This document shows positions 1 through 64,000 of a stretch of 64,000 nucleotides of DNA, one piece after another. Every line of letters begins with the position of its first letter. Position 1 is the stretch's first letter. The stretch is from an uncultured bacterium (lineage in GTDB: Bacteria > Eisenbacteria > RBG-16-71-46 > CAIMUX01 > WJJG01), in the NCBI GenBank assembly GCA_964612295.1, contig CAZTDY010000005.1, positions 1-64,000 of the forward strand, read 5' to 3'. The notes beneath the pieces are model-generated. The model had not been told where the DNA came from. It did not search any database and worked only from the letters and a program-made list of their open reading frames with translations. The position numbers and the translations under genes were made by a program.

Positions 1-79
1 TATGAGACCATCGCCACGCGTTCGGCTTTGCAGAATCACGCAACGCGATTTAGAGTAGCAGCGTTCGGGTAGGCTTGGC

Positions 80-114
80 GGTGGGAGCGAAGACACGCCC
101 CATTCGCTCCCACC
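80..114. terminator. Perfect 12-bp inverted repeat (GGTGGGAGCGAA / TTCGCTCCCACC) with an 11-nt loop, followed by ATTT. Probably a terminator or regulatory hairpin upstream of the first gene.
   Basis: The inverted repeat was read directly from the sequence. The downstream T-tract is short. Confidence 0.4.
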
Positions 115-233
115 ATTTCACCGATGAAGGAATTGAGAATGAGGAGGGAACATGAGATCGGCGTTTGTATTTCTATTCCTCCTGGGCATTGCATTGTCGG
201 CGCACGCCTCGGAGTCAGCCTACTTCTCTATCA

Positions 234-1211
234 ATGTCGAAGGAGAAGTCCCACATCCCAATTATCCCGCGCCAGGATTCATCAGGACGACGCTGGACAG
301 TCTATGCTGGATTGTTGGCACCCTGGAACCTGAGCCAACCGATTCGACCGAGTGGATCGGTGAGTGCGGGGAAGGTCTCGCCGGAGCAACTGCACTATTT
401 CCAGCTTCAGGAGCAGCTCCAGAAGGTCCGTCATGTGCGCGGGCTCGTGGAGGATCGGCTTGAGCGGGCATTCTCTTCGTACCAACGAGAGAAACCTACT
501 CCGGCCACAGATGTGTTCCATTGCCTGGTATGTGCCGGCGGCAGCGAGGGGCAGCGATCCATGGCGGAGCGGACGTTTGCAGCCGAGGACATGGCAACGG
601 ATTTCAAGGACGCTGTTCGCCAGTCCCAACCCATCGGCGACCGCGTGGAGAATGGTCTGCTCAGCTTGGTGGGGGAAGCCTCGCTGCTCCACCTGCTGCG
701 GGATGACTCTGCGCTAGAGTATCGAGATGGCGTGGAGCTGACCATCTGTCCGATCGGCCGCCGGCCCTGGTCGGATGACGATGATGATCCGATGATCCTG
801 GTTCAGCGGTGGCTACGCCGCCTACTCGGCTGTGGGCTGCCCGTGGAGATCTCCAAGAACGACGATCGTGGGCCGATACGGGTGAAAGGACTGGCGGCGC
901 AATCGCTCATTACCGCGATGGGGGGAACCCATCTGCTGCTCTGGGGATCTGCCGGCTTCACGCCGATTCGCATCGAAACCGAGGAAGGGCCCTCGACCGC
1001 ATCAACCCCTCCCAACAATGGCCCCCTAAGCCACCCTGTCAGCTATGTGTTCAACTGGGAGGAGCGGGGTAGAGAACTCCTGAGTCCGGTGGCCGATCTG
1101 CGTACCGGCTCTGTGTTGGTCAATCGGGATCCCTCCTACCTGCAGCGGCGAGTGTTCCTCCTGACTGCACTCGCAGTTCCGCCGGTGTTCCTTTCGGGGG
1201 AGGGGGTATGA
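234..1211 (+). CDS. Hypothetical protein, translationally coupled to the downstream ClpB-like ATPase through an ATGA overlap. The 5' end is uncertain: the alternative frame 152..463 carries a signal peptide and a strong RBS (see findings).
   Basis: Long ORF with high GC at third codon positions from about nt 370 onward. Its stop overlaps the start of the next gene. I recognised no domain. Confidence 0.5.
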   Translation: MSKEKSHIPIIPRQDSSGRRWTVYAGLLAPWNLSQPIRPSGSVSAGKVSPEQLHYFQLQEQLQKVRHVRGLVEDRLERAFSSYQREKPTPATDVFHCLVCAGGSEGQRSMAERTFAAEDMATDFKDAVRQSQPIGDRVENGLLSLVGEASLLHLLRDDSALEYRDGVELTICPIGRRPWSDDDDDPMILVQRWLRRLLGCGLPVEISKNDDRGPIRVKGLAAQSLITAMGGTHLLLWGSAGFTPIRIETEEGPSTASTPPNNGPLSHPVSYVFNWEERGRELLSPVADLRTGSVLVNRDPSYLQRRVFLLTALAVPPVFLSGEGV

Positions 1212-3469
1212 AGACCGTCCGTCTACCGATCCTCCTCCACGAGACGGCCGGGTTCCACACGGCCGTGCTGGTGGAAGACCATGAAGACCTCGCCGCCTAT
1301 GGATCAACGGAGTCCCAGGCTCTGAATCGACTACAGAAGTACTGTACATGGCGTGCGCGAACGGACTGGAAGTGGCTGGATAGCGACCTTGAGGATCCCA
1401 AGTTGGTGACCTTTGCAGTTCGCGTACACACAACATACCGGGAAGGGATTCGACTCTTTCCTGCCAAGGAACCCATCACCCTCCAAGTTCCCTGCGTGTA
1501 TGGAAAACACGCAAACGGTCTCGGATTCTGTTCGTTGCCAACCCTCGGGATCCGATTCTCCTATTTTCCGGAACGAGGGGCGCTGCGACGATTGGTGACC
1601 AGCTATGTCACGGAGAATCTCAAAGGTCTCACGCCACAGGAGGCCGCCCCGTTTCTCGGCCCAGATCGCGCCCGATTGGATACGCTTGTCGTGCGCGGGG
1701 AGTTCCGAGGTCGACCCGCGACTGATGATGATCAGCCCACGCTCACTGCCGTAGCTGAACCGCTGTTGCGTCGTGCCAGGGGAAGACGTCGCGGTGGTGT
1801 CTGGGAACGCGATCCGTTGATCGAGCAAGTGGCGTCACTTCTGCAGCGGGAACGATGCAGCGTCCTTCTTGTGGGCGACGGTGGTGTGGGCAAGACGACC
1901 ATCCTCACGGAAGCTGCCGGCTTGCTCATCTCGCGCCTGAAGAAGGATGGTCACACCGAAACCGAGAGCGGAAGACTGTTTTGGACGACAAATGCCGGGC
2001 GCCTCATTGCCGGTATGCGCTACCTTGGTCAGTGGCAAGAGCGCTGCGAGACGATCATCGAGGAACTCTCGCAACTGGATGGTCTGCTATGCATTGAGAA
2101 CCTCCTGGACTTGGCACGGGCGGGGGGGCGAGAACCGCGCGATAGCATCGCCGCCTTTCTCCACCACTACATCGAGCGAGGTGAATTGCGCTTGATCGCG
2201 GAGGCGACGCCGGCAGAGCTGGAGGCCGTGCGCCGATTGCTACCGGGGTTGAGCGACTCCTTCCACACCGTTCGAATTCCAGCTCTTGAGCCCGACGAGT
2301 CCATGCGGGTGCTTGGACAGATCGCGCTGACCGGTCAGCGCAGCCACCGGATCCAGTGGGATGGCACGCTGCCCCAGGTCATCCAAGCCCTCTTCAGCCG
2401 CTACGCATCCTACGGTGCCTTTCCAGGCAAGAGCAGCGAGTTCATGGTGAAACTCATCAATGAGGTGCGCCGGAAGTCGGTGAAGAGACTGACGGCCGAT
2501 CATGTCTATCGCATGTTCTCTCGCGACACGGGCCTCCCGGAGTCGATTCTCAGGGCGGATCAAACGCTCAATCCTGCGGATGTCCTCGAGAGCTTCCGAG
2601 CGCAGGTGATCGGCCAGGAAGCAGCGTGTCAGGCTGCCGCCGATCTCGTCACCGTCTTCAAGGCGGGGCTCAACGATCCTGGTCGCCCCATTGGGACGTT
2701 CCTCTTCTGTGGGCCCACGGGTGTGGGCAAGACCGAGATGGCCAAAGCTATGGCCCGCTACTTCTTCGGGCAGGGGCAGAAGGGCGAGCGCATGGTGCGC
2801 CTGGATATGAGCGAACTCTCCGGCCCCCTGGCGGGGGAGCGACTGATCGGAAGCCTCAGTGGGGAGCCGAGTGAGTTCATCCGGCAGATGCGGGCTGAGC
2901 CGTTCTCCATCGTGCTCTTCGACGAAATCGAGAAGGCCGCTCCTGAGGCGTTCGACGTCTTGCTCAGTGTTCTTGACGAAGGCCGCCTGGCCGATCCCTA
3001 CGGGCGGGTCACTTCCTTCCGGAGCGCCATCATCATCATGACGTCTAATATCGGGGCTGACACTCATCGCCCGGTCGGGTTCCACGAGGCCGGAACCGAG
3101 TCCTACGGTGGAGAAGTTCAGGCCTTCTTCAGGCCGGAGTTCGTCAACCGCATCGATCACATTGTGACCTTCAGCCCTCTAAGCCGGGCGGCAATTCGAG
3201 CCATCGCCCAAAAGGAGCTTCAGGAGGTTGTGAAGAGGGAAGGCCTGGCCGCCCGAGGCTTGCGCCTGAAGTGGAACGAAGACCTGGTGGATCTTCTGTG
3301 CTCCAAAGGTTATGACGAACGCTACGGGGCTCGTCCGCTGCTTCGGGCGATCGACAGCATTGTGGTGACACCGCTCTCACGGCTGCTGGTTGACGACCCG
3401 GAGTTGTGCGATTGTACGCTGGTCGTGAGCAGAAGATCGGACAGTCTGGCGGCCTTTGATCTCGAATGA
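1208..3469 (+). CDS. ClpA/ClpB-like class-1 AAA+ ATPase with two nucleotide-binding domains. It has no Clp_N domain; a roughly 200-aa N-terminal domain of unknown function is present instead.
   Basis: Walker A motifs 'LLVGDGGVGKTT' and 'FLFCGPTGVGKTEMAKAMA'. ClpB-type C-terminal 'GARPLLRAID' motif. SD GGAGGGGG precedes the ATG. Confidence 0.85.
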   Translation: MKTVRLPILLHETAGFHTAVLVEDHEDLAAYGSTESQALNRLQKYCTWRARTDWKWLDSDLEDPKLVTFAVRVHTTYREGIRLFPAKEPITLQVPCVYGKHANGLGFCSLPTLGIRFSYFPERGALRRLVTSYVTENLKGLTPQEAAPFLGPDRARLDTLVVRGEFRGRPATDDDQPTLTAVAEPLLRRARGRRRGGVWERDPLIEQVASLLQRERCSVLLVGDGGVGKTTILTEAAGLLISRLKKDGHTETESGRLFWTTNAGRLIAGMRYLGQWQERCETIIEELSQLDGLLCIENLLDLARAGGREPRDSIAAFLHHYIERGELRLIAEATPAELEAVRRLLPGLSDSFHTVRIPALEPDESMRVLGQIALTGQRSHRIQWDGTLPQVIQALFSRYASYGAFPGKSSEFMVKLINEVRRKSVKRLTADHVYRMFSRDTGLPESILRADQTLNPADVLESFRAQVIGQEAACQAAADLVTVFKAGLNDPGRPIGTFLFCGPTGVGKTEMAKAMARYFFGQGQKGERMVRLDMSELSGPLAGERLIGSLSGEPSEFIRQMRAEPFSIVLFDEIEKAAPEAFDVLLSVLDEGRLADPYGRVTSFRSAIIIMTSNIGADTHRPVGFHEAGTESYGGEVQAFFRPEFVNRIDHIVTFSPLSRAAIRAIAQKELQEVVKREGLAARGLRLKWNEDLVDLLCSKGYDERYGARPLLRAIDSIVVTPLSRLLVDDPELCDCTLVVSRRSDSLAAFDLE

Positions 3470-3541
3470 GGCTCGGGTGGACGAGTTATCACCCTCAGCA
3501 CGTGGCGCACTCTCGAAAACCTGCGAGGGTTCAGAGCAAGT

Positions 3542-4198
3542 GTGTGGTGGGCCCATGCTATGAATCAACACGAGAAGTTGCATACGCACGGGAATGGCGC
3601 CGATGGACGGAAGGGTAGTCACGTGTCTAAGCCGAATCACAGGGCGGAATCCAGGCTGTTCCTCTGCCTCGACGATTTGCAGACAGCAGTTCGTCAGGGA
3701 GAGCGCTTCAGCTACGTCCTCTTCAGAGGACATCGTTCTCGCCGAGGCAGTGCGATCGGCCCGGAGTGCCTGTCCCAGTGGTATCATGCGGAATTCGTGG
3801 TGGATGATGTACCATACCCTACTGCCGAACACTTCATAATGGCGGAGAAGGCGCGATTGTTCGGAGATGCGGAATCGGAGAGGGCGATCCTCAGCGCCAC
3901 GTCGCCGGCTGCAGCCAAGCGATTGGGGAGGCAGGTGCGGGGTTTCAAGGAAGATCTCTGGCTGCGCCAACGCTTCGGCATCGCGGTGAGAGGTAATCGC
4001 GCGAAGTTTGGTCAGAATGGGGGACCGAAGAGATTTCTTCGCTCGACAGGCTCGAAGATCCTGGCCGAGGCCAGTCCTCACGACCGGATCTGGGGTATCG
4101 GACTTGGGCCGGGTGACCCCGGCGCGAAACACCCCCGCAAGTGGAAAGGTCTCAACCTGCTCGGTTTTGTGCTGATGCAAGTCAGACACGATCTTTGA
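3542..4198 (+). CDS. NADAR-domain protein (YbiA-like; ADP-ribose or riboflavin-intermediate N-glycosidase family).
   Basis: Motifs 'FRGH...WYHAEF...YPTAEHF(I)MAEKARLFGD', 'AKRLGRQVRGF' and 'DRIWGIGLG...NLLGFVLMQVR' are typical of NADAR/DUF1768. Confidence 0.75.
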   Translation: MWWAHAMNQHEKLHTHGNGADGRKGSHVSKPNHRAESRLFLCLDDLQTAVRQGERFSYVLFRGHRSRRGSAIGPECLSQWYHAEFVVDDVPYPTAEHFIMAEKARLFGDAESERAILSATSPAAAKRLGRQVRGFKEDLWLRQRFGIAVRGNRAKFGQNGGPKRFLRSTGSKILAEASPHDRIWGIGLGPGDPGAKHPRKWKGLNLLGFVLMQVRHDL

Positions 4199-4428
4199 GC
4201 ATGGGCCGGAGACCATAGTGACGGGAACATGGCGACGTGGCTCACCGCACTGACGTTCCGAATTTCCTGAAAACCCCGCCCCTTTCATCCCAAGACTACA
4301 ACCATGTGCCCATGCGCCCGTGACGATTTGGAGATCGCGACTTGATCGTGGCACATCACTTGCACAAAAGGGCGCCAGTGACAATTTGGCTCTGCTACCA
4401 GTCCAGCGGCGGCTGCAGGCAGTCCGAA

Positions 4429-4569
4429 ACAGGGGACACCCTGCCGAGGATGGGTTCCGAATGTCGTCCCGTGTCTGGTTTCTAACCTGGGGTGGGGCAC
4501 CATACAGAATGCCGAAAGGCGGCGCGGACAGTAAATCCGTTGGGGGTTCGATTCCCCTCCTCTGTTCCA
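4429..4569 (+). ncRNA. tRNA-like element with a canonical T-arm (GGGGGTTCGATTCCCCT), a 7-bp acceptor-like pairing (ACAGGGG / CCTCTGT) and an encoded CCA. At about 141 nt it is too long for a tRNA and too short for a tmRNA. It may be a degenerate tRNA/tmRNA fragment or a structured ncRNA.
   Basis: GGTTCGATTCC T-loop consensus at 4544-4554 and CCA at 4567-4569. It lies in a 780-bp gap with no credible ORF. The cloverleaf could not be completed by eye. Confidence 0.2.
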
Positions 4570-4979
4570 ACCAAGAGGTCCCTGGGGTGAACGGGGAAGA
4601 GCCTTCACCAGGCCGGGGTCCGATGCTCGGTTGCCGCGATCTGGGGGATCAGTGCCGCAGCTGCGCAAAGCGACCGCCGATCGGCGGCCGCGATGCACAC
4701 TGCGCGGATTGATCGCTGGATTCGCCGCTTCCAGGCGGGAGACCACACCCAAGCGCCTTGCAGCGTGAGGATGCCGGTCATGCGCACCATCTCGATTCGC
4801 GGGAGGGCCTTGAGTCTCCCGGAAAGCGAGAAGAGTCCGCATGACCTCAATCACGCTCCGCGCGACAGGTGAGGCAAGAGGTGACTGGATCTTCCCCGGG
4901 ATCCCGAAGGGTGTGGTGCAGTGGTGATCCAGGAGATGAGCGTGGACGAGGACGATCAACGCCGGAAAGGAGAGATAGG

Positions 4980-6086
4980 ATGTTCTTCCGAAAGAAGTTT
5001 ACGATTCCCAAGGACAGTTGTGGATTTCAGTTCGAAAAGGAGGAGTTCGTAGGGCTGCTGGAATCGGGCGATCACATGATCCGCACCTGGCGGCGCAGCC
5101 CGCGCGTTGAGCTCTCCTCGATGGCTTCCCCGTGGGTGTCGGACGTCGACCTGGAACAGGTTGTTCGCGCCGGAGCCTTCGATGAAAGAGTGCAAGTGCT
5201 GGACTTGAACGACTTCGAGCGCGGACTAGCCTGGGTGGACGGCCGCTTCGACCGTTTCCTGGGCCCCGGGCTGCACGCCGTTTGGACCAATGTGCGCGAT
5301 GTGCGGGTTGAACGCATCGACGCGCGTCTTCTGCGGCTTGCGCGCGATGATCTGGCGCTGCTGCTGAACGCGGCGGGTGCGGATGAGTTCCTTCAGAGCT
5401 TCCCTGTCCCGGAGAACTGGGTGGGGCTGCTGCATGTGAACGGCCAGTTCCGGGAAGTGCTGGACACTGGTCAGCACGTCTTCTGGAAGGGACTCGCCAA
5501 ACTGGAGGTCGAGCAAGTCTCGTTCAAGGAGTTCCAGCTCGACGTGTCCGGGCAGGACATCATGACCCGCGACAAGGTCACCCTGCGGGTGAATGCCGTG
5601 GTGACCGCGCGTGTTGATGATCCTAGGAAGTCCGTTGCAGTCAGTGAGGATGGACGGCAGGCGCTCTACAGAGAGGCTCAGCTCGCTCTGCGCACCGTCG
5701 TGGGCGGCCGGACCCTCGATGAGTTCCTGCAGGACAAGGAGCAGGTCGCGAACGAGTGGCGCCAATCGCTCGAGTCTGCGGCCGAGGCACTCGGGCTCGC
5801 ATTGCGCTCAGTCGGTGTCCGCGATGTCATCCTGCCGGGTGACATGAGGGAATTGCTGAACAAGGTCACCGAGGCGGCCAAGGCGGCCGAGGCCAACTTC
5901 ATCTCCCGGCGGGAGGAAACTGCTGCGATGAGGAGTCAGGCCAACACTGCCCGGCTGTTGGAGAACAACCCAACGCTGATGCGTCTCCGCGAGCTGGAGT
6001 CTCTTGAGCGAATCGCCAAGGAGTCCAACCTGCAGCTCGTCCTGGGCGAACAGGGGTTAGTGGAGCGGATCAGCAAGCTGCTGTAG
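4980..6086 (+). CDS. SPFH / band-7 (stomatin/prohibitin/HflKC-like) domain protein.
   Basis: Band-7 core plus a C-terminal coiled-coil ('...VILPGDMRELLNKVTEAAKAAEANFISRREE...'). SD AAGGAGAG lies 6 nt before the ATG at 4980. Confidence 0.8.
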   Translation: MFFRKKFTIPKDSCGFQFEKEEFVGLLESGDHMIRTWRRSPRVELSSMASPWVSDVDLEQVVRAGAFDERVQVLDLNDFERGLAWVDGRFDRFLGPGLHAVWTNVRDVRVERIDARLLRLARDDLALLLNAAGADEFLQSFPVPENWVGLLHVNGQFREVLDTGQHVFWKGLAKLEVEQVSFKEFQLDVSGQDIMTRDKVTLRVNAVVTARVDDPRKSVAVSEDGRQALYREAQLALRTVVGGRTLDEFLQDKEQVANEWRQSLESAAEALGLALRSVGVRDVILPGDMRELLNKVTEAAKAAEANFISRREETAAMRSQANTARLLENNPTLMRLRELESLERIAKESNLQLVLGEQGLVERISKLL

Positions 6087-6240
6087 ACTGGGCCCGGACC
6101 GAGGGCTGCCTGCGCCGTGATTGGGGCAGGTGGCCCCGGTCTGAGGCCGGCTCCGTTGATGTCACGAGCCACATGGAGTGACCTGCGTGGTCCGCGCGAC
6201 CGCGCTGTGTTGACGGATGGAAACCGCGAGGAGGTGAGGG

Positions 6241-6987
6241 ATGCTCGACCGAGAGCTTACCAGGGCGCCGATGAGAACAAGAACTCTCATCGTAGTGCTC
6301 CTCGCCTTGCTGCCTTTGGGTGGAGTGCTCCGCGCGCAGGATGATCGCCCGCACGCGGCTACCTATACCCACGCGCTCTCGACCGCACGGCAGATGAGGG
6401 ATACATTGCGCAGTCGTCTCGCGCAGGCTGAAACTGATTCCGCGCGAGCAGCGATTGAGGAGGAAGCAGGCAACCAGCTGACGTCAATCGTCTGCGAGAT
6501 TCTGCTGCCGGCATGGATCGATACCCCGTGGAGTTTCGATGGGATGACGGTTCAACCGGGCGAAGGCACCATCGCCTGCGGCTACTTTGTGACGACCCTT
6601 CTGAGGGACGCGGGATGTGCCCTGGATCGTATCAGACTGGCGCAGGTTCCGTCTGAGACGATGATCCGGGAACTGCTGGCACCGGAATCCATCCAGCGGT
6701 TCAGCGACACGCCGATTGATCGGTTCCTGCGATCGGTGCTTGAGTCGGGGCCTGGGCTCTTCATTGTCGGACTGGATTGCCACGTGGGGTTCATCCGGTG
6801 CGATGGCAGCAACGTGCGATTCGTCCATTCATCCTACATGTCGCCCTGGCGTGTTGTGGATGAACCGGCGCGCCAGTCGAGAATCCTGGCCGGGTCTCGG
6901 TATCGCGTTCTCGGGAAGCTGGCCAATGACGAGGTATTCCTGAACTCATGGCTCGTGGCTGAATCCGTACCTGCTGCACCCAGGTAG
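6241..6987 (+). CDS. Secreted hypothetical protein with a signal peptide. Conserved Cys and His residues hint at a possible papain-like/CHAP-like fold.
   Basis: N-terminal 'RTRTLIVVLLALLPLGGVLRAQ' and SD GGAGGTGAGGG. No confident domain match. Confidence 0.55.
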   Translation: MLDRELTRAPMRTRTLIVVLLALLPLGGVLRAQDDRPHAATYTHALSTARQMRDTLRSRLAQAETDSARAAIEEEAGNQLTSIVCEILLPAWIDTPWSFDGMTVQPGEGTIACGYFVTTLLRDAGCALDRIRLAQVPSETMIRELLAPESIQRFSDTPIDRFLRSVLESGPGLFIVGLDCHVGFIRCDGSNVRFVHSSYMSPWRVVDEPARQSRILAGSRYRVLGKLANDEVFLNSWLVAESVPAAPR

Positions 6988-7020
6988 GAGGGATGTCAGT
7001 GACAGCAGGGAGGACTCAAC

Positions 7021-7800
7021 GTGTCAGCTCACGACCGAATCGCAGACGTTCTCGCTTCAATTGAGAACTACGAAGACGTCCGCATCCTCTACGCCTGTGA
7101 GTCCGGGAGTCGTGGTTGGGGCTATCCGTCAAAGGACAGTGACTATGACGTCCGCTTTGTCTATGCCAAGCCTCTGGATTGGTATCTCGCGGTTGAGCTC
7201 GACCGCCAGTCCGATGTCATAGAACGAGGCGTGACCGGTGACCTGGATGTGAGCGGTTGGGATTTGAAGAAGACGCTGTTCTTGCTTGCGAAGTCGAATC
7301 CCCCGCTCCTCGAGTGGCTCAGCTCACCCATCGTCTACCATGATCGGGACGCGTTCGGAGCCCGCCTTCTCGAGTTGGCAAGCCAGACCTTCTCGGCGAA
7401 GGCCTCAGCCTACCACTACGGGCGAATGGCCAAGCAGAACCACGACCGGCTCCGGCGTGACCCCAACTGCTCTGCCAAGTTGCTCCTCTACATTCTCCGG
7501 CCTCTCTTCGCGCTTCGCTGGCTGGCGGAGCGAAGGGCCATCGTGCCCATGTCATTCGACACAATGGTGGAGAGTTGCTCTGATGATGAATCGGTCAAGA
7601 CCGCCATCCGGGACCTTGTTGACAGGAAGCGATCAGGCGACGAAGGGGATCGAGCGAGAGACCATACCCGGATTCTTGAATTCATCGATCAGGAGATTGA
7701 ACGAGTCGACGAGGCAATCACATCCCACGACGGTCAGCCCGCGGGTTTCGAGGCTGTGAACCGGTTCTTCAGGAGCGAGCTGCAGCGCGTGTGGGCCTGA
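7021..7800 (+). CDS. Predicted nucleotidyltransferase of the RlaP / pfam10127-like family, which often accompanies RNA ligases.
   Basis: 'LYACESGSRGWGYPSKDSDYDVRFVY' is a Pol-beta-superfamily NTase signature (GS...D.D). GTG start with SD AGGGAGGA. Confidence 0.65.
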   Translation: MSAHDRIADVLASIENYEDVRILYACESGSRGWGYPSKDSDYDVRFVYAKPLDWYLAVELDRQSDVIERGVTGDLDVSGWDLKKTLFLLAKSNPPLLEWLSSPIVYHDRDAFGARLLELASQTFSAKASAYHYGRMAKQNHDRLRRDPNCSAKLLLYILRPLFALRWLAERRAIVPMSFDTMVESCSDDESVKTAIRDLVDRKRSGDEGDRARDHTRILEFIDQEIERVDEAITSHDGQPAGFEAVNRFFRSELQRVWA

Positions 7801-7832
7801 GATCGCCGAAGCGTGGAAACGTTGGGCGCCAG

Positions 7833-9257
7833 CTACTCGCCATCCTCGGACATATCCCGCCGGTAGGCCTTCACCTCTTCACGAGCCAGATTCAACCCTT
7901 CAACGAGGTCGGAAATCACCCCATCCAATTGGGCCTCGTAGCAGCGGTCTAGGATTGGTCCGAAGTGTGGTCCTGGGGCCAGCCCAAGCTGGATCAGATG
8001 CCGACCCATGACGATGGGGACTGGGCCACACTGTTCGACCTCTAAGTCGCGAGCTTTCTCGATCAGCCATTCTCCCGCAGGGAACGTGTCAACCGTGCGT
8101 GGGGGCCGGCCACGCTGATCGGCCTTGGCGACGCGAACCAGCCGATCGATCCGCCCAACCCGCCTCGCCAGGCGCCGGATGGCAGGTGCCTGCGACTTGC
8201 TGTCGTACAGCTCGACCGGGCTCAGGTGATTCCTGACGAGGGGCACCACCTGTTCAGCAAGGTCGCTTTGTCTCGTCAGCCGGGCCAAGAAGCTGCGCGT
8301 GGGCTCCTCCCCGCGCCCCTCGTGCCCATGAGATCGATACCGACCGTTGGCGAACTCGGTCGTAGCAGGCTTGCCGAAGTCGTGGCACAGCACCGCGAAG
8401 CCGACCACCAAGTCCTCCCAGGCTTCGCCAACCCGCTCTTCGGCATAAGCGTTCAGACAGTGCAGGGTGTGATTCCAGACGTCGCCTTCGGGGTGCCAGC
8501 CTGGATCCTGTGGGCAGTCGATCAGTGCGGCCAGCTCCGGGAAGTAGTGTACCCAGCCGGTATCACGCAGGAAAGCAAGCCCCCTGGAGATGCGCACGCC
8601 CTTGAGGATGAGCTTGCGCCACTCTTCGAGAAGCCGCTCCGAAGGCAGCCCTTCAGGCTCGATTCCGCGGCACAGCTCAATGGTCTCCGCGGCGGCCTCC
8701 AAGTCGAAGCGCGCAGCAAACTGCATTCCCCGCAGAACACGTAACGGATCCTCGGCGAATTGATGGGACACGTGGCGCAGGATTCCCAATTCCAGATCGC
8801 GGCGTCCGTGATAGTGATCGATCACCTCGAAGGTGAGTGGATCAAATGCGATCGTGTTTATCGTGAAATCGCGCCGCGTAGCTGCCTCCGCCACGGTCAT
8901 GTTGGGGTCCGAGAGGATCTGGAATCCGCGGTGGCCCCGCCCGGCTTTCGATTCTCTGCGGGGAATGGAAACGTCGATCTCGAGTCCTGACAGCTTCACG
9001 ACGCCGAAGGACCTACCGACGAGATCCAACTTGAATTGCTGCTCCAATCCTGCGAGCAGGTCCTCCGCCGGGACGCCATAGGCCTCGATGTCGATATCGC
9101 GCGCTGCGTGGTTGAGGAGGGCGTCGCGAACGGAGCCGCCCACGATAAGGGCGCGGCCTCCGAGATCACGCGTCAATCGGCACACGGAGTCGACTGCCGC
9201 CTCGAGCGGCGGATCATCGAGTTTCAGTCTGAAGGGTGACGTATGTGTCATGGTCAC
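7833..9257 (-). CDS. cca: CCA-adding enzyme: tRNA nucleotidyltransferase with a C-terminal HD domain.
   Basis: 'LIVGGSVRDALL...DIDI' polymerase-beta head, 'RRDFTINTIAFD', and an HD motif 'LCHDFGK'. GTG start with SD AGGAG. Confidence 0.8.
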   Translation of the reverse strand: MTMTHTSPFRLKLDDPPLEAAVDSVCRLTRDLGGRALIVGGSVRDALLNHAARDIDIEAYGVPAEDLLAGLEQQFKLDLVGRSFGVVKLSGLEIDVSIPRRESKAGRGHRGFQILSDPNMTVAEAATRRDFTINTIAFDPLTFEVIDHYHGRRDLELGILRHVSHQFAEDPLRVLRGMQFAARFDLEAAAETIELCRGIEPEGLPSERLLEEWRKLILKGVRISRGLAFLRDTGWVHYFPELAALIDCPQDPGWHPEGDVWNHTLHCLNAYAEERVGEAWEDLVVGFAVLCHDFGKPATTEFANGRYRSHGHEGRGEEPTRSFLARLTRQSDLAEQVVPLVRNHLSPVELYDSKSQAPAIRRLARRVGRIDRLVRVAKADQRGRPPRTVDTFPAGEWLIEKARDLEVEQCGPVPIVMGRHLIQLGLAPGPHFGPILDRCYEAQLDGVISDLVEGLNLAREEVKAYRRDMSEDGE

Positions 9258-9418
9258 GATGGCTCCTGCAGCATACGATCTGCATAGCCTAGCATTGCTG
9301 TCGGTTCTTGGTCCAACTCCGAAGCCGATTCTGACGAAAATGATGCGCGCCGGAGGGCAATACCGAAGGGTATGATTGCCACGCAGCCGATTGAGCGTTG
9401 GATGCAGAGGATGGTGTG

Positions 9419-9976
9419 ATGTCGACGAGGAAGTTCATCATATTCGATCTCGAAGCCACCTGTTGGGAAAAGGGCTCCTGGCCCGACAGAATGGAGATCA
9501 TCGAGATTGGGGCGGTGCGGGTCCGCGAGGATGACTGGAGCTGTGAGGACGAGTTCTCACGCTTCGTCCAACCTATTGGAGAACCGATCCTGAGTGACTT
9601 CTGCATGACGCTGACCGGCATCCGGCAGGAGGATGTGGATGAGGCGAAGTCCTTCCCCGAGGTTCTGAACGAGTTTCTTCGCTGGACGGGGACCGGGGAA
9701 CAGGTCTGGATGTCGTGGGGAATGTACGATAGGCGACAGATCGAGCATGACTGTCGCCGGCATCGCATCGCTGTGCCTCAGATCCTTGAATCGCACATGA
9801 ACCTGAAGGCCATCTTCACAGAGGTCACCGGGGTACGCAGAGCCGGGATGAAACGAGCCCTGCAGGTGCTGGGGCTGCCCTTGGAGGGGTCGCACCACCG
9901 CGGTCTGGATGACGCTCGAAACATCGTTGCAATCGGCAAGAAGGTGTGGCCTGAGTATCAGCGTGATGCTGAGTGA
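9419..9976 (+). CDS. DEDDh-family 3'-5' exonuclease (DnaQ / ERI-1 / KapD-like).
   Basis: Exo motif I 'FIIFDLEATC', motif II-like 'WMSWGMYDRRQIE', and motif III 'HRGLDDARN'. Confidence 0.75.
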   Translation: MSTRKFIIFDLEATCWEKGSWPDRMEIIEIGAVRVREDDWSCEDEFSRFVQPIGEPILSDFCMTLTGIRQEDVDEAKSFPEVLNEFLRWTGTGEQVWMSWGMYDRRQIEHDCRRHRIAVPQILESHMNLKAIFTEVTGVRRAGMKRALQVLGLPLEGSHHRGLDDARNIVAIGKKVWPEYQRDAE

Positions 9977-10020
9977 TGTTCTGGGGACGAGAGACAGCTG
10001 GTTGAGGGGGGAGCCCTGCT

Positions 10021-10875
10021 ATGGCACTCCGGGGCCGAGAACTACGAGCCGCAATCGCGCGAGAGACAGTGGAGATTCTCTTGCGGGGTCACTACGGATT
10101 GCCATCTGGTGATCGCGTTGAGATAGGCAGAGAACGGGATAGTTGCGTAGCAGACACACGCCACTTCAGGCCGGCGGAATTGAACCAGGTGTTGGCGCAA
10201 GCTAAAATGGCCTCAGCGGGTCATCAGCAGATGCTGGTGGAGGTCAGAGAGGAATCAACACTCTTGGCCGCGCAGTCCCTGTCGGTGGAATGCGACGAGG
10301 CGCGTATTGGCGTGCTGAACTTCGCCTCGGCAAGGCATCCGGGGGGCGGTTTCCTGAAGGGGGCCGACGCGCAAGAGGAGTCGTTGGCCCGAAGCTCGGG
10401 ACTATACCTGAGTCTTCTAGAGTGTCGGACATATTACGACGGCCAACGAGGATCCCGGGATGGCCTGAACACGGATGACATGATCTGGTCGCCTGAATGC
10501 CCCGTGGTGCGCGATCATGACGGGACGTTGTTGGACCGGCCGTATCTCGTCGACTTCATCACGAGCACAGCGCCCAATGTTTCGTCGAGGGCTGCAAAGC
10601 GGCAGCCAGCGCCATCAGAGGTGCTTGAGGCGCTGAAGCTGCGGATCGGCAAGATTCTGGCTCTCGCTGCACACCACGAGTGTACTCACTTGGTGTTGGG
10701 AGCCTGGGGCTGTGGTGTGTACGCGAATGATCCCACGGAGGTGGCAGCAGCCTTCTACGGCCACCTCAGGCCCAAGAAAGGGATGTTCTGGGGCCGATTC
10801 GAAAAGGTGATCTTCGCGATCGCGCCGGACGGTCCGAAGCGCAATCTCGACTGTTTCCGCCGGCGATTCTGCTAA
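10021..10875 (+). CDS. Bacterial-type poly(ADP-ribose) glycohydrolase-like macrodomain protein (DUF2263 / TIGR02452 family).
   Basis: 'HPGGGFLKGADAQEESL' matches the PARG catalytic signature GGG-X6-8-QEE within a macro-like fold. Confidence 0.7.
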   Translation: MALRGRELRAAIARETVEILLRGHYGLPSGDRVEIGRERDSCVADTRHFRPAELNQVLAQAKMASAGHQQMLVEVREESTLLAAQSLSVECDEARIGVLNFASARHPGGGFLKGADAQEESLARSSGLYLSLLECRTYYDGQRGSRDGLNTDDMIWSPECPVVRDHDGTLLDRPYLVDFITSTAPNVSSRAAKRQPAPSEVLEALKLRIGKILALAAHHECTHLVLGAWGCGVYANDPTEVAAAFYGHLRPKKGMFWGRFEKVIFAIAPDGPKRNLDCFRRRFC

Positions 10876-10896
10876 GAGAGACGATAGGATCGACAG

Positions 10897-11538
10897 ATGG
10901 AACCCAAGAGAGTCAAGTACCCGCGCACACCTCATCTCCCATGGTCGCCCGGGCGAACCAGCGACGATGTTCTGATCGAATCGCTAAGTGCCCTCAGAGC
11001 GCAAACTGAGGTCGTCGTCACGGAGAAGCTTGATGGAGAGAACACAACGCTCTACCGCGATCGGCTTCACGCTCGAAGCATTGACTCCAGCGCACACGAG
11101 TCGCGTGACTGGGTGAAGGCGCTTCATGCGCGTGTTCGGCACCAGATCCCCTCCAGCATGCGGGTATGCGGAGAGAACGTGTTTGCAGTTCACAGCATCG
11201 AGTATGATGCCCTTCCTTCGTTCTTCTTGGCATTCGGGATCTACGTGGATGAGCAGTGCATCGCGTGGGACGACACAGTGAAATGGGCCGCCAAGCTCGG
11301 GCTTTCGCACGTGCCGGTTCTCTACCGGGGGCCGTGGACGGATGCCGCAATCCAAGCCTGCTGGCAAGGCGTGTCAGCATTTGGCCCCGAACAAGAGGGG
11401 TATGTAGTGCGTGCGGTAGGCGACTTCGCAATGGCTGACTTCGGGTCGCGCGTTGCCAAGTACGTGCGCCCTTGTCACGTGACCTCTGAGAAGCACTGGA
11501 AGGCGGGGCCAGTCCGGCGAAACCGTCTTGCCCGCTGA
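10897..11538 (+). CDS. ATP-dependent RNA ligase (pfam09414 RNA_ligase-like, small Rnl family).
   Basis: N-terminal 'KYPRTPHLPWS' and nucleotidyltransferase motif I 'EKLDGEN' (KxDG). About 213 aa. Confidence 0.7.
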   Translation: MEPKRVKYPRTPHLPWSPGRTSDDVLIESLSALRAQTEVVVTEKLDGENTTLYRDRLHARSIDSSAHESRDWVKALHARVRHQIPSSMRVCGENVFAVHSIEYDALPSFFLAFGIYVDEQCIAWDDTVKWAAKLGLSHVPVLYRGPWTDAAIQACWQGVSAFGPEQEGYVVRAVGDFAMADFGSRVAKYVRPCHVTSEKHWKAGPVRRNRLAR

Positions 11539-11563
11539 GCCCGTGCGGCCAAGAGCTCGGACC

Positions 11564-11605
11564 GGGGAGGGGCATATCTGACACCCCCCCCGGGGATCCC
11601 CCCCC
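11564..11605. terminator. GC-rich hairpin: GGGGAGGGG ... CCCCCCCC GGGG AT CCCCCCCC, with alternative pairings possible. Possible terminator after the RNA ligase gene.
   Basis: Read directly from the sequence. There is no U-tract. Confidence 0.25.
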
Positions 11606-11847
11606 GTGAGTTCCTCGTCCTAACAGCTTCCGTCGTTGGCAATTGCGATTCGTGCGACACCTCGCTATGATCAACCCAAGCTTGAGGCGAAGTACCCTGG
11701 TGGCACGTGAATTGTCTCACTACTGAGCATGGGATCCAGGAGGGCGGAGTCAAAGCGGTCGTGCACCGAGCCCGGTTGGGAAAGCCCCCGAGATTCGAGC
11801 CGCGAGGGTCCCGAAGGCGGTTGGAGAGAGCCTAGAAAAGGCGGACG

Positions 11848-14800
11848 ATGAGTTCTGGCGCACTCACATTCATCATTGCATGCACCTTCGTCGTGGGCAT
11901 GTTGATCTATCGGCTGATCGAGGGATCGCAGCGGAATCGCCCCCCTGAATTGCTAGATGAGGAGACCCCCAGTATGCCAGAGGAGAACTCGTCGAATCCA
12001 CGGTTGCAGGCGATCAAGAACGCGATGCCTCTGTTTGAGAGCGAGTTCATTCTACCGTCCGAGCTTGAAGAGGTCTATGCTTTCGAGTCGACAATGGCCA
12101 AGCTGAATGAGGCCTACTCGCAGGCGGACCTAGAGGGCCTCCTGATCAATGCAGACGTGCGGGTAACATGCCTGGTTCTGGCAGCACTGGCTCGCAGATC
12201 AGATGAGGATCTTCAAACCCACAAGGTTCTCCGCCAACTAGATATCAACAACACCTTCGTTACCCACTTCTGTCTGCAGACGCTGCTCAAGCGCGTTCCT
12301 CCGGAGACTCCTCTAGTCGGGGCGGTGATTTCCCGCAATCTGGACTCATGGACGGGGGACTTCCAGGCGCTACTCGATGATTTCATCGAGCAGCGCGTCG
12401 AACAAGGCGAGGAGATATCCGAAGAGACGCTTTTCCCCACGAGTCCGTCGCTGAGTGAGGAAGGCCGAACACAGCTGCTGCTAGTCCTCAAGCGAGCACA
12501 TCCACGCTCGTACAGGCGAGTCAGCAAAGAGCTGTCGAGGTTCGGGGCAAAGCCAGGGCATCGTGAGGAGGTTTCCCAAGGGGCGGAAACCGAGTTTTCG
12601 TTGGGGCGGGTCTGGAGCAAACGAACACTGGGCGACCATGGTTTCATTGACCACGAACAGACAAGTGAACCGCTTGAGCGCCTGGTTGAGAGCCTGAAGA
12701 AGGGTCGCCATAGCTCATTCGTGATTGCGGGCCAGCCCGGCGTAGGCAAGACGAGTCTGATTCGCGAAATCGCCAGGAGAGTAAGCGGGAAGCTGCGTTT
12801 CCTGGAGGTTGCTCAGGATGAACTGGTCGCCGGCGAAGGATTGATGGGAACGATGGAGAAGCGCCTTCAGACCCTTCTCGCTGAACTTGCCGAGGACGGT
12901 GAGACTGTGCTGTACCTGCCCGATATCCACGAGTACGTGTGGGCCGGACAGCACATGCACAGCACCGTCGGTCTGCTCGACCTTCTCATGAGGGCGATGG
13001 AGTCTCGAGGGCTCATCGTGATTGGAGAAACTGATCAACTAGGCCTGGAGCAGCTCTTGAGGGACCGTCCTAGGGCCAAGGATCACTTTCAGATCGAACG
13101 GCTGACATCCGTGACGCCGGAAGTCGCGCTGGATGTTGCCTTGCAGAGTATCCAGCGGCGACATGAACGCCATGCCGGCCCGACGATCTCGCAAGAGGTT
13201 GTCCGGGAGGCAGCTCAGCTTGCCAGTCAGTACATGAGCGATCTCGGGGCGCCAGGCAGTGTGCTTCGATTGCTCAATCTTGCGATCGATCAAAGAACGA
13301 AAGGCGCTCGGCGTGTTATTGACGTCGAGGTTTCTCGGGACGACGTCATGGAAGCCCTCAGGGTCCTCACTGGTCTTTCAGCTGTTGTCCTTGATGACCA
13401 GCTCAAGCTCAACCTCGACCGTACGAACAGCTTCTTCGAGAAGAGGGTTCTGGGGCAACCCGAGGCGACAACATGCCTCATTGACCGAATCGCAATGATC
13501 AAGGCCGGCTTGGGTGATTCAACTCGACCTTTGGGCGTGTTCTTGTTTGCCGGACCTACTGGAACCGGGAAGATCGAGCTGGCTAAGGCGCTGGCGGAGT
13601 TTCTCTTCGGCGATCCCAACCGAATGGTGCGGCTCGACATGAGCGAACTTCAGTCGCACGATGCAATGGCAAGGATTTTCGGAGGCGCCCAGAGGGATGC
13701 GTCCGGTGCATCCTTGACCGAGCGGATCAGACAGCAACCGTTCTCCGTAGTCCTTCTCGACGAGTTCGAGAAGGCCCCCGCTGAAGTCTGGAACATGTTC
13801 CTCCAGGTCTTCGATGACGGTAGGCTAACTGACAATGCAGGCCGAACGGCAGATTTGCGCCATGCGATCATAATCCTGACTACTAACCTAGGGGGCAAGA
13901 TACCTGGTGGAGCGACGCTGGGCTTCACGAAGGATCATTCAGACTTCAGGCCCGAGGCCGTAGAACGTGCGATCATCGACGCGTTTCCGAGGGAGTTCTT
14001 CAATCGCATCGATCGTATGCTTGTTTTCCGCCCCCTGAGCCGGCAGACCATGCGGCAGATCCTCGACAAGGAGTTGAAGGATGTGTCGCGTCGGCGAGGG
14101 CTCCGTTGGCGTGATTGGGCGATCGAGTGGGATGAGAGCGCGTTCGAGTTCTTGCTTGAAAGGGGAATCACCAGGGATCTTGGGGCCAGACCCTTACGTC
14201 GGGCGATCGAACGCTACTTCCTGACTCCTCTTTCCAGGCTGATCGCGCAGGGGCAGGCGCCGCACGGGGATCAGTTCCTCTTTGTCCGCGCAAAGCGAGG
14301 ACAGCTGGTTCTTGATTTCGTTGATCCCGACGCACCCTTTGGCGAGGTCGAGGAGAGTGCGCGCGTTCATGGGAGCGAGCGCAGCAGCGATGAAGATGTT
14401 CCGGTCGAAGAGGTCGTCTGCAATCCACGAGGAGTCCCCAGTGAGGTGACCGCTCTCGAGAGACGTTGCCAGCCACTGCGTGAGACCATCGCGGGGGATC
14501 AATGGTCGGAACGCAAGACAGAGTCTATGGGACGGATGTCAGAGCCGGGCTTTTGGGACTCGGACGATCGTTTTCGCATCCTGGGTGAGGTGGAGTTCCT
14601 CGACCGTGCTGAACGAGTGTTCGCGCGGACCGAGTCGCTTCTTGCGCGGCTTCAGGGGCGATCTGAGCGTAGCCTCATCGATCGTAAGCTGGTGAGGCAG
14701 GTGGCCCAGAACCTCTACTTGCTCGAGACGGCTTGCACGGACTTTGAGGACGACCGGCCTCAGGAGGCTTTCCTGCAAATCGAGGTTGCCCTGCAAGAGC

Positions 14801-15321
14801 ACGGTGAGGACCGTCTGAAGAGCGCGATGAACTGGGGTCAGGACCTGTGCACGATGTATCGTTCCTGGGCCAAGAAGCGTGGCATGCACTGGCAAGAGCT
14901 TGACCGAGGAACTGGCGATCGGGCGCACAATCGAGAGCTATTCGCCGTATCTGGTTTTGGTGCGCACTCCATTCTCGCACCGGAAGCCGGGCTCCATGTT
15001 CTTGAGATGCCGCGTGAAAACGAGCCCGGAGTTGATCGATGCAGGGTTCGGGTGTGCGTTGCACCTCATACGGGACAGCCGCCTGCAGGTGCGTCGCCCG
15101 CCGAAAGAAGCAGGGAGCTCCTTGCCAGAGCCAAGGCTGCATTTGCGGACCAATCCACCGAGGGGCTCACGGTGGTGCGAAGCTACCGTCGTGGGGAAAC
15201 TCCGTCGACTCGAGACGCTGTCCGAGGCTGGCGCACAAGCAAGGTCGAACGCGTGCTGGCAGGAGACTTTGACGTGATAGGAGCGTCATCCAGCAATGCC
15301 GACCCTCAGCTGCGGGAATGA
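11848..15321 (+). CDS. Membrane-anchored ClpB-like double-AAA+ ATPase fused to a C-terminal release-factor-like module (RF domain 2 and C-terminal helix present, GGQ domain absent).
   Basis: N-terminal hydrophobic helix 'ALTFIIACTFVVGMLIY'. Walker A motifs 'IAGQPGVGKTS' and 'FLFAGPTGTGKIELAKALA', plus 'GARPLRRAIERY'. The C-terminal roughly 190 aa ('AFLQIEVAL...MYRSWAKKRGMHWQEL...AGLHVLEM...RCRVRVCVAP ... VVRSYRRGETPST...VERVLAGDFDVIG') aligns with RF2 'FLEIQAG...MYLRWAE.RGFK.E...GVHRLVR...RHTSFSSAFVYP ... [13 protein letters not shown]...[12 protein letters not shown]'. Confidence 0.8.
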   Translation: MSSGALTFIIACTFVVGMLIYRLIEGSQRNRPPELLDEETPSMPEENSSNPRLQAIKNAMPLFESEFILPSELEEVYAFESTMAKLNEAYSQADLEGLLINADVRVTCLVLAALARRSDEDLQTHKVLRQLDINNTFVTHFCLQTLLKRVPPETPLVGAVISRNLDSWTGDFQALLDDFIEQRVEQGEEISEETLFPTSPSLSEEGRTQLLLVLKRAHPRSYRRVSKELSRFGAKPGHREEVSQGAETEFSLGRVWSKRTLGDHGFIDHEQTSEPLERLVESLKKGRHSSFVIAGQPGVGKTSLIREIARRVSGKLRFLEVAQDELVAGEGLMGTMEKRLQTLLAELAEDGETVLYLPDIHEYVWAGQHMHSTVGLLDLLMRAMESRGLIVIGETDQLGLEQLLRDRPRAKDHFQIERLTSVTPEVALDVALQSIQRRHERHAGPTISQEVVREAAQLASQYMSDLGAPGSVLRLLNLAIDQRTKGARRVIDVEVSRDDVMEALRVLTGLSAVVLDDQLKLNLDRTNSFFEKRVLGQPEATTCLIDRIAMIKAGLGDSTRPLGVFLFAGPTGTGKIELAKALAEFLFGDPNRMVRLDMSELQSHDAMARIFGGAQRDASGASLTERIRQQPFSVVLLDEFEKAPAEVWNMFLQVFDDGRLTDNAGRTADLRHAIIILTTNLGGKIPGGATLGFTKDHSDFRPEAVERAIIDAFPREFFNRIDRMLVFRPLSRQTMRQILDKELKDVSRRRGLRWRDWAIEWDESAFEFLLERGITRDLGARPLRRAIERYFLTPLSRLIAQGQAPHGDQFLFVRAKRGQLVLDFVDPDAPFGEVEESARVHGSERSSDEDVPVEEVVCNPRGVPSEVTALERRCQPLRETIAGDQWSERKTESMGRMSEPGFWDSDDRFRILGEVEFLDRAERVFARTESLLARLQGRSERSLIDRKLVRQVAQNLYLLETACTDFEDDRPQEAFLQIEVALQEHGEDRLKSAMNWGQDLCTMYRSWAKKRGMHWQELDRGTGDRAHNRELFAVSGFGAHSILAPEAGLHVLEMPRENEPGVDRCRVRVCVAPHTGQPPAGASPAERSRELLARAKAAFADQSTEGLTVVRSYRRGETPSTRDAVRGWRTSKVERVLAGDFDVIGASSSNADPQLRE

Positions 15322-15529
15322 GACCGTGAGGCCCGTGGGCGCAACCCACGCGCGGGCTCTGTGTAGTAAGGGATGACCATCGGGCAAACGCTGGTGAGCT
15401 GCAGCGGGCTCCTACACTCTGGCCGTCTACCCTTGCGGGGCCGATGGAATCGAGCAGAATGCCCCCATCCATCAGATCTCGGATGAAATCGATGGCGGCT
15501 GGCCGCGGCCTTGGATATGCTTCAAGAGA

Positions 15530-16390
15530 ATGATCGACACGCTGCACAATAGGCACGTACGGGGCATCTCGCGCATGAGCCTCGTGGTGGTGGCAGCCCT
15601 TGCGCTCCTGCCGACGGCCTTGGCGTGCACCTGGACCAACCTGGAGCCCGGCCTCGATCTTGCCGAATGCGACACCGGCCCCGGCGGCCCGGTGCTCCAC
15701 GCGCCGATTCTGATTCTCCGCATCGACCCGGCACAGTGGCAACTGCGGCTTCTCTGTGCAGACCGAGACTCCGATGGACAGAATCGAACCGCACGGCAGT
15801 GGTGCCGTGAGGAAGGCCTCGTGGCCGCGATCAATGCGGGGATGTTCGCCACCGACTACCAGACGCACGTAGGGTATCTGAAGGCAGGCGATCACGTGCA
15901 AAACACCAACATCAATGCCTATCAATCGCTCCTGGCATTTGACGCGAAGGCAGATGATACGCCGCGTGCACGGGTCTTCGATCTGGATGCCGCGCCGCTC
16001 GACTCGATCAGGGGAGCGTACGAGACCCTCGTGCAGAACCTGCGCCTGATCAAGCGTCCCGGCATCAACCGCTGGTCTCCTCAAGACAGGCGGTGGAGTG
16101 AGGCCGCATTGGGGGAGGACAGAGACGGCAACATCCTGTTCATCTTCTCCCGGACGCCGTTCAGCATGTTCGACTTCAACACGATCCTGCTGGGTCTCTC
16201 GATCGATCTGGTTTGCGCGCAGCATCTCGAGGGTGGACCCGAAGCGCAGCTCTACATCGGCCTGCCGGGGCATGAGCAGGAACATGTGGGCAGCTTCGAG
16301 ACGGGCTTTCTGGAGAAGCACACGAACAAGGTCGCCCACCGGGTGCCCAATGTCATCGGGATCACGCGTCGCGTGGGCGCTGGCGACTGA
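15530..16390 (+). CDS. Lipoprotein of the phosphodiester glycosidase family (DUF2233 / NAGPA-like).
   Basis: Lipobox 'ALLPTALAC', 'AINAGMF' and a conserved C-terminal block. The overlapping minus-strand ORF 15167..16339 is rejected as antisense. Confidence 0.55.
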   Translation: MIDTLHNRHVRGISRMSLVVVAALALLPTALACTWTNLEPGLDLAECDTGPGGPVLHAPILILRIDPAQWQLRLLCADRDSDGQNRTARQWCREEGLVAAINAGMFATDYQTHVGYLKAGDHVQNTNINAYQSLLAFDAKADDTPRARVFDLDAAPLDSIRGAYETLVQNLRLIKRPGINRWSPQDRRWSEAALGEDRDGNILFIFSRTPFSMFDFNTILLGLSIDLVCAQHLEGGPEAQLYIGLPGHEQEHVGSFETGFLEKHTNKVAHRVPNVIGITRRVGAGD

Positions 16391-16402
16391 CCCCTGTGAA
16401 CC

Positions 16403-18667
16403 CTACCGCACGACGATCACCCGCTCCGTCCGCCAATCGCCCAGAAGGCCGAGCCGGATGAAGTAAGCGCCCGCCGCAACGTCTCGACCTGGGGCGTCAC
16501 GTCCATCCCAAGAAGTGAAGTGTGTCCCCGTCGGTCGCCAACCGCTGGGCAATCTCCGCACCAACCGGCCGGCGGCATCGAGAACGTGAAGGTCGATCCG
16601 TCCTGGCTCTGCCAAGTCGTAGTGAATCGAGAGGGCCGCGCCACCTGTTGCCGCGGGGCAGAACAGACTTGGGCTGCAGCGGAGCGAACGGCACGGTTCC
16701 AGCGAGTCGTCACCGCTTGGGTCCACGAATGCCATGCTCTCATCCAGAATCCCGATTCCGTCATAGGTGGCGACCCAGAGATGTCCCTGTGCATCGGTCA
16801 CCATGCTCCGCGTGACGACTCCGGGGAGCCCAGAGGTTCCAACCCCGTAGTTTCTCCAGCCGACTCCGTCGAATCGGGAAATGCCATCCCACCGACTGCC
16901 GAACCACTTCACGCCTTGCGGGTCGATGTGGACCGAGTAGATCCGATATCCCCGCAGTCCTGAGTTTTCGGGGTTGTAGACGGTCCACTCGGTTCCGTCG
17001 AAGTGTGCGACCCCCCCGCCGTAGGTGCCGATCCAGAGGCTTCCATCAAGATCGAAATCGACGGCGCAGACCTCGTGATGCGGAAGGCCGGAGTTCTCCA
17101 CGGTGTAGATCGTCCACTCGGAGCCGTCGAATCGCGCCAAACCGCTGGAGGTGCCGATCCAGAGCGCACCGTCGGGGGCGATCTCTATGCACGCAACCCT
17201 CAGAGAAAAGACCAGGCTGTTGGTGTCTTCGATCACGAGCCACTCCGAGCCGTCGAACCTGACCAGCGCGCCCCAGTCGCCGTGATCATCGATCACGGAG
17301 AACCAGATCGCTCCATCGGGGTCCGCGGTCACGGTGGAGACCGCGTCATAGGGCATCGGGCAGTTGCTGCTGTCGTAGAGGGTCCAATCCGTGTGATCGA
17401 AATGCACGAGGCCGATGCGGGTCCCCAGCCAGAGATCGCCCGTGTCCCCCAAGGCCACATCATCGACGCCGTCGGTGGGCAGGCCTGAATTCTCCATCGT
17501 GTAGACGGTCCAATCGGCATTCTCGCACCGCGCGAGCCCGCCGTCGTGCGTGGCGAACCACTTCGCTCCGCCCGGCTCCTGCTCCATATCGCTGATGTAG
17601 TTCGACGGCAGTCCGGAGTTGCTGACGTTGTATGTCTCCCAATCTGCGTCGTCGAAGCGGCACAGGCCGCCGCCCAGTGTGGTCAGCCACTTCCGTCCTT
17701 GCGCATCCAGCACCACGCTCGAGAGTTCATCGCTGGCGATGTCGGAGTTGCCGGTGTCGAACACTGTCCAGTTGGTGTCATCGAAACGGGCCAGCCCGCC
17801 GCCGTGCGTTCCGATCCACTTGACGTTCTCATCATCGATACAGACTGCGTGGACCCACAGGTGCGGCAGGTCGGAGTTGTCCGGATTCCAGGTGGTCCAG
17901 GTGGAACCGTCGTAGCGCGCCAGGCCACCGCCCCACACGTATCCGTTGCTGGCGCTGCTGGTGCCGATCCACTTCACGCCTAGCCCGTCGATTGCGATGG
18001 CGCGAACCTCGTTTTGCGGGAGGCCGGAGTTGTCGACGTCGTAGATGTCCCAACTCGAGCCGTCGAAATGGGCCAGGCCTTCAAAGGTGCCCATCCAGAT
18101 CGATCCGTCTGGATCGAGCGTGATCGTGTAGATGTTGTCGTTGGGCAGCGGTGAGTTGTGCGAATCATAGACGGTCCAGGTGTCATCATCGAAACGCGCC
18201 AGCCCATCGAAGTGGGTTCCGATCCACTTCGTGCCGTCCTCGTCGATTGCGAGGCTGCCGATGCGCTTTCCCGGCAGGCCGGAGTTCTCCGGCGTATAGA
18301 CGTGCCAATTGGAGCCATCGTAGGTGGCCAGTCCGGCGGGGACGTGAACCGAGGTGGGGTAGGTGCCCACCCACAGAACACCCGCATCATCCACGGCGAG
18401 GGCGCTGACCATGTTCGACAAGAGCCCCGAGTTGGCGGTCGTCATGACCTCGAACTCGCCGGTCGCCCGGTCGAGCCGCACAAGACCACCGGAGGTCCCC
18501 AGCCACGAGATGTCACCGACCATCAATTGGCAACTGATGCGGTCCGAGTTGGTGAACTGCGTCCACTCAGGGTATTCGGCGAAACTTGGTGAGATGACGA
18601 CCAGCGGCGCGATCAGCAATGCGCAAAGCGCGCAGAGAACCCGACGGGAGATGCGGCCAGCATACAT
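16403..18667 (-). CDS. Secreted beta-propeller protein built from two-component-regulator-propeller (Reg_prop) repeats, with a T9SS C-terminal sorting domain.
   Basis: At least ten repeats of 'W(I/V)GT..GGLARFD...W..Y...NSGLP'. Signal peptide 'MYAGRISRRVLCALCALLIAPLVV' and strong SD GGAGGGAG. The C-terminus 'GAYFIRLGLLGDWRTERVIVVR' is T9SS-CTD-like. Confidence 0.8.
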   Translation of the reverse strand: MYAGRISRRVLCALCALLIAPLVVISPSFAEYPEWTQFTNSDRISCQLMVGDISWLGTSGGLVRLDRATGEFEVMTTANSGLLSNMVSALAVDDAGVLWVGTYPTSVHVPAGLATYDGSNWHVYTPENSGLPGKRIGSLAIDEDGTKWIGTHFDGLARFDDDTWTVYDSHNSPLPNDNIYTITLDPDGSIWMGTFEGLAHFDGSSWDIYDVDNSGLPQNEVRAIAIDGLGVKWIGTSSASNGYVWGGGLARYDGSTWTTWNPDNSDLPHLWVHAVCIDDENVKWIGTHGGGLARFDDTNWTVFDTGNSDIASDELSSVVLDAQGRKWLTTLGGGLCRFDDADWETYNVSNSGLPSNYISDMEQEPGGAKWFATHDGGLARCENADWTVYTMENSGLPTDGVDDVALGDTGDLWLGTRIGLVHFDHTDWTLYDSSNCPMPYDAVSTVTADPDGAIWFSVIDDHGDWGALVRFDGSEWLVIEDTNSLVFSLRVACIEIAPDGALWIGTSSGLARFDGSEWTIYTVENSGLPHHEVCAVDFDLDGSLWIGTYGGGVAHFDGTEWTVYNPENSGLRGYRIYSVHIDPQGVKWFGSRWDGISRFDGVGWRNYGVGTSGLPGVVTRSMVTDAQGHLWVATYDGIGILDESMAFVDPSGDDSLEPCRSLRCSPSLFCPAATGGAALSIHYDLAEPGRIDLHVLDAAGRLVRRLPSGWRPTGTHFTSWDGRDAPGRDVAAGAYFIRLGLLGDWRTERVIVVR

Positions 18668-18883
18668 AGCTCCCTCCAATTTTTCAGCTGTCAGCACTCG
18701 AGCAAATCGTACTTTTCGCGTGTGCAATCCGTCTATAAGGGTAGAGGATGGCATCGTCCCTGTCCATCTTGTCGACAGGGAGCGGAAACGCGACTACACT
18801 AACAACATGACACCCCAGTAGCTGGCCATTGGAATGTAGCACGCCGCGTATGTGTGTAAGCGCCATTGAACTGGAGGTGAGCC

Positions 18884-19138
18884 ATGAACAGGCTATACCA
18901 GGAAAGGTACCTCACCCCCGAGCACTGCAGCGAAATCGGTTGGAAGAAGAGCCTGCCGAAGGGCGTGGAAGCAGGCGTACACAACACCCACGAAGAATCT
19001 GCACCTCGCCGGCCGTCCACCTTGCGCCGGGCTATGTCCGGCTGCCTGGCACTGCTTCAGCGACTCAAGGAGTCGGGTCCCCATCCGTGGGACAGGGTCC
19101 GGGTGAAGCTCCACTGGATGACCGGCGTCTGGCTGTAG
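18884..19138 (+). CDS. Small hypothetical protein (84 aa) lying between two convergent T9SS cargo genes.
   Basis: Strong SD GGAGGTGA 4-5 nt before the ATG. No homology recognised. Confidence 0.35.
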   Translation: MNRLYQERYLTPEHCSEIGWKKSLPKGVEAGVHNTHEESAPRRPSTLRRAMSGCLALLQRLKESGPHPWDRVRVKLHWMTGVWL

Positions 19139-19139
19139 T

Positions 19140-20462
19140 CTACCGCACCACCAAGACCTGCTTCACGTCGCCGCCCGCTGGGGTCTGCAGCGTAACCAGG
19201 TAGGTGCCGCTGGGAACGAGCGTGCCCCGCCCGTCTCGTCCGTCCCAGACGAGCGTGTGGCTGCCCGCCTGGCGGAAGCCCGAATGCAGTGTTGCCACAT
19301 GGCGCCCGTCGATCGAGTGCACCGCCACCCGCGCGTCCTGCGCGGAGTCCAGCCTCAGGAAGATCCGCCCTTCACGCGTGAACGGATGTCCGCCCAGCGT
19401 CAGCTGCACAGGACGAGGCGCGATCGACACCAGATCACCGCCCGGCACCGCCGAGGTGGCCGAACTCATCTGCGCTTGTACAGCGATCACGTTGCTGTTC
19501 GATCCGGTCGCATCGAACTGGTCGATCAGAACCGCCCCCTCGATGTCGATGATGTAGATCGGTGCTCCACCGCTCGCCTGCCCACCGGTCGCGAAAGCCA
19601 CGCCCTTCGAATCCAGGATGTCCACGTCGCGCGGATCGGCATCGGCGGCCAACGCGACAAGGGTGACGTCCCAGGTAGCGGTATCGATCACGAAGGCGTT
19701 GTGGCTGTCTTCGCAAACCACGACAAGCTTGCTGCCGTCGGCGGTGATATCGATGCCCCAGGGATCATCACCGACCGCGACCGAATGAACCTGAGTGAGG
19801 GTGACCGGGTCGACGACACGGACCAGATCCGCGCCCCGATCGGTCACGTAGAGGACGCTGCCATCGGGAGCGGCGACAATCTGCCAGAGAGAGCTGCCCA
19901 CTGGCTGGGTCGTCTCGAGGATGGACCCATCAGGGGAGAGCACGAAAAGATCGGTACCATACCACTCCACGCCGAAGATCTTCCCGCTCACCGGATCCAA
20001 CGCGAGGTTCCCAGGATGAAATGGGATTGTTACCGCGTCCAGCACCGTGTGCGTCTGCGTGTCGATGCGGCTGACCGTGTCACTGTCGCGCGCGCTGCCG
20101 AGCGCGTAGGCGCCATCGTCGGTGAAGGCGACGCCGATCATGTATTCATCCACGGGGATCCGCGCGGTCACCGTGGCGCCCTCGCGATCGATCACCACGA
20201 TCCCATCGCCGCTGGCTCCCGGAATCCAGACCTCGAGCCCGTCCGGGCTGATCGTCGCATCGTAGGGATAGTTGCCTTCCGGCAGAAGGTCGATCGATGC
20301 GCCGACGGTCTGCGTCGTGATGTCGAAGGGGTAGGCGTCATCGGAATAGGAGCACCCGATGTATCCGTTCTCGGCGCGTGCCGCGGAACCGCACGGCAGG
20401 GCGCACAGAACGAGGGTCAGAAACAGGAGGGCGATACGAGGACGGAGACCGGAAGACCTCAT
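19140..20462 (-). CDS. YVTN-family beta-propeller repeat protein with a T9SS C-terminal sorting domain.
   Basis: Signal peptide 'RIALLFLTLVLCALPCGSAARA'. Repeated 'P.G.A...DG..LYV...' 40-aa units. C-terminal tail 'GTYLVTLQTPAGGDVKQVLVVR'. Confidence 0.8.
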   Translation of the reverse strand: MRSSGLRPRIALLFLTLVLCALPCGSAARAENGYIGCSYSDDAYPFDITTQTVGASIDLLPEGNYPYDATISPDGLEVWIPGASGDGIVVIDREGATVTARIPVDEYMIGVAFTDDGAYALGSARDSDTVSRIDTQTHTVLDAVTIPFHPGNLALDPVSGKIFGVEWYGTDLFVLSPDGSILETTQPVGSSLWQIVAAPDGSVLYVTDRGADLVRVVDPVTLTQVHSVAVGDDPWGIDITADGSKLVVVCEDSHNAFVIDTATWDVTLVALAADADPRDVDILDSKGVAFATGGQASGGAPIYIIDIEGAVLIDQFDATGSNSNVIAVQAQMSSATSAVPGGDLVSIAPRPVQLTLGGHPFTREGRIFLRLDSAQDARVAVHSIDGRHVATLHSGFRQAGSHTLVWDGRDGRGTLVPSGTYLVTLQTPAGGDVKQVLVVR

Positions 20463-20571
20463 GGTGATACCTCCGCTGCAGGTGAAACACAGGGCCGCCA
20501 GGAGCGGCAGCAGGTCACATCAATGATAACACCTGCAAAGCGAAGGTGGAAGGCGGGGGCTGCCGCCCCGG

Positions 20572-21747
20572 CTAGTTGAAGATCCGCTGCAACAAGTTGC
20601 CGCGCTCGACCGCCTCCAAGGCCACGATCGGCACCTCTCCCAGCACCCGGACGCCGAGTTTGGCGATGGCCACGCCCACGGCCTGGCCCTGCTGGACCGG
20701 CGCCGTGACATCTTCATCGAGCCGCATCTCGACCGTGACCTCCTCGGCGCGATCACGCCGCACGAAGACCGTGAGCTGCTGTCCGTAGCCGACCGGAACC
20801 TCACGTTCCTTCCCATCCTTCACGCGCAGGACATGCTCGAGCGGCTGCCCGGCGGTCTCGATGATGGGGAGGGTCACGTAGAGATTGAAGCCGTAGCTCA
20901 AGAGCCGCGTCGTCTCGGTGGCTCGGGACTGATCGGCAGAACATCCCATGACGACCGAGATGAGCCGCCGCCCCTTTTGGACTGCCGTCGCCGTCAGGCA
21001 ATAGCCGGCGGCCTGGTGAAACCCGGTCTTGATGCCGTCCAATCCGCGGTACTTCCCGATGAGCTTGTTGGGATTGTAGAGAGTGAACTCTCCGTCGCGG
21101 AACGGCGCCGTCGCCATACCGCCCCAGGCGATCGCGAGATCGTGGCTGATCAGTTTGCGCCCCAGGACAGCCTGATCGTAAGCGCAGGTGAGGTCGGGCT
21201 CCTGATTCCAGCCGGCGGGGAGACCGTGCACGGAGTGATAGGTGGTTTCCGTCATCCCCAGCTCTTGCGCTCGCAGGTTCATCAGATCGATGAAGGCTTC
21301 CTTGCTGCCCGAGTGGAATTCGGCCAAGGCCACGGCGGCGTCGTTGGCGGAGTGGATCGAGAGGGCCTTGAGCAGCTCCTCGACCGTGAACTGCTCGCCT
21401 TCCTTCAGGTAGACTTGCGAGCCCCCCATCTGTGAGGCGTGGCCGGAGACGGTGATGATATCGGTGAGGCTGAAGCTTCCCTCCTCGACACTCTCGAGAA
21501 TGAGAAGCTCGGTCATCATCTTGACCATCGATGCAGGCTGCTTGAGCTCGAGAGCGCTGTGGGCCACGAGGACATCGCCGGTTTCGGCATCCATCACCAG
21601 AGCGCTCGCGAAGTCGCCGGTGAGTTCCTCGGCGTAGCTGAGCTCGGGCCGCTGCGCAGAGGCCGCCGACCACCCGGCAAGGCACAAGAAGATGAGCGCG
21701 AAGATCGCAGACCGGCCCATCCCTGGGCGGAAAAACAGAGATATCAT
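20572..21747 (-). CDS. dacA: D-alanyl-D-alanine carboxypeptidase (peptidase S11, PBP5/DacA-like).
   Basis: SxxK motif 'SMVKMMT', SxN motif 'HSANDAA', KTG motif 'IKTGF', a signal peptide, and a C-terminal PBP5_C-like domain. Confidence 0.85.
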   Translation of the reverse strand: MISLFFRPGMGRSAIFALIFLCLAGWSAASAQRPELSYAEELTGDFASALVMDAETGDVLVAHSALELKQPASMVKMMTELLILESVEEGSFSLTDIITVSGHASQMGGSQVYLKEGEQFTVEELLKALSIHSANDAAVALAEFHSGSKEAFIDLMNLRAQELGMTETTYHSVHGLPAGWNQEPDLTCAYDQAVLGRKLISHDLAIAWGGMATAPFRDGEFTLYNPNKLIGKYRGLDGIKTGFHQAAGYCLTATAVQKGRRLISVVMGCSADQSRATETTRLLSYGFNLYVTLPIIETAGQPLEHVLRVKDGKEREVPVGYGQQLTVFVRRDRAEEVTVEMRLDEDVTAPVQQGQAVGVAIAKLGVRVLGEVPIVALEAVERGNLLQRIFN

Positions 21748-21878
21748 GAGTTGTGTCCTGGAATCTGGAGTTTCCTAGGGAGGCCGCCATGGGGTGCAGC
21801 CGACTGACGACCCCACTCTAGGGCGTCTGCGGCGGGCGCGCAAGGTTCTCGGGCCGGGGCAGGGGCTGCCGCGGCTTT

Positions 21879-23042
21879 CTAGGCTGCCTGGGCCGGCTTC
21901 TGCGGCTTCTCGATGCCGATGCGGAACGGCTCCACGATGCCGACGCCCACCGCGAAGTTGCGCAAGCGGGCGAGAACCGTGTGGGTCACCTCCTGGCCCT
22001 TGGGGAGCAGGACCAGGCCGTTCAGCGCCTTGAGGTCCTCCATGGCAATCATGCCCGGCCGCAGATCGAGGACCGTGAGCTGCTTGACCTGGAGGTTGTC
22101 CTCCTCCGACTCGAGTGAACGCAGCGCCTTGAGGACGTCGGGGTTGTATTCTTTCTCCGCATCGAGGTCGTGCAGGGCCTCATCCCGCGACTTGCCGGCC
22201 AAGACCAGGCGGTCAAACGCCAGAACAGCCTGCAGGATCTGGGCTCCGAGCTGGATCTCGTCCAGTTTGCTGCCCATCGTCTTCTGCGCGCGTCCCTCGA
22301 TCAGGCCGCTCTGCTGGCCCTTGATCATACGGGCCACGGGCTCGAGCCGCGGGATGTTGGTGAGGAGCTCCGCCCCGACCTTGGGATGTTCTCCGTACAT
22401 CTCCCGCTCGGCATCGGTCAGCGAATCGCCGGCATTGACCTTGTTGAGGATCTCAGGCGGCAAGGCCACGCAGCCGACCTGGGAAAGCATCGCCGCCAGG
22501 TTGAATCGCCAGCCGTTCGAGAGACCCATCATGGCGATGATATGCTGCACATAGGCGCGGATTCGTGTGGCCTGGCTGAAGGCGGTCGGATTGACCAGAC
22601 TGAGAATCTCGGTCAGGACCTTCACGCTGCCTTTCAGCGTCTCTTCGAGTAATGACTTCTCGGCGGTCACGAGATGGTACTGGTCCAGTCCGCTTTGGAG
22701 GGTGGTCATCAGGACTTCCTGGGGAACCGGCTTGTTGAGGAACCGGAAGATGCTTCCCTCATTCACGGCGCTCATCGCCACTTCGAAATCCTGGTGCCCG
22801 GTGATCATCACGCGAACGGTGTCGGGGTAGAGGGAACGCACCTGGCCCAGGAATTTGATCCCGCTCATGCCCGGCATGCTCATGTCAGCGCAAACCACAG
22901 CGAACGGCCCCTCGCTCGCGAGAACGTCCAGACCCTCCTGACCGCTGGTGGCGACCGATAGGGTGAACATCTTGCGAAGCATCCGCTGCCATGCCATGAG
23001 TAAACGTTCGTCGTCGTCAACGCACAGGATCTTCTCGGACAT
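21879..23042 (-). CDS. Response-regulator receiver fused to an HDOD (HD-related output) domain.
   Basis: 'ILCVDDDERLL...CADMSMPGMSG' receiver with the phospho-acceptor Asp. An HDOD-like region follows. SD GGAGGAG. Confidence 0.7.
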   Translation of the reverse strand: MSEKILCVDDDERLLMAWQRMLRKMFTLSVATSGQEGLDVLASEGPFAVVCADMSMPGMSGIKFLGQVRSLYPDTVRVMITGHQDFEVAMSAVNEGSIFRFLNKPVPQEVLMTTLQSGLDQYHLVTAEKSLLEETLKGSVKVLTEILSLVNPTAFSQATRIRAYVQHIIAMMGLSNGWRFNLAAMLSQVGCVALPPEILNKVNAGDSLTDAEREMYGEHPKVGAELLTNIPRLEPVARMIKGQQSGLIEGRAQKTMGSKLDEIQLGAQILQAVLAFDRLVLAGKSRDEALHDLDAEKEYNPDVLKALRSLESEEDNLQVKQLTVLDLRPGMIAMEDLKALNGLVLLPKGQEVTHTVLARLRNFAVGVGIVEPFRIGIEKPQKPAQAA

Positions 23043-23244
23043 TGCTCCTCCGTCCAGGGGTTGGTTCCGGCGATTGGGCCCGTACCCATCCCCTCTATCG
23101 ATCGGCAGGACCGACAGTTTTGTCGAGCGGCCCCGGCCCGCCACCGGCAATCACCCCAGTCTGTACCCGGATCCTGCAGCGGCGTCGCAGTCTACACCCG
23201 CGATAGAAGATAGAGGCTCGCTTCCGCCCCCGAGAGGTTGTAGA

Positions 23245-24255
23245 ATGCTCCGCATGAAGACACGACAACTTGGCCGCACCGGCCTGGAGGTTTCCGTCGT
23301 CGGTTTCGGCGGCATCCCGATCCAGAAGCTCTCGATTGAGGAGGCCGGTGAGGTGCTCAGTCGGGCCCTTGATCTCGGCATCACCTTCTTCGACACGGCC
23401 CGCGGCTATACCGATAGCGAATACAAGATCGGACAGGCGCTGGCCGACCGGCGGGACGAATTCGTGCTCGCCACCAAGTCGCTCGTCCGCGATGCGAACG
23501 GCATGACCGAGGAGTTGGCGCTCAGCCTCGCGAATCTGCGCACCAATCGTATCGACCTCTATCAGCTCCACGCGATCGGATCGGAGAAGCAGCTCGAGCA
23601 GGTGCTGGGGCCAGACGGCGCGGTCGAGGTTCTGGCGGAGGCCCAAGCCCAGGGAACCGTCGGCCACATCGGCCTGACCACGCACAGTCGCGAGATGGCC
23701 CTCGCGGCGATCGAGACGGGGAGATTCGCGACCGTCCAGTGCCCCTTCAATCCGATCGAAACTGAGTGGGGCGAAGATGTGCTTCCCGCCGCCGAGAAGG
23801 CCGGCATGGGAACGATCGGCATGAAGCCGATTGCGGGCGGCGCGCTGAGTCAGTGCCCGGTCGCGGCGATTCGTTACGAGTTGACCCACGGGCTCACGGT
23901 CGTCATCCCGGGGATGGACAGCGTGGCGCAGGTTGAACAGAACGCGGCCGCCGGCAGTCCGCTGCGCCCGCCCGATGCCGAGGAAGAGGCGACGCTGGCC
24001 GAGGAGAAGGAGCGCTGGACCGGTGAATTCTGCCGGCGATGCGGATACTGCATGCCCTGTCCCGAGGGGCTCAACATCCCCATGCTCCTTCTTCTGCAGG
24101 GTTATCATGAACGCTATGAGATGACCGACTGGGCGCTGGAGCGTCTCGAAGGACTCGAAAAGCACTACGAGGACTGCACCGCGTGCAGCACCTGCACGAC
24201 GCGCTGTCCCTACGAACTCCCGATTCCGGAGATGATGAGCCGGGGAGTCAAGTGA
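23245..24255 (+). CDS. Aldo/keto reductase family oxidoreductase with a C-terminal Fe-S-binding Cys cluster.
   Basis: 'QLGRTGLEVSVVGFGG', 'GITFFDTARGY' and 'IDLYQLH', plus 'CRRCGYCMPCPEG...CTACSTCTTRCP'. Confidence 0.8.
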   Translation: MLRMKTRQLGRTGLEVSVVGFGGIPIQKLSIEEAGEVLSRALDLGITFFDTARGYTDSEYKIGQALADRRDEFVLATKSLVRDANGMTEELALSLANLRTNRIDLYQLHAIGSEKQLEQVLGPDGAVEVLAEAQAQGTVGHIGLTTHSREMALAAIETGRFATVQCPFNPIETEWGEDVLPAAEKAGMGTIGMKPIAGGALSQCPVAAIRYELTHGLTVVIPGMDSVAQVEQNAAAGSPLRPPDAEEEATLAEEKERWTGEFCRRCGYCMPCPEGLNIPMLLLLQGYHERYEMTDWALERLEGLEKHYEDCTACSTCTTRCPYELPIPEMMSRGVK

Positions 24256-24278
24256 GGGGTGGGGTGCTCCGCCGGAGG

Positions 24279-24316
24279 CGTTAAGAAAACAAGGCTATTG
24301 CCTTGTATTCTTAACG
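24279..24316. terminator. A 17-bp imperfect hairpin (CGTTAAGAAAACAAGGC-tatt-GCCTTGTATTCTTAACG). Probably a bidirectional terminator between a convergent gene pair.
   Basis: Read directly from the sequence. AT-rich stem in a GC-rich context, sitting between the plus-strand AKR gene and the minus-strand pncB. Confidence 0.5.
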
Positions 24317-24401
24317 GGTTCTGAAGCGCACACGGGGTCGGGCGTCATCCTCTTGAACTGCACAAATTACAGTCAATTACGGCGACAGGCCTTGTCAAGA
24401 T

Positions 24402-24422
24402 CAGCGGACTACCAGTCCGCTG
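24402..24422. terminator. Perfect 9-bp hairpin CAGCGGACT-acc-AGTCCGCTG, followed by a C-run.
   Basis: Read directly from the sequence. Confidence 0.3.
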
Positions 24423-24447
24423 CCCCCCCCCGCGCACCCCGCACCCC

Positions 24448-25908
24448 TCACTCCGTCGCCAGCTGCTCCCTCAGCTCTTTCCGGATCCGCAACGTCTCCT
24501 CCGACACGCTCACCTTGTAGATGTGCGGATTGAGCAGACGGCGCGAGGTGGGGTGGAGCAGCGCCAGCTGGTCCTGGACCCGCTGCCGGATGGCGGCAAG
24601 CGAGGCGAACTCACCAGTCAGCTCGCCGGAGAGAATGGCCGGTTCCAGGAGCGGCTCGCAGGAGTCGATCTCGTCGTAGACCTTCTTCTCGTATTCGACC
24701 AGGGGATGATAGCCGACGGGGCTCGGATCGGTGCAGATCGCCTCATCCAGCTGTCCGATGATGTCGCCCTCGAACCACCCGCTCTTGCCGTGCAGCCGCC
24801 AGACCTGCTTCACGCCCGGCAGCGTCCCCTTGATCCCTTCGGACATCTTGATGCGCGGAGACCAGCGCCCGTCCTGCTCGATCGCGGCCAGCTTGTAGAC
24901 GCCGGTCAGCGATGGTTCGTTGTGGGAGGTGACCAGGCGGGTTCCGACCCCCCAGATGTCGATGCGAGCCCCCTGGGTTTTCAGGTCGTGGATGATCCAT
25001 TCGTCCAGATCGCCGGAGGCCACGATCTTGACCTCCGTCAGGCCCGCCTCGTCGAGCATCCGGCGCGCGTGAATCGACAGATAGGCCAGATCCCCCGAAT
25101 CGAGACGGATGCCCCGAAGCTGGTGACCCCGGCCGGCCATCTCCTTGCCGACCTTGATGGCGTTGGGCACGCCGCTCTTCAACGTATCGTAGGTGTCGAC
25201 CAGGACAACGCAGCCGTTCGGATAGTTCTTGGCGTAGGCACGGAATGCCTCCAGCTCGCTGGGAAAAGCCATGATCCAGCTGTGGGCCTGCGTTCCACGA
25301 ACGGGGATTCCCAGCAGGTGTCCGGCTTCGGTATTCGAGGTCGACTCCACACCTCCGACAAACGCGGCCCGCGTCGCCGAGAGGGCGCCGTTCACGCCGT
25401 GCGCGCGGCGCATGCCGAATTCGATCACGTTGTCACTGCCCGCTTCCTGGCAGATGCGCGAGGCTTTCGTGGCGATCAGAGTCTGGTAATTGATGATGTT
25501 CAAAAGCGCGCTCTCGAAGAACTGCGCCTCGAAGAGCGGAGCGCTCACCCGAACGATCGGTTCGAGCGGGAAGACCAGGGTGCCCTCGGGCACCGTATGA
25601 AGGTCGCCGCTGAATCGGAAGTTGCGCAGGCGATCGAAGAACCCTTCGGAGAACATCTCCAGCGAGCGGAGGAATCCGATTTCCTCCTCGGTGAATCGCA
25701 GGTCGCGCACGAAACGGACCGCGTCACTCAAACCGGCGGAAACACAATAGCCGCCCTTCTCCGGGATGCTTCGGATGAACAGATCAAACACGACCCGGCG
25801 ATCGGCGATGTCCTCGAGCAGGAAGCCGTTCATCATCGTGAGTTCGTAGAGATCGGTGCGCAGCCCCGAGGGGGGAGTCGGGAGCGCCGCTGCCTGATCG
25901 CGCATCAT
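24448..25908 (-). CDS. pncB: Nicotinate phosphoribosyltransferase.
   Basis: Full-length NAPRTase-like sequence ('LRTDLYELTMMNGF', 'GTQAHSWIMAF', 'IRLDSGDLAYLS'). SD GGAAGGGAAG. Confidence 0.9.
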   Translation of the reverse strand: MMRDQAAALPTPPSGLRTDLYELTMMNGFLLEDIADRRVVFDLFIRSIPEKGGYCVSAGLSDAVRFVRDLRFTEEEIGFLRSLEMFSEGFFDRLRNFRFSGDLHTVPEGTLVFPLEPIVRVSAPLFEAQFFESALLNIINYQTLIATKASRICQEAGSDNVIEFGMRRAHGVNGALSATRAAFVGGVESTSNTEAGHLLGIPVRGTQAHSWIMAFPSELEAFRAYAKNYPNGCVVLVDTYDTLKSGVPNAIKVGKEMAGRGHQLRGIRLDSGDLAYLSIHARRMLDEAGLTEVKIVASGDLDEWIIHDLKTQGARIDIWGVGTRLVTSHNEPSLTGVYKLAAIEQDGRWSPRIKMSEGIKGTLPGVKQVWRLHGKSGWFEGDIIGQLDEAICTDPSPVGYHPLVEYEKKVYDEIDSCEPLLEPAILSGELTGEFASLAAIRQRVQDQLALLHPTSRRLLNPHIYKVSVSEETLRIRKELREQLATE

Positions 25909-25937
25909 TCAACTTCCCTTCCTGCGCCGTGCGCAGC

Positions 25938-26576
25938 TCACACGATTTGACTGCTGCCGCAGCTGCGGACGCCGGCCTCCTGCATGCAGACGAGTGCTGT
26001 CTCGAGCGAACCATCCAGATCGATGGCCCGACACGCATCCTCGACGAGGAGGACGTCGAAGCCCAGGCGCCGAGCATCCATCGCAGAGTAGTAGACGCAG
26101 AAGTCCGTGGCCAGACCGGCCAAGAAGACACGCGCTACCCCCAGCTCCTTGAGCGCCGCGCCCAGGCCGGTGGGGCTCTGGCGGTCATTCTCGAAGAAGC
26201 CTGAGTAGGAATCGATCGCCGGATCGGTGCCCTTACGAATCGTCAGGCGAGCCGCGGTGGTGAAGAGGAGCGGGTGGAACTCCGCACCCCGCGTCCCTTG
26301 CACGCAGTGATCCGGCCAGAGCGTCTGCGGTCCGTAGGAGGTGTCGACCTGCTGATATGGCTCCTGATCGGCATGACCAGAGGCGAAGGACGAGTGGTGC
26401 CGGGGGTGCCAGTCCTGGGTCAGCACGACGGAGCGGAAGCAGGGCATCAGGCGGTTGATCACCGGCACGACCAATTCACCGTCGGGGACCGCCAGAGCAC
26501 CGCCGGTGCAGAAGTCGTTTTGCACGTCGACGACCAGAAAGGCGTCGCGGGACGGATCGGGCTGTAGGCGATTCAC
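25938..26576 (-). CDS. pncA: Nicotinamidase (isochorismatase family).
   Basis: 'AFLVVDVQNDFCTGGALAV', 'TQDWHPRHHSSF' and 'LAGLATDFCV'. GTG start with SD GAGGAAG. The longer ATG-initiated ORF would overlap the upstream gene and is rejected. Confidence 0.8.
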   Translation of the reverse strand: MNRLQPDPSRDAFLVVDVQNDFCTGGALAVPDGELVVPVINRLMPCFRSVVLTQDWHPRHHSSFASGHADQEPYQQVDTSYGPQTLWPDHCVQGTRGAEFHPLLFTTAARLTIRKGTDPAIDSYSGFFENDRQSPTGLGAALKELGVARVFLAGLATDFCVYYSAMDARRLGFDVLLVEDACRAIDLDGSLETALVCMQEAGVRSCGSSQIV

Positions 26577-26602
26577 TCCCGTCTTCCTCTGATGGGACGC
26601 GC

Positions 26603-27286
26603 TTACGCGGTTCGTCCGAGTTGACCGTGGAGCACGGGGGCCAGAAGCTCGCGCAACCGGTCGGGGTGCGGGCGATTGAGCACCATGATCAGAGCGGCCG
26701 CCAGCACCATGCCGTAGAAAACCTCGCTCCTGCCAACCAGGAAACGATCCATCACGCCCAAGATAAGCGGGATCTCCGCCAGGATCCAGGCGAAGAGGTG
26801 CCCGGTGAGGAGCCTGACGATCAGGTACTGCGTCGCATACGATGCACCGACCTGCTCGGCATCCAATCCAGCGCCGTGCGTTCGGGTCTTGGACCCTCCA
26901 AACCGCGGGTTCTGTTTCTTCAGCTCGGCGCCCAGCTCCATCAGGGAATGGGTTCCCCGCCACAGCCGATCGCGAGACAGCATGTGCGCGGTGATGCGAC
27001 GCGAGGCATAGATGCAGGCGATCGCGATCCCGAAGAGCGCGTAGCGCCACTGATCCCAACCGAACGGGACGTTACGGGTGGCGGCCAGCTCACCCGTCGC
27101 ATCCCCGGCGAACGGTGTGCCCCCCTCCAACATGGAAACCGCGAACACCGCGCCGGCCGAGAGGATCAGGAAAAAGAAGAACCCGACATAGAAGAGGCTC
27201 AGCATCCGCTGGCTGATATTGAAGATGCGCTCGCCGGCGGTCAGATGGGATTGATCGGCGAAGAGCATAATTCCCTCCCAAAGCAA
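26603..27286 (-). CDS. Hypothetical integral membrane protein.
   Basis: Several hydrophobic helices. SD GGGAGGG. Confidence 0.5.
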   Translation of the reverse strand: MLWEGIMLFADQSHLTAGERIFNISQRMLSLFYVGFFFFLILSAGAVFAVSMLEGGTPFAGDATGELAATRNVPFGWDQWRYALFGIAIACIYASRRITAHMLSRDRLWRGTHSLMELGAELKKQNPRFGGSKTRTHGAGLDAEQVGASYATQYLIVRLLTGHLFAWILAEIPLILGVMDRFLVGRSEVFYGMVLAAALIMVLNRPHPDRLRELLAPVLHGQLGRTA

Positions 27287-27577
27287 TAGTTATGGCAGCG
27301 ACCCTCCCCGTCCACCGGGCGGGGCATCGGTCTCTCTATTCCCATCGGCAATCGCCGCCGCCATCTGGATCTACAGCCTTCCGGCGCCGAAGTTGCCAAC
27401 CCCTCCCGCGCAAAGGATAGGCGCCAAGGCTGCCGATCGTTCCAGGTGAGCCAAGGACTTCGATTCAAACAACATCCTGCCTACCGGCAGGGGACACAGG
27501 GAGGTGTCCAGGTGCCGGAAAAGCGCTGTCATCTACCAGCGTGCCCTCGATTCGGGCGCGCCTGGTTCATTCGATTG

Positions 27578-30073
27578 ATGATCCCACTGCTTGCCCTGGC
27601 CGTCTGCGCTGATTTCGCGGGGGCCACGCTCGATCTCCGGGCCGAGGGCGATCGCATTCGAGCGGCTCGGGATCGGATTGCCAGAGAGGGGCTCTCCTGG
27701 CAGGCCGGCTCGACGTCGGTCTCCAAACTGTCCGAAGATGAACTGGCCTGGTTCCTCGGGCTGGACCTTGATCTTCGCGAAACGGCTCCCGGTGAGGTTG
27801 ATTCTCAGGTTCCGCCTGAGGATGCGGGCAGCGGCCCTCGACCGATGAGCGTTCCCGGACTGCCCCCGCAGCCGCAAGGCGGATTCATGATCGCGCCGCC
27901 GCCGGAGGGGGACCATCCCGCCCGCTGGGACTGGCGCGAACATGAGGGCGTCACCGGAGTGCGCGACCAGGAAATGTGCGGCGACTGCTGGAATTTCGCG
28001 GCCACGGCCGCCTTCGAATCCTACGTGCTGATCTACGATGATCAGGAGTACGACCTCTCTGAACAGGATGTGCTCAACTGCAACCCGTACGGATACGGAT
28101 GCAGCGGGGGCTGGATGACGGCCGCCTACAAACATTTCATGCGCAGCGGCGCCCTGGCGGAGAGTTGTATCCCCTACGAGGCGGATGATTCGGGCGCATG
28201 CGTCGACCGCGGATGCGACGTTCTCGACTACCTGAGCGGCTGGCACGATGTGCTCCCCACCGTACCCGACATGAAACGGGCGTTGCTCCAGGGCCCGATC
28301 GCCGTGGCGATGACCGTGCATGAGGATTTCCTCTGCTACACGGGCGGATGCTACGAGTACGACGGCAACGGCACGCCCAATCATGCCATTCTGTTGATCG
28401 GCTGGGACGACACGATGGCCGACGGCGCGGGCGCCTGGATCGGCAAGAACAGCTGGGGAACGAACTGGGGTGAGGACGGGTTCTTCTTCATCCGATTCAA
28501 CCAGTGCGAGGTCGGGTATGGTGCGACCGAGATCGAGTATTCGCCCCGCACCGGCATCGTCATCAACCATACCCCGCTTGCGGAGCAACCGATCGCGGTT
28601 GAGTCCTATCCGATCACGACGCGCGTGGTGAGTCAGGCCGGTCTACTCGACCACGACTCACTTCTTCTGTGCTACTCGGTTGACGGGGTGTCCTATAGTT
28701 CGACACCGCTCATCGCGACCCCCGAGATGGATGTCTTCGCCGCCTCGATTCCGGCGGCCGTGCCGGGCACCACGATTCAATACTACATCGAGGCCGCCGA
28801 TTTGACCGGCCGGGTTCAGACGGCTCCGGTTCGCGCGCCCGCCCAGAGCTACCGATTCCGTTGCGGATACCAGGTGCTCTACGCCTTCGATGGAGAGACT
28901 CCCGACCCCGCCTGGGCCCATGCGGCCATTGAACCGGGTTTCGGAGATCAGTGGCACCGAAGCGAGCTTCGCAACCACACACCTGATGGTGATTGGAGCT
29001 GGAGGTTGGGCCCGGTGGCGGATGCGGACTACGCCGACCTGCTCGACGCCGGTCTGGTCACGCCTCAGATCGCCCTGACCCCCGACTGTGAGCTGCGCTA
29101 TTGGCAGTGGATCGAAGCGGAACACAGTCCCTTCCACATGGGGTGGGCGTACGATGGCGGCCTTGTGGAAATCAGCGTCGATGACGGCGCCTCCTGGGAG
29201 ATCCTGACCCCCGAAGGGGGCTACCCCTACACAACCCGGGTCGGCATGGTGCCCGGGCCGTTTCCCTACGGGACGCAGCTCTTCTCGGGTGGTGTGGAGT
29301 GGCGCGAGATCACCTTCGACCTGAGCGACTACGGCGGACCAGCCCACTTGCGTTTCCACTTCGGGAGCGACGGGGCGATCAACTTCGGCGGTTGGCACAT
29401 CGACGACGTGCGCCTTCTCGATTTCACGGGAGATGGATCATTGGCCGACATCGCTCTCCATGACTTCTGTGCGCGGTGGAGTGATGACGGGGTGGATCTG
29501 AACTGGACCCTTGCCGAGTCGCACCCTTGGATCGGTTTCGTGGTCGAACGCGGCCTGGAGACCGTGGGCGAGTTCATGAATTGCCACATCGAGATGATCG
29601 GTCGGACCGGTGTGTCCGACCCATTGCAGCCCGGCGTCGAACAGCATTGTTTTACCGACGAGCCGCCGGAGCATCTCACGAGCTGCTACTACCGGCTGGT
29701 CGGGTTCGGGCCCGACGACACACGTGAGGTGTTGGGAACGATTCTCGCCACGCGGCAGACCGATGCCGGCGAGCAACCCGTCCGGCCGCAACTGAGGGCG
29801 AACGCTCCCAACCCGGTACGATCGCGGACCACGCTGCGGTTCTACGTCCCGCAGACCGCCGACGGGCTCCCGGTGACGCTTTCGATCTTCGACAGCACCG
29901 GCCGATTGCGGGCCCAACCCCTGAGCGCCCGGCGGATGCCCAGCGGGGAACACGCCTGGGAGTGGGATCGGGATCGTGGGGGAGAAACCGGTCTCGAAGC
30001 GGGGTCCTACTACGCGCGGCTCGAAGTTGGGGACTGGGTCACCACCCGGCCGATGCTATTGCTGCCGCACTAG
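27578..30073 (+). CDS. Papain-family (C1) cysteine peptidase with a large C-terminal extension and a T9SS sorting domain.
   Basis: 'QEMCGDCWNFAATAAFES' (Gln/Cys), 'NHAILLIGWDD' (His) and 'NSWGTNWGEDGFF' (Asn/Trp). Signal peptide 'MIPLLALAVCADFAGA'. C-terminal tail 'GSYYARLEVGDWVTTRPMLLLPH'. Confidence 0.85.
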   Translation: MIPLLALAVCADFAGATLDLRAEGDRIRAARDRIAREGLSWQAGSTSVSKLSEDELAWFLGLDLDLRETAPGEVDSQVPPEDAGSGPRPMSVPGLPPQPQGGFMIAPPPEGDHPARWDWREHEGVTGVRDQEMCGDCWNFAATAAFESYVLIYDDQEYDLSEQDVLNCNPYGYGCSGGWMTAAYKHFMRSGALAESCIPYEADDSGACVDRGCDVLDYLSGWHDVLPTVPDMKRALLQGPIAVAMTVHEDFLCYTGGCYEYDGNGTPNHAILLIGWDDTMADGAGAWIGKNSWGTNWGEDGFFFIRFNQCEVGYGATEIEYSPRTGIVINHTPLAEQPIAVESYPITTRVVSQAGLLDHDSLLLCYSVDGVSYSSTPLIATPEMDVFAASIPAAVPGTTIQYYIEAADLTGRVQTAPVRAPAQSYRFRCGYQVLYAFDGETPDPAWAHAAIEPGFGDQWHRSELRNHTPDGDWSWRLGPVADADYADLLDAGLVTPQIALTPDCELRYWQWIEAEHSPFHMGWAYDGGLVEISVDDGASWEILTPEGGYPYTTRVGMVPGPFPYGTQLFSGGVEWREITFDLSDYGGPAHLRFHFGSDGAINFGGWHIDDVRLLDFTGDGSLADIALHDFCARWSDDGVDLNWTLAESHPWIGFVVERGLETVGEFMNCHIEMIGRTGVSDPLQPGVEQHCFTDEPPEHLTSCYYRLVGFGPDDTREVLGTILATRQTDAGEQPVRPQLRANAPNPVRSRTTLRFYVPQTADGLPVTLSIFDSTGRLRAQPLSARRMPSGEHAWEWDRDRGGETGLEAGSYYARLEVGDWVTTRPMLLLPH

Positions 30074-30082
30074 CGCCCAGGG

Positions 30083-30760
30083 CTACGCCTCGGCGGTCTC
30101 CTCCATGGCGATCAGAGAGACGCCATCGACACCCTCGACCGATCCGAGTTCTCTCACGAACTCTCGGCCGCGCTCGGGAGCTTTTAGCCGCACGAAATAG
30201 GACAGCTCGAGAATCGCGCCGTCGCGCCGGGTGTTGATGTTCAGTAGCGTGCTCTTCTTCAAATGTTCCTTGAAAACGCTCTCGTGGAGCATCGACCCGC
30301 GCTCATCCGGCGTAAGAGAAAAGCGCAAGAGCAGGTCATGACTGCGCGTCGAGCCGAAACTGCCCAGGTGCAGGAGAATGATCAGGAGAACCACCGCGCC
30401 GGTTCCCGCCAGAGCGATGAGATGATATCCAGTGCCGGCGGCCATCCCCGCGGCGAGAGCCAGGAACACGAACGCGATGTCGCGCGTGTCCTTGATCACC
30501 GTTCGGAACCGAATGATGGACATGGCGCCGACGAGACCGAAGGCCCGCGCGAGGTTGTTGCCGATCACCATCATCACGATCGCCGTGATCATGGGCAGCA
30601 GAACCAGGGTGTTCACAAACGAAACCGAGTAGTTGAAACTGCGATGGGTTCGGCGATAGGAGATGGCGACGAACGCGCCCAGCACGAACGCGATGCCCAC
30701 GTTGAGCAGAATGTCCACGAGTAGGAATCGTTCACCGCTGAGTACCAGATCGTTCAACAT
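30083..30760 (-). CDS. DUF4956-domain membrane protein, commonly paired with VTC-domain proteins.
   Basis: Four predicted TM helices plus a C-terminal soluble domain. Adjacent to the VTC gene. Confidence 0.6.
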   Translation of the reverse strand: MLNDLVLSGERFLLVDILLNVGIAFVLGAFVAISYRRTHRSFNYSVSFVNTLVLLPMITAIVMMVIGNNLARAFGLVGAMSIIRFRTVIKDTRDIAFVFLALAAGMAAGTGYHLIALAGTGAVVLLIILLHLGSFGSTRSHDLLLRFSLTPDERGSMLHESVFKEHLKKSTLLNINTRRDGAILELSYFVRLKAPERGREFVRELGSVEGVDGVSLIAMEETAEA

Positions 30761-30790
30761 GGTCCTGTCCTCGGTTGCCCCTTATGGCTG

Positions 30791-31570
30791 CTAGTTCCAC
30801 ACTTCCAGGGCGGCGACCGAATCATCGGCCTCCTCCCACAGGTCAATTCCGTTGCAATACTTCGATATCGGTCTGTTGCTTCGATTGAGGAACGCTGTGA
30901 CGGGGCGTAGCCAAGGAGGCATGACCTCGTCGAACTTGATCTCTAGAATCTGCTTTCGATTCGTCAGGTGGCGCAGTCCACGCTCTGCGAAGATCTCGTC
31001 CACGACCGGCCGATAGATGCTGCGCACGTCATAGTCGAACGTCACCCGGGTACGCTTGCTCTCGACACCGATGAAAGCCTCGCGATCGTACACGACCAGC
31101 ACCGAGGGGTCCAACTGCAGCGCTTCCTCGAGGAAGAAGAACCGGGTGAGCGTCGCCCCCGCCGCGTAGGAGAGATTCAACTCCTCTGGAAAGGGCAATG
31201 CGAGGCGTTCGGCCGGCGCCCTGCGCAGTAGGTGGCTTGCCTGATCGTAGGACATGCCCACCCGCTCTTTGTAGATCGTCACCCCGTACTTACGTTTGAT
31301 CTCGAAGAAGGCGGCGGCGTCCTGCGAATAGCGGTTGTAGGTCCTCACGCGGAGTTTTTTCCGAATCGCCTCGCCCGCCTCCTTCTCATAATAGAAACGT
31401 AGGGCCGCGGTGTCGTAGTAGACGCTGCGAACGGTGTAGCGGTGTCTCGGACGTCCCTGCGAGTGGGGGTCGTGGACCATGAACGGCGCGATCATCCGGC
31501 GAATCTGGGCGATCTCGTCGGGGCTGACGAAATACTTCAGCTCGTATCGGCCAAATCTTGTCTGCGCCAT
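30791..31570 (-). CDS. VTC-domain (polyphosphate polymerase / CYTH-like triphosphate tunnel) protein.
   Basis: 'RYELKYFV' N-terminus and 'EIKRKY', characteristic of the VTC / SPX-associated catalytic domain. Confidence 0.7.
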   Translation of the reverse strand: MAQTRFGRYELKYFVSPDEIAQIRRMIAPFMVHDPHSQGRPRHRYTVRSVYYDTAALRFYYEKEAGEAIRKKLRVRTYNRYSQDAAAFFEIKRKYGVTIYKERVGMSYDQASHLLRRAPAERLALPFPEELNLSYAAGATLTRFFFLEEALQLDPSVLVVYDREAFIGVESKRTRVTFDYDVRSIYRPVVDEIFAERGLRHLTNRKQILEIKFDEVMPPWLRPVTAFLNRSNRPISKYCNGIDLWEEADDSVAALEVWN

Positions 31571-31618
31571 GGTCGGTGTCCCGGCGGGGGCGATGAATCA
31601 CGCCCGCCTTGTTGTTCC

Positions 31619-32704
31619 TCAAACGCCCAAAGTATGATCCATCGTGTGCCGCAGTCGATCGGTCAGCCATGCAAGCAGGGTGATCTTCTCGCCGCGGAAC
31701 TCCACGTTTCCCTTCATTCCCGCCACGGACGCACGACCCGGATTGGGGATCGCGACCGTGACCCAAACCACTGACTGCTGATGGACGGAGCTGACCTGCC
31801 GATCCACCCGGGATACCCAGCCCTCGAATCGGCGGCTGCCCATCCCATCGGTCTTCACGATCGCCGTCTGCCCGGCCGCCAGGGTCTGCGCGCGCGAGGG
31901 TGAGACCGGGGCGATCGCGTAGAGGGTGTCCATGGCGGCCACGCGCACCAAGGCCGAGTCGCCCTGCAGGGTGACGATCTCTCCCTGAATGGGGCAGCGG
32001 ACGCGATTCTCCTCGAGTCGTTCGGCCGCGATGTCGATTCGCTGCTTCAGCCAGTCCCGGTGCGCCCGCCACCCGGCAATCACCGCCTCCTTCTCGCCGA
32101 CCTGAGCCACCTCCAGCCGGAGTTGCGCGGCCTGGAGGTCCGCCTCCGCGGTCCGCTCCAGGGCCTTGGCGAGATCGAAGGCTTCATTGCTCACCAGCCC
32201 CTGCTCGAGGAGCTGCTGGGCGCGCTCGTACTCGGTGGACAAGCGGTCGTGCTCGGCCCGAGCCGCATCCACCTCGCTGCGAGCCAGCGCGACCAATTCA
32301 TCCCGTTCCCCGGTACTCGCGGCCCTGAGGTTTGCCTCGGCTTCGAGCAGCTGGGGGCGCAGCTCTTCCAGTGCGCTGCGCGTTTCGTGAGAATCGAACC
32401 AAGCCATCTCGCTGCCCGCCGGAACTATGAGGCCGGGGGTCAGATCGGGCGCCATGCCGAATCGGACGAGATCGCCTCGTTCGAAGCGATAGAGGTCGAT
32501 CTGCTGGCGATCGCCCTTGCCCCGCTCGAGGAGCCGAGCTTCAAACGTGTCGGGCTCGGTTTTCTGAAGGATCCACTCGCTTTGGGGGAAAACCCGGCAG
32601 GGTCGCGTAAAGCGCATCCCGAAGCGGACCCAGGTGGAGGTCAGCACCAGGAGGACCAGGGCGGCGACCACCCCGACCGTCATGATGAAGTGCCGATGAG
32701 ACAT
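31619..32704 (-). CDS. HlyD-family membrane-fusion / periplasmic adaptor protein.
   Basis: N-terminal TM 'FIMTVGVVAALVLLVLT', a long coiled-coil, and a C-terminal beta-barrel region. Confidence 0.7.
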   Translation of the reverse strand: MSHRHFIMTVGVVAALVLLVLTSTWVRFGMRFTRPCRVFPQSEWILQKTEPDTFEARLLERGKGDRQQIDLYRFERGDLVRFGMAPDLTPGLIVPAGSEMAWFDSHETRSALEELRPQLLEAEANLRAASTGERDELVALARSEVDAARAEHDRLSTEYERAQQLLEQGLVSNEAFDLAKALERTAEADLQAAQLRLEVAQVGEKEAVIAGWRAHRDWLKQRIDIAAERLEENRVRCPIQGEIVTLQGDSALVRVAAMDTLYAIAPVSPSRAQTLAAGQTAIVKTDGMGSRRFEGWVSRVDRQVSSVHQQSVVWVTVAIPNPGRASVAGMKGNVEFRGEKITLLAWLTDRLRHTMDHTLGV

Positions 32705-32911
32705 AATTCTCCCGGTTTCCCGTGACGCCGACGCGCAGGTGCGTTCGTTGCCACACTCACCTACTATTCTACCACGGCGGCTCGAAAACCCGCCACCGCA
32801 TCCCGCCCGCATTTCTGGCCAATCCCAGCCGCGAGCGCGTATCTGCAGTCTCTGACATCATCTAGCACCGGCTCGCCGGACCGAGGGGGCCTCTTGGCCT
32901 CGTCTACCTAA

Positions 32912-35900
32912 CTATTCAATAATCAAAAACTTGCGCGATTGCTTGAGATCTTCGGTCTCCAAACGGACGAAGTAGACACCGGGCGAAGCCGGCCATCCAC
33001 CGTCCGTGCGCCCATCCCAGACGAGATCGTGGGGCCCGGCCTGCAGCATCCCGCCGGCCAGCTTGCGCACCCGCCTCCCGGCCACATCGTAGATCTGCAG
33101 ATCTACCCCGCGCATGCGGTCGAGCGTCAGTCGAATGTGGACGCGATCTCCACCCGGATTGGGGGCCGGCCGGGCCAGACTGAGGGACCAGGGGGCCTGC
33201 TCGGACCCGTCTTCTTCTCCAGGATCGACATCCAGCACGTAAGCGCTGTTGATTGTCCCCGGGGTGCCGTAGCCGGTCGAAGCCGCCCAGGACTGGGGGA
33301 GGGCGTTGTCGAATCCGGCCGAGATCAACTCCAGGGTGGGGCCGAGGCCGTCCGGCTCGGACGGCCAGGGCTCGTCATCGTCATAGGTCAGCGAATCGTG
33401 GATCGCTCCTTCTGAATCGAACAGGCGGATCAGCTCGCCGCCGCCGCTGAGCCCGAAGTCGAATTCGCCGCACAGAGGCCCATCGTTGGGGAAGACGGCG
33501 CGGAACAGGGTGCTGTCCTCGCAGAGCACCAGGAACCCTCCCGGGGGGACCTCGACCCCCGGGGGAATCTCGAAGTTGTGCGCGTCCTCCTCATCCTTGA
33601 ACACCCAGCCCTCCAGGTCGGCGGTGACCTCTGCGTTGTTGTACAACTCGATCCAGTCGCCGACGTCGACATCGTCCTCGCTGTTGTAGTTGATCTCGTT
33701 GATCACGACCGCATCGGCCGGAAGCGGCGCGGGTCCGAACAGCGCGCTAAGCGTGTAGTCGTCGTCCGGTTCGATCACGGCCACCGGATCCAGCGGAAGC
33801 CCATCGTCGGACCACTGGAGGAACTGATACCCGGGGGCGGGGATTGCGGACAGCGTCATGGGAACCTGTTTGAAATAGGTCCCCGACCAGAGCTCGCCGA
33901 TGTCGATGGCGGTGAGGGCGATTGTTCCCGACTCGGGCGGGTAGACATCCAGGGTGAGCGTGTACAGCCCGTCCAGGCCGAACTCGTCGATCACGTGCTG
34001 CCGGGCGGGGTCGGTGCGGAGCTCAAGAAACTCGAGCACCTCCTCGGTCTGTTCCTCCCAGATGCCCAACGTAAAACCCCACCGCTCCATGTGGGTGGCG
34101 ATCTCCATCTCGATCCCGGCCATCACGGCCTCGGCCACCGGCGTCGTCACCGATGGGAGGAACGTGCTGTTCATATGATCTGCGTAGCGGTTGATGAATC
34201 TGTATCTGAACGCCTCGTTCTCGAGCAGGCTGCGCATCAAGAAGGTCGACCAGGGCGGATTGGGCCAATCCGGCCCATCCGGCTCGAGGGCGAAGGAGAG
34301 CGTGTTGTGATACGGGCCCACATAGAAACCGATGCCCCAGTCCATATCCTGGAGCAGCCACCGCCATCTTCCGTTCGGCGTGTCGGGACGCCAATAGCGG
34401 ATGTTCCCGCCGGGCCAGTCGTTGTTGGCGAACCAGATGCGGGTCAGGTAGTAGGTGGCGAAGTCGTCCACCTCCATCTGAGACTCGATGTAGGCGAAGT
34501 CCTCGTCGTCCTCCAATCCGTTGGTCTCGATGTAGCCGAGCATCGCGAGGTAGTGTCCGGCGGATCCCTCCATGACGACCTGCTGGTCACGCAGCAGATC
34601 CACGTTGTCGGGATCGACCCCGTAGTTATCGGCCAGGAAACGCGCGTCGAGCCTCTCCCGGATGTTGTGAATGCCCCAGTACACGCCGTTCAAGTAGACG
34701 ACCGAAGGGCTGTAGGCCTGGTAGCCGACTCCGGTGGAGGCCGCCAAGCGCTGCTGGAGCGCATCGCGCAGATGGGCCAGACACCAGTCGTTGCCCGCGT
34801 TGCGAAGGATCAGGCGCGTAAAGGTCTCGATGTCCTTCTCGTCGAAGAACGGGTAGGCCATCTCGGGTGGGCCGTAGTCCTCGTCGGCGATGAGCCGGAG
34901 CGCCTTTTGGGGATAGGTGCGCGTCCAACCCCCATGGATCTTCATGCCCATCTCCTGGCGCAGCCGGGTGATGCCATCGGTTTCAAAGAACTCGACGTGG
35001 ACGGGACGTTCCCAGTCCTCCCAGTAGTTCGCACCGTGATGCGGATACTCAGGGTCGGCGTTCTCCCCCAGGATGTAGATGCCCGTATCGGTGTCCCAGA
35101 GATTGGGGGGATCGGTCGCGAGAGAGAAGACCGGCAGATCGGTGGCTTCGTCGACGATATAGGTTCGCGAGCTGATCGGACTGGGCAGATACCCCGACTC
35201 AAAGGACCGCGCCCGAATCACGGTGGTCGTATCGACAGCGATCGGTGAGCCGTACAGCGCTGAACCCTCGGAGGGCTCGGCCCCATCCAGGGTGTAGTGG
35301 ATTTCTGCCCCGGGCGAGTCAGTCCAGAGCGTGACCAGGACCGGTGCGGCGTAGAAGCCCGGATCAGGTGAGAACTGCACAGCAGGCGCGAAGTCGACTC
35401 CTCCACCGGTGCCGTTGGGGCTCTCCGGGGTGGATTCGCTGAAGTAGTGCCAGGTCTCCGATCCGTCGGGGGCCCGACCTTTGGAGATGTCCTGCGGCAG
35501 AGAGTCGGTGGCCATACTGTCGAACACCGCGCCCGACGCGGCGGAGAGCATGAGCTGCTCGCCCTGGCGGTCGATCTTGAAGTTCGTGTGCAGGTGGGGG
35601 AGGAGAAACTGCACGAAGGGATCGGGACCTGCGCCGCCGGTCGGCTCCGAGCGGCCGACCGAGAGTATCGGGATCATGCTCAGGTCATCACTGCTCAGTG
35701 ACGTATTGTGCACCTGGATCGCCAGGGTGTTGTCGCCAGGGCGCAGAAGTCCGCTCACATCGGGGATCAGGTAGGTCTCAGGCACCCCTCCCCGGTAGAT
35801 TGCGGCCTCATGGGAGATCGTCGCCGGCAGGTCCCAGGGGGGATCACCGGTGTAGTAGATACCCTCGCGGAACAGCTCTTCCCCGTTCAGGTAGACCACG

Positions 35901-36538
35901 AACGCATCGTCGTAGTCGATGTGGAAGCAGAGATGCGTGATGCCCGTCGTGTCGCTGACCACCACCGTGCGGCGCAATGAGGCTGTCAGACAAGGGGGAA
36001 GCAGGGTGGCGTCGTCGCCGTCCCCGAAACCGAATCCGCTGGGCCCCTCCGACCAGGAGGAGTCATCGAACCCGTCCTCCCACCAATCCTCCGGCGGCGC
36101 CGTCGCATTGGCGCGGTAACGCCAGAGGTCGCCCCACATGACAACCGTGTCCCAGTAGGCTTTCTGGGCCAGACGATCCTTGCTCGAGGCGAAGATGAGG
36201 AGGTGCTCACCAGCCCGGATATCCCATTTGGGAAGCTGCCACTTGTAGGGATCGTCCGGATCGTCGGTCAGCCCACAGTTGAAGAGCTCCACCTCCTCGG
36301 GACCCGTGTTGTAGAGCTCGATCCAGTCCGAGGTGTCGCCGTCTTCATCGAGAATGCCCTGGGTGTTCGACGGCAGGTATTCGTTGATGAGGATCTCGCT
36401 CCGTCCCACACCCGGCAGAGCGGCAAGAAGGAAGGCAACGCAAAGCGCTAGCGCGATCATGCGCCCGGTTTTCGCCTGAGACACGTGGGGACCTCCCAGG
36501 ATGTCCTCTGCTGTGACTGCCACAGCAGGTGCACTCAT
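32912..36538 (-). CDS. Giant secreted protein with a lamin-tail domain, a CotH domain, a second lamin-tail domain and a T9SS sorting domain.
   Basis: LTD motifs 'ILINEYLPSN...DWIELYNTG...LFNCGLTDD' and 'VVINEINYNSEDDVDVGDWIELYNN'. CotH core 'RLILRNAGNDWCLAHLRDAL...VVYLNGVYWGIHNIRERLD'. C-terminal tail 'GVYFVRLETEDLKQSRKFLIIE'. Its ATG abuts the TAG stop of the upstream gene. Confidence 0.8.
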   Translation of the reverse strand: MSAPAVAVTAEDILGGPHVSQAKTGRMIALALCVAFLLAALPGVGRSEILINEYLPSNTQGILDEDGDTSDWIELYNTGPEEVELFNCGLTDDPDDPYKWQLPKWDIRAGEHLLIFASSKDRLAQKAYWDTVVMWGDLWRYRANATAPPEDWWEDGFDDSSWSEGPSGFGFGDGDDATLLPPCLTASLRRTVVVSDTTGITHLCFHIDYDDAFVVYLNGEELFREGIYYTGDPPWDLPATISHEAAIYRGGVPETYLIPDVSGLLRPGDNTLAIQVHNTSLSSDDLSMIPILSVGRSEPTGGAGPDPFVQFLLPHLHTNFKIDRQGEQLMLSAASGAVFDSMATDSLPQDISKGRAPDGSETWHYFSESTPESPNGTGGGVDFAPAVQFSPDPGFYAAPVLVTLWTDSPGAEIHYTLDGAEPSEGSALYGSPIAVDTTTVIRARSFESGYLPSPISSRTYIVDEATDLPVFSLATDPPNLWDTDTGIYILGENADPEYPHHGANYWEDWERPVHVEFFETDGITRLRQEMGMKIHGGWTRTYPQKALRLIADEDYGPPEMAYPFFDEKDIETFTRLILRNAGNDWCLAHLRDALQQRLAASTGVGYQAYSPSVVYLNGVYWGIHNIRERLDARFLADNYGVDPDNVDLLRDQQVVMEGSAGHYLAMLGYIETNGLEDDEDFAYIESQMEVDDFATYYLTRIWFANNDWPGGNIRYWRPDTPNGRWRWLLQDMDWGIGFYVGPYHNTLSFALEPDGPDWPNPPWSTFLMRSLLENEAFRYRFINRYADHMNSTFLPSVTTPVAEAVMAGIEMEIATHMERWGFTLGIWEEQTEEVLEFLELRTDPARQHVIDEFGLDGLYTLTLDVYPPESGTIALTAIDIGELWSGTYFKQVPMTLSAIPAPGYQFLQWSDDGLPLDPVAVIEPDDDYTLSALFGPAPLPADAVVINEINYNSEDDVDVGDWIELYNNAEVTADLEGWVFKDEEDAHNFEIPPGVEVPPGGFLVLCEDSTLFRAVFPNDGPLCGEFDFGLSGGGELIRLFDSEGAIHDSLTYDDDEPWPSEPDGLGPTLELISAGFDNALPQSWAASTGYGTPGTINSAYVLDVDPGEEDGSEQAPWSLSLARPAPNPGGDRVHIRLTLDRMRGVDLQIYDVAGRRVRKLAGGMLQAGPHDLVWDGRTDGGWPASPGVYFVRLETEDLKQSRKFLIIE

Positions 36539-39280
36539 CTAACGCAGGTAGAGCAGTCTCACCGTCGGCGGCGAGTGGGAGAGCCCACCCGGCGCAGTAT
36601 TCGAACGCGCGTCTGATATGCGGGCACGGCCCACATAGAGCCCCGGCGGGGCAAACTGCCCGGTCTCGAGACGCCCGTCCCACACCCAGCGGTCGGAGGC
36701 TCGTGACATCTGGACGCGGCGGCACAGGCGTCCGCCGACATCGAAGATCTCGAAGATATCCGCGAGCGTTCCCGCATCCAGGTGGAGCGAGACGCGGTGG
36801 GTGAACGGGTTCGGCCAGGCGTGCAGCGAAGGCGCCGCGGTCCAGATTCCATCGAGCGCGGGGCCGTCGATGCCTTGATCGACGTCATTGAAGGTGCCCG
36901 GTGTCGGATCCGGGTCGAATGCCCAGCGATAGTCGCCGTCGGAGATTCGCGCCCTGGACACGTCGGTCGTCTGGGCACCGAAGAAGACGAGATCGACCAG
37001 GTCGATATCGTCGGGATCTACCGGGTCCCCGGCGTCCGGTTCCTTCTTGTGGAGTGCGATGCGCTCTCCCTCTTTCTTCAGCTTGAAGTTGGTGTGCAAC
37101 GGACCCTGCGTCTGGTCGTTGTCGACCCAGACGATCACATGGCTCAGGCCGGCGATGGTCGTGTCCGGGAACTGCCACTGGATCGAATCGTCCAGCTCGT
37201 CGGTCAGGAAGTAGTCGTTCAGATTGACCGGCGTCGGCCGCGGATTGTAGATCTCCAGCCAATCGTCGAACTGACCGACCTCGTCGCTGAGGGTCGTCTC
37301 GTTGTCCGCCATGAACTCGTTGATGTACAGGTCCTGAGGCGTGACGAGGGCCTCCAGATTCGCCAGCATGAAAGCGTATCGTTCGGTGGCGAACTCGTCG
37401 ATCTCCGCGTCCCCCTCGGTGAAGCGTTCGTTGTCTTCCCAGAACCACTTGCGCACATCCATGATACCGTTGGCCTCGACCACCGCGTGGGCCGTGTCGA
37501 TCTCCGCGTAGATGTCCTCGAGCGGCGCGAGTTCGGTCAGATGCTCGTGAATGATCGACGCGTAGGTGTTCTTCAAGACCGGCTCATTCATGACGCGGTA
37601 GGCGAGCATGTTCCCCGTCGGGCTGGCGCCCTGCGTGAGGGACTGGGTCCAGTAGGTGTTCGGCAGGAACACCGCTCGGATGCCCCAGGACAGGTCCTTG
37701 TCCCAGGGAATCATCTGCCAGAAGTCCGTATCCAGGTCATGACAGAGGTAGAAGTTCTTCACGATCGCATCGCCGTCGTTGACCGTGTTGAGCACGGCGT
37801 AGTAACGCAGGTACTCCTCGATGTCCAAGAAGTCGACGAACGTCTCGTAGAACTCCTCATCGGCGACGTAGTTCAAGGTCTCGATGAAGAGGATCAGATC
37901 CGCCCAGGGCGTCTCCTCGTTGGTTTCCTTGTCGTAGTTCTCATGGTAGTCGAGACTGTCGGGATAGGCCTGGAGACGGTCGAAGCACTTGTAAATGGAA
38001 GCCCCGTTGTCGAGATCGCGCGCCTGCAGGAAACGCGCGTCGACCTGCTCGACGTCACAGTAGACCCCCATGTGCTCCCCGTTCAGCACGATGACCCGCT
38101 CCTGCGCGGTCGGGGCGGGCACGCCGCAGGTGCGGAACAGATCCATCGACAGGGGGGATCGCATGAGGCACGGGTCGCACATCTCGCTATTGCAGTTGAA
38201 CTTGGTGCGGTTCTCGTGGTCGGCGTCGGTCAACTTGATCTTGTAGGACTTCTTGCTCAGCGGCCGGACGACATTCCCGCGGTAGCGGAGGCCGGCATCA
38301 TACAGAGAGTCACCCATCTGCACGGTGCAGCTGTAGTAGATATCCGCGTTGATGTCTTCGTTGAGCATCGCCAGACTGTCCGGATCGATCTCGATGAAAT
38401 AGACCGGGAGCGGCGAATCCTCGTGCAACATCGCCGCGGCGGTGAAGGGTCCGGTCGGATCCGATTCGTTTCCGAAGGCATCGACCGCCGTGATCTGATA
38501 GCCGTACTCGATCAGGGGAACGAGGGTGTTGTCCACGAATCGGCTGACGAGATTGAGTTCGCCGATCTGCTCGACGAACTGCCCGCCCTGCTCCACGCGC
38601 CGGTAGACACGGTAGCCGGCGACATCCTCTTCCTCGTTGTCTTCCCAGTTGAGAATGATCTGCTCGTATCCGCCCAGGATCTCGGTCAGCACCGGAGGGG
38701 CGGGGGCGATCGCGTCCGGCTCGTGATCGAGCACGCTGATCCCGCAGATCTGCGTATGGGGGTGGGGGACGTCATCGAGGTACAGCTGGCCGTCGTTGAC
38801 CGTCACCGCGAACCGGTAGTCCAGCGCGTAGTCCTTCTCGACGTGCGCGTAGACGTCCAGGTCCTCCAGGAGCAGGTTTCCCTCGCTCCACCAATCCATC
38901 GTGTAGTTGTCTGCCCTGTGGCTCCAGGCCTCGCAGAAATTGAGGGTGAGGAGGTAGTCTCCGTTGGGAACGTCGATCCGGTAGTTGCCGGTGGCCGAGT
39001 GGAAGGACTTGTAGAGCCGGGGATCGATGCACCCACCGACCGTCCGCCAGTTGATGTAGTCGCCCGCGAGAAGCCAGCCGTATCCCTGTTCGACCGAGTA
39101 GGGACCGTCGCCGACGTATTCGGTGCCGTCGGTCAGCGTCAGGGGCGAGCCGCCGGAATTGATGTGCAGCTCGAAATCGGCCCAGGCCGGAAACGCCGGC
39201 AGCAGGCAGGCAAGACCGATGACGAAAAGAACCCAACTGCCGGGACGATCAGTGGCGCAAAGATGCGGAACCAGCCTCAT
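36539..39280 (-). CDS. Giant secreted protein with malectin-like carbohydrate-binding, fibronectin-III, CotH, lamin-tail and T9SS sorting domains.
   Basis: 'FELHINSGGSPLTLTDGTEYVGD...YGW' (malectin-like), 'VAGYRVYRR' (FN3), CotH core 'YKIKL...', LTD 'LYINEFMADN...DDWLEIYNP'. C-terminal tail 'GLYVGRARISD'. Signal peptide 'VLFVIGLACLLPAFPAWA'. Confidence 0.8.
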   Translation of the reverse strand: MRLVPHLCATDRPGSWVLFVIGLACLLPAFPAWADFELHINSGGSPLTLTDGTEYVGDGPYSVEQGYGWLLAGDYINWRTVGGCIDPRLYKSFHSATGNYRIDVPNGDYLLTLNFCEAWSHRADNYTMDWWSEGNLLLEDLDVYAHVEKDYALDYRFAVTVNDGQLYLDDVPHPHTQICGISVLDHEPDAIAPAPPVLTEILGGYEQIILNWEDNEEEDVAGYRVYRRVEQGGQFVEQIGELNLVSRFVDNTLVPLIEYGYQITAVDAFGNESDPTGPFTAAAMLHEDSPLPVYFIEIDPDSLAMLNEDINADIYYSCTVQMGDSLYDAGLRYRGNVVRPLSKKSYKIKLTDADHENRTKFNCNSEMCDPCLMRSPLSMDLFRTCGVPAPTAQERVIVLNGEHMGVYCDVEQVDARFLQARDLDNGASIYKCFDRLQAYPDSLDYHENYDKETNEETPWADLILFIETLNYVADEEFYETFVDFLDIEEYLRYYAVLNTVNDGDAIVKNFYLCHDLDTDFWQMIPWDKDLSWGIRAVFLPNTYWTQSLTQGASPTGNMLAYRVMNEPVLKNTYASIIHEHLTELAPLEDIYAEIDTAHAVVEANGIMDVRKWFWEDNERFTEGDAEIDEFATERYAFMLANLEALVTPQDLYINEFMADNETTLSDEVGQFDDWLEIYNPRPTPVNLNDYFLTDELDDSIQWQFPDTTIAGLSHVIVWVDNDQTQGPLHTNFKLKKEGERIALHKKEPDAGDPVDPDDIDLVDLVFFGAQTTDVSRARISDGDYRWAFDPDPTPGTFNDVDQGIDGPALDGIWTAAPSLHAWPNPFTHRVSLHLDAGTLADIFEIFDVGGRLCRRVQMSRASDRWVWDGRLETGQFAPPGLYVGRARISDARSNTAPGGLSHSPPTVRLLYLR

Positions 39281-39537
39281 GTTCTCACCTACGCGACGGT
39301 TGTTCTCCAGGATCTTGTCTAGTCCACATACATTATAGCACGTTGGGGGGGGTCTCACAATGTGCCCCCGGGCACGGAAGCTGTTGTACCGCAAGTGGAT
39401 ACAGGTGTCAGCAGTGTGGGAGGCGGGGGCGGAATAGGCCTAAGACGGCGAACACCGCCAGCAGGGTCGCCGGCGGCGCTCGCAAAAGTCAGTTCTGCGT
39501 GGGCGTGGTCCGGAAGCAGCCCTATCGCCCGGGGCGG

Positions 39538-40449
39538 CTATTTGTCTTCAGGGGTCTGCCGCTTGATTTGGTCGCCCGTACGAGGGGTGCCCCCAAGTAC
39601 CGACTGGTCCTGAGGTTGGCCGGTTCTGACCTCCCTGTCCCTCTCTTCCTTGGCCTTTGCACGCCTGTTCTTGGCCCGTGCCCGGCGCATGTCCGCGGTC
39701 GCCTCCTGCGCCGCCTCGGCCGCCGCTGCAACTACGGGGTCCTCAGGGATGTCCTTGGTGAGCGTGATGTTCTTCCCGCCGAAATCGACGATGCTGTTAT
39801 CCGGCGAGACGATCAGCCGCGTATTGGCCAGGTGCTGGCCTCGCGTGCCGGAGCGATTGAGAATCGTCTCGGCGATCAGGACGGGCGCCTCGTCTTTGCG
39901 CGTGACATGGCCTCCCAGAACCACATCGACCTCCGGCAGGGACGAGGTGTACTGCTCCATCGACTTGGTATCGACATGGGCGAGGAGAACGAGGATATCC
40001 ACCTGAGGCCGAACCTCCGGGATCAGCTGCTGTAGCGTGCCCATCGGCGGAAGGAGACGCAGCCGATTGCCGACCTTGTTCATCACGCTCGTGTTCATCT
40101 GGTTTTCGCTGATCGCGCTCAGGAATCCGACCGTGACGCCCCCGCGCTCCATGATCAAGTATTGCTGACCGATGGGCTGCCATATGCCGTCCTTCATCTG
40201 CTCGACGTTGGACACCACCAGCGGCAAGGGAGCAACCTGCTGCAGGCTGTCGATCATGTCGAAGAACTCGAACTCGAGCTCCCCGTAGGTCACGGCGTCG
40301 TATCTGAGCCGGGCCATCTCCATCCAGCTGGCGATGCTTTCCGGGTAGCTGTTCTTCCAGTTGCGGTGAACGAAGTCACCACCATCGGCCAGGAACATGA
40401 TTCCGCCCTGCTTCCGCAGAGTATCGACGAGGGCGGCCCGCCGGGCCAT
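39538..40449 (-). CDS. Calcineurin-like metallophosphoesterase / 5'-nucleotidase N-domain-like protein. It may be the C-terminal part of a UGA-recoded lipoprotein (see 40468..40629).
   Basis: 'GGIMFLADGGDF' (motif II), 'YDAVTYGELEF' (GNHE-like) and 'VVLGGH'. Aligns with the UshA region 'GLAAQKTLVDGIRKE..GGSVLLLSGGD'. Confidence 0.65.
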   Translation of the reverse strand: MARRAALVDTLRKQGGIMFLADGGDFVHRNWKNSYPESIASWMEMARLRYDAVTYGELEFEFFDMIDSLQQVAPLPLVVSNVEQMKDGIWQPIGQQYLIMERGGVTVGFLSAISENQMNTSVMNKVGNRLRLLPPMGTLQQLIPEVRPQVDILVLLAHVDTKSMEQYTSSLPEVDVVLGGHVTRKDEAPVLIAETILNRSGTRGQHLANTRLIVSPDNSIVDFGGKNITLTKDIPEDPVVAAAAEAAQEATADMRRARAKNRRAKAKEERDREVRTGQPQDQSVLGGTPRTGDQIKRQTPEDK

Positions 40450-40467
40450 CCCACCCTTCTTGCCGTG

Positions 40468-40629
40468 TCACCCACAGGGGACAATGTCGGCGTTGAAGCA
40501 GCTCTGCGATATGATTCGGACTTCCACATTCGTGGGTCGTTTGCCGCTGGGACCGCCCGTGAGGGCGCAGCCCTGGAGCAGGGCGAGGGTCGCGACACCA
40601 GCAACGAGGAAGCTCAAGCCTCTTTTCAT
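40468..40629 (-). CDS. Lipoprotein signal peptide plus roughly 30 aa, ending at an in-frame TGA directly upstream of, and in frame with, the 39538..40449 ORF.
   Basis: 'MKRGLSFLVAGVATLALLQGC...VEVRIISQSCFNADIVPCG-TGA-HGKKGGMARRA'. SD GGAGA. Confidence 0.45.
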   Translation of the reverse strand: MKRGLSFLVAGVATLALLQGCALTGGPSGKRPTNVEVRIISQSCFNADIVPCG

Positions 40630-40777
40630 GGGTCTGTCTCCGCAGTTACTTGGTACTCACACGTCCTAGGATAAGGAGTCTGCCGAGGCCCGCCGTCCAC
40701 ACCGGCCACCCGAGGCAGATCGCAGGAGTATACCCCAGAGCGGGGCAAACATTCCAGCGGGCTGCACCCCGACCCCT

Positions 40778-41638
40778 CTACTTCTTCTCCGCCCGATCCG
40801 GCTTGTAGAGTCTGTCCGGAATCGGGAGTTGGCCCTCGTCCGCCGCAGCGGCCTTTCGGGCATTTCGTTTTCTGTCCTTGGCCTCCTTGCTGCTGGCCTG
40901 CGCCTGGAGGGCGGCCTGGGCGATGACCGGGTCCTCGGGCATATCGACGGTGAGCGTGATGTTCTTCCCGCCGAATTCGCAGATCTCGTCGTCGGGCGAG
41001 ATGATCAGCCGCGTGCTGGAGATCGCGCGTCCCCGCGTTCCCGCCCGATTGAGGATCGCACTGTCCATCTGCGCCGGGCCCAGGTCCGTGATCGGCATGT
41101 GTCCGCCGACGACGACATCCACGTCCTCCATGCTGTCGGCGTACTCCATCATGGTTCCGGGGTCCAGATAGGCCAGCAAGACCACCACCTCGCATTGGTC
41201 CCGGAGTTTTCGGGAAACGAGGCGGGTTGTCTCGTGAGGATCGAGAATCCTCACCTTGTTCTCGTTCCTGCGACGGACCGTGTTGGAGATCACGATGTCA
41301 TTGACGACGCTCATGACGCCCACCCGAATTCCGTTGCGCTCTACAATTCGATAGGGCTCCCCGAGCGGAACCCATTGGCCATCGACTGACTGCTCCAGGT
41401 TCGTGCAGACCAAGGGAAGGTCCACATTCGACCGCAAGCTATCGAGCTCATCCCACTGGTTGAGCTCCTGGAATCCGAAGGTAACGGCGTCATAACCAAG
41501 CCGCGCCATCTCGGTCCAGGTGGCTTTCGTCTCCGCCAGGTTGCGTTTGTTCTTGTGCGAGAAGCTGCCCGCATCAACTAAGACGAACGGCACCTCCGCC
41601 TTCCTGAGGTCGTCGACAAAGCTGGCCCGCCGGGCCAA
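40778..41638 (-). CDS. Paralogous metallophosphoesterase / 5'-nucleotidase-like protein; tandem duplicate of 39538..40449.
   Basis: 'PFVLVDAGSFSH', 'YDAVTFGFQELNQW' and 'VVVGGHM'. Collinear with the upstream paralog. Confidence 0.65.
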   Translation of the reverse strand: MARRASFVDDLRKAEVPFVLVDAGSFSHKNKRNLAETKATWTEMARLGYDAVTFGFQELNQWDELDSLRSNVDLPLVCTNLEQSVDGQWVPLGEPYRIVERNGIRVGVMSVVNDIVISNTVRRRNENKVRILDPHETTRLVSRKLRDQCEVVVLLAYLDPGTMMEYADSMEDVDVVVGGHMPITDLGPAQMDSAILNRAGTRGRAISSTRLIISPDDEICEFGGKNITLTVDMPEDPVIAQAALQAQASSKEAKDRKRNARKAAAADEGQLPIPDRLYKPDRAEKK

Positions 41639-41656
41639 CCCACCCTCTTTGTCATG

Positions 41657-41808
41657 TCACCCGCAGGGGACGACTTCGCCGTGGAAGCAGCTTTGCGCGA
41701 GGATCCGCACCTCGACATTGGTGGGCCGCTTGGCGGATCTCCACCCGCCGCAGCCCTGGAGCAGCGCAAATGTCGCCAGCAGGGACACCATCCATAGGAA
41801 GCGGTGCA
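41657..41808 (-). CDS. Lipoprotein signal peptide segment ending at an in-frame TGA, at the same conserved position as in the paralog.
   Basis: 'MHRFLWMVSLLATFALLQGC...VEVRILAQSCFHGEVVPCG-TGA-HDKEGGLARRA'. SD GAGGAGAG. Confidence 0.45.
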
Positions 41809-42016
41809 TAACTCTCCTCAAGGGCTCGATGGAATCGAGCAGGGACCATGGCCGGAGTTGTCTACATTCTAGTAATACTATTCGGCCAGGCCGGTTCCCG
41901 TCCCCGGCATTTCTCCCCGGATCGCCATCGGAGGATCCAGGGCGAAATCCGTCTAAGGTGCTTGATAGTAATCACTTGTGGTGATAGCCGGCCGGGCGCC
42001 TATTTGCCGCCCTCGC

Positions 42017-43084
42017 CTAGCGGATGAGACGCAACAGGACGCTCTCGGACCTCCCGGCGGTGTCCAGACGGACGAGATACACGCCTGTGGGTAGGAGATG
42101 CCCCGTCCCGTCGCGCCCGTCCCAGGTGATCAGGTGCGCGCCGGGGGGGCGGTACCCCTGATCGAGCTCCAGCAAGCGGCGTCCTGAAAGGTCGAACAGC
42201 CCTGCGCGAACCCTGCCAGCCACCGGCACCTGGTAGCGGATGGTCGCGGTCCCGAGAACCGGATTCGGCGAGACCGGGCCCACCACCAGAGTCGGTCGGT
42301 TCGAGTCGACGGGATGCGCGTCCGTGCCCGCCATCGGATCGGGGATCCAGGTCGCTCCCCCGGTCGAGTGATAGGCAGGATAGGGATTCGTGAACGCGAT
42401 CCACTCGCCTCCCACCCCCTGAGCGAGGTCATAGGCGAAGCAGGGAATGCCATCATCTCCTCGCGTGGCGGTCAGGTACGCCGTGTTGTTGCCCACGGCC
42501 ATTCCGCGCCCCTGTCCATTGCTGGCCGGGATCGTATCGACGAGTTTGATCATCTCGTCGCTGCTCAGGTCGATCGAGTAGAGGCCGGAGTCGCCATACT
42601 CCGTGTACCCGTAGAGGAGGCCGTCGGCGGCGTTGTAGTCGAGCGCGAAGAAACGGAATCCTTCTGTGGTGTAGACATCCAGCGCGAGCACCGCGTTGCC
42701 CGTGGCCGGATCGATCTCGTAGATCCCTTTCGGGGTGGCGTAGTTCGAAAAGCCCCAGAGCGTATTGTCTCCGTAGGCCAGGGCATGGACATCGACACTG
42801 ATGGTCGACAGGTACTGCGGATATGTTTCGGGCGTTGCGGTGAAGAGCTCGGTCGTGAATGCGCCATTACAGAGGTAGAGAAGGCCATCGGGCGTGGCGG
42901 CCGCACCGCTCACATCGAAGGCGTAGTGGTTGTCATACGAGACGTTCGGGAAGCCCGCCAAGTCCGTGGAACGGGTGATCGGTTCGGACCCTTCCAGGCC
43001 CACGAAGAGCTGCTGCGCCTGCCCCGGTGCGCCATGCAGAAGGAGAATCGACAGCAGTACCCAGCCCACAGTTGCTACTCGCAT
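42017..43084 (-). CDS. Secreted hypothetical protein with a T9SS C-terminal sorting domain.
   Basis: Signal peptide 'VGWVLLSILLLHGAPGQAQ'. C-terminal tail 'GVYLVRLDTAGRSESVLLRLIR'. Its start overlaps the upstream stop (TGATG). Confidence 0.7.
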   Translation of the reverse strand: MRVATVGWVLLSILLLHGAPGQAQQLFVGLEGSEPITRSTDLAGFPNVSYDNHYAFDVSGAAATPDGLLYLCNGAFTTELFTATPETYPQYLSTISVDVHALAYGDNTLWGFSNYATPKGIYEIDPATGNAVLALDVYTTEGFRFFALDYNAADGLLYGYTEYGDSGLYSIDLSSDEMIKLVDTIPASNGQGRGMAVGNNTAYLTATRGDDGIPCFAYDLAQGVGGEWIAFTNPYPAYHSTGGATWIPDPMAGTDAHPVDSNRPTLVVGPVSPNPVLGTATIRYQVPVAGRVRAGLFDLSGRRLLELDQGYRPPGAHLITWDGRDGTGHLLPTGVYLVRLDTAGRSESVLLRLIR

Positions 43085-44169
43085 CACACGTCCTCCAGTT
43101 CATAGGTGCGTTGTCCCAAGCCGATCGTTTCCCCGTGGCGAAGTTGCACTTCCCAGTCTATCTCAGGCCAGGCCTCCTTGAATACGTCCGTCTCCGCCGC
43201 CTGGTTGACCAGGTCGACGCACGCCTGGTCGAGCGCCACCGGATCGTGGGAGAAGGCGATGCCGATGTCCGGCACCAGCTGCCCCCGGTTGGCCCCCATG
43301 CAGTCGCAGTGTTTCGTCACCCGGTTGATGAGATTGATGAAGCCCGCGCGCCGGCCGGTGGCCTTCAAGACGGCCAGGGCGTACTCGGCGGTGGCCTCCA
43401 TGACCTGGGTGGATTCCCGGGACCAGTCGATCCCGATCGCGCCGGTGGGGCAGACCGCGATGCACTCGGCGCACCCGATGCAGGTCTGGCCATCGATCTG
43501 AGCCGGGGCATCGGTCAGGGTGATCGCTTCCACGGGGCACACCGAGCCGCACAGGTAGCATCGGACGCACTTCTGCTCACCGACGATCGGACTGACCGCC
43601 GAGTGTTGGTCCAGCTTTCCAGCCCGCGACGCCAGGCCCATGCCCAGATTCTTGATGGCGCCCCCGTATCCCTCGACCATGTGGCCGGTGAGATGGGCCA
43701 CCCCGATGAGATAATCGAGATCGCGTACGACGGGAGCGAGATGCGCGGTCGTCACCCGTTTGCAGTCGATCTCGACCGCGAACGAATCCCGTCCGGAGAT
43801 GCCGTCGCTCAGAATGATGGGAGCCTCGACCGTCTCGTGGGTGAATCCATGCTCGCGGGCGACCTCCAGGTGTTCGACCGCGTTCATCCGCCGGCCGCGA
43901 TAGAGCGTGTTCGTCTCGGTGACGAAGGGATGATGCCCGTGATTGCGGTGGAGCCTGACGAGGCGCCGGATCAGGTGGGCGGGAGGGTGACCTTCATTGC
44001 CGGCCTCCCCGAAGGTGAGCTTGATCGCGACCAGCGCCTTCGCCGGCAGGTCCCCCCAGGAGGCGCCCTCGAGCAAGGCGGCAAAGCGCTTTTCGACGTG
44101 GGCCGGATCACTCCAATCATCGATTCGGGCCAGGAGCACCGTAGGGTCCATCTGTTGCACTTCCTCCAT
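43084..44169 (-). CDS. DUF362-domain protein with a 2x[4Fe-4S] ferredoxin insert.
   Basis: 'CVRCYLCGSVCPVEAI' and 'CIGCAECIAVCPTGAI'. An alternative start at 44151 has a better SD. Confidence 0.7.
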   Translation of the reverse strand: MEEVQQMDPTVLLARIDDWSDPAHVEKRFAALLEGASWGDLPAKALVAIKLTFGEAGNEGHPPAHLIRRLVRLHRNHGHHPFVTETNTLYRGRRMNAVEHLEVAREHGFTHETVEAPIILSDGISGRDSFAVEIDCKRVTTAHLAPVVRDLDYLIGVAHLTGHMVEGYGGAIKNLGMGLASRAGKLDQHSAVSPIVGEQKCVRCYLCGSVCPVEAITLTDAPAQIDGQTCIGCAECIAVCPTGAIGIDWSRESTQVMEATAEYALAVLKATGRRAGFINLINRVTKHCDCMGANRGQLVPDIGIAFSHDPVALDQACVDLVNQAAETDVFKEAWPEIDWEVQLRHGETIGLGQRTYELEDV

Positions 44170-44322
44170 TTGGTTCGTGCGCGTGAATCTACAGTAGGCC
44201 AGCGCCCGCCCGACCCGCAACCGTCGAAACGAAAGACCGTTCGCAGCTTGACCCGCGGACCTTTGGAGTGTCAGGCTTGTTGGAACTGGCGGGGGGCCCT
44301 GGAACACACGAGGTGGGCTGTC

Positions 44323-46413
44323 TTGTACTCGAGGAAGTCACAACGAATCGCCGCTCTGCCGCGGGCTCTGGCAGTCTGGGGGCCGGCGGCGCTGCTCGTT
44401 GTATTTCTGGTCACAACACTGTTCGGCGCGCCGCTCTGGTTGACCCGCTCGGCCGATCCCGATCTCCGGCCGGGCCGCATACGGTACCTGGGTCCGGGAG
44501 AACGTCCCGCCTGGATGGCGACGGCGCACAACTGCCGTTTCTGGGGCCTGGTGGGAGCGGACTACGGCACCAGTCTCCTGCACACGCACTTGATCGACGG
44601 CGGCCTGACAAGCTTCCGCGAGCTGGGCGCTCAGAACATGGACGGCTGGGGCTTCGCCTACTTCGTGCCGGAGAGCTACGATCTGCCCCTCAATCGGCCG
44701 ATCTATCGGCGTGGGGGGCCGCCTTCGGTCGATGACGAGGACTTCCTGTACGCGGTCGACGAGCTCAAGGCGATCGCGCCGCGGGCCATCGTCGGCCACG
44801 TGCGCCAGGGAACGTCCGGCCATTGGGGAGTCCCTGATCCCCATCCGTTCCAGCATGAGGGCAAAGTCTTCGTTCACAACGGGTCGGTTCCCAGCTCGTC
44901 GATCCTGGATCTCCTCGAGGAAGGCAACCCCGACTACCTGGATGACTATCCACCGGACTGGGTGGACGACCACGTCGACTCCGAACTCTACTTTCTCTAC
45001 CTGCTGAAATACCTGCGCGAACATCCCGAGCTCTCCACCGCCGAAGGACTGCGGCAGGGAGTGACCGAGGTGGCCGTCGTGGCCGCGAGCAAGCGTCTGA
45101 ACTTCATCATGACCGAGGGTGATACGCTCTACGCCCTGCGCTATCACAATGTCGACAGCACCGATCCCGTGCGATTCTACCCGACGCTTTCGGTGGGTGA
45201 CCCGCAGGGGTATCCCTACTGGGTCGTGTCGAGTCAGAAGGTGGGGAGCGACCCCAACAACTGGGAAACGATCCCGGAGAAGACCCTCGGCGTGTTCATC
45301 GCGGGCGAGGAGCCGCAGTTTCTTCCGATCGATGGCCATGACACGCCGCTCTTCTCCTTCAAGAGTGTTGAGATCGAGAGCCTGAGCGACGCTGATCAGG
45401 ACGACTGGATGTCCGCTTTCGAGCTGCGGCTTGATCCCGATGTCGAGTGGGGCGCGGCCAGCATCTACTTCCGGGTGCTCTCCACCGGCGATGGGGAACA
45501 CTGGACCCCGCTTCTGGATCCAAGCGGCCGGGTGAGTATCTACGGAGCGGAGGTGGACACCTCGATTCACTACAGCTTCGACGTCGCTCCCGACACCTTG
45601 GAGGCGGACAGCTGGGATCTGAAGATCGAGCTCTTTGACGCTGATAGCCCGTCCGAGCCGGTCCTGGTGGCGACCGCTCCGACCTATCCGGCCCTGGATG
45701 ACGTACGCGTGGAAGGAACGGCGCGCGACACGGTTTCGGATCGTCCCCCCGAATTCGAGGTGTTCTGGGTGGATCGGACGGCCGAGATCGATCAGGACGA
45801 AGATGGCTTCATGAGCGCCTTCACCCTGCGGTGGGATGTCAACTACGGCGAAGAGAGCGACTCGGCCGAGGTCTACATGAAAACACGCGCATTCGACGGC
45901 GGATCCTTCCGCAATCTGGGCGTGAGCGACGTGTATGAGGTGAGGGGCGCACAGAGCGACACGGCATCCTTCACGGTCGTCGTCTCGCCGGACCATCTCT
46001 CGCCGCGCCTGTGGAATCTGGTGCTCGACCTCTATCGGGCGGACAACGACTCACTCTGCGCAACCGTCTACTACTTCCAGTTCGACATCCTGGCGGATGT
46101 GCCCGTGGAGGGTGCGGACGAAGATGCACTCTTTGCCCTCGCCGCCCCGGTTCAGCCCAACCCGGCCCACTCTGACGTTGTGATTCCGCTGCGGTTACCG
46201 GTGGGGGGCGCGGAGGTCACCTTCGAAATCTACGACGGCACCGGACGGGTGGTGTGGCGGACGGCCCCTGAAATCTACGAAGAGGGGGGGGAGGCGCAAC
46301 TCGTGTGGAACCTCACGGATCTGCAGGGACAGCCGGTCGGATCGGGCGCGTACTTCTACAGCGTCGGCATCGGGCAGCGGCACTTCCAGGGCAGTTTCAG
46401 GGTCGTGCGCTAG
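44323..46413 (+). CDS. Secreted class-II glutamine-amidotransferase-like Ntn hydrolase with a long beta-rich extension and a T9SS sorting domain.
   Basis: 'HNCRFWGLVGADYG' resembles the 'MCR(F/L)LGY' nucleophile Cys of class-II GATases (YafJ/EgtC-like). A hydrophobic signal segment precedes it. C-terminal tail 'GAYFYSVGIGQRHFQGSFRVVR'. A TTG start with SD GAGGTG is inferred; the long upstream ORF extension overlaps the minus-strand gene. Confidence 0.6.
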   Translation: MYSRKSQRIAALPRALAVWGPAALLVVFLVTTLFGAPLWLTRSADPDLRPGRIRYLGPGERPAWMATAHNCRFWGLVGADYGTSLLHTHLIDGGLTSFRELGAQNMDGWGFAYFVPESYDLPLNRPIYRRGGPPSVDDEDFLYAVDELKAIAPRAIVGHVRQGTSGHWGVPDPHPFQHEGKVFVHNGSVPSSSILDLLEEGNPDYLDDYPPDWVDDHVDSELYFLYLLKYLREHPELSTAEGLRQGVTEVAVVAASKRLNFIMTEGDTLYALRYHNVDSTDPVRFYPTLSVGDPQGYPYWVVSSQKVGSDPNNWETIPEKTLGVFIAGEEPQFLPIDGHDTPLFSFKSVEIESLSDADQDDWMSAFELRLDPDVEWGAASIYFRVLSTGDGEHWTPLLDPSGRVSIYGAEVDTSIHYSFDVAPDTLEADSWDLKIELFDADSPSEPVLVATAPTYPALDDVRVEGTARDTVSDRPPEFEVFWVDRTAEIDQDEDGFMSAFTLRWDVNYGEESDSAEVYMKTRAFDGGSFRNLGVSDVYEVRGAQSDTASFTVVVSPDHLSPRLWNLVLDLYRADNDSLCATVYYFQFDILADVPVEGADEDALFALAAPVQPNPAHSDVVIPLRLPVGGAEVTFEIYDGTGRVVWRTAPEIYEEGGEAQLVWNLTDLQGQPVGSGAYFYSVGIGQRHFQGSFRVVR

Positions 46414-46416
46414 AGG

Positions 46417-47844
46417 CTACTCGTCCCAGTTGAAATCCACGGACTCTTCTTCGGCCTTACCGGCGTCCGGATCGAGGTCCTCCTCCTCGCGCGTCGCGGG
46501 AGCGGTCTCCTCAGTTTCTTCCGGCTCCGGATGCGGGCCGCCGATGTCCCGCTCGGCGATGTAGACCGGTTCGAGCGGATAGCTTTCACCCGGTTTCAGG
46601 ATGTGCGGCGTGATCAGGACGATGATTTCGCTCTTCTGCACATGGAGTTCGGAGCGACCGAACAGACCGCCCACGATCGGGATGTTCATCAGCCCCGGGA
46701 TTCCCTTGCGAACAGTCTCCTCGCGTTCCCGGATGAGTCCTCCGATGAAGATCGTCTCGCCGTCGCGAACTAGGACGTTGCTGGTCACCTGGGTTGTCGT
46801 TTTCGAGGGCAGGCCCTCCTGGACGACACCGTCGGAGAGCTCCGGGTGGATCCGCATCTGCACGAATCCATCGCTCGTGATGAGGGGCGTGATCGAGAGC
46901 TGAGCGCCGGTATCCAAGAACTGAACCGACTCGATCACCGTGTTGTCCACGATCGTGCGCACGGTGAATCCCAGCTGTCCGCCGATCTGGACCATGGCCG
47001 CCATGCCGTCGATCGCCATGACCCGGGGAGAGGCCAGGGTGTTCAGCTCATCGACATCCTCGAGAGCCTCGATGACCGAGGTGAAGTCCCCTTTGCCCCA
47101 GGTGAGGAACATGCCTTCCATCCCGGCGTCGGGATGGTTGGCGAATCCCTGGTCAACGAGTTGGCCGTTGCCGCCCTCCCGTGAGAAGAGGAGTGACCAG
47201 TCGATCCCGACGGTGACATCGCGGGATAGGTGCGCCTCCAGAATCTGCGCTTCGATGAACACCTGCCGGGGGGCCTGGTCCAGGCTCTTGATCATCAGCT
47301 CGAGGCGATCGAGAACGTGGGGAAGATCCTCCACGACCACCGATCGCAGCGGCATGTAGCTGGTGACCTTGCCGATGGGGGAGAGGTATTCCTCAGTCAA
47401 GGTCTTGATCAGATCCGAACTCGCGTACTCGAGCCGGAACGTGCGCATACTGCGACCGACGTCGACGGTCGGATCGCTGTCACCCGCGCTGTGCACGTAG
47501 TAGATGCTGCCCTTGTGGACGACATCGAAGCCGGCCATCACCACGATGGCTCTGAGCGCCTCCTCGAAGGGGACCGCGTGGAGGTCAACGCTGACCGGAC
47601 CGTGGACAACGCCCTCACACACGATGTTGATGTCGCGGGACCGCGAGAGCATGGCGAGGACCTCTTTGACATCGACGTCCTGCACCGAGATGGTGACCGG
47701 AGCATGGACGACCGGCTGCTCGTCGGAGGCCAGCGCACCCCCCACCGCACCGAGGAAGATCAGGAGGAGCCCGATCCCCGCAAGCGCAGCGAGGCGGCGT
47801 ATCCTCCCGCCCATGGGTCTGATGTCAGTTTGGGATCTCATCAT
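46417..47844 (-). CDS. Secretin of the GspD/PilQ family.
   Basis: N-terminal N0/N1-like domains and secretin core 'VLVRDGETIFIGGLIRERE...IPGLMNIPIVGGLFG'. Has a signal peptide. Confidence 0.85.
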   Translation of the reverse strand: MMRSQTDIRPMGGRIRRLAALAGIGLLLIFLGAVGGALASDEQPVVHAPVTISVQDVDVKEVLAMLSRSRDINIVCEGVVHGPVSVDLHAVPFEEALRAIVVMAGFDVVHKGSIYYVHSAGDSDPTVDVGRSMRTFRLEYASSDLIKTLTEEYLSPIGKVTSYMPLRSVVVEDLPHVLDRLELMIKSLDQAPRQVFIEAQILEAHLSRDVTVGIDWSLLFSREGGNGQLVDQGFANHPDAGMEGMFLTWGKGDFTSVIEALEDVDELNTLASPRVMAIDGMAAMVQIGGQLGFTVRTIVDNTVIESVQFLDTGAQLSITPLITSDGFVQMRIHPELSDGVVQEGLPSKTTTQVTSNVLVRDGETIFIGGLIREREETVRKGIPGLMNIPIVGGLFGRSELHVQKSEIIVLITPHILKPGESYPLEPVYIAERDIGGPHPEPEETEETAPATREEEDLDPDAGKAEEESVDFNWDE

Positions 47845-48359
47845 GGACTCCCTTTCATCTCGAGTCGGTGAACATGTCCCTTGCGCACCAGGAGCACGAA
47901 ATCGGATTCGATCTTCACGACGCGGTATCCGGACACGTCCTCGCCTTCGCTGACAATCTGCCCCCCGAGACGGGCCTGACGGTATTCACCGTCGAGTAAG
48001 ATGCCGGTGAGCGCGGGTAGGGGTGGCGGCTTAGGTCTGGCCGGTTTCACAGGCTTGACAACCTTGGGTTTCGGTTTGGGTTTGGGCGCGAAGAGGGATC
48101 GATCCAGCTGAGGACGTCCGTCGAGCGCGGTCTCGGATGAACCCTCCTGGCCACCGTCGGGGCCGGCCTCCATACGCGCGATAAGGGAGCGATAGGCCTC
48201 CGCGGCCTCCGCCACGGGGTCTTTGTAGCCTGCGCGCTCGGGGGTGGTGGGGAAGGCCACCAGAGAGACGAGCACCACAACCACCGAGGCCGCGACGATC
48301 ACCGGCTTCTCCGGCAGCCGGGGCCACCGCCGTTTGGGTGACGAGTTCTCAGGCATCAC
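47841..48359 (-). CDS. PilP/GspC-like pilot protein with a Pro/Lys-rich linker and a C-terminal beta-domain.
   Basis: TM segment, 'PKPKPKPKVVKPVKPARPKPPP', and 'LTGILLDGEYRQARLGGQIVSEGEDVSGYRVVKIE'. Confidence 0.55.
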   Translation of the reverse strand: MMPENSSPKRRWPRLPEKPVIVAASVVVVLVSLVAFPTTPERAGYKDPVAEAAEAYRSLIARMEAGPDGGQEGSSETALDGRPQLDRSLFAPKPKPKPKVVKPVKPARPKPPPLPALTGILLDGEYRQARLGGQIVSEGEDVSGYRVVKIESDFVLLVRKGHVHRLEMKGSP

Positions 48360-48901
48360 TTTCCCTCCTCGTCGGGGGCGAAGTACAACGCGATGGTGAG
48401 ATCCGCCGCGCTATAGGCCTGTTCGGGCGATCCGACGATGCTCAGCTGCTCCACGCGCGAGAGCTGGTCGGCCTGCTCCAGCGCGATCAGGAAATCGTAG
48501 ATGCCATCGAAGCGGCCGACGATTCTGGCGGTGACGGTCAGACGGCGATAGAGCGGCTGAAGTTCGGGCTCACCCGGCGACAGTCGCTCGACGCGCACCC
48601 CGGTCTGGGCCGCGATATCCCCCAACCATTCCAGGAAGAGATCCAGGTTGACGTTGCGGGGCAGGAGGGCGTGGCTTTTCTCGACATCATGCGAAATGCG
48701 TCCGATCTCGGCGTCGAGCCTGTCCAGGTTGCCTTCGGCGTCCGAGAGAATCTGCACGGCCTCCTGGAACGCCGACAGGTCGCCGCGCGCGGCATAGATC
48801 GGGCGGACCGCATGGTGGATGATCACGAGCGCAAACCCGGTTACGACCACGGCGATTGCGATGCGGCCGAAGGTGTCCAGGCGCCGGGGATCAGTCTTCA
48901 C
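48356..48901 (-). CDS. PilO/GspM-like inner-membrane assembly protein.
   Basis: Single TM, coiled-coil, then a ferredoxin-like fold region. Operon position after the PilN-like gene. Confidence 0.55.
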   Translation of the reverse strand: MKTDPRRLDTFGRIAIAVVVTGFALVIIHHAVRPIYAARGDLSAFQEAVQILSDAEGNLDRLDAEIGRISHDVEKSHALLPRNVNLDLFLEWLGDIAAQTGVRVERLSPGEPELQPLYRRLTVTARIVGRFDGIYDFLIALEQADQLSRVEQLSIVGSPEQAYSAADLTIALYFAPDEEGK

Positions 48902-49496
48902 TGGGCCCTCCCATCAGCAGGCACTGGAGCTGAAACTCCACTTCGGAAGCCTGCGCCTCTCGCGGTGCAATGTCCCGTGCAGACAGAAGAACCACTGTAT
49001 GGACCCCCTCCGCCCGGGAGAGGCTGCTGATAATCTCCGCCACCTGGGCATGCCCGGGCGCGCGGCCATGGAGGCGCAGGGAAGGTTGCGTTCTTGCTTC
49101 GCCCTTTCCGCTTTGAATCGGCGTGCTACGGGACAGAGACAAATGAGTGAGATAGCTGTCCGGGGTCAGCGCCGATCCAAGAATCTCCAGCACCATCGCA
49201 GCCGGCAGGGGATCGCGAATCGCCCGGACGGCCTCTTGGCGGTGCGTCAGACGATCGCGTTCCTGGATGAGCAGCTGCGCATACTGCAGGCGCTGCTGCA
49301 GGTGAGTGTAACGGCTGCTGACCGCCTCCACCTCGGCATCCCGGCCCGCCGCAACCCGGGCGACTCCCGCATAGAGCAGGGTCAGGACGACCGCGGTCCC
49401 GCCCACGAGGACACTCCAACGACGGATACGGTCTTGCGTCCGCCTGCGCCCCGGTACCTCACTCGGTATGAGATTGATTCTATTCATCAGTCTCAT
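48891..49496 (-). CDS. PilN/GspL-C-like protein.
   Basis: N-terminal 'INLIP' motif. TM segment 'WSVLVGGTAVVLTLLYAGV'. Confidence 0.7.
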   Translation of the reverse strand: MRLMNRINLIPSEVPGRRRTQDRIRRWSVLVGGTAVVLTLLYAGVARVAAGRDAEVEAVSSRYTHLQQRLQYAQLLIQERDRLTHRQEAVRAIRDPLPAAMVLEILGSALTPDSYLTHLSLSRSTPIQSGKGEARTQPSLRLHGRAPGHAQVAEIISSLSRAEGVHTVVLLSARDIAPREAQASEVEFQLQCLLMGGPSED

Positions 49497-50583
49497 CCTC
49501 GGGCCAGAGGGCGCTACACGCCGCGGTGGCGTAGCAGGTCGTCCCTTGGGGGTTGTCCCAGGCCGGGAGCCTGCAGCCCTCGCTCGGACCGCGCACCGGG
49601 ATCCCCAACCTCTCCTCGATCACCTGGCGGAGTTCACCCTGAGAGGCCAACACTCCCACCAATAGGCAAGACGCCGGCGAGCGATGCTGCAAGTAAGAGT
49701 CGCAATAGCTCAGACAACTTGCCGCCTCATGGGCCAGCTCGAGGAAGGGCGAACTCAAGATCGCGCTCAAGGTGTCGTGCAGTGTCTCGCGCCCCTGGGG
49801 GTCCTCCAGCAGCGGGTCCGTGCCCGTTCCACAAGAGGTGAGTTCCGCCAGCAGCCGCCGAGCTTGGGTGTCATCGAGTTCCAGTTCCGCCTGGATGTGA
49901 AGAACGAGACTCTGGAGACTCCAGGGAAGCACGCGTTCGAGAAGGACGAACCCCCCTTGGACCACGGCGATGGAGGTGGCGTTCTCCCCGGAGTTGATGA
50001 CGAGATGTCGCGTATTCGGGTCCCCCTTCACCAGGGGGGCAATCACGCACCCGGGCGTGGTCAGGCGTTCGGTGCGCAGCCCGGTGCTGTCGATTCGTTT
50101 CAGGACCGTCTCGGCCAGGTTACGCGGGGCAGAGAAGATGAGAACCGCGCTGGCCTCATCGCCCGGGCGTTTGACGGAGTCGGGAAGAACACTGTAGTCG
50201 AGAACCGATTCCTCCAGCGGATAGCTGAGGCGTTCTCTCGCGTTCAGAATGACCATGCTCTCGAGGGTGTCACTGCCCCGCGGCGTGAAGCTGACCGGGA
50301 AGATGTCCACGGCGGGGGAGGAGAGCACGCAGATTGCGCGTCCCGTTCCCAGCCCGGCCTGGCGCAACGAGGTGCGCGCTGTCTTGTCGAGGGCGGTCGG
50401 GATCTCATCCCCGGTGGCATGTAGCTCAGTGAACTCGAATCTCCAGCAGCCCTTGTCCTCACCCAGCCATCGCGCGAACTTCAGCGAGTTCTCGCCGGCC
50501 TCGATCCCGACCAGACTCTGGGCCGGACGAGACAGCGAGCGCAGCAACTTCGGCGTGCGCAGCTTAGGAAGAGACATCGACAT
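49480..50583 (-). CDS. PilM/GspL-like actin-fold ATPase-like cytoplasmic platform protein.
   Basis: Actin-like fold signature 'VGIEAGENSLKFA'. SD AGGGAGGG. Confidence 0.7.
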   Translation of the reverse strand: MSMSLPKLRTPKLLRSLSRPAQSLVGIEAGENSLKFARWLGEDKGCWRFEFTELHATGDEIPTALDKTARTSLRQAGLGTGRAICVLSSPAVDIFPVSFTPRGSDTLESMVILNARERLSYPLEESVLDYSVLPDSVKRPGDEASAVLIFSAPRNLAETVLKRIDSTGLRTERLTTPGCVIAPLVKGDPNTRHLVINSGENATSIAVVQGGFVLLERVLPWSLQSLVLHIQAELELDDTQARRLLAELTSCGTGTDPLLEDPQGRETLHDTLSAILSSPFLELAHEAASCLSYCDSYLQHRSPASCLLVGVLASQGELRQVIEERLGIPVRGPSEGCRLPAWDNPQGTTCYATAACSALWPEDETDE

Positions 50584-51175
50584 TGCGCCCTCCCTGAACC
50601 CGAACGGTGGTGAAGGAGCCCATGGGCACCTTCTCATACTGGACGGAGACGGTGATCCTCTTGTGATCGGTAGGCGTGATCGAAAGGAGATCGAAGTTCG
50701 TCGAGTTCACGTAGGTGACCGTCACAGCCCGGGTGTAGCCGCTTGTGTTCATCCCCGTGCCGTCCTTGTGCTGGAGTTCGTAGGCGCCGTCCCAGACGGT
50801 GTAGTCGTCCACGTCGTCGAACTCGCTGCGGTTTTTCTCGAAGATGTCTCCAGGTGTGCCGCCTTTCTCTTCCAGGGGCACGGGCGACCCGCCGGAAGAC
50901 TTGAGAATCTCGACGACTGTCGTCTCCCACTCCCCGTCATCCGGTCCGAGCGTGGTGCTTCCGGTCTGGGGATCGTCGAACGCGGTGGCCGCAACCTCTT
51001 CGAGCAGGGAAATCCCCAGCTCGTGGATGATGCGGGTTGCGTTGGCCTCGGCGTCGGTCTGCAGAATCAGATGCGCGGCGTGCTGCAGCCCCGAAGCGAG
51101 GAACCCGATGATCACGACCGCGGCCATGACCTCGATGAACGTCATCCCCTGGGTGTTCGTCCGTGTGCTTTTCAT
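50564..51175 (-). CDS. Minor pseudopilin (GspI-like).
   Basis: Prepilin N-terminal methylation motif 'GMTFIEVMAAVVIIGFLA'. Confidence 0.65.
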   Translation of the reverse strand: MKSTRTNTQGMTFIEVMAAVVIIGFLASGLQHAAHLILQTDAEANATRIIHELGISLLEEVAATAFDDPQTGSTTLGPDDGEWETTVVEILKSSGGSPVPLEEKGGTPGDIFEKNRSEFDDVDDYTVWDGAYELQHKDGTGMNTSGYTRAVTVTYVNSTNFDLLSITPTDHKRITVSVQYEKVPMGSFTTVRVQGGRNVDVSS

Positions 51176-52479
51176 TGTTCGATCACCGAGTGGGCGATGA
51201 GCCACAAGCCCGTGTCCTTCACGAGTTCTACGAGGGGCGTGTCGTTGAAGTCGGTGTCGTAGATGATGGTCGTGCCGGGTCCCAGGATATGGGCTTCGCC
51301 GGCCAGAATGGCCCCGGTCATGGTGATCGGCCGGTTCGCGTAGCGCTGCGGTCCCCAGAAGTCGCCCGTGCAGGCGAAGACGCCATCAAGGCTGCTGGTG
51401 ATCTCCATCATTCCCAGGGTGGGGTGCATGACGAGCCAGGATCCCTCCTCGATTCTCATCTCGACGTTTCCGTCGACGAAGAGGGCCGGCCAGCGCGTCG
51501 AATCTGGAGACGTATGATAGAAGTAGGTGGTACCCCCGTGGGGGGTGCAGACGTAGAGCCGGGTGACATTCTTGACCACGAGACATGCCTCGACATACAT
51601 GGCGTGCAGGACGACGTAGCTCCCGTTTCCGTCGATGCTGTAGAGACCCGCTGCCGACGTGCTGCCCCATAGATTGTACGTGGGCGTGAGGGCTTCAGAA
51701 CTAAATGCTCGATCAGCGGGAACCGTCAGCGGTTCGGCCGCGGCGAAGAGCCAGTCGAAGTCGATGGCCGGCAGATAGAGCGAGTCTGCCACAAAGGTCG
51801 TGTCTGTGTCGGAATCGAAGAGGCTGGCCTCGATGCTTCCGTTGGTGGTGGTCGTGATATCGCCGAAGACTTGCGAGACGCCCCAGTCGTTCACATCCCC
51901 GTTCGCCCGCAGGTCCCCGACCAGATTGACGTCTTGGAGGCCGATCGTCGACTGGGAGTAGACCACGTGCGCCAGCGCGTCGTGGGGATAGGGAAGATAG
52001 TCGGCGGTCAGCGTGCGCTGAATCTCGCGGTAGGTGCTGGTGGCGCTGAAGCGTACGGTGTCGGCGTCGGAGGATAGGGCGGAACCCACCAGCTCGATCT
52101 GGCCGTCCGCCGGATCGCTCGCTGCGACGGTGACCTCGGCCTCGCCGAGCGACCTGCTGGTGATCCAATTGCCCGTACCCAAATCAGCTCTCCATGTGTC
52201 GCTGCTGCCGGACATCCAGGCTGCGCACTCGAGGCCGGCCTGGGCGGACCGCAATGCCGCCGCCGCACTCCGTTGTTGAGCGCGATGACGCAGCCCCAAA
52301 CCTCCCTGGTACGCCGTACCCAGAACCAGAATGGTCGCCATCATGGTCACCACCACGGCGGCAAACAGAATGCTCCCGCGCTGTCCCCGGGCATTCCGCG
52401 GCAGAGATGGTCTCGGCCGCGAATCGCTACCGGTTGTACAGCGCGATGAAGCCTTCGCTTCTGGTCGACGTATCGCCAT
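51172..52479 (-). CDS. GspK/PilX-like large minor pseudopilin.
   Basis: 'QRGSILFAAVVVTMMATILVLG' resembles the GspK N-terminus. Any ATG start overlaps the upstream gene by at least 53 nt. Confidence 0.5.
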   Translation of the reverse strand: MAIRRPEAKASSRCTTGSDSRPRPSLPRNARGQRGSILFAAVVVTMMATILVLGTAYQGGLGLRHRAQQRSAAAALRSAQAGLECAAWMSGSSDTWRADLGTGNWITSRSLGEAEVTVAASDPADGQIELVGSALSSDADTVRFSATSTYREIQRTLTADYLPYPHDALAHVVYSQSTIGLQDVNLVGDLRANGDVNDWGVSQVFGDITTTTNGSIEASLFDSDTDTTFVADSLYLPAIDFDWLFAAAEPLTVPADRAFSSEALTPTYNLWGSTSAAGLYSIDGNGSYVVLHAMYVEACLVVKNVTRLYVCTPHGGTTYFYHTSPDSTRWPALFVDGNVEMRIEEGSWLVMHPTLGMMEITSSLDGVFACTGDFWGPQRYANRPITMTGAILAGEAHILGPGTTIIYDTDFNDTPLVELVKDTGLWLIAHSVIEQ

Positions 52480-53590
52480 CTTTGAGCACCAGTTCATAGC
52501 CCACACCCAACGTGTCGGGCACATCCTCGGTTACGATTGCAGGTTTGGTTCCGATCGTGTACCCCATGACCTTGAAGAGAAGCTCCTCGTATGCGCTGGC
52601 AGATTTCCAGCGCGCCCCCGCATCACCGCTCTCCCGGTAACACATGTAGTTGCTGCTCGGGGCTTCGTCGCAGCCCTTGAGTTTCCCGACCTGGACATCG
52701 CCGGCATAGCTGCTGCCGCCGGATCCGTCCGGCCTCGCCACGAGCCAGTAGGTTTCGCCAGCGACCACCGGTTGATCGACCAAGGTCGTGAGCGAGGTCG
52801 TTTGCCAGGTCCAGGTTTCCTCGATGTCCTCTTTGGGAATCCTCCCGCTGGCCAGCAGCGTACCCGGATAACCGCTCGGACCGTTTCCGAGGTAGACTTC
52901 GAGGATCAGGTCCACCTCTACGGCTGACTTGTCGTTGATCACGAGGATCGAGGCCTCGGAGAATCCATCGAGGTCCGGCGTACCCCAGAACTGCTCCCCG
53001 GCCCAATGGTCGTCTTTGATCTCGCGTTTGTTCTGATCCCAGCCGTCGCAGTCGCCGGATCCGGCCAGAGTCCACATGTCGGCCTCCTCGCACTTCTGAG
53101 CGAGCACGATGGAGGTGTCCGCGACCATCTTCTCGTACGTGCGGGGAATCCCGATGGAGTGTGACGCGACCCAGAAGGTGTCCATGGCCGTGGCGACCAC
53201 CGCCGGAGCCTCGCTAGGCAGGTAGCGCAGAAGCGTGTCGGCGTCGGCGCCGGCCGGGCGGTAGCAAATCGTGTCCTCGTCCGCCGAGATCAGGATGAGG
53301 GTCTTCCCGGTGGTCAGGATCTGACGTGCCTGGCTGACATCCTTGCGGATGAACCCCGTTGCACGCTGCAGCTGCTGATTCAATTGCCGTTCAGCGTAGG
53401 TGTCCTCGGCCAGCGTTGAGAACTGGCTTAACACGAAAACCATCGCCGTCGCCAGCATCGCGGCGATCGATCCGGCGATCAGGATCTCGGTCAGAGTGAA
53501 GCCGGCGCTGGAGCGCCTAAGACCCCTCGGTGACCGTGATGTGTCCTGTTTGGTCGGCCACCGAGACCGACCAGATATTCTCATCCACAT
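52427..53590 (-). CDS. GspJ/PilW-like pseudopilin.
   Basis: 'AGFTLTEILIAGSIAAMLATAMVFVL' prepilin motif with an unusually long leader. Start is uncertain (alternative 53632). Confidence 0.55.
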   Translation of the reverse strand: MWMRISGRSRWPTKQDTSRSPRGLRRSSAGFTLTEILIAGSIAAMLATAMVFVLSQFSTLAEDTYAERQLNQQLQRATGFIRKDVSQARQILTTGKTLILISADEDTICYRPAGADADTLLRYLPSEAPAVVATAMDTFWVASHSIGIPRTYEKMVADTSIVLAQKCEEADMWTLAGSGDCDGWDQNKREIKDDHWAGEQFWGTPDLDGFSEASILVINDKSAVEVDLILEVYLGNGPSGYPGTLLASGRIPKEDIEETWTWQTTSLTTLVDQPVVAGETYWLVARPDGSGGSSYAGDVQVGKLKGCDEAPSSNYMCYRESGDAGARWKSASAYEELLFKVMGYTIGTKPAIVTEDVPDTLGVGYELVLKDGDTSTRSEGFIALYNR

Positions 53591-54077
53591 TGATGTATAC
53601 CCGCCCTCCGGCAGAGCAGAGGCCGTCCTCATCGAACGTCAGGCTGTCGGCACCTCCGAAGCTGGCTTCCCGCAGGTTGATGCCCGTTCCGGCATATAGC
53701 TGAGCCAGATCGACCCGATACGGCAACTTCGAGAGGGGATGCTCAATCGTCTCCCCTTCCGAGTTGACCCGGTACGCTTCCTCGTCGAGCAGGAATCGTA
53801 CGGTTCGTGGTGCGCGCCGCGCGACCGCATCCGCCTGGGCGAATGCAATGTCGCAGGCGATCCGCCGCGCTGCACCCTTCGCTGCCGCATCGTTCTGGCT
53901 GCTGGTCATGAGGGTGAAGCCGATGGTGGCAAGCACCCCCAGCACGGCGATGACGACCAGCAGTTCAGCGAGGGTCACCCCCCGCTGACAAAAAAGGGGC
54001 GGAACAAGGAACGGTGTCCCTCGACCACCCCGCCGATCGAAGCCTCTGCCGAAGCCGAGATCGTTCATGGAGCCCAC
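53517..54077 (-). CDS. GspH-like pseudopilin.
   Basis: 'RGVTLAELLVVIAVLGVLATIGF' prepilin motif. Confidence 0.6.
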   Translation of the reverse strand: MGSMNDLGFGRGFDRRGGRGTPFLVPPLFCQRGVTLAELLVVIAVLGVLATIGFTLMTSSQNDAAAKGAARRIACDIAFAQADAVARRAPRTVRFLLDEEAYRVNSEGETIEHPLSKLPYRVDLAQLYAGTGINLREASFGGADSLTFDEDGLCSAGGRVYINVDENIWSVSVADQTGHITVTEGS

Positions 54078-54222
54078 CTGCGATGAAACCCTAGCGCCCC
54101 CCCAACAAGACCGATCGCCCAGCGATCAGGCAGGGTCGGCGAGAATCGGAGGCCGTAGCCACCCAGCTCTCGCCGACCCGCTGCCGAAGTCGCCGCCTAT
54201 GGATTGGGTCAACGCCGCTTAG

Positions 54223-54741
54223 CTAGCGCGCGTCGTGGGCGCCATCGTTGGCGATCAGCCGACCGGTCTTGATGTAGAACTTCCACCCACCCGTGTCGCT
54301 CGAAGCTGCGGCCGTGATATCGGTCGTGGCGATATCACAGATGATCGAGTTCAAGCTGTTGAACGGGTTGTTCGGCACCCCCTTCTTCAGGTAGGGACCG
54401 TACTTGTAGGTGCCGTCCTTCGAGACGGATGTTTTCCCGTCGGCCGCGCTGTAGTTCGTCAGCTGCTTCACGAAGGCTGCCTGAGCCTCGGCCGCAGTGG
54501 TGACGTCGGCGCCATCGGTTTCTTTCTTCTCGCCGGGATAGACGGCCGCGTGCTGGTGGTAGTACAGCTCAACCGCATTCCGCAACTCCGCCAAGGATGA
54601 ATCCAGAGCTGACAGCTTCGCATCCTCTGTGTTGCTGCCGAACTGCGGAATCGCGATGGCCGCGAGGACGCCAAGAATGACGACCACGATCAGCAACTCG
54701 ACCAACGTGAACCCCGACCGCATGGAGAGGCGACGTGCCAT
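54223..54741 (-). CDS. Major pseudopilin / type IV pilin (GspG/PilA-like).
   Basis: 'MARRLSMRSGFTLVELLIVVVILGVLAAIAIPQF', a canonical class-III signal sequence. SD AAGGGAGA. Confidence 0.8.
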   Translation of the reverse strand: MARRLSMRSGFTLVELLIVVVILGVLAAIAIPQFGSNTEDAKLSALDSSLAELRNAVELYYHQHAAVYPGEKKETDGADVTTAAEAQAAFVKQLTNYSAADGKTSVSKDGTYKYGPYLKKGVPNNPFNSLNSIICDIATTDITAAASSDTGGWKFYIKTGRLIANDGAHDAR

Positions 54742-54810
54742 GGTTTTGTCTCCCTTCATGACTCTCCGTCAATGTGCACGCGACTCTGATGCCACGTGCT
54801 GACCCAACCT

Positions 54811-55977
54811 CTAGTGCATCGTCCGAGACAGCTTGAACAGCGGCATGATGAAGGAGACGGCGATAAAACCGACCACCAACCCCATACCCACAAGCATGAC
54901 CGGCTCGATGAGTGTACTGAGGCGCTTGATGTCGCTTTCGAGCTCTTCCCGATAGCGATCACTAAGCCTCGTCAATACCGTGTCGAGCGCTCCGGAGGAC
55001 TCTCCGGTCGAGAGCATCAACCGAACGGCCTCCGGAAGAAAACTGGCCTCCTGGAATGCGGCCGCGACCCCGCGACCTGCCTCCACCTGTTCGGCCAGCC
55101 GGTTGAAGAGCACCTCGAACTTGGCGTTCTTCACCGCATGGCGGGCAATCTCAATCGCTTCCAAGTGCGGCACCTTGCTGCTGAGCAAGAGCCCCAAGCT
55201 CGAGAAGAGCTGATAGAGATATGCGCTATAGAAGAGTCTGCCGACCCCGGGCAAACGCAGCTTGAAATGATCCCAAGTGTGTCTGAACGCCGGGGATTGC
55301 AGGCCTTTCCGGATCGCAATGCCCACCGCTATTAGTATCGGTAGTGCGATCCACCACCTTGAGCGCAGGAAATTGGTCGTCCCGAGTAGGATGCGGGTAG
55401 ACATTGGCAACTCGTCCCCGAGCTCCACAAAAAGGTCCTCGAAGCGGGGGAACATGTAGAACATCATAAAGCCGACCACGAGGACCATGATTCCCGTGAT
55501 CACCATCGGGTAGGTCATCGCCTCTCGGATCCGGGCCTGCAAAGTCTTGCGTACCTGTAACATGTGGGCGAGCCGCTCGAGTCCCTCCTGCAGGGCTCCG
55601 CTCGCCTCGCCGCCTCTTACGATGCTGACGTAGAGGGAGTCGAAGACCTTGGGATGGCGCGCGAGGCACTCCGACAGCCCCGCCCCCTCCTCTAGTCGTG
55701 CATGCACGGACTGGAGAGTTTTCTTCAGGGGCACCGAACGCACCTGGGCGCCGAGCGCATGGATCGACGGAAGCAGGCTGTTCCCGGTTTGAAGCAACAG
55801 TGCCAGCTGCTGGGTGAAGAGGACCTTGTCATCCAGGCTGACAGTCGAAGATCCGATCTGGATCTCGTTGAGCCGGCCGAGGAAATTGCCTGACTTTTTC
55901 GGTGGGGCAGGGCCAGCCGTCCCGCTCTCGGGAGCCGGTGCGGTCTTTGGCTGCGTCTCGGTCAGATTGATTGCCAC
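54811..55977 (-). CDS. Type II secretion / type IV pilus inner-membrane platform protein (GspF/PilC family).
   Basis: Two T2SSF domains and three TM segments. Confidence 0.85.
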   Translation of the reverse strand: MAINLTETQPKTAPAPESGTAGPAPPKKSGNFLGRLNEIQIGSSTVSLDDKVLFTQQLALLLQTGNSLLPSIHALGAQVRSVPLKKTLQSVHARLEEGAGLSECLARHPKVFDSLYVSIVRGGEASGALQEGLERLAHMLQVRKTLQARIREAMTYPMVITGIMVLVVGFMMFYMFPRFEDLFVELGDELPMSTRILLGTTNFLRSRWWIALPILIAVGIAIRKGLQSPAFRHTWDHFKLRLPGVGRLFYSAYLYQLFSSLGLLLSSKVPHLEAIEIARHAVKNAKFEVLFNRLAEQVEAGRGVAAAFQEASFLPEAVRLMLSTGESSGALDTVLTRLSDRYREELESDIKRLSTLIEPVMLVGMGLVVGFIAVSFIMPLFKLSRTMH

Positions 55978-56100
55978 GCCTTGTGCCCTCGGGGAAGCCC
56001 AATACCACTACATGGTCCTCTATCGGACCTGTTCGTGGGCCCCTTGAGATGTCCCGGGGAAACGATGTATGGCTGATATCAGGCTATGGGGGCGGGTAGG

Positions 56101-57810
56101 CTACTCGACCGACACGGCGCGGCTGACCTCTTCGAGCGTCGTTTTCCCATCGAGGACGCGCGAGAAGCCTTCGGAGCGGAGACTGGGGAGATCGTTTTCG
56201 CGCTGGTGGACCCGGATCTCGTCGATGGAGGGGTTTTCCAGAACGAGCCGCTGGAGCTCCTCCGTGATCTGGAGGAGTTCATAGATTCCGAGACGGCCCC
56301 GGTACCCGGAATCGAAACAGAGGCTGCAGCCCCGCCCGCGCGTGAGCTGGACTTTCGTGTCGGCGGTGACACCCAGGGTCTCGAGTTCCGAGGCCGTCGG
56401 CATGTAACGCGTGGCGCACTCGGTGCAGACCGTTCGCACGAGCCGCTGGCCGATGACCCCGATCAGGGAGGAGGCCAGGAGGTAACTCTCAATCCCCATC
56501 TCCAGCAGGCGGCTGATCGAGCTTGCAGCATCGTTGGTGTGCATGGTCGAGAGCACCAGGTGTCCGGTGAGCGCCGCCTGAACCGCGATCTCGGCGGTTT
56601 CGGCATCCCGAATCTCACCGACCATGATGATGTCGGGATCCTGCCGCAGCACGGTGCGCAAGACCCGAGCAAAGGAGAGGCCAATGTCGTCGCGGACCTG
56701 ATTCTGGTTGATGATGTCGAACTGGTACTCGACCGGATCCTCGATGGTCACGATGTTCTTCTCGAGCGAATTCAGTTCGCGCAAGCCCGCGTACAGCGTG
56801 GTCGTCTTCCCGCTTCCGGTCGGACCGGTCACCAGCACCAGCCCGTGCGGGCGGTGAAGCAGGGTCCGGAAGCATCCCAGGGTCGCCTCGGAAAAGCCGA
56901 TCTGATCGAGCCCCAAGACGCCAGCCTCCCGGTCGAGCACCCGCAGCACGACCTTTTCCCCGGAAACGCCCGGCAGGGAAGAGAAGCGCAGATCGATCGT
57001 GCGCCCGTGGGCCATGACCTGGATCCGTCCATCCTGGGGGAGTCGCCTCTCCGCGATGTCGAGATTGGCCATGATCTTCAGGCGGGAGATCACCGGCGGG
57101 AGAAGCTCGATCCGCTGGCGCATCACCTCGTAGAGTACGCCGTCGATCCGATAGCGGACCCTGAAGAAGGTGCGCTCCGGTTCGATGTGGATGTCGCTGG
57201 CGTGCTCCTTGATCGACTTCAGGACAATCAGATTGACCAGGTTGATGATCGGGCTCTCACCGGCCATGTCGGCGATGTCTTCGAAGTTGCCGTCGATCTC
57301 CTGGGAGACCAACTCGACGTCGGCCTTCTCCATGTCGGAGACCAGATCCTCGATCTTCTCTTCCGAGTCGCCCTCGAAAGACTCCCTGATCATCTCCAGG
57401 ATGTCTTCTTTGGGACACACGACCGGCAGCACTTCACAGCCGGTCGATTTGCGGATGATATCGAGGACGAAGACTTTGTGCGGATCGCTGATGGCGAGAA
57501 ACAGGCGGTTGTGAATACGGAAGAGCGGGAGCACCTCGTAGAGTTCGGCCTTCTCGCGCGGGATCGTGGTGGCGAGAGCGGGATCGGCCAGGCCCTTGCG
57601 CAGGTGCGCATAGGGTATTCCGGCCCGCTCGGCCAGGGCTTGGGAGATGTTCTCCTCGGTGACCAACCCCATCTCGACCAGGATCTCACCCAGCCGGCGG
57701 CCGCTTTGCGCATGTGCGGCCAGCGCATCGCGCTTCTGTTCAGGGGTGATCCGCCCCTGCTGGACGAGGTAGTCGCCCAGGGGGAGCTTCTGTGTGTCGG
57801 TCTTGCGCAC
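56101..57810 (-). CDS. Type II secretion / type IV pilus assembly ATPase (GspE/PilB family).
   Basis: N-terminal GspII (T2SSE_N) domain. Walker A 'GPTGSGKTTTLYA'. Asp and His boxes. Tetracysteine 'CTECATRY...CSLC'. Confidence 0.9.
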   Translation of the reverse strand: MRKTDTQKLPLGDYLVQQGRITPEQKRDALAAHAQSGRRLGEILVEMGLVTEENISQALAERAGIPYAHLRKGLADPALATTIPREKAELYEVLPLFRIHNRLFLAISDPHKVFVLDIIRKSTGCEVLPVVCPKEDILEMIRESFEGDSEEKIEDLVSDMEKADVELVSQEIDGNFEDIADMAGESPIINLVNLIVLKSIKEHASDIHIEPERTFFRVRYRIDGVLYEVMRQRIELLPPVISRLKIMANLDIAERRLPQDGRIQVMAHGRTIDLRFSSLPGVSGEKVVLRVLDREAGVLGLDQIGFSEATLGCFRTLLHRPHGLVLVTGPTGSGKTTTLYAGLRELNSLEKNIVTIEDPVEYQFDIINQNQVRDDIGLSFARVLRTVLRQDPDIIMVGEIRDAETAEIAVQAALTGHLVLSTMHTNDAASSISRLLEMGIESYLLASSLIGVIGQRLVRTVCTECATRYMPTASELETLGVTADTKVQLTRGRGCSLCFDSGYRGRLGIYELLQITEELQRLVLENPSIDEIRVHQRENDLPSLRSEGFSRVLDGKTTLEEVSRAVSVE

Positions 57811-58145
57811 TAGAGGAAGCTTCTCCCGGCACTCTCGAGATCCTCGTACACCGGGATCGTCTGATCCACGCGGGTGATGCGAAGGATCTCCTTACAGGTC
57901 TCGTTTGCGCAGGCGATCCGCAGGGACCCTCCCCGCGAACTGAGATCGGTGGAAAGATCCCAGAGGTATTCCAGGCCATGGCTGTCGATGAAGGGAACCT
58001 GCTTCATGTCGATGACGATGTTCGCGCCACCGGTGTCCCGAACTTCCTGCACGGCCTTCTGGAAGCTGGGAACTTGCTCTTCGATCAGCGACGCATCCGG
58101 CGAAAGATAGGTGGCGACCCCCAGCTTTGTCTGACGAACCGTCAT
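57810..58145 (-). CDS. STAS-domain anti-sigma-factor antagonist-like protein (SpoIIAA-like).
   Basis: 'NIVIDMKQVPFIDSHGLEYL' with the conserved Ser/His region. SD AGGAGA. Its stop overlaps the GspE start. Confidence 0.75.
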   Translation of the reverse strand: MTVRQTKLGVATYLSPDASLIEEQVPSFQKAVQEVRDTGGANIVIDMKQVPFIDSHGLEYLWDLSTDLSSRGGSLRIACANETCKEILRITRVDQTIPVYEDLESAGRSFL

Positions 58146-58154
58146 GTGCGTCTC

Positions 58155-59609
58155 CTAAGCGGCCTTCTGATCGCCGCCTTCCTCAGTCTGACAGGCCATG
58201 ATCTCGGCAATCTTGCCCGACTTGGCCAGTTCGAGAAAAGCCTCGGCAACGTGAGGATCGAACTGGGTTCCGGTGCATCTCTTGATCTCGTCGAGGACGA
58301 CCTCGAGGTCCTGGGCGGGACGGTAGGCCCGCGAGGAGGCCATGGCGTCAAACGTATCGGCCACGGCAATGATGCGCGAGGCGAGTGGGATGTCCTCCGC
58401 TTCCAGGCCGGCAGGGTACCCGTTCCCGTCATATCGCTCATGGTGATGCATGATCACCGGCAGGATCTTCTGAAGCTGAGGGATTGGTTCGAGGACACGC
58501 ACCCCCCGTTCGGGGTGAGTCTTGATGACCGCGAACTCCTCGTTCGTGAGCCTGCCGGGTTTGTTGAGAATCTCGCGGCCGATGGCGATCTTGCCGACGT
58601 CGTGCAGGAGTGCGGCCCAACTCAGCGAGCGCTGATCATCGGCGCCGAGTTCTAGCTGCTCGCCGAGCAGGATCGACAGCTGGTAGACGCGTTCGGAGTG
58701 ACCGCGCGTGTACTCGTCTTTGGCATCCACGGCGGCCACCAGGCTCTTCACCGTGTTGAAGAGCATGTCCTGCAGCTCCTGATAGAGGTGCCGCGCGGTG
58801 GTCGCGCTCGAGAGCTCCTCGGCGAGGCACTCCAGTAGGCGAAGCTCACCGGTCTCGAAAGGAGGCTCGCTCTCGCCGCGCACGATGGCGACAAACCCGG
58901 AGAGCTCCTCGTGCGTCCGCACGGGAGAGAGCGTGTAATGAGCCGGGCCGTGGGGGGTGTCGAGCGACCCCGGCACGCGGGCCGCAAGCGGGCCCTTGGC
59001 GCGCCCCTCGATCAGTCGTTCGAAGACGGATGCAAACTTCGGCCGGTGTTCAGACAGCCACTGCTGCATCGCGTTGAACTCGGAGCCGGTGGCGTTGGAC
59101 CATTCGAAATGTCCCTTTTGCGCATCGTGCAGCACCAGAATCCGGCCTTCGAGAAGCTCGGCGGTTTCCCGCATGAGATTGCGGAAGGTCGAGCTGATGT
59201 TCCGATCGGGGTGCAGGATCTCGCTGAACCGATAGAGCAGGTTGATCTCGTCGAAGCTGTCGGAGAGCTGGCTCGTCATGTGATCCAGATCGCAGACCGT
59301 ACTGTAATGCCGACCGATCTGGGACGCGAGGCTCTCGACCACCGTGCGGCACTGCGCCTGGTCGCTCGGGAACGTGACGAATCCATAGGTTTCCCCATTC
59401 ATCTTGATGGGGACCTGGTCCAACCTCTCAGCTGAATTGGCCGGTTTCGCTGAGTCGTCCTGCTGGCCGTGCAGACCGGCGACCAGGACTTCACCCTGGG
59501 GGTCGGTGACCTGAAGCGGGGTGATGGTCAGGCAGGCCAGCTCCTTGAGGAGATCACTGTAGTTCACCCGGAGAAAGCTCTTCAGGGTCTCTCGCGCAAT
59601 TGGGGTCAT
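58155..59609 (-). CDS. HD-GYP-domain phosphodiesterase with an N-terminal sensory (GAF-like) region.
   Basis: 'ALLHDVGKIAIGREIL', 'HHERYDGNGYPAGL'. Confidence 0.8.
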   Translation of the reverse strand: MTPIARETLKSFLRVNYSDLLKELACLTITPLQVTDPQGEVLVAGLHGQQDDSAKPANSAERLDQVPIKMNGETYGFVTFPSDQAQCRTVVESLASQIGRHYSTVCDLDHMTSQLSDSFDEINLLYRFSEILHPDRNISSTFRNLMRETAELLEGRILVLHDAQKGHFEWSNATGSEFNAMQQWLSEHRPKFASVFERLIEGRAKGPLAARVPGSLDTPHGPAHYTLSPVRTHEELSGFVAIVRGESEPPFETGELRLLECLAEELSSATTARHLYQELQDMLFNTVKSLVAAVDAKDEYTRGHSERVYQLSILLGEQLELGADDQRSLSWAALLHDVGKIAIGREILNKPGRLTNEEFAVIKTHPERGVRVLEPIPQLQKILPVIMHHHERYDGNGYPAGLEAEDIPLASRIIAVADTFDAMASSRAYRPAQDLEVVLDEIKRCTGTQFDPHVAEAFLELAKSGKIAEIMACQTEEGGDQKAA

Positions 59610-60022
59610 GCCGCCCTCCGTTGGTCGCCGAATTCGGCATCACTGTCGTGCTCTTCAAGCCTGTGCCGGACGGTTCGCAGAAGCTGCTTGGGGCCGATTG
59701 GTTTTTCGACCAGATTCACCGAAGGGATGGCAGCCACCCACTCGCGGATTTCAACGTCGGAACGCGAGGTTACCAGAAGCACGCACGAAGGAATGTAGGG
59801 CCCGTCGCTGGCCAACCGTTCGCACAGCTCCTGACCGGTAAGGCGGGGCATCTGAACATCGCAGATCATTGCATCAAACGCATCTTCCGCACCCAGAAGA
59901 CCGTAAGCGAGTTCACCGTTGGCGGCAGTAGTAACGGAGAAACCCGAATTCTCGAACGTTCGCGCCAAGATGCGCACCACGTTCGTATCGTCATCGACGA
60001 TGAGAATCCGTGGCTGGTCCAT
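59606..60022 (-). CDS. Single-domain CheY-like response regulator.
   Basis: 'ILIVDDD', 'CDVQMP' (phospho-Asp) and 'EKP'. Its stop overlaps the HD-GYP start (ATGA). Confidence 0.8.
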   Translation of the reverse strand: MDQPRILIVDDDTNVVRILARTFENSGFSVTTAANGELAYGLLGAEDAFDAMICDVQMPRLTGQELCERLASDGPYIPSCVLLVTSRSDVEIREWVAAIPSVNLVEKPIGPKQLLRTVRHRLEEHDSDAEFGDQRRAA

Positions 60023-60052
60023 GACTCCTCCTCTAGGTCACCCTTTCCAATC

Positions 60053-61921
60053 TCAAGCGGCCGGAACGCTGAGTTGGGAACCGATTTCACGTGTGGGCAA
60101 CCACAGCCGGAACGTGCTGCCCGCGCCTTCTGCGCTCTCGACAGCGATCGTTCCTTCATGGGTATCGGCGATCTCCTTGACCAACGATAGGCCCAAGCCG
60201 GATCCGGACTTGGCTTGAACCTCCTCCTGCTCGGATCGAACGAATTGCATGAAAACCGTCTGATGTAGTTCTTCGGGAATCCCGTAGCCGGTGTCCTGGA
60301 TCTCAATGGACACGCCGCCGTCGGCTTCCAGCGCGCGCACGCAGATCGTGCCACCCTCGGGCGTGTACTTGACCGCATTGGTCACCAGGTTGGTCACGGC
60401 CACACCCAGGAGGTCCTTGTCGCCCTGAATCGCCGGGAGGTTCTCCGGCACAGAGATGTCGAGATCGAGGCCACTGCCCTCAGCCTGAGCCCGGACCGCA
60501 CTTGCGGTGGTGCGAACAAGATCGCCGATCTTGACGAACCCAAAGCGGGCGGACAGGTTGCCCATCTCAATCCGCGAGAGCTGCAGGAGATTCGAGATCA
60601 ACTGCCCCATACGATGGGCCTCACCGCTGAGGGTGTTGTAGAACTCCTTGCGTTCCTCGGCCGTCAGGAGCCCATCGTCAGCCAAGGCCTCCACATAGGT
60701 GACGATCGTGTTGAGCGGGGCCTTGAGCTCGTGCGTGACCTGGGAAAGGAACTCCGCCTGCGCGCGCTCGGCCGACTGTTGCGCGGTGGAATCCCGTAGC
60801 GTGTAGATCGTACCGGCGGTTCGTCCGCCGGTGGCCTGCATGGTGATACGGTTGATCGTGATGGTCCGAGCGTTCGCGTCGTCCGACTGGGTCAGCGTTG
60901 CGCGCCCGTCTTGCTGGGCTTCCTGGAGCAGATTCTTGACCGTGTCGGGAATGGAACTCGCCTGGTGGGACGCTTGATCATCCGTCTTGAGATCCAACAT
61001 GCCGATCGCGGCCCGGTTGAGGAAGGAGATCTTCTCGCTGTGATCCACGATGATGACGCCGTCGGGCAGCTGATCGAGGATCTTCTCCATCCGCTTGCGC
61101 TCGTAACTCAGGACGCGGTTCTCGATGGTGAGCGATTCCCGGGCCTGGCGCAGGGTATCGACATAGCTGACGGTCTTGTCCATCACCTCGCTGTAGGCGA
61201 CGTCGCTTGCACCCTCCTCCATCATGTCTGCCGGAGTCTGAATCGACTTCGACAGCTTTTCCAAGAACACCGAGGTGGGGGCCAGGGCGCGCCGAACCGT
61301 GGACTGCGTCAGCCCGACGTAGGCGAGGAGCAGTAACGCGATCGGCAGGAAGGCCTCCGGCGCAAACGCGATGAAACCGCTCTTGGGTTCCGGCAACAGG
61401 AAGACCAGCGTACCGGTCTGACCCTGAGGACCTGCGATCGGATGAGCCAGAAGCTGGCCGGACTGGTGCCCGAAGAGCCGCATGCTCAAGGCTCTGGCCT
61501 GATCATCGTTGGCTTCGACCCCGTTGGGGGGAAGGGTGAACCGCAGCCCGGTGCGGGCCAGGTCGGTATGCGCAACGATCACGCCGGTCGAATCAAGGAT
61601 GGCGGCGGCGCGCAAGTGCGCATCTCGGGTCGCCTGCTCCAAGAGGGGCTGGAGGTGAGGGGTTCCCTGCTTGAGGACCTCGGAACCTGCCGCCTGGGCG
61701 ACCAGTTCAGCCTTCCACCGCGCATGGTTCTCCAGCTGCACCGCATCCTGGCGGCCGTCATTGCGGTGAAGGAGCCAGGTCGAAACCAGGGCAAGCAGCA
61801 CGAGGGCCGCCAGCTGGCCCATCAGCAATCGGCGTGGAATGCTGGGCCGCCAGAACGGTTTGTCCTCCGGCGGTTTCTGGGCGCCGGGGACCTGATCATG
61901 TTTTGTTTCACCCCGAGACAT
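60053..61921 (-). CDS. Sensor histidine kinase with periplasmic / TM / PAS regions, HisKA and HATPase_c domains.
   Basis: H-box 'VTHELKAPLNTI'. N, G1 and G2 boxes 'NLVTNAVKYT', 'DTGYGIP', 'GSGLGLSLV'. Start chosen at the Met preceding the TM helix; the ORF extends to 62248. Confidence 0.75.
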   Translation of the reverse strand: MSRGETKHDQVPGAQKPPEDKPFWRPSIPRRLLMGQLAALVLLALVSTWLLHRNDGRQDAVQLENHARWKAELVAQAAGSEVLKQGTPHLQPLLEQATRDAHLRAAAILDSTGVIVAHTDLARTGLRFTLPPNGVEANDDQARALSMRLFGHQSGQLLAHPIAGPQGQTGTLVFLLPEPKSGFIAFAPEAFLPIALLLLAYVGLTQSTVRRALAPTSVFLEKLSKSIQTPADMMEEGASDVAYSEVMDKTVSYVDTLRQARESLTIENRVLSYERKRMEKILDQLPDGVIIVDHSEKISFLNRAAIGMLDLKTDDQASHQASSIPDTVKNLLQEAQQDGRATLTQSDDANARTITINRITMQATGGRTAGTIYTLRDSTAQQSAERAQAEFLSQVTHELKAPLNTIVTYVEALADDGLLTAEERKEFYNTLSGEAHRMGQLISNLLQLSRIEMGNLSARFGFVKIGDLVRTTASAVRAQAEGSGLDLDISVPENLPAIQGDKDLLGVAVTNLVTNAVKYTPEGGTICVRALEADGGVSIEIQDTGYGIPEELHQTVFMQFVRSEQEEVQAKSGSGLGLSLVKEIADTHEGTIAVESAEGAGSTFRLWLPTREIGSQLSVPAA

Positions 61922-62283
61922 TGGCCCCTCACTTCGTTGGCCTGCCCTAAGCTCACTTCTGCCCGCCCCAGAAGTTACAAGAGCGATGCCAGCTGTGCTC
62001 CGGATGTGGCGCACTTGGGCCACCCTGCGATAAGCTCCGTTTGTTGCGCTCGTTGAGAGCTCCGCGCCCGCGGTTTGCCTCTTGGGGGGCGCCCCGACCG
62101 TGGTTGCAGAAACTGGAGATCGGTCGGTTGAACGTGCATAATGCGACAATGCAGGTGGGAGCTTACGCAGCGAATCGAATCTGCCGAGAGGGCTAGGTTG
62201 GAGGTCGGGTGGCTGGGTCAGGACGTGGATCCTCGAAACGGAGAGCAAGCTCTTCCCGGTTGGGGGACCCGGGTGGGTCAGGT

Positions 62284-64000
62284 TTGACCCGCTGGGCCTA
62301 CCCTGCGTTGATCGCAGGCGTCGGACTCCTGCTCCGCCTGCTCTTCATCCTCGAGGTGAAGAGCCACCCCCTGGTGCAGACCACGACCGCGGATCCCCGC
62401 GTGTATGACGAACGGGCTCTCGAGATACTCCGCGGCACGTGGTTGGGGACGGAGGTGTTTTTCCACAGCAGTCCTCTCTACCCCTATCTGCTGGCGGGGA
62501 TCTACGCGATCTTCGGACACAGCTATCTTGCGGTTCGCATCATCCAGTCCCTGGCCGGGGTCGGCACAGCGCTGCTGATCTATGCGATCGCCAGTCGGGT
62601 CCTGGGGCGCTGGGAGGGGCGGATCGCCGGCCTGCTGGCCGCGGTCTACATGCCGTTCATCTTCTTTGATTCAGAACTCCTCATGATCACGCTCGTGATC
62701 CTCGCGACCCTGTTCGCGCTCTATTTCATCCTCGATGAGAACAGGCGATCACGGCCGGGTTGGATGCTCTTGGCGGGGCTCTGTCTCGGGATCGGCGCGC
62801 TCGGAAAACCGAACCTCCTGCTCTTCGTGCCGGTGGTGATCGTCTGGATGCTCTGGAGGGCGGGCAGCGCACGAAAGACGCGCGAGATGCGCCTGGCCGC
62901 GCTGGGGCTGGTCGCGGGCGTGGTCATCGCGGTGGCGCCCTTCACGATCAGCAACATGATCATCGCCGATGATTTTGTGCTGACCTCCTCGAACGGCGGG
63001 ATCAACTTCTACATCGGCAACAACGAGGAGGCCCGCGGGACCTTTCAAATCGATCACCGGATGCGCACCGATCTCTACGGTGGCTCCAAACGAATCGCCG
63101 AGGAGGCGCTCGGGCGGGAACTCAAGCCCTCGGGCGTCTCCCGCTACTGGTTCGATCAAGGTTTCGAGTATCTCACCTCCCATCCCTGGCAGGCCATGCA
63201 ACTCTGGGGCCGGAAGTTCCTTCTGTTCTGGAACCGGGTCGAGATCCCGAATCACTACAGCATTCCGTTTTTCGAGGAGTTCTCGCGGGTCCTCAGGTGG
63301 AACCCGGTCGGGTTCAGTTTTCTTGTGCCCTTGGCTGTCACCGGGATTGCAGTCGCCTGGCGCCGTTCGCGGGAGACGGTCCTGCTCGTCCTGTTTGGGG
63401 CGACCTACCTCGTGTCGCTGTTGCCGTTCTTCGTGACCTCGCGCTATCGGCTGCCCGTGGTGCCCATCCTGATCTTCTTCGCGGGGGCGGGCGTCGTTTG
63501 GTTGTTCGAGCTTCTGCGCAAACGGAAGCAGATCCACCGACGGCTCGTGCCGCTCCTTCTGCTTCATCTGGCAATCGCGGTTTCCCACCTGCCGCTCATC
63601 GATCTGAGCCACGCGCACCAGTACTCGCTGCTCGGCAGCGTGCACCGCGATCGTGGGGAGTACCCGCAGGCGGCCCACGCCTATCGCCAGGCGATCGCCG
63701 AAGCGCCCGAGGATGATTCCGCCCACCTCAACCTGGGGTCGGTGCTGGGGCGGATGCGCCGCTACGAGGAGGCCGAGAAGGTTCTTCTTGAAGCCCGGAA
63801 TCTCAATCCGGCGGTGGCGGCCACGCACAGCAACCTGGGGACCGTCTATCTGCAGACCGGGCGATTGGATCAGGCGGCTGCATCACTCGAGCAAGCCGCC
63901 CGTCTCAATCGCGACCATCGCCCGGCCTGGGAGAACCTACTTCGTCTCAGCACCGAGCGAGACGATTGGCAGAGTGGGGTGCGCGCCTGCCGGGAACTGC
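62284..64000 (+). CDS. GT39/PMT-family (ArnT-like) membrane glycosyltransferase with C-terminal TPR repeats. Partial at its 3' end; it runs off the window.
   Basis: This ORF is absent from the supplied track because it has no stop before the window ends. Translation gives multiple TM helices ('LIAGVGLLLRLLFIL', 'LLMITLVILATLFALYFIL') and TPR motifs 'AHAYRQAIAEAPEDDSAHLNLGSVL', 'HSNLGTVYLQTGRLDQAAASLEQAARL'. TTG start with SD GGGTGGG. Confidence 0.65.
   Translation, partial: MTRWAYPALIAGVGLLLRLLFILEVKSHPLVQTTTADPRVYDERALEILRGTWLGTEVFFHSSPLYPYLLAGIYAIFGHSYLAVRIIQSLAGVGTALLIYAIASRVLGRWEGRIAGLLAAVYMPFIFFDSELLMITLVILATLFALYFILDENRRSRPGWMLLAGLCLGIGALGKPNLLLFVPVVIVWMLWRAGSARKTREMRLAALGLVAGVVIAVAPFTISNMIIADDFVLTSSNGGINFYIGNNEEARGTFQIDHRMRTDLYGGSKRIAEEALGRELKPSGVSRYWFDQGFEYLTSHPWQAMQLWGRKFLLFWNRVEIPNHYSIPFFEEFSRVLRWNPVGFSFLVPLAVTGIAVAWRRSRETVLLVLFGATYLVSLLPFFVTSRYRLPVVPILIFFAGAGVVWLFELLRKRKQIHRRLVPLLLLHLAIAVSHLPLIDLSHAHQYSLLGSVHRDRGEYPQAAHAYRQAIAEAPEDDSAHLNLGSVLGRMRRYEEAEKVLLEARNLNPAVAATHSNLGTVYLQTGRLDQAAASLEQAARLNRDHRPAWENLLRLSTERDDWQSGVRACREL

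Follow-up and report, generated by a model that had tools for sequence, protein, structure and literature searches.

Tandem genes for short UshA-like proteins with an in-frame UGA, probably read as selenocysteine, in Candidatus Eisenbacteria

Among the GOS selenoproteins, a family listed as 'COG0737, UshA-like, CxU' was reported in 2008 (PMC2398784). The authors described its function as unknown and saw in it no obvious thiol oxidoreductase (PMC2398784). Its definition relied on short marine reads, so that neither architecture nor taxonomy is given (PMC2398784). UshA-like selenoproteins have been catalogued since 2008 without a functional idea. Two family models cover such proteins. NF041198 ('UshA_like_PCGU') has 519 positions, and its C-terminal third aligns to a tetrahaem domain of the cytochrome c554 type. 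NF049981 ('UshA-like (seleno)protein family 2') is short, with 262 positions and a CxxU motif. In our literature searches we found no experimental study of any family member, and no paper that joined Eisenbacteria with selenocysteine or a nucleotidase with a multihaem cytochrome and selenocysteine. Published criteria for a bacterial SECIS element are a loop of 3-9 nt with G in its first two positions, a spacing of 16-37 nt and a minimum free energy of -7.5 kcal/mol or lower (PMC13188914).

Here we analyse two adjacent genes in a 64-kb stretch of DNA (the window) from an uncultured member of Candidatus Eisenbacteria. A preliminary description had presented them as tandem lipoprotein-type paralogues, each with an in-frame TGA at the same position followed by a hairpin. 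This arrangement lies far beyond chance, and the TGA occupies the same column in 35 further copies. The suggestion that a selenocysteine (Sec)-containing 5'-nucleotidase-like family would be new has to be withdrawn, as the family is known as COG0737 UshA-like CxU (PMC2398784), NF041198 and NF049981. The selenoprotein family is already catalogued, and its short Eisenbacteria branch, which lacks the cytochrome domain, is a variant without an assigned function. Overall, we consider it likely that the locus holds two single selenoprotein genes, whose exported products would use a UshA-type scaffold in a redox or chalcogen role rather than as phosphatases.

The tandem genes and their neighbours

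Both genes are on the minus strand. The features of the locus are as follows.

39538..40629, minus strand: copy 1, the 'D-type' paralogue; one read-through gene of 363 codons, TAG stop at 39540-39538
40567..40629, minus strand: predicted signal peptide of copy 1 with lipobox-like L-Q-G-C (Cys21) in LLQGC; pattern-based
40474..40500, minus strand: putative active-site segment of copy 1, Cys44...Pro51-Cys52-Gly53, from alignment with canonical HTNDxH proteins
40468..40470, minus strand: in-frame UGA of copy 1 (codon 54), probably read as selenocysteine; TGA in 37/37 gene copies, Cys in distant homologues
40431..40452, minus strand: SECIS-like hairpin of copy 1, GGG-A(bulge)-UGGCCC [GGC] GGGCCG-CCC, -14.6 kcal/mol, within codons G59-A65 (GGMARRA)
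40778..41809, minus strand: copy 2, the 'S-type' paralogue; one read-through gene of 343 codons, TAG stop at 40780-40778
41750..41809, minus strand: predicted signal peptide of copy 2 with L-Q-G-C (Cys20); GAGGAG Shine-Dalgarno sequence just upstream
41657..41659, minus strand: in-frame UGA of copy 2 (codon 51), probably read as selenocysteine
41619..41641, minus strand: SECIS-like hairpin of copy 2, GGGUUGGCCC [GGC] GGGCCAGCUU, -15.4 kcal/mol
42017-43087: FlgD_ig-tailed gene, between the DUF362 gene and the pair
43084..44151, minus strand: DUF362 protein with two 4Fe-4S motifs (Pfam DUF362 and Fer4); conserved same-strand upstream neighbour

Copy 1 starts at an ATG at 40629, just 3' of GGAGA, and copy 2 at an ATG at 41809, just 3' of GAGGAG; the end coordinate given earlier, 41808, fell one base short of the latter. 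Along the protein, copy 1 shows SQSCFNADIVPCG, the TGA at 40470-40468 and then HGKKGGMARRA, and copy 2 shows LLQGC, AQSCFHGEVVPCG, the TGA at 41659-41657 and then HDKEGGLARRAS. In copy 1, an SQSC...PCG-Sec-H segment precedes a degenerate metallophosphoesterase domain of the 5'-nucleotidase type, and the protein ends in a low-complexity tail rich in charged residues. Copy 2 is built in the same way, with the motif-II Asp replaced by Ser (DAGSF). Judged by pattern, both begin with a hydrophobic stretch that leads into L-Q-G-C, in which Gln at -2 is atypical of the lipobox [LVI][ASTVI][GAS]C; x-[GAS]-C follows a hydrophobic stretch in 19 of the 22 family members.

In clustering, copy 1 falls among those copies from loci L001-L003 that have the motif-II Asp (GGDF), and copy 2 joins S-type copies from L001-L003 and L012. 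The tandem pair of D-type and S-type genes goes back to an old duplication and is seen again in other Eisenbacteria; the two proteins may act together. A DUF362 gene lies upstream of the family in 13 of 14 loci. We considered this Fe-S protein as a redox partner and rejected it, because it has no signal peptide; the functional link is therefore uncertain, and the gene is retained here as conserved synteny only. No periplasmic redox partner was evident near the pair.

The metal site and its probable use

Both proteins retain a recognizable UshA-type scaffold. A PDB profile search with copy 1 recovered 5'-nucleotidases (E = 7.5e-27), and the UshA, CpdB and SoxB models of NCBIfam also match the window proteins. 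The preliminary description had set PCG-U beside metal-binding motif I. Our alignment puts PCGU-H between the motif-I position and the GGxARRA segment, not on motif I itself: the column of the canonical motif-I Asp is taken by the upstream Cys of SQSC (Cys44 in copy 1), ten residues ahead of Sec.

Neither copy retains all of the canonical ligand motifs (DxH, GDxx, GNH(D/E), H and GHxH) in this alignment. DxH has become C-F-N in copy 1 and C-F-H in copy 2, and motif II keeps GD in copy 1 and reads GS in copy 2. GNHE is replaced by GELE or GFQE in the window copies, the Asn and the catalytic His being lost throughout the clade. The motif-IV His is kept in copy 1 (LLAH) and is Tyr in copy 2, while GGH is kept. 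By this alignment, a Cys and a Sec would lie at the former metal site.

One reading of these proteins is that they are still metal-dependent phosphoesterases, either nucleotidases or SoxB-like hydrolases, in which Cys and Sec replace Asp and His on a softer metal. Copy 1 speaks for it with its motif-II Asp, motif-IV His and motif-V His (GGH) and with a Pfam Metallophos (PF00149) match of 22.7 bits, marginally above threshold, as does the SoxB match (E = 1e-13). These points are set against the clade-wide loss of the GNHE Asn and catalytic His, the further loss of the motif-II Asp and motif-IV His in copy 2, and a short Cys-form clade that keeps PCGCH though nearly all of its metal ligands are gone. 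The C-terminal substrate-binding domain PF02872 gave no Pfam match in the window proteins, which end in the charged tail, and relatives are fused to multihaem cytochromes. On balance, we regard continued phosphoester hydrolysis as unlikely.

The fusions come from homologues of 475 aa in which Cytochrome_C554 or C7 domains are present; these proteins reach 236-273 bits on NF041198, and the match takes in the C-terminal half of the model. This C-terminal part (positions ~350-518) aligns to residues 279-440 of one relative, P0128, which bear its CxxCH motifs. We infer a redox or chalcogen role rather than a phosphatase because in PCG(C/U)H relatives this domain is joined to a tetrahaem one resembling cytochrome c554; the basis is the lost metal ligands together with domain fusion in relatives of 21-25% identity. 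The products would be exported and probably lipid-anchored, and would take their scaffold from the metallophosphoesterase domain that forms the N-terminal part of proteins of the UshA/CD73/SoxB superfamily. Their two-metal site appears largely rebuilt, with the motif-I Asp changed to Cys, Pro-Cys-Gly-Sec-His added and the Asn and His of GNHE lost. The resulting Cys-x-Sec centre may carry out periplasmic redox chemistry, or handle sulfur, selenium or thiophilic metals, instead of hydrolysing phosphoesters. The short forms would receive electrons from a separate partner.

Decoding of the in-frame UGA

We compared the two window genes with 20 copies from 13 Eisenbacteria genome loci (22 in all) and with 15 further copies from 12 metagenome loci, giving 37. 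TGA is kept at the Sec codon in every one (22/22 and 15/15), and the 37 copies, which stem from independent assemblies and samples, include 29 distinct sequences. Residues on both sides of the TGA are conserved, RPTNVEVRILSQSCFQGEVVPCG before it and HGKKGGLARRAAF after it. Cys is found at -10 in 19/22 copies, and Pro and Cys at -3 and -2 in all 22. The upstream codons vary synonymously while their amino acids are kept; five codons are used for Arg-16, and both TGT and TGC for Cys-2. In about 20 distant full-length homologues, PCGCH or PCGCS stands at the Sec column within one uninterrupted open reading frame (ORF), so an alignment proposed earlier as a check gave TGA in the clade and Cys outside it. 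Alignments to NF041198 and to canonical nucleotidase profiles run across the UGA; the NF041198 match of copy 2, for example, spans residues 30-300. We found no Cys form of the window's short clade among 5.8 billion proteins, because all 46 close database homologues (217-310 aa) start after the TGA.

Reading of the UGA as selenocysteine in both genes is strongly supported by this conservation. The earlier proposal of single read-through Sec genes with a C-x-U motif and a SECIS hairpin within the GG(L/M)ARRA codons is thus borne out by comparative evidence. Read as Sec, the UGA restores a complete exported protein, and it implies Sec decoding in Candidatus Eisenbacteria.

Alternatively, the UGA could be decoded without selenium: a tRNA for Trp, Cys or Gly, near-cognate or suppressor, might read it, or the lineage might have reassigned the codon, and the hairpin would merely stimulate read-through. 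UGA followed by C is a leaky stop context, and hairpin covariation is slight. The window and ~200 kb of retrieved loci yielded no selA, selB, selD or tRNA-Sec. An ARAGORN search of the window and of 16 loci turned up no tRNA of any kind, tRNA-Sec included, and SelA, SelB and SelD were not among the precomputed Pfam annotations that span most of the window. The capacity of this organism for Sec decoding is thus a prediction. In a six-frame scan of the window for other coding-flanked in-frame TGAs, only the two genes and antisense artefacts were recovered, so no second selenoprotein family corroborates the use of Sec there. Against reassignment, TGA serves as an ordinary stop in the window, as had been noted: it ends about 19 of 44 other coding-like ORFs, some with full-length Pfam matches, and also five genes of the UshA-like family. 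Cys at this column in homologues and the C-x-C/U motif form a classic Sec signature, the loop sequence and spacing of the hairpin fit the bSECIS model, and homologues with the CxU motif count as established selenoproteins where the organism has Sec machinery. We therefore regard Sec-independent decoding as quite improbable.

Still less can be said for two-gene operons, in which the TGA would end a lipoprotein-like peptide of 50-53 aa and a downstream ORF would start from ATG or TTG behind the Shine-Dalgarno sequence GAGGGUGGG. Gene callers do annotate the region in this way: in ENA, JGI and NCBI, all clade members are split into an ORF of 50-60 aa and a truncated 'hypothetical protein' or '5'-nucleotidase', and copy 1 has an ATG seven codons past the TGA. 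However, the codon at which translation would restart (+7) is CTG in 14, TTG in 7 and ATG in one of 22 copies, the ATG occurring only in copy 1 of the window. The six codons between the TGA and this start (HGKKGG) are conserved as protein, and GGGUGGG touches the putative start with no spacer. The downstream ORFs alone would lack both the signal peptide and the motif-I segment, as the preliminary description had remarked; what is encoded 5' of the UGA includes the motif-I column and a hydrophobic stretch corresponding, in the alignment, to the LTILHTND segment of canonical enzymes. In addition, profile matches cross the TGA, and homologues carry Cys at its column in one uninterrupted ORF. The operon arrangement, which had been put forward as the mundane alternative, is effectively excluded by an unconserved start codon and a protein conserved across the TGA. 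Pseudogenes or assembly errors, with the TGA as a nonsense mutation or sequencing artefact, have only the presence of a stop codon in their favour and are refuted as next to impossible by the recurrence of this codon in all copies from independent assemblies and samples and by purifying selection on either side of it.

A palindrome, GGCCCGGCGGGCC, had been noted at plus-strand positions 40435-40447 and 41624-41636; these positions are right, and the full stem is longer, covering nt +19 to +40 counted after the U of UGA. It has a 3-nt loop of G[G/U]N, a stem of 6+3 bp and an energy of about -15 kcal/mol, and copy 2 forms U23-A37 where copy 1 has U23.G37. The loop begins 25 nt past the UGA, within the 16-37 nt range, as the proposed compatibility with a bacterial SECIS implied, and both hairpins (loop GGC, -14.6 and -15.4 kcal/mol) satisfy the published constraints. 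Their folding energy is no better than that of shuffled GC-rich sequence (z = +0.9 and -1.1). An Rfam search gave nothing in the window at gathering thresholds and nothing in 40350-41750 at E <= 10.

The idea that Cys forms have no hairpin was rejected, as folding gives them weaker or different hairpins; they still fold because the A-R-R-A codons, GCN-CGN-CGN-GCN, are nearly palindromic. The argument for a SECIS therefore rests on codon fixation instead. The hairpin codons, GGG YUG GCC CGG CGG GCC GCC, show nearly no synonymous change in Sec forms: synonymous entropy is about 0 at codons +6 to +12, and 1.7-2.2 at Arg codons elsewhere. In the eight Cys-form genes examined, the corresponding residues are encoded by a variety of codons. 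GCC at codon +8 is found in 30/30 Sec forms versus 2/8 Cys forms (Fisher p-values ignore phylogeny and are indicative only). Over the 29 distinct sequences, 99.6% of hairpin pair cells are kept; the only differences are at loop nt 30/31 and in substitutions that preserve pairing. Within the short clade there are no compensatory double changes at any base pair; the sole one was seen between clades, the Eisenbacteria long Sec form having C24-G36 where short forms have G24-C36. This case shows that, in GC-rich DNA whose folding energy and covariation tell little, a SECIS can be supported by contrasting the fixation of synonymous sites in Sec paralogues with that in Cys paralogues.

Taken together, these comparisons show, at the level of sequence, that translation runs through the UGA and that the bases of the hairpin are under constraint. 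In the mechanism we propose, a ribosome would arrive at the UGA (codon 54 of copy 1 or codon 51 of copy 2), and the hairpin 15-37 nt downstream, formed by the GG(L/M)ARRA codons, would recruit SelB with Sec-tRNA(Sec). Sec would then be inserted and translation would go on. Participation of SelB and tRNA(Sec) in this step is predicted.

Comparison with known systems

NF041198 is the top NCBIfam match of both copies (87.4 bits for copy 1 and 103.4 bits for copy 2) and the best-matching family for all 19 full-length members tested, although none comes near its cut-off of 275 bits; the lowest E-value among them is 1.4e-38, for a Cys form, P0048 (132.8 bits). The NF049981 scores are 36.1 and 35.1 bits against a cut-off of 140. 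Under the broad definition of the UshA-like CxU family, the window genes combine COG0737 domain homology, a conserved CxU, Cys homologues and a SECIS hairpin. Fusion to a tetrahaem domain, and eroded ligands alongside an invariant PCG(C/U)H and a motif-I Cys, suggest a function other than nucleotidase and offer a testable redox hypothesis. In its fullest form, which we put forward tentatively and hold to be somewhat short of an even chance, the 5'-nucleotidase/SoxB scaffold would have turned, throughout the PCG(C/U)H superfamily, into a non-phosphatase redox or chalcogen enzyme with a Cys...Cys-x-Sec-His centre at the former two-metal site. The long forms would be wired to haems and the Eisenbacteria short forms served by a separate partner, with the short clade obligately Sec-dependent and acting as a D/S heteromer.

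The hairpin resembles the bSECISearch consensus in lying within the coding sequence just 3' of the UGA, with a small G[G/U] loop at 25 nt (range 16-37), and it shares with bacterial SECIS elements a bulged pyrimidine or A beneath a 6-bp upper stem. The archetypal SECIS of E. coli fdhF is unrelated to it in sequence except for UGA-CAC-GGC.

E. coli UshA, T. thermophilus 2z1a, human CD73 and SoxB have a homologous N-terminal domain (E = 1e-26 to 1e-11). Like the canonical 5'-nucleotidases, the window proteins are predicted to be exported and have a recognizable GGxARRA, LLxDxGD strand and GGH. The window clade differs from them in lacking the C-terminal substrate-binding domain, in the changes of DxH to C-F-(N/Q/H) and of GNHE to G-E-x-E, and in the added Sec segment.

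With the GOS UshA-like family, the window proteins share the COG0737-type domain, Sec in C-x-U and Cys-containing homologues (PMC2398784). In contrast to that marine set, the window clade comes from Candidatus Eisenbacteria metagenome-assembled genomes (MAGs) and related metagenome contigs and consists of short proteins with a lipobox-like motif, many of them encoded by tandem pairs. NF049981 is likewise short, but its CxxU differs from the CxU found here. In NF041198 as in the window proteins, P-C-G-U/C-H leads into (P)KGGLARRA, and the degenerate domain of the 5'-nucleotidase type is shared as well; the P-C-G-U/C motif of the model is present in both copies. The window proteins cover only positions 20-297 of the profile, however; its tetrahaem third is wholly absent from them, and they have no CxxCH motif. 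The long and Cys forms examined keep the motif-I Asp (STTD) where the window clade has Cys (SQSC), and identity between these relatives and the window clade is only 21-25%. In one Eisenbacteria long Sec form (L041:4470-5915), the UGA stands in the same column and the hairpin in the same place as in the window genes.

A tandem gene pair with an in-frame UGA

We identified two tandem UshA-like paralogues, both read on the minus strand and each carrying an in-frame TGA at the same place, as the preliminary description had proposed. The region that it gave (39538-41808) contains both genes, but its end is one base short, as the ATG of copy 2 lies at 41809.

40629-39538, minus strand: copy 1, ATG to TAG, 363 codons, with GGAGA nine bases 5' of the ATG
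40470-40468, minus strand: in-frame TGA of copy 1
41809-40778, minus strand: copy 2, ATG to TAG, 343 codons, with GAGGAG immediately 5' of the ATG
41659-41657, minus strand: in-frame TGA of copy 2

The product of copy 1 begins with MKRGLSFLVAGVATLALLQGC... and continues through ...RPTNVEVRIISQSCFNADIVPCG, the TGA and HGKKGGMARRAALVDTLRK... in one frame to the TAG; that of copy 2 reads MHRFLWMVSLLATFALLQGC...RPTNVEVRILAQSCFHGEVVPCG, TGA, HDKEGGLARRASFVDDLRK.... The copies share ~46-50% protein identity, and 81% DNA identity around the TGA junction.

Scanning a single genome for each species revealed 13 loci, and those with an organism name all belong to Candidatus Eisenbacteria MAGs. The family is carried by the Eisenbacteria bins JACRIW01 (GCA_016215625.1), JAXLXR01, JAGMBO01, WJJG01, VGIY01, DAOVQB01 and JAZDGX01, and by the bin that contains ENA scaffold SUTE22-1_SAMN10231914_METAG-scaffold_301. 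PCG-TGA-H is found 5' of the match in 13/13 loci, and a second tandem copy in 7 of them. TGA occupies this column (the Sec column) in all 22 copies from these loci and the window, as well as in 15/15 more copies from a metagenome scan. The Sec-form copies collected, i.e., those with UGA at this column, comprise 29 distinct sequences over the 51 nt starting at the TGA. The residues RPTNVEVR(I/L)(I/L)SQSCFQGE(V/I)(V/E)PCG before the TGA and HGKKGGLARRAAF(V/I)D after it are kept. The codons 5' of the TGA change synonymously while the residues stay constant (Arg -16, counted from the Sec codon, is encoded by five codons, and Cys -2 by 10 TGT and 12 TGC codons), which shows that the upstream segment is translated and under purifying selection.

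The preliminary description considered, as a mundane alternative, a two-gene operon with an ATG or TTG start for the downstream gene. This is ruled out, given that ATG stands at the required restart position in a single copy (window copy 1), with CTG in 14 and TTG in 7 of the 22, that residues are conserved on both sides, and that profile matches to the NCBIfam family NF041198 and to canonical nucleotidases span the UGA (copy 2 residues 28-300). A pseudogene is ruled out by the TGA in every copy and by purifying selection on the upstream segment. A reassigned code is likewise ruled out: TGA is, as previously remarked, an ordinary stop elsewhere, ending ~19 of the 44 coding-like ORFs of the window, and it is the true stop of five genes of this same family. 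The comparative data show that the in-frame UGA is translated. All 46 close database relatives (217-310 aa) begin 3' of the TGA, truncated by gene callers, and the protein collection that yielded them holds no uninterrupted Cys version of the short clade.

Homologues that are more distant (21-25% identical) have no interruption: their sequence is ...LSTTDVKGKTSPCG-C-H(V/T/I)PKGGLARRA..., with spacing identical to the ...LSQSCFQGEVVPCG-U-HGKKGGLARRA... of the Sec forms. The homologue alignment that had been put forward as a check thus places Cys in the distant homologues and TGA in all close copies at one column. Such Cys/Sec exchange, read here from alignment, is the standard comparative signature of a selenoprotein, and we consider it very probable that both genes encode selenoproteins. 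The UGA would be decoded as Sec by SelB and tRNA-Sec; no Sec machinery genes were found in the window or any fetched locus.

The hairpin downstream of the UGA

The sequence that follows the UGA can form the hairpin GGG-(Y/A bulge)-UGGCCC-[G G/U C/A]-GGGCC(G/A)-CC(U/C). The palindrome GGCCCGGCGGGCC, located exactly where it had been reported (plus-strand 40435-40447 and 41624-41636), is the top of a longer stem at nt +19 to +40, counted from the U of UGA. The hairpin has a 3-nt loop starting G[G/U], an upper stem of 6 bp plus 3 further pairs, a UGA-to-loop distance of 25 nt and folding energies of -14.6 (copy 1) and -15.4 kcal/mol (copy 2). These values fit the published bacterial SECIS model (PMC13188914) on all four counts (a loop of 3-9 nt, a G among its first two nucleotides, a 16-37 nt spacing and an MFE of -7.5 kcal/mol or lower), in line with the compatibility suggested earlier. 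The hairpin folds no more stably than shuffled GC-rich sequence, and double compensatory changes were detected at no pair within the short clade. The Ala-Arg-Arg-Ala codons are inherently near-palindromic, and Cys forms (Cys at the Sec column) fold to some degree too. No Rfam family matches the hairpin.

Fixation of synonymous sites argues more strongly for a SECIS than energy or covariation. Codons +6 to +12 (GGG YTG GCC CGG CGG GCC GCC) have synonymous entropy near zero in Sec forms, compared with 1.7-2.2 bits for Arg codons in the rest of these genes. The hairpin varies only at loop nt 30/31 or in ways that preserve pairing (G-C to G.U; U.G to U-A). Eight Cys-form genes with the same GGLARRA use GCC/GCG/TCG, CGC/CGG, CGC/CGT/CGG and GCG/GCC for the last four residues. 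Codon +8 is GCC in 30/30 Sec forms vs 2/8 Cys forms (Fisher p 1e-5, indicative only, as the sequences are related). The long-form Sec genes (with a cytochrome domain) of three further loci, L041, L044 and L046, have CUCGCCC-GGC-GGGCGAG, in which pair 24-36 is inverted from G-C to C-G, and their adjoining Cys paralogues differ at the hairpin sites. These comparative data show that the downstream hairpin bases are under a selection which Cys forms lack. One Cys-form gene (TGC; L042:2133-2180) retains the exact Sec-form hairpin GGCCCGGCGGGCC, which may reflect recent Sec-to-Cys replacement.

Active site and genomic context

Pfam Metallophos passes marginally on copy 1 (22.7 bits vs threshold 21.5), and Pfam gave no match on copy 2. 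A profile of 19 read-through proteins matched solved structures of 5'-nucleotidases (the snake venom enzyme, T. thermophilus 2z1a, CD73 and UshA) at E = 1e-26 to 1e-11, and SoxB weakly.

Table. Canonical metallophosphoesterase motifs and aligned segments of the window proteins
Motif I: canonical LTILHTND-M-H; copy 1 VRIISQSC-F-N; copy 2 VRILAQSC-F-H
Motif II: canonical LLDSGD; copy 1 LADGGD; copy 2 LVDAGS
Motif III: canonical LGNHDF; copy 1 YGELEF; copy 2 FGFQEL
Motif IV: canonical LSHLG; copy 1 LLAHVD; copy 2 LLAYLD
Motif V: canonical GGHTH; copy 1 GGHVT; copy 2 GGHMP

This alignment indicates that the motif-I Asp is replaced by Cys; the motif-I His column is Gln in most family members, and P-C-G-U-H falls between motif I and GGxARRA. 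The window proteins lack the PF02872 substrate-binding domain and end in a Lys/Arg/Glu-rich low-complexity tail. They are likely lipoproteins, as their hydrophobic N-terminal signal ends in L-Q-G-C, with a comparable x-[GAS]-C in 19/22 relatives, and the product would be lipid-anchored and periplasmic. As the metal ligands are eroded and relatives are fused to a cytochrome, we propose that a Cys44/Cys52/Sec54/His55 centre may function in redox chemistry, or in sulfur, selenium or thiophilic-metal handling, rather than phosphoester hydrolysis, an assignment that we place slightly below an even chance.

In a neighbour-joining tree, genome loci L001-L003 contribute GGDF copies (motif-II Asp) that group with copy 1, and GGSF copies, also present at L012, that group with copy 2. 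The tandem pair is thus an old duplication that has kept its gene order. The recurrent neighbours are:

43084-44151, minus strand: DUF362 protein with two 4Fe-4S motifs, same-strand upstream neighbour in 13/14 loci
L001:4415-5209, L004:4897-5616, L007:4064-4633, L008:3918-4499, L010:3872-4528, L013:3920-4534: hydrophobic downstream protein

As its sequence has no signal peptide, it is doubtful that the DUF362 protein directly partners a periplasmic one; a divergent GATase_4 gene lies beyond the DUF362 gene. The downstream protein (~190-265 aa, several long hydrophobic stretches, no Pfam match) is directly 3' of the Sec gene(s) in 7 loci, is absent from the window and is probably a membrane protein. 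No cytochrome gene was found near the short forms in the loci examined.

Directly 3' of the pair (32912-39394, minus strand) are genes for two very large secreted proteins (951 and 1208 aa when each is taken as its longest ORF), which contain Malectin, CotH and LTD domains; FlgD_ig and Por_Secre_tail domains for C-terminal sorting are present as well in the 1208-aa protein. A type IV pilus cluster (46417-57813) encodes secretin PilQ, a PilO-like protein, T2SSE ATPase, T2SSF platform and N_methyl pilins, and is flanked by HD-GYP, STAS and response-regulator genes. Pfam matches at 1208-16390 (ClpB-like AAA, NADAR, Band_7, RlaP, PolyA_pol/CCA-type nucleotidyltransferase, RNase_T, microbial PARG, RNA_ligase and NAGPA) point to an RNA-repair, ADP-ribose or defence island, in which a 1157-aa AAA protein weakly matches a peptide-chain-release factor (PCRF). 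Stretches identical to the window occur on contigs from several samples, among them two ENA SUTE22-1 scaffolds (67 and 116 kb) and a 50-kb JGI contig, and thus the organism is a recurrent population in those metagenomes.

Relation to known selenoprotein families

The preliminary description regarded a Sec-containing 5'-nucleotidase-like family as new. It is already known: 'COG0737, UshA-like, CxU' has been listed as one of the major GOS metagenome selenoprotein families, for which 76 Sec and 92 Cys sequences are given (PMC2398784), and NF041198 ('UshA_like_PCGU, UshA-like (seleno)protein') is the top NCBIfam match for both window proteins. Two reviews name NF041198 and a second family, NF049981; our literature search found no experimental work on any family member.

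Profile search also recovered 475-aa relatives, some labelled Eisenbacteria, with C-terminal Cytochrome_C554/C7 domains and four CxxCH motifs. NF041198 gives them 236-273 bits, its profile positions 351-518 being matched by their cytochrome part; in the curated family the PCG(U/C)H domain is thus fused to a tetrahaem cytochrome. At L041:4470-7428, L044:2467-5428 and L046:2467-5428 (two from Eisenbacteria MAGs), a long-form Sec gene, which the annotation splits into an ORF of 52-53 aa and a 411-aa 'Cytochrome_C554' ORF, precedes a 475-aa Cys paralogue; PALP/CBS and Cys_Met_Meta_PP (transsulfuration-type) genes come next in two of the three. Short Cys-form homologues lie immediately 3' of an OmpR-type response regulator at L040:3489-7035, where a histidine kinase is also present, and at L043:114-3209, as two tandem paralogues.

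The window proteins score 87 and 103 bits on NF041198 vs a cut-off of 275 and cover only profile positions 20-297 of 519, placing them outside the curated equivalog. Whereas that family has the tetrahaem cytochrome, the window clade is short, lacks it and has Cys for the motif-I Asp. From these comparisons, we regard the pair as an undescribed short variant of a bioinformatically known family, so far found only in Eisenbacteria and only in the Sec form, and as a real, systematically mis-annotated selenoprotein gene pair.
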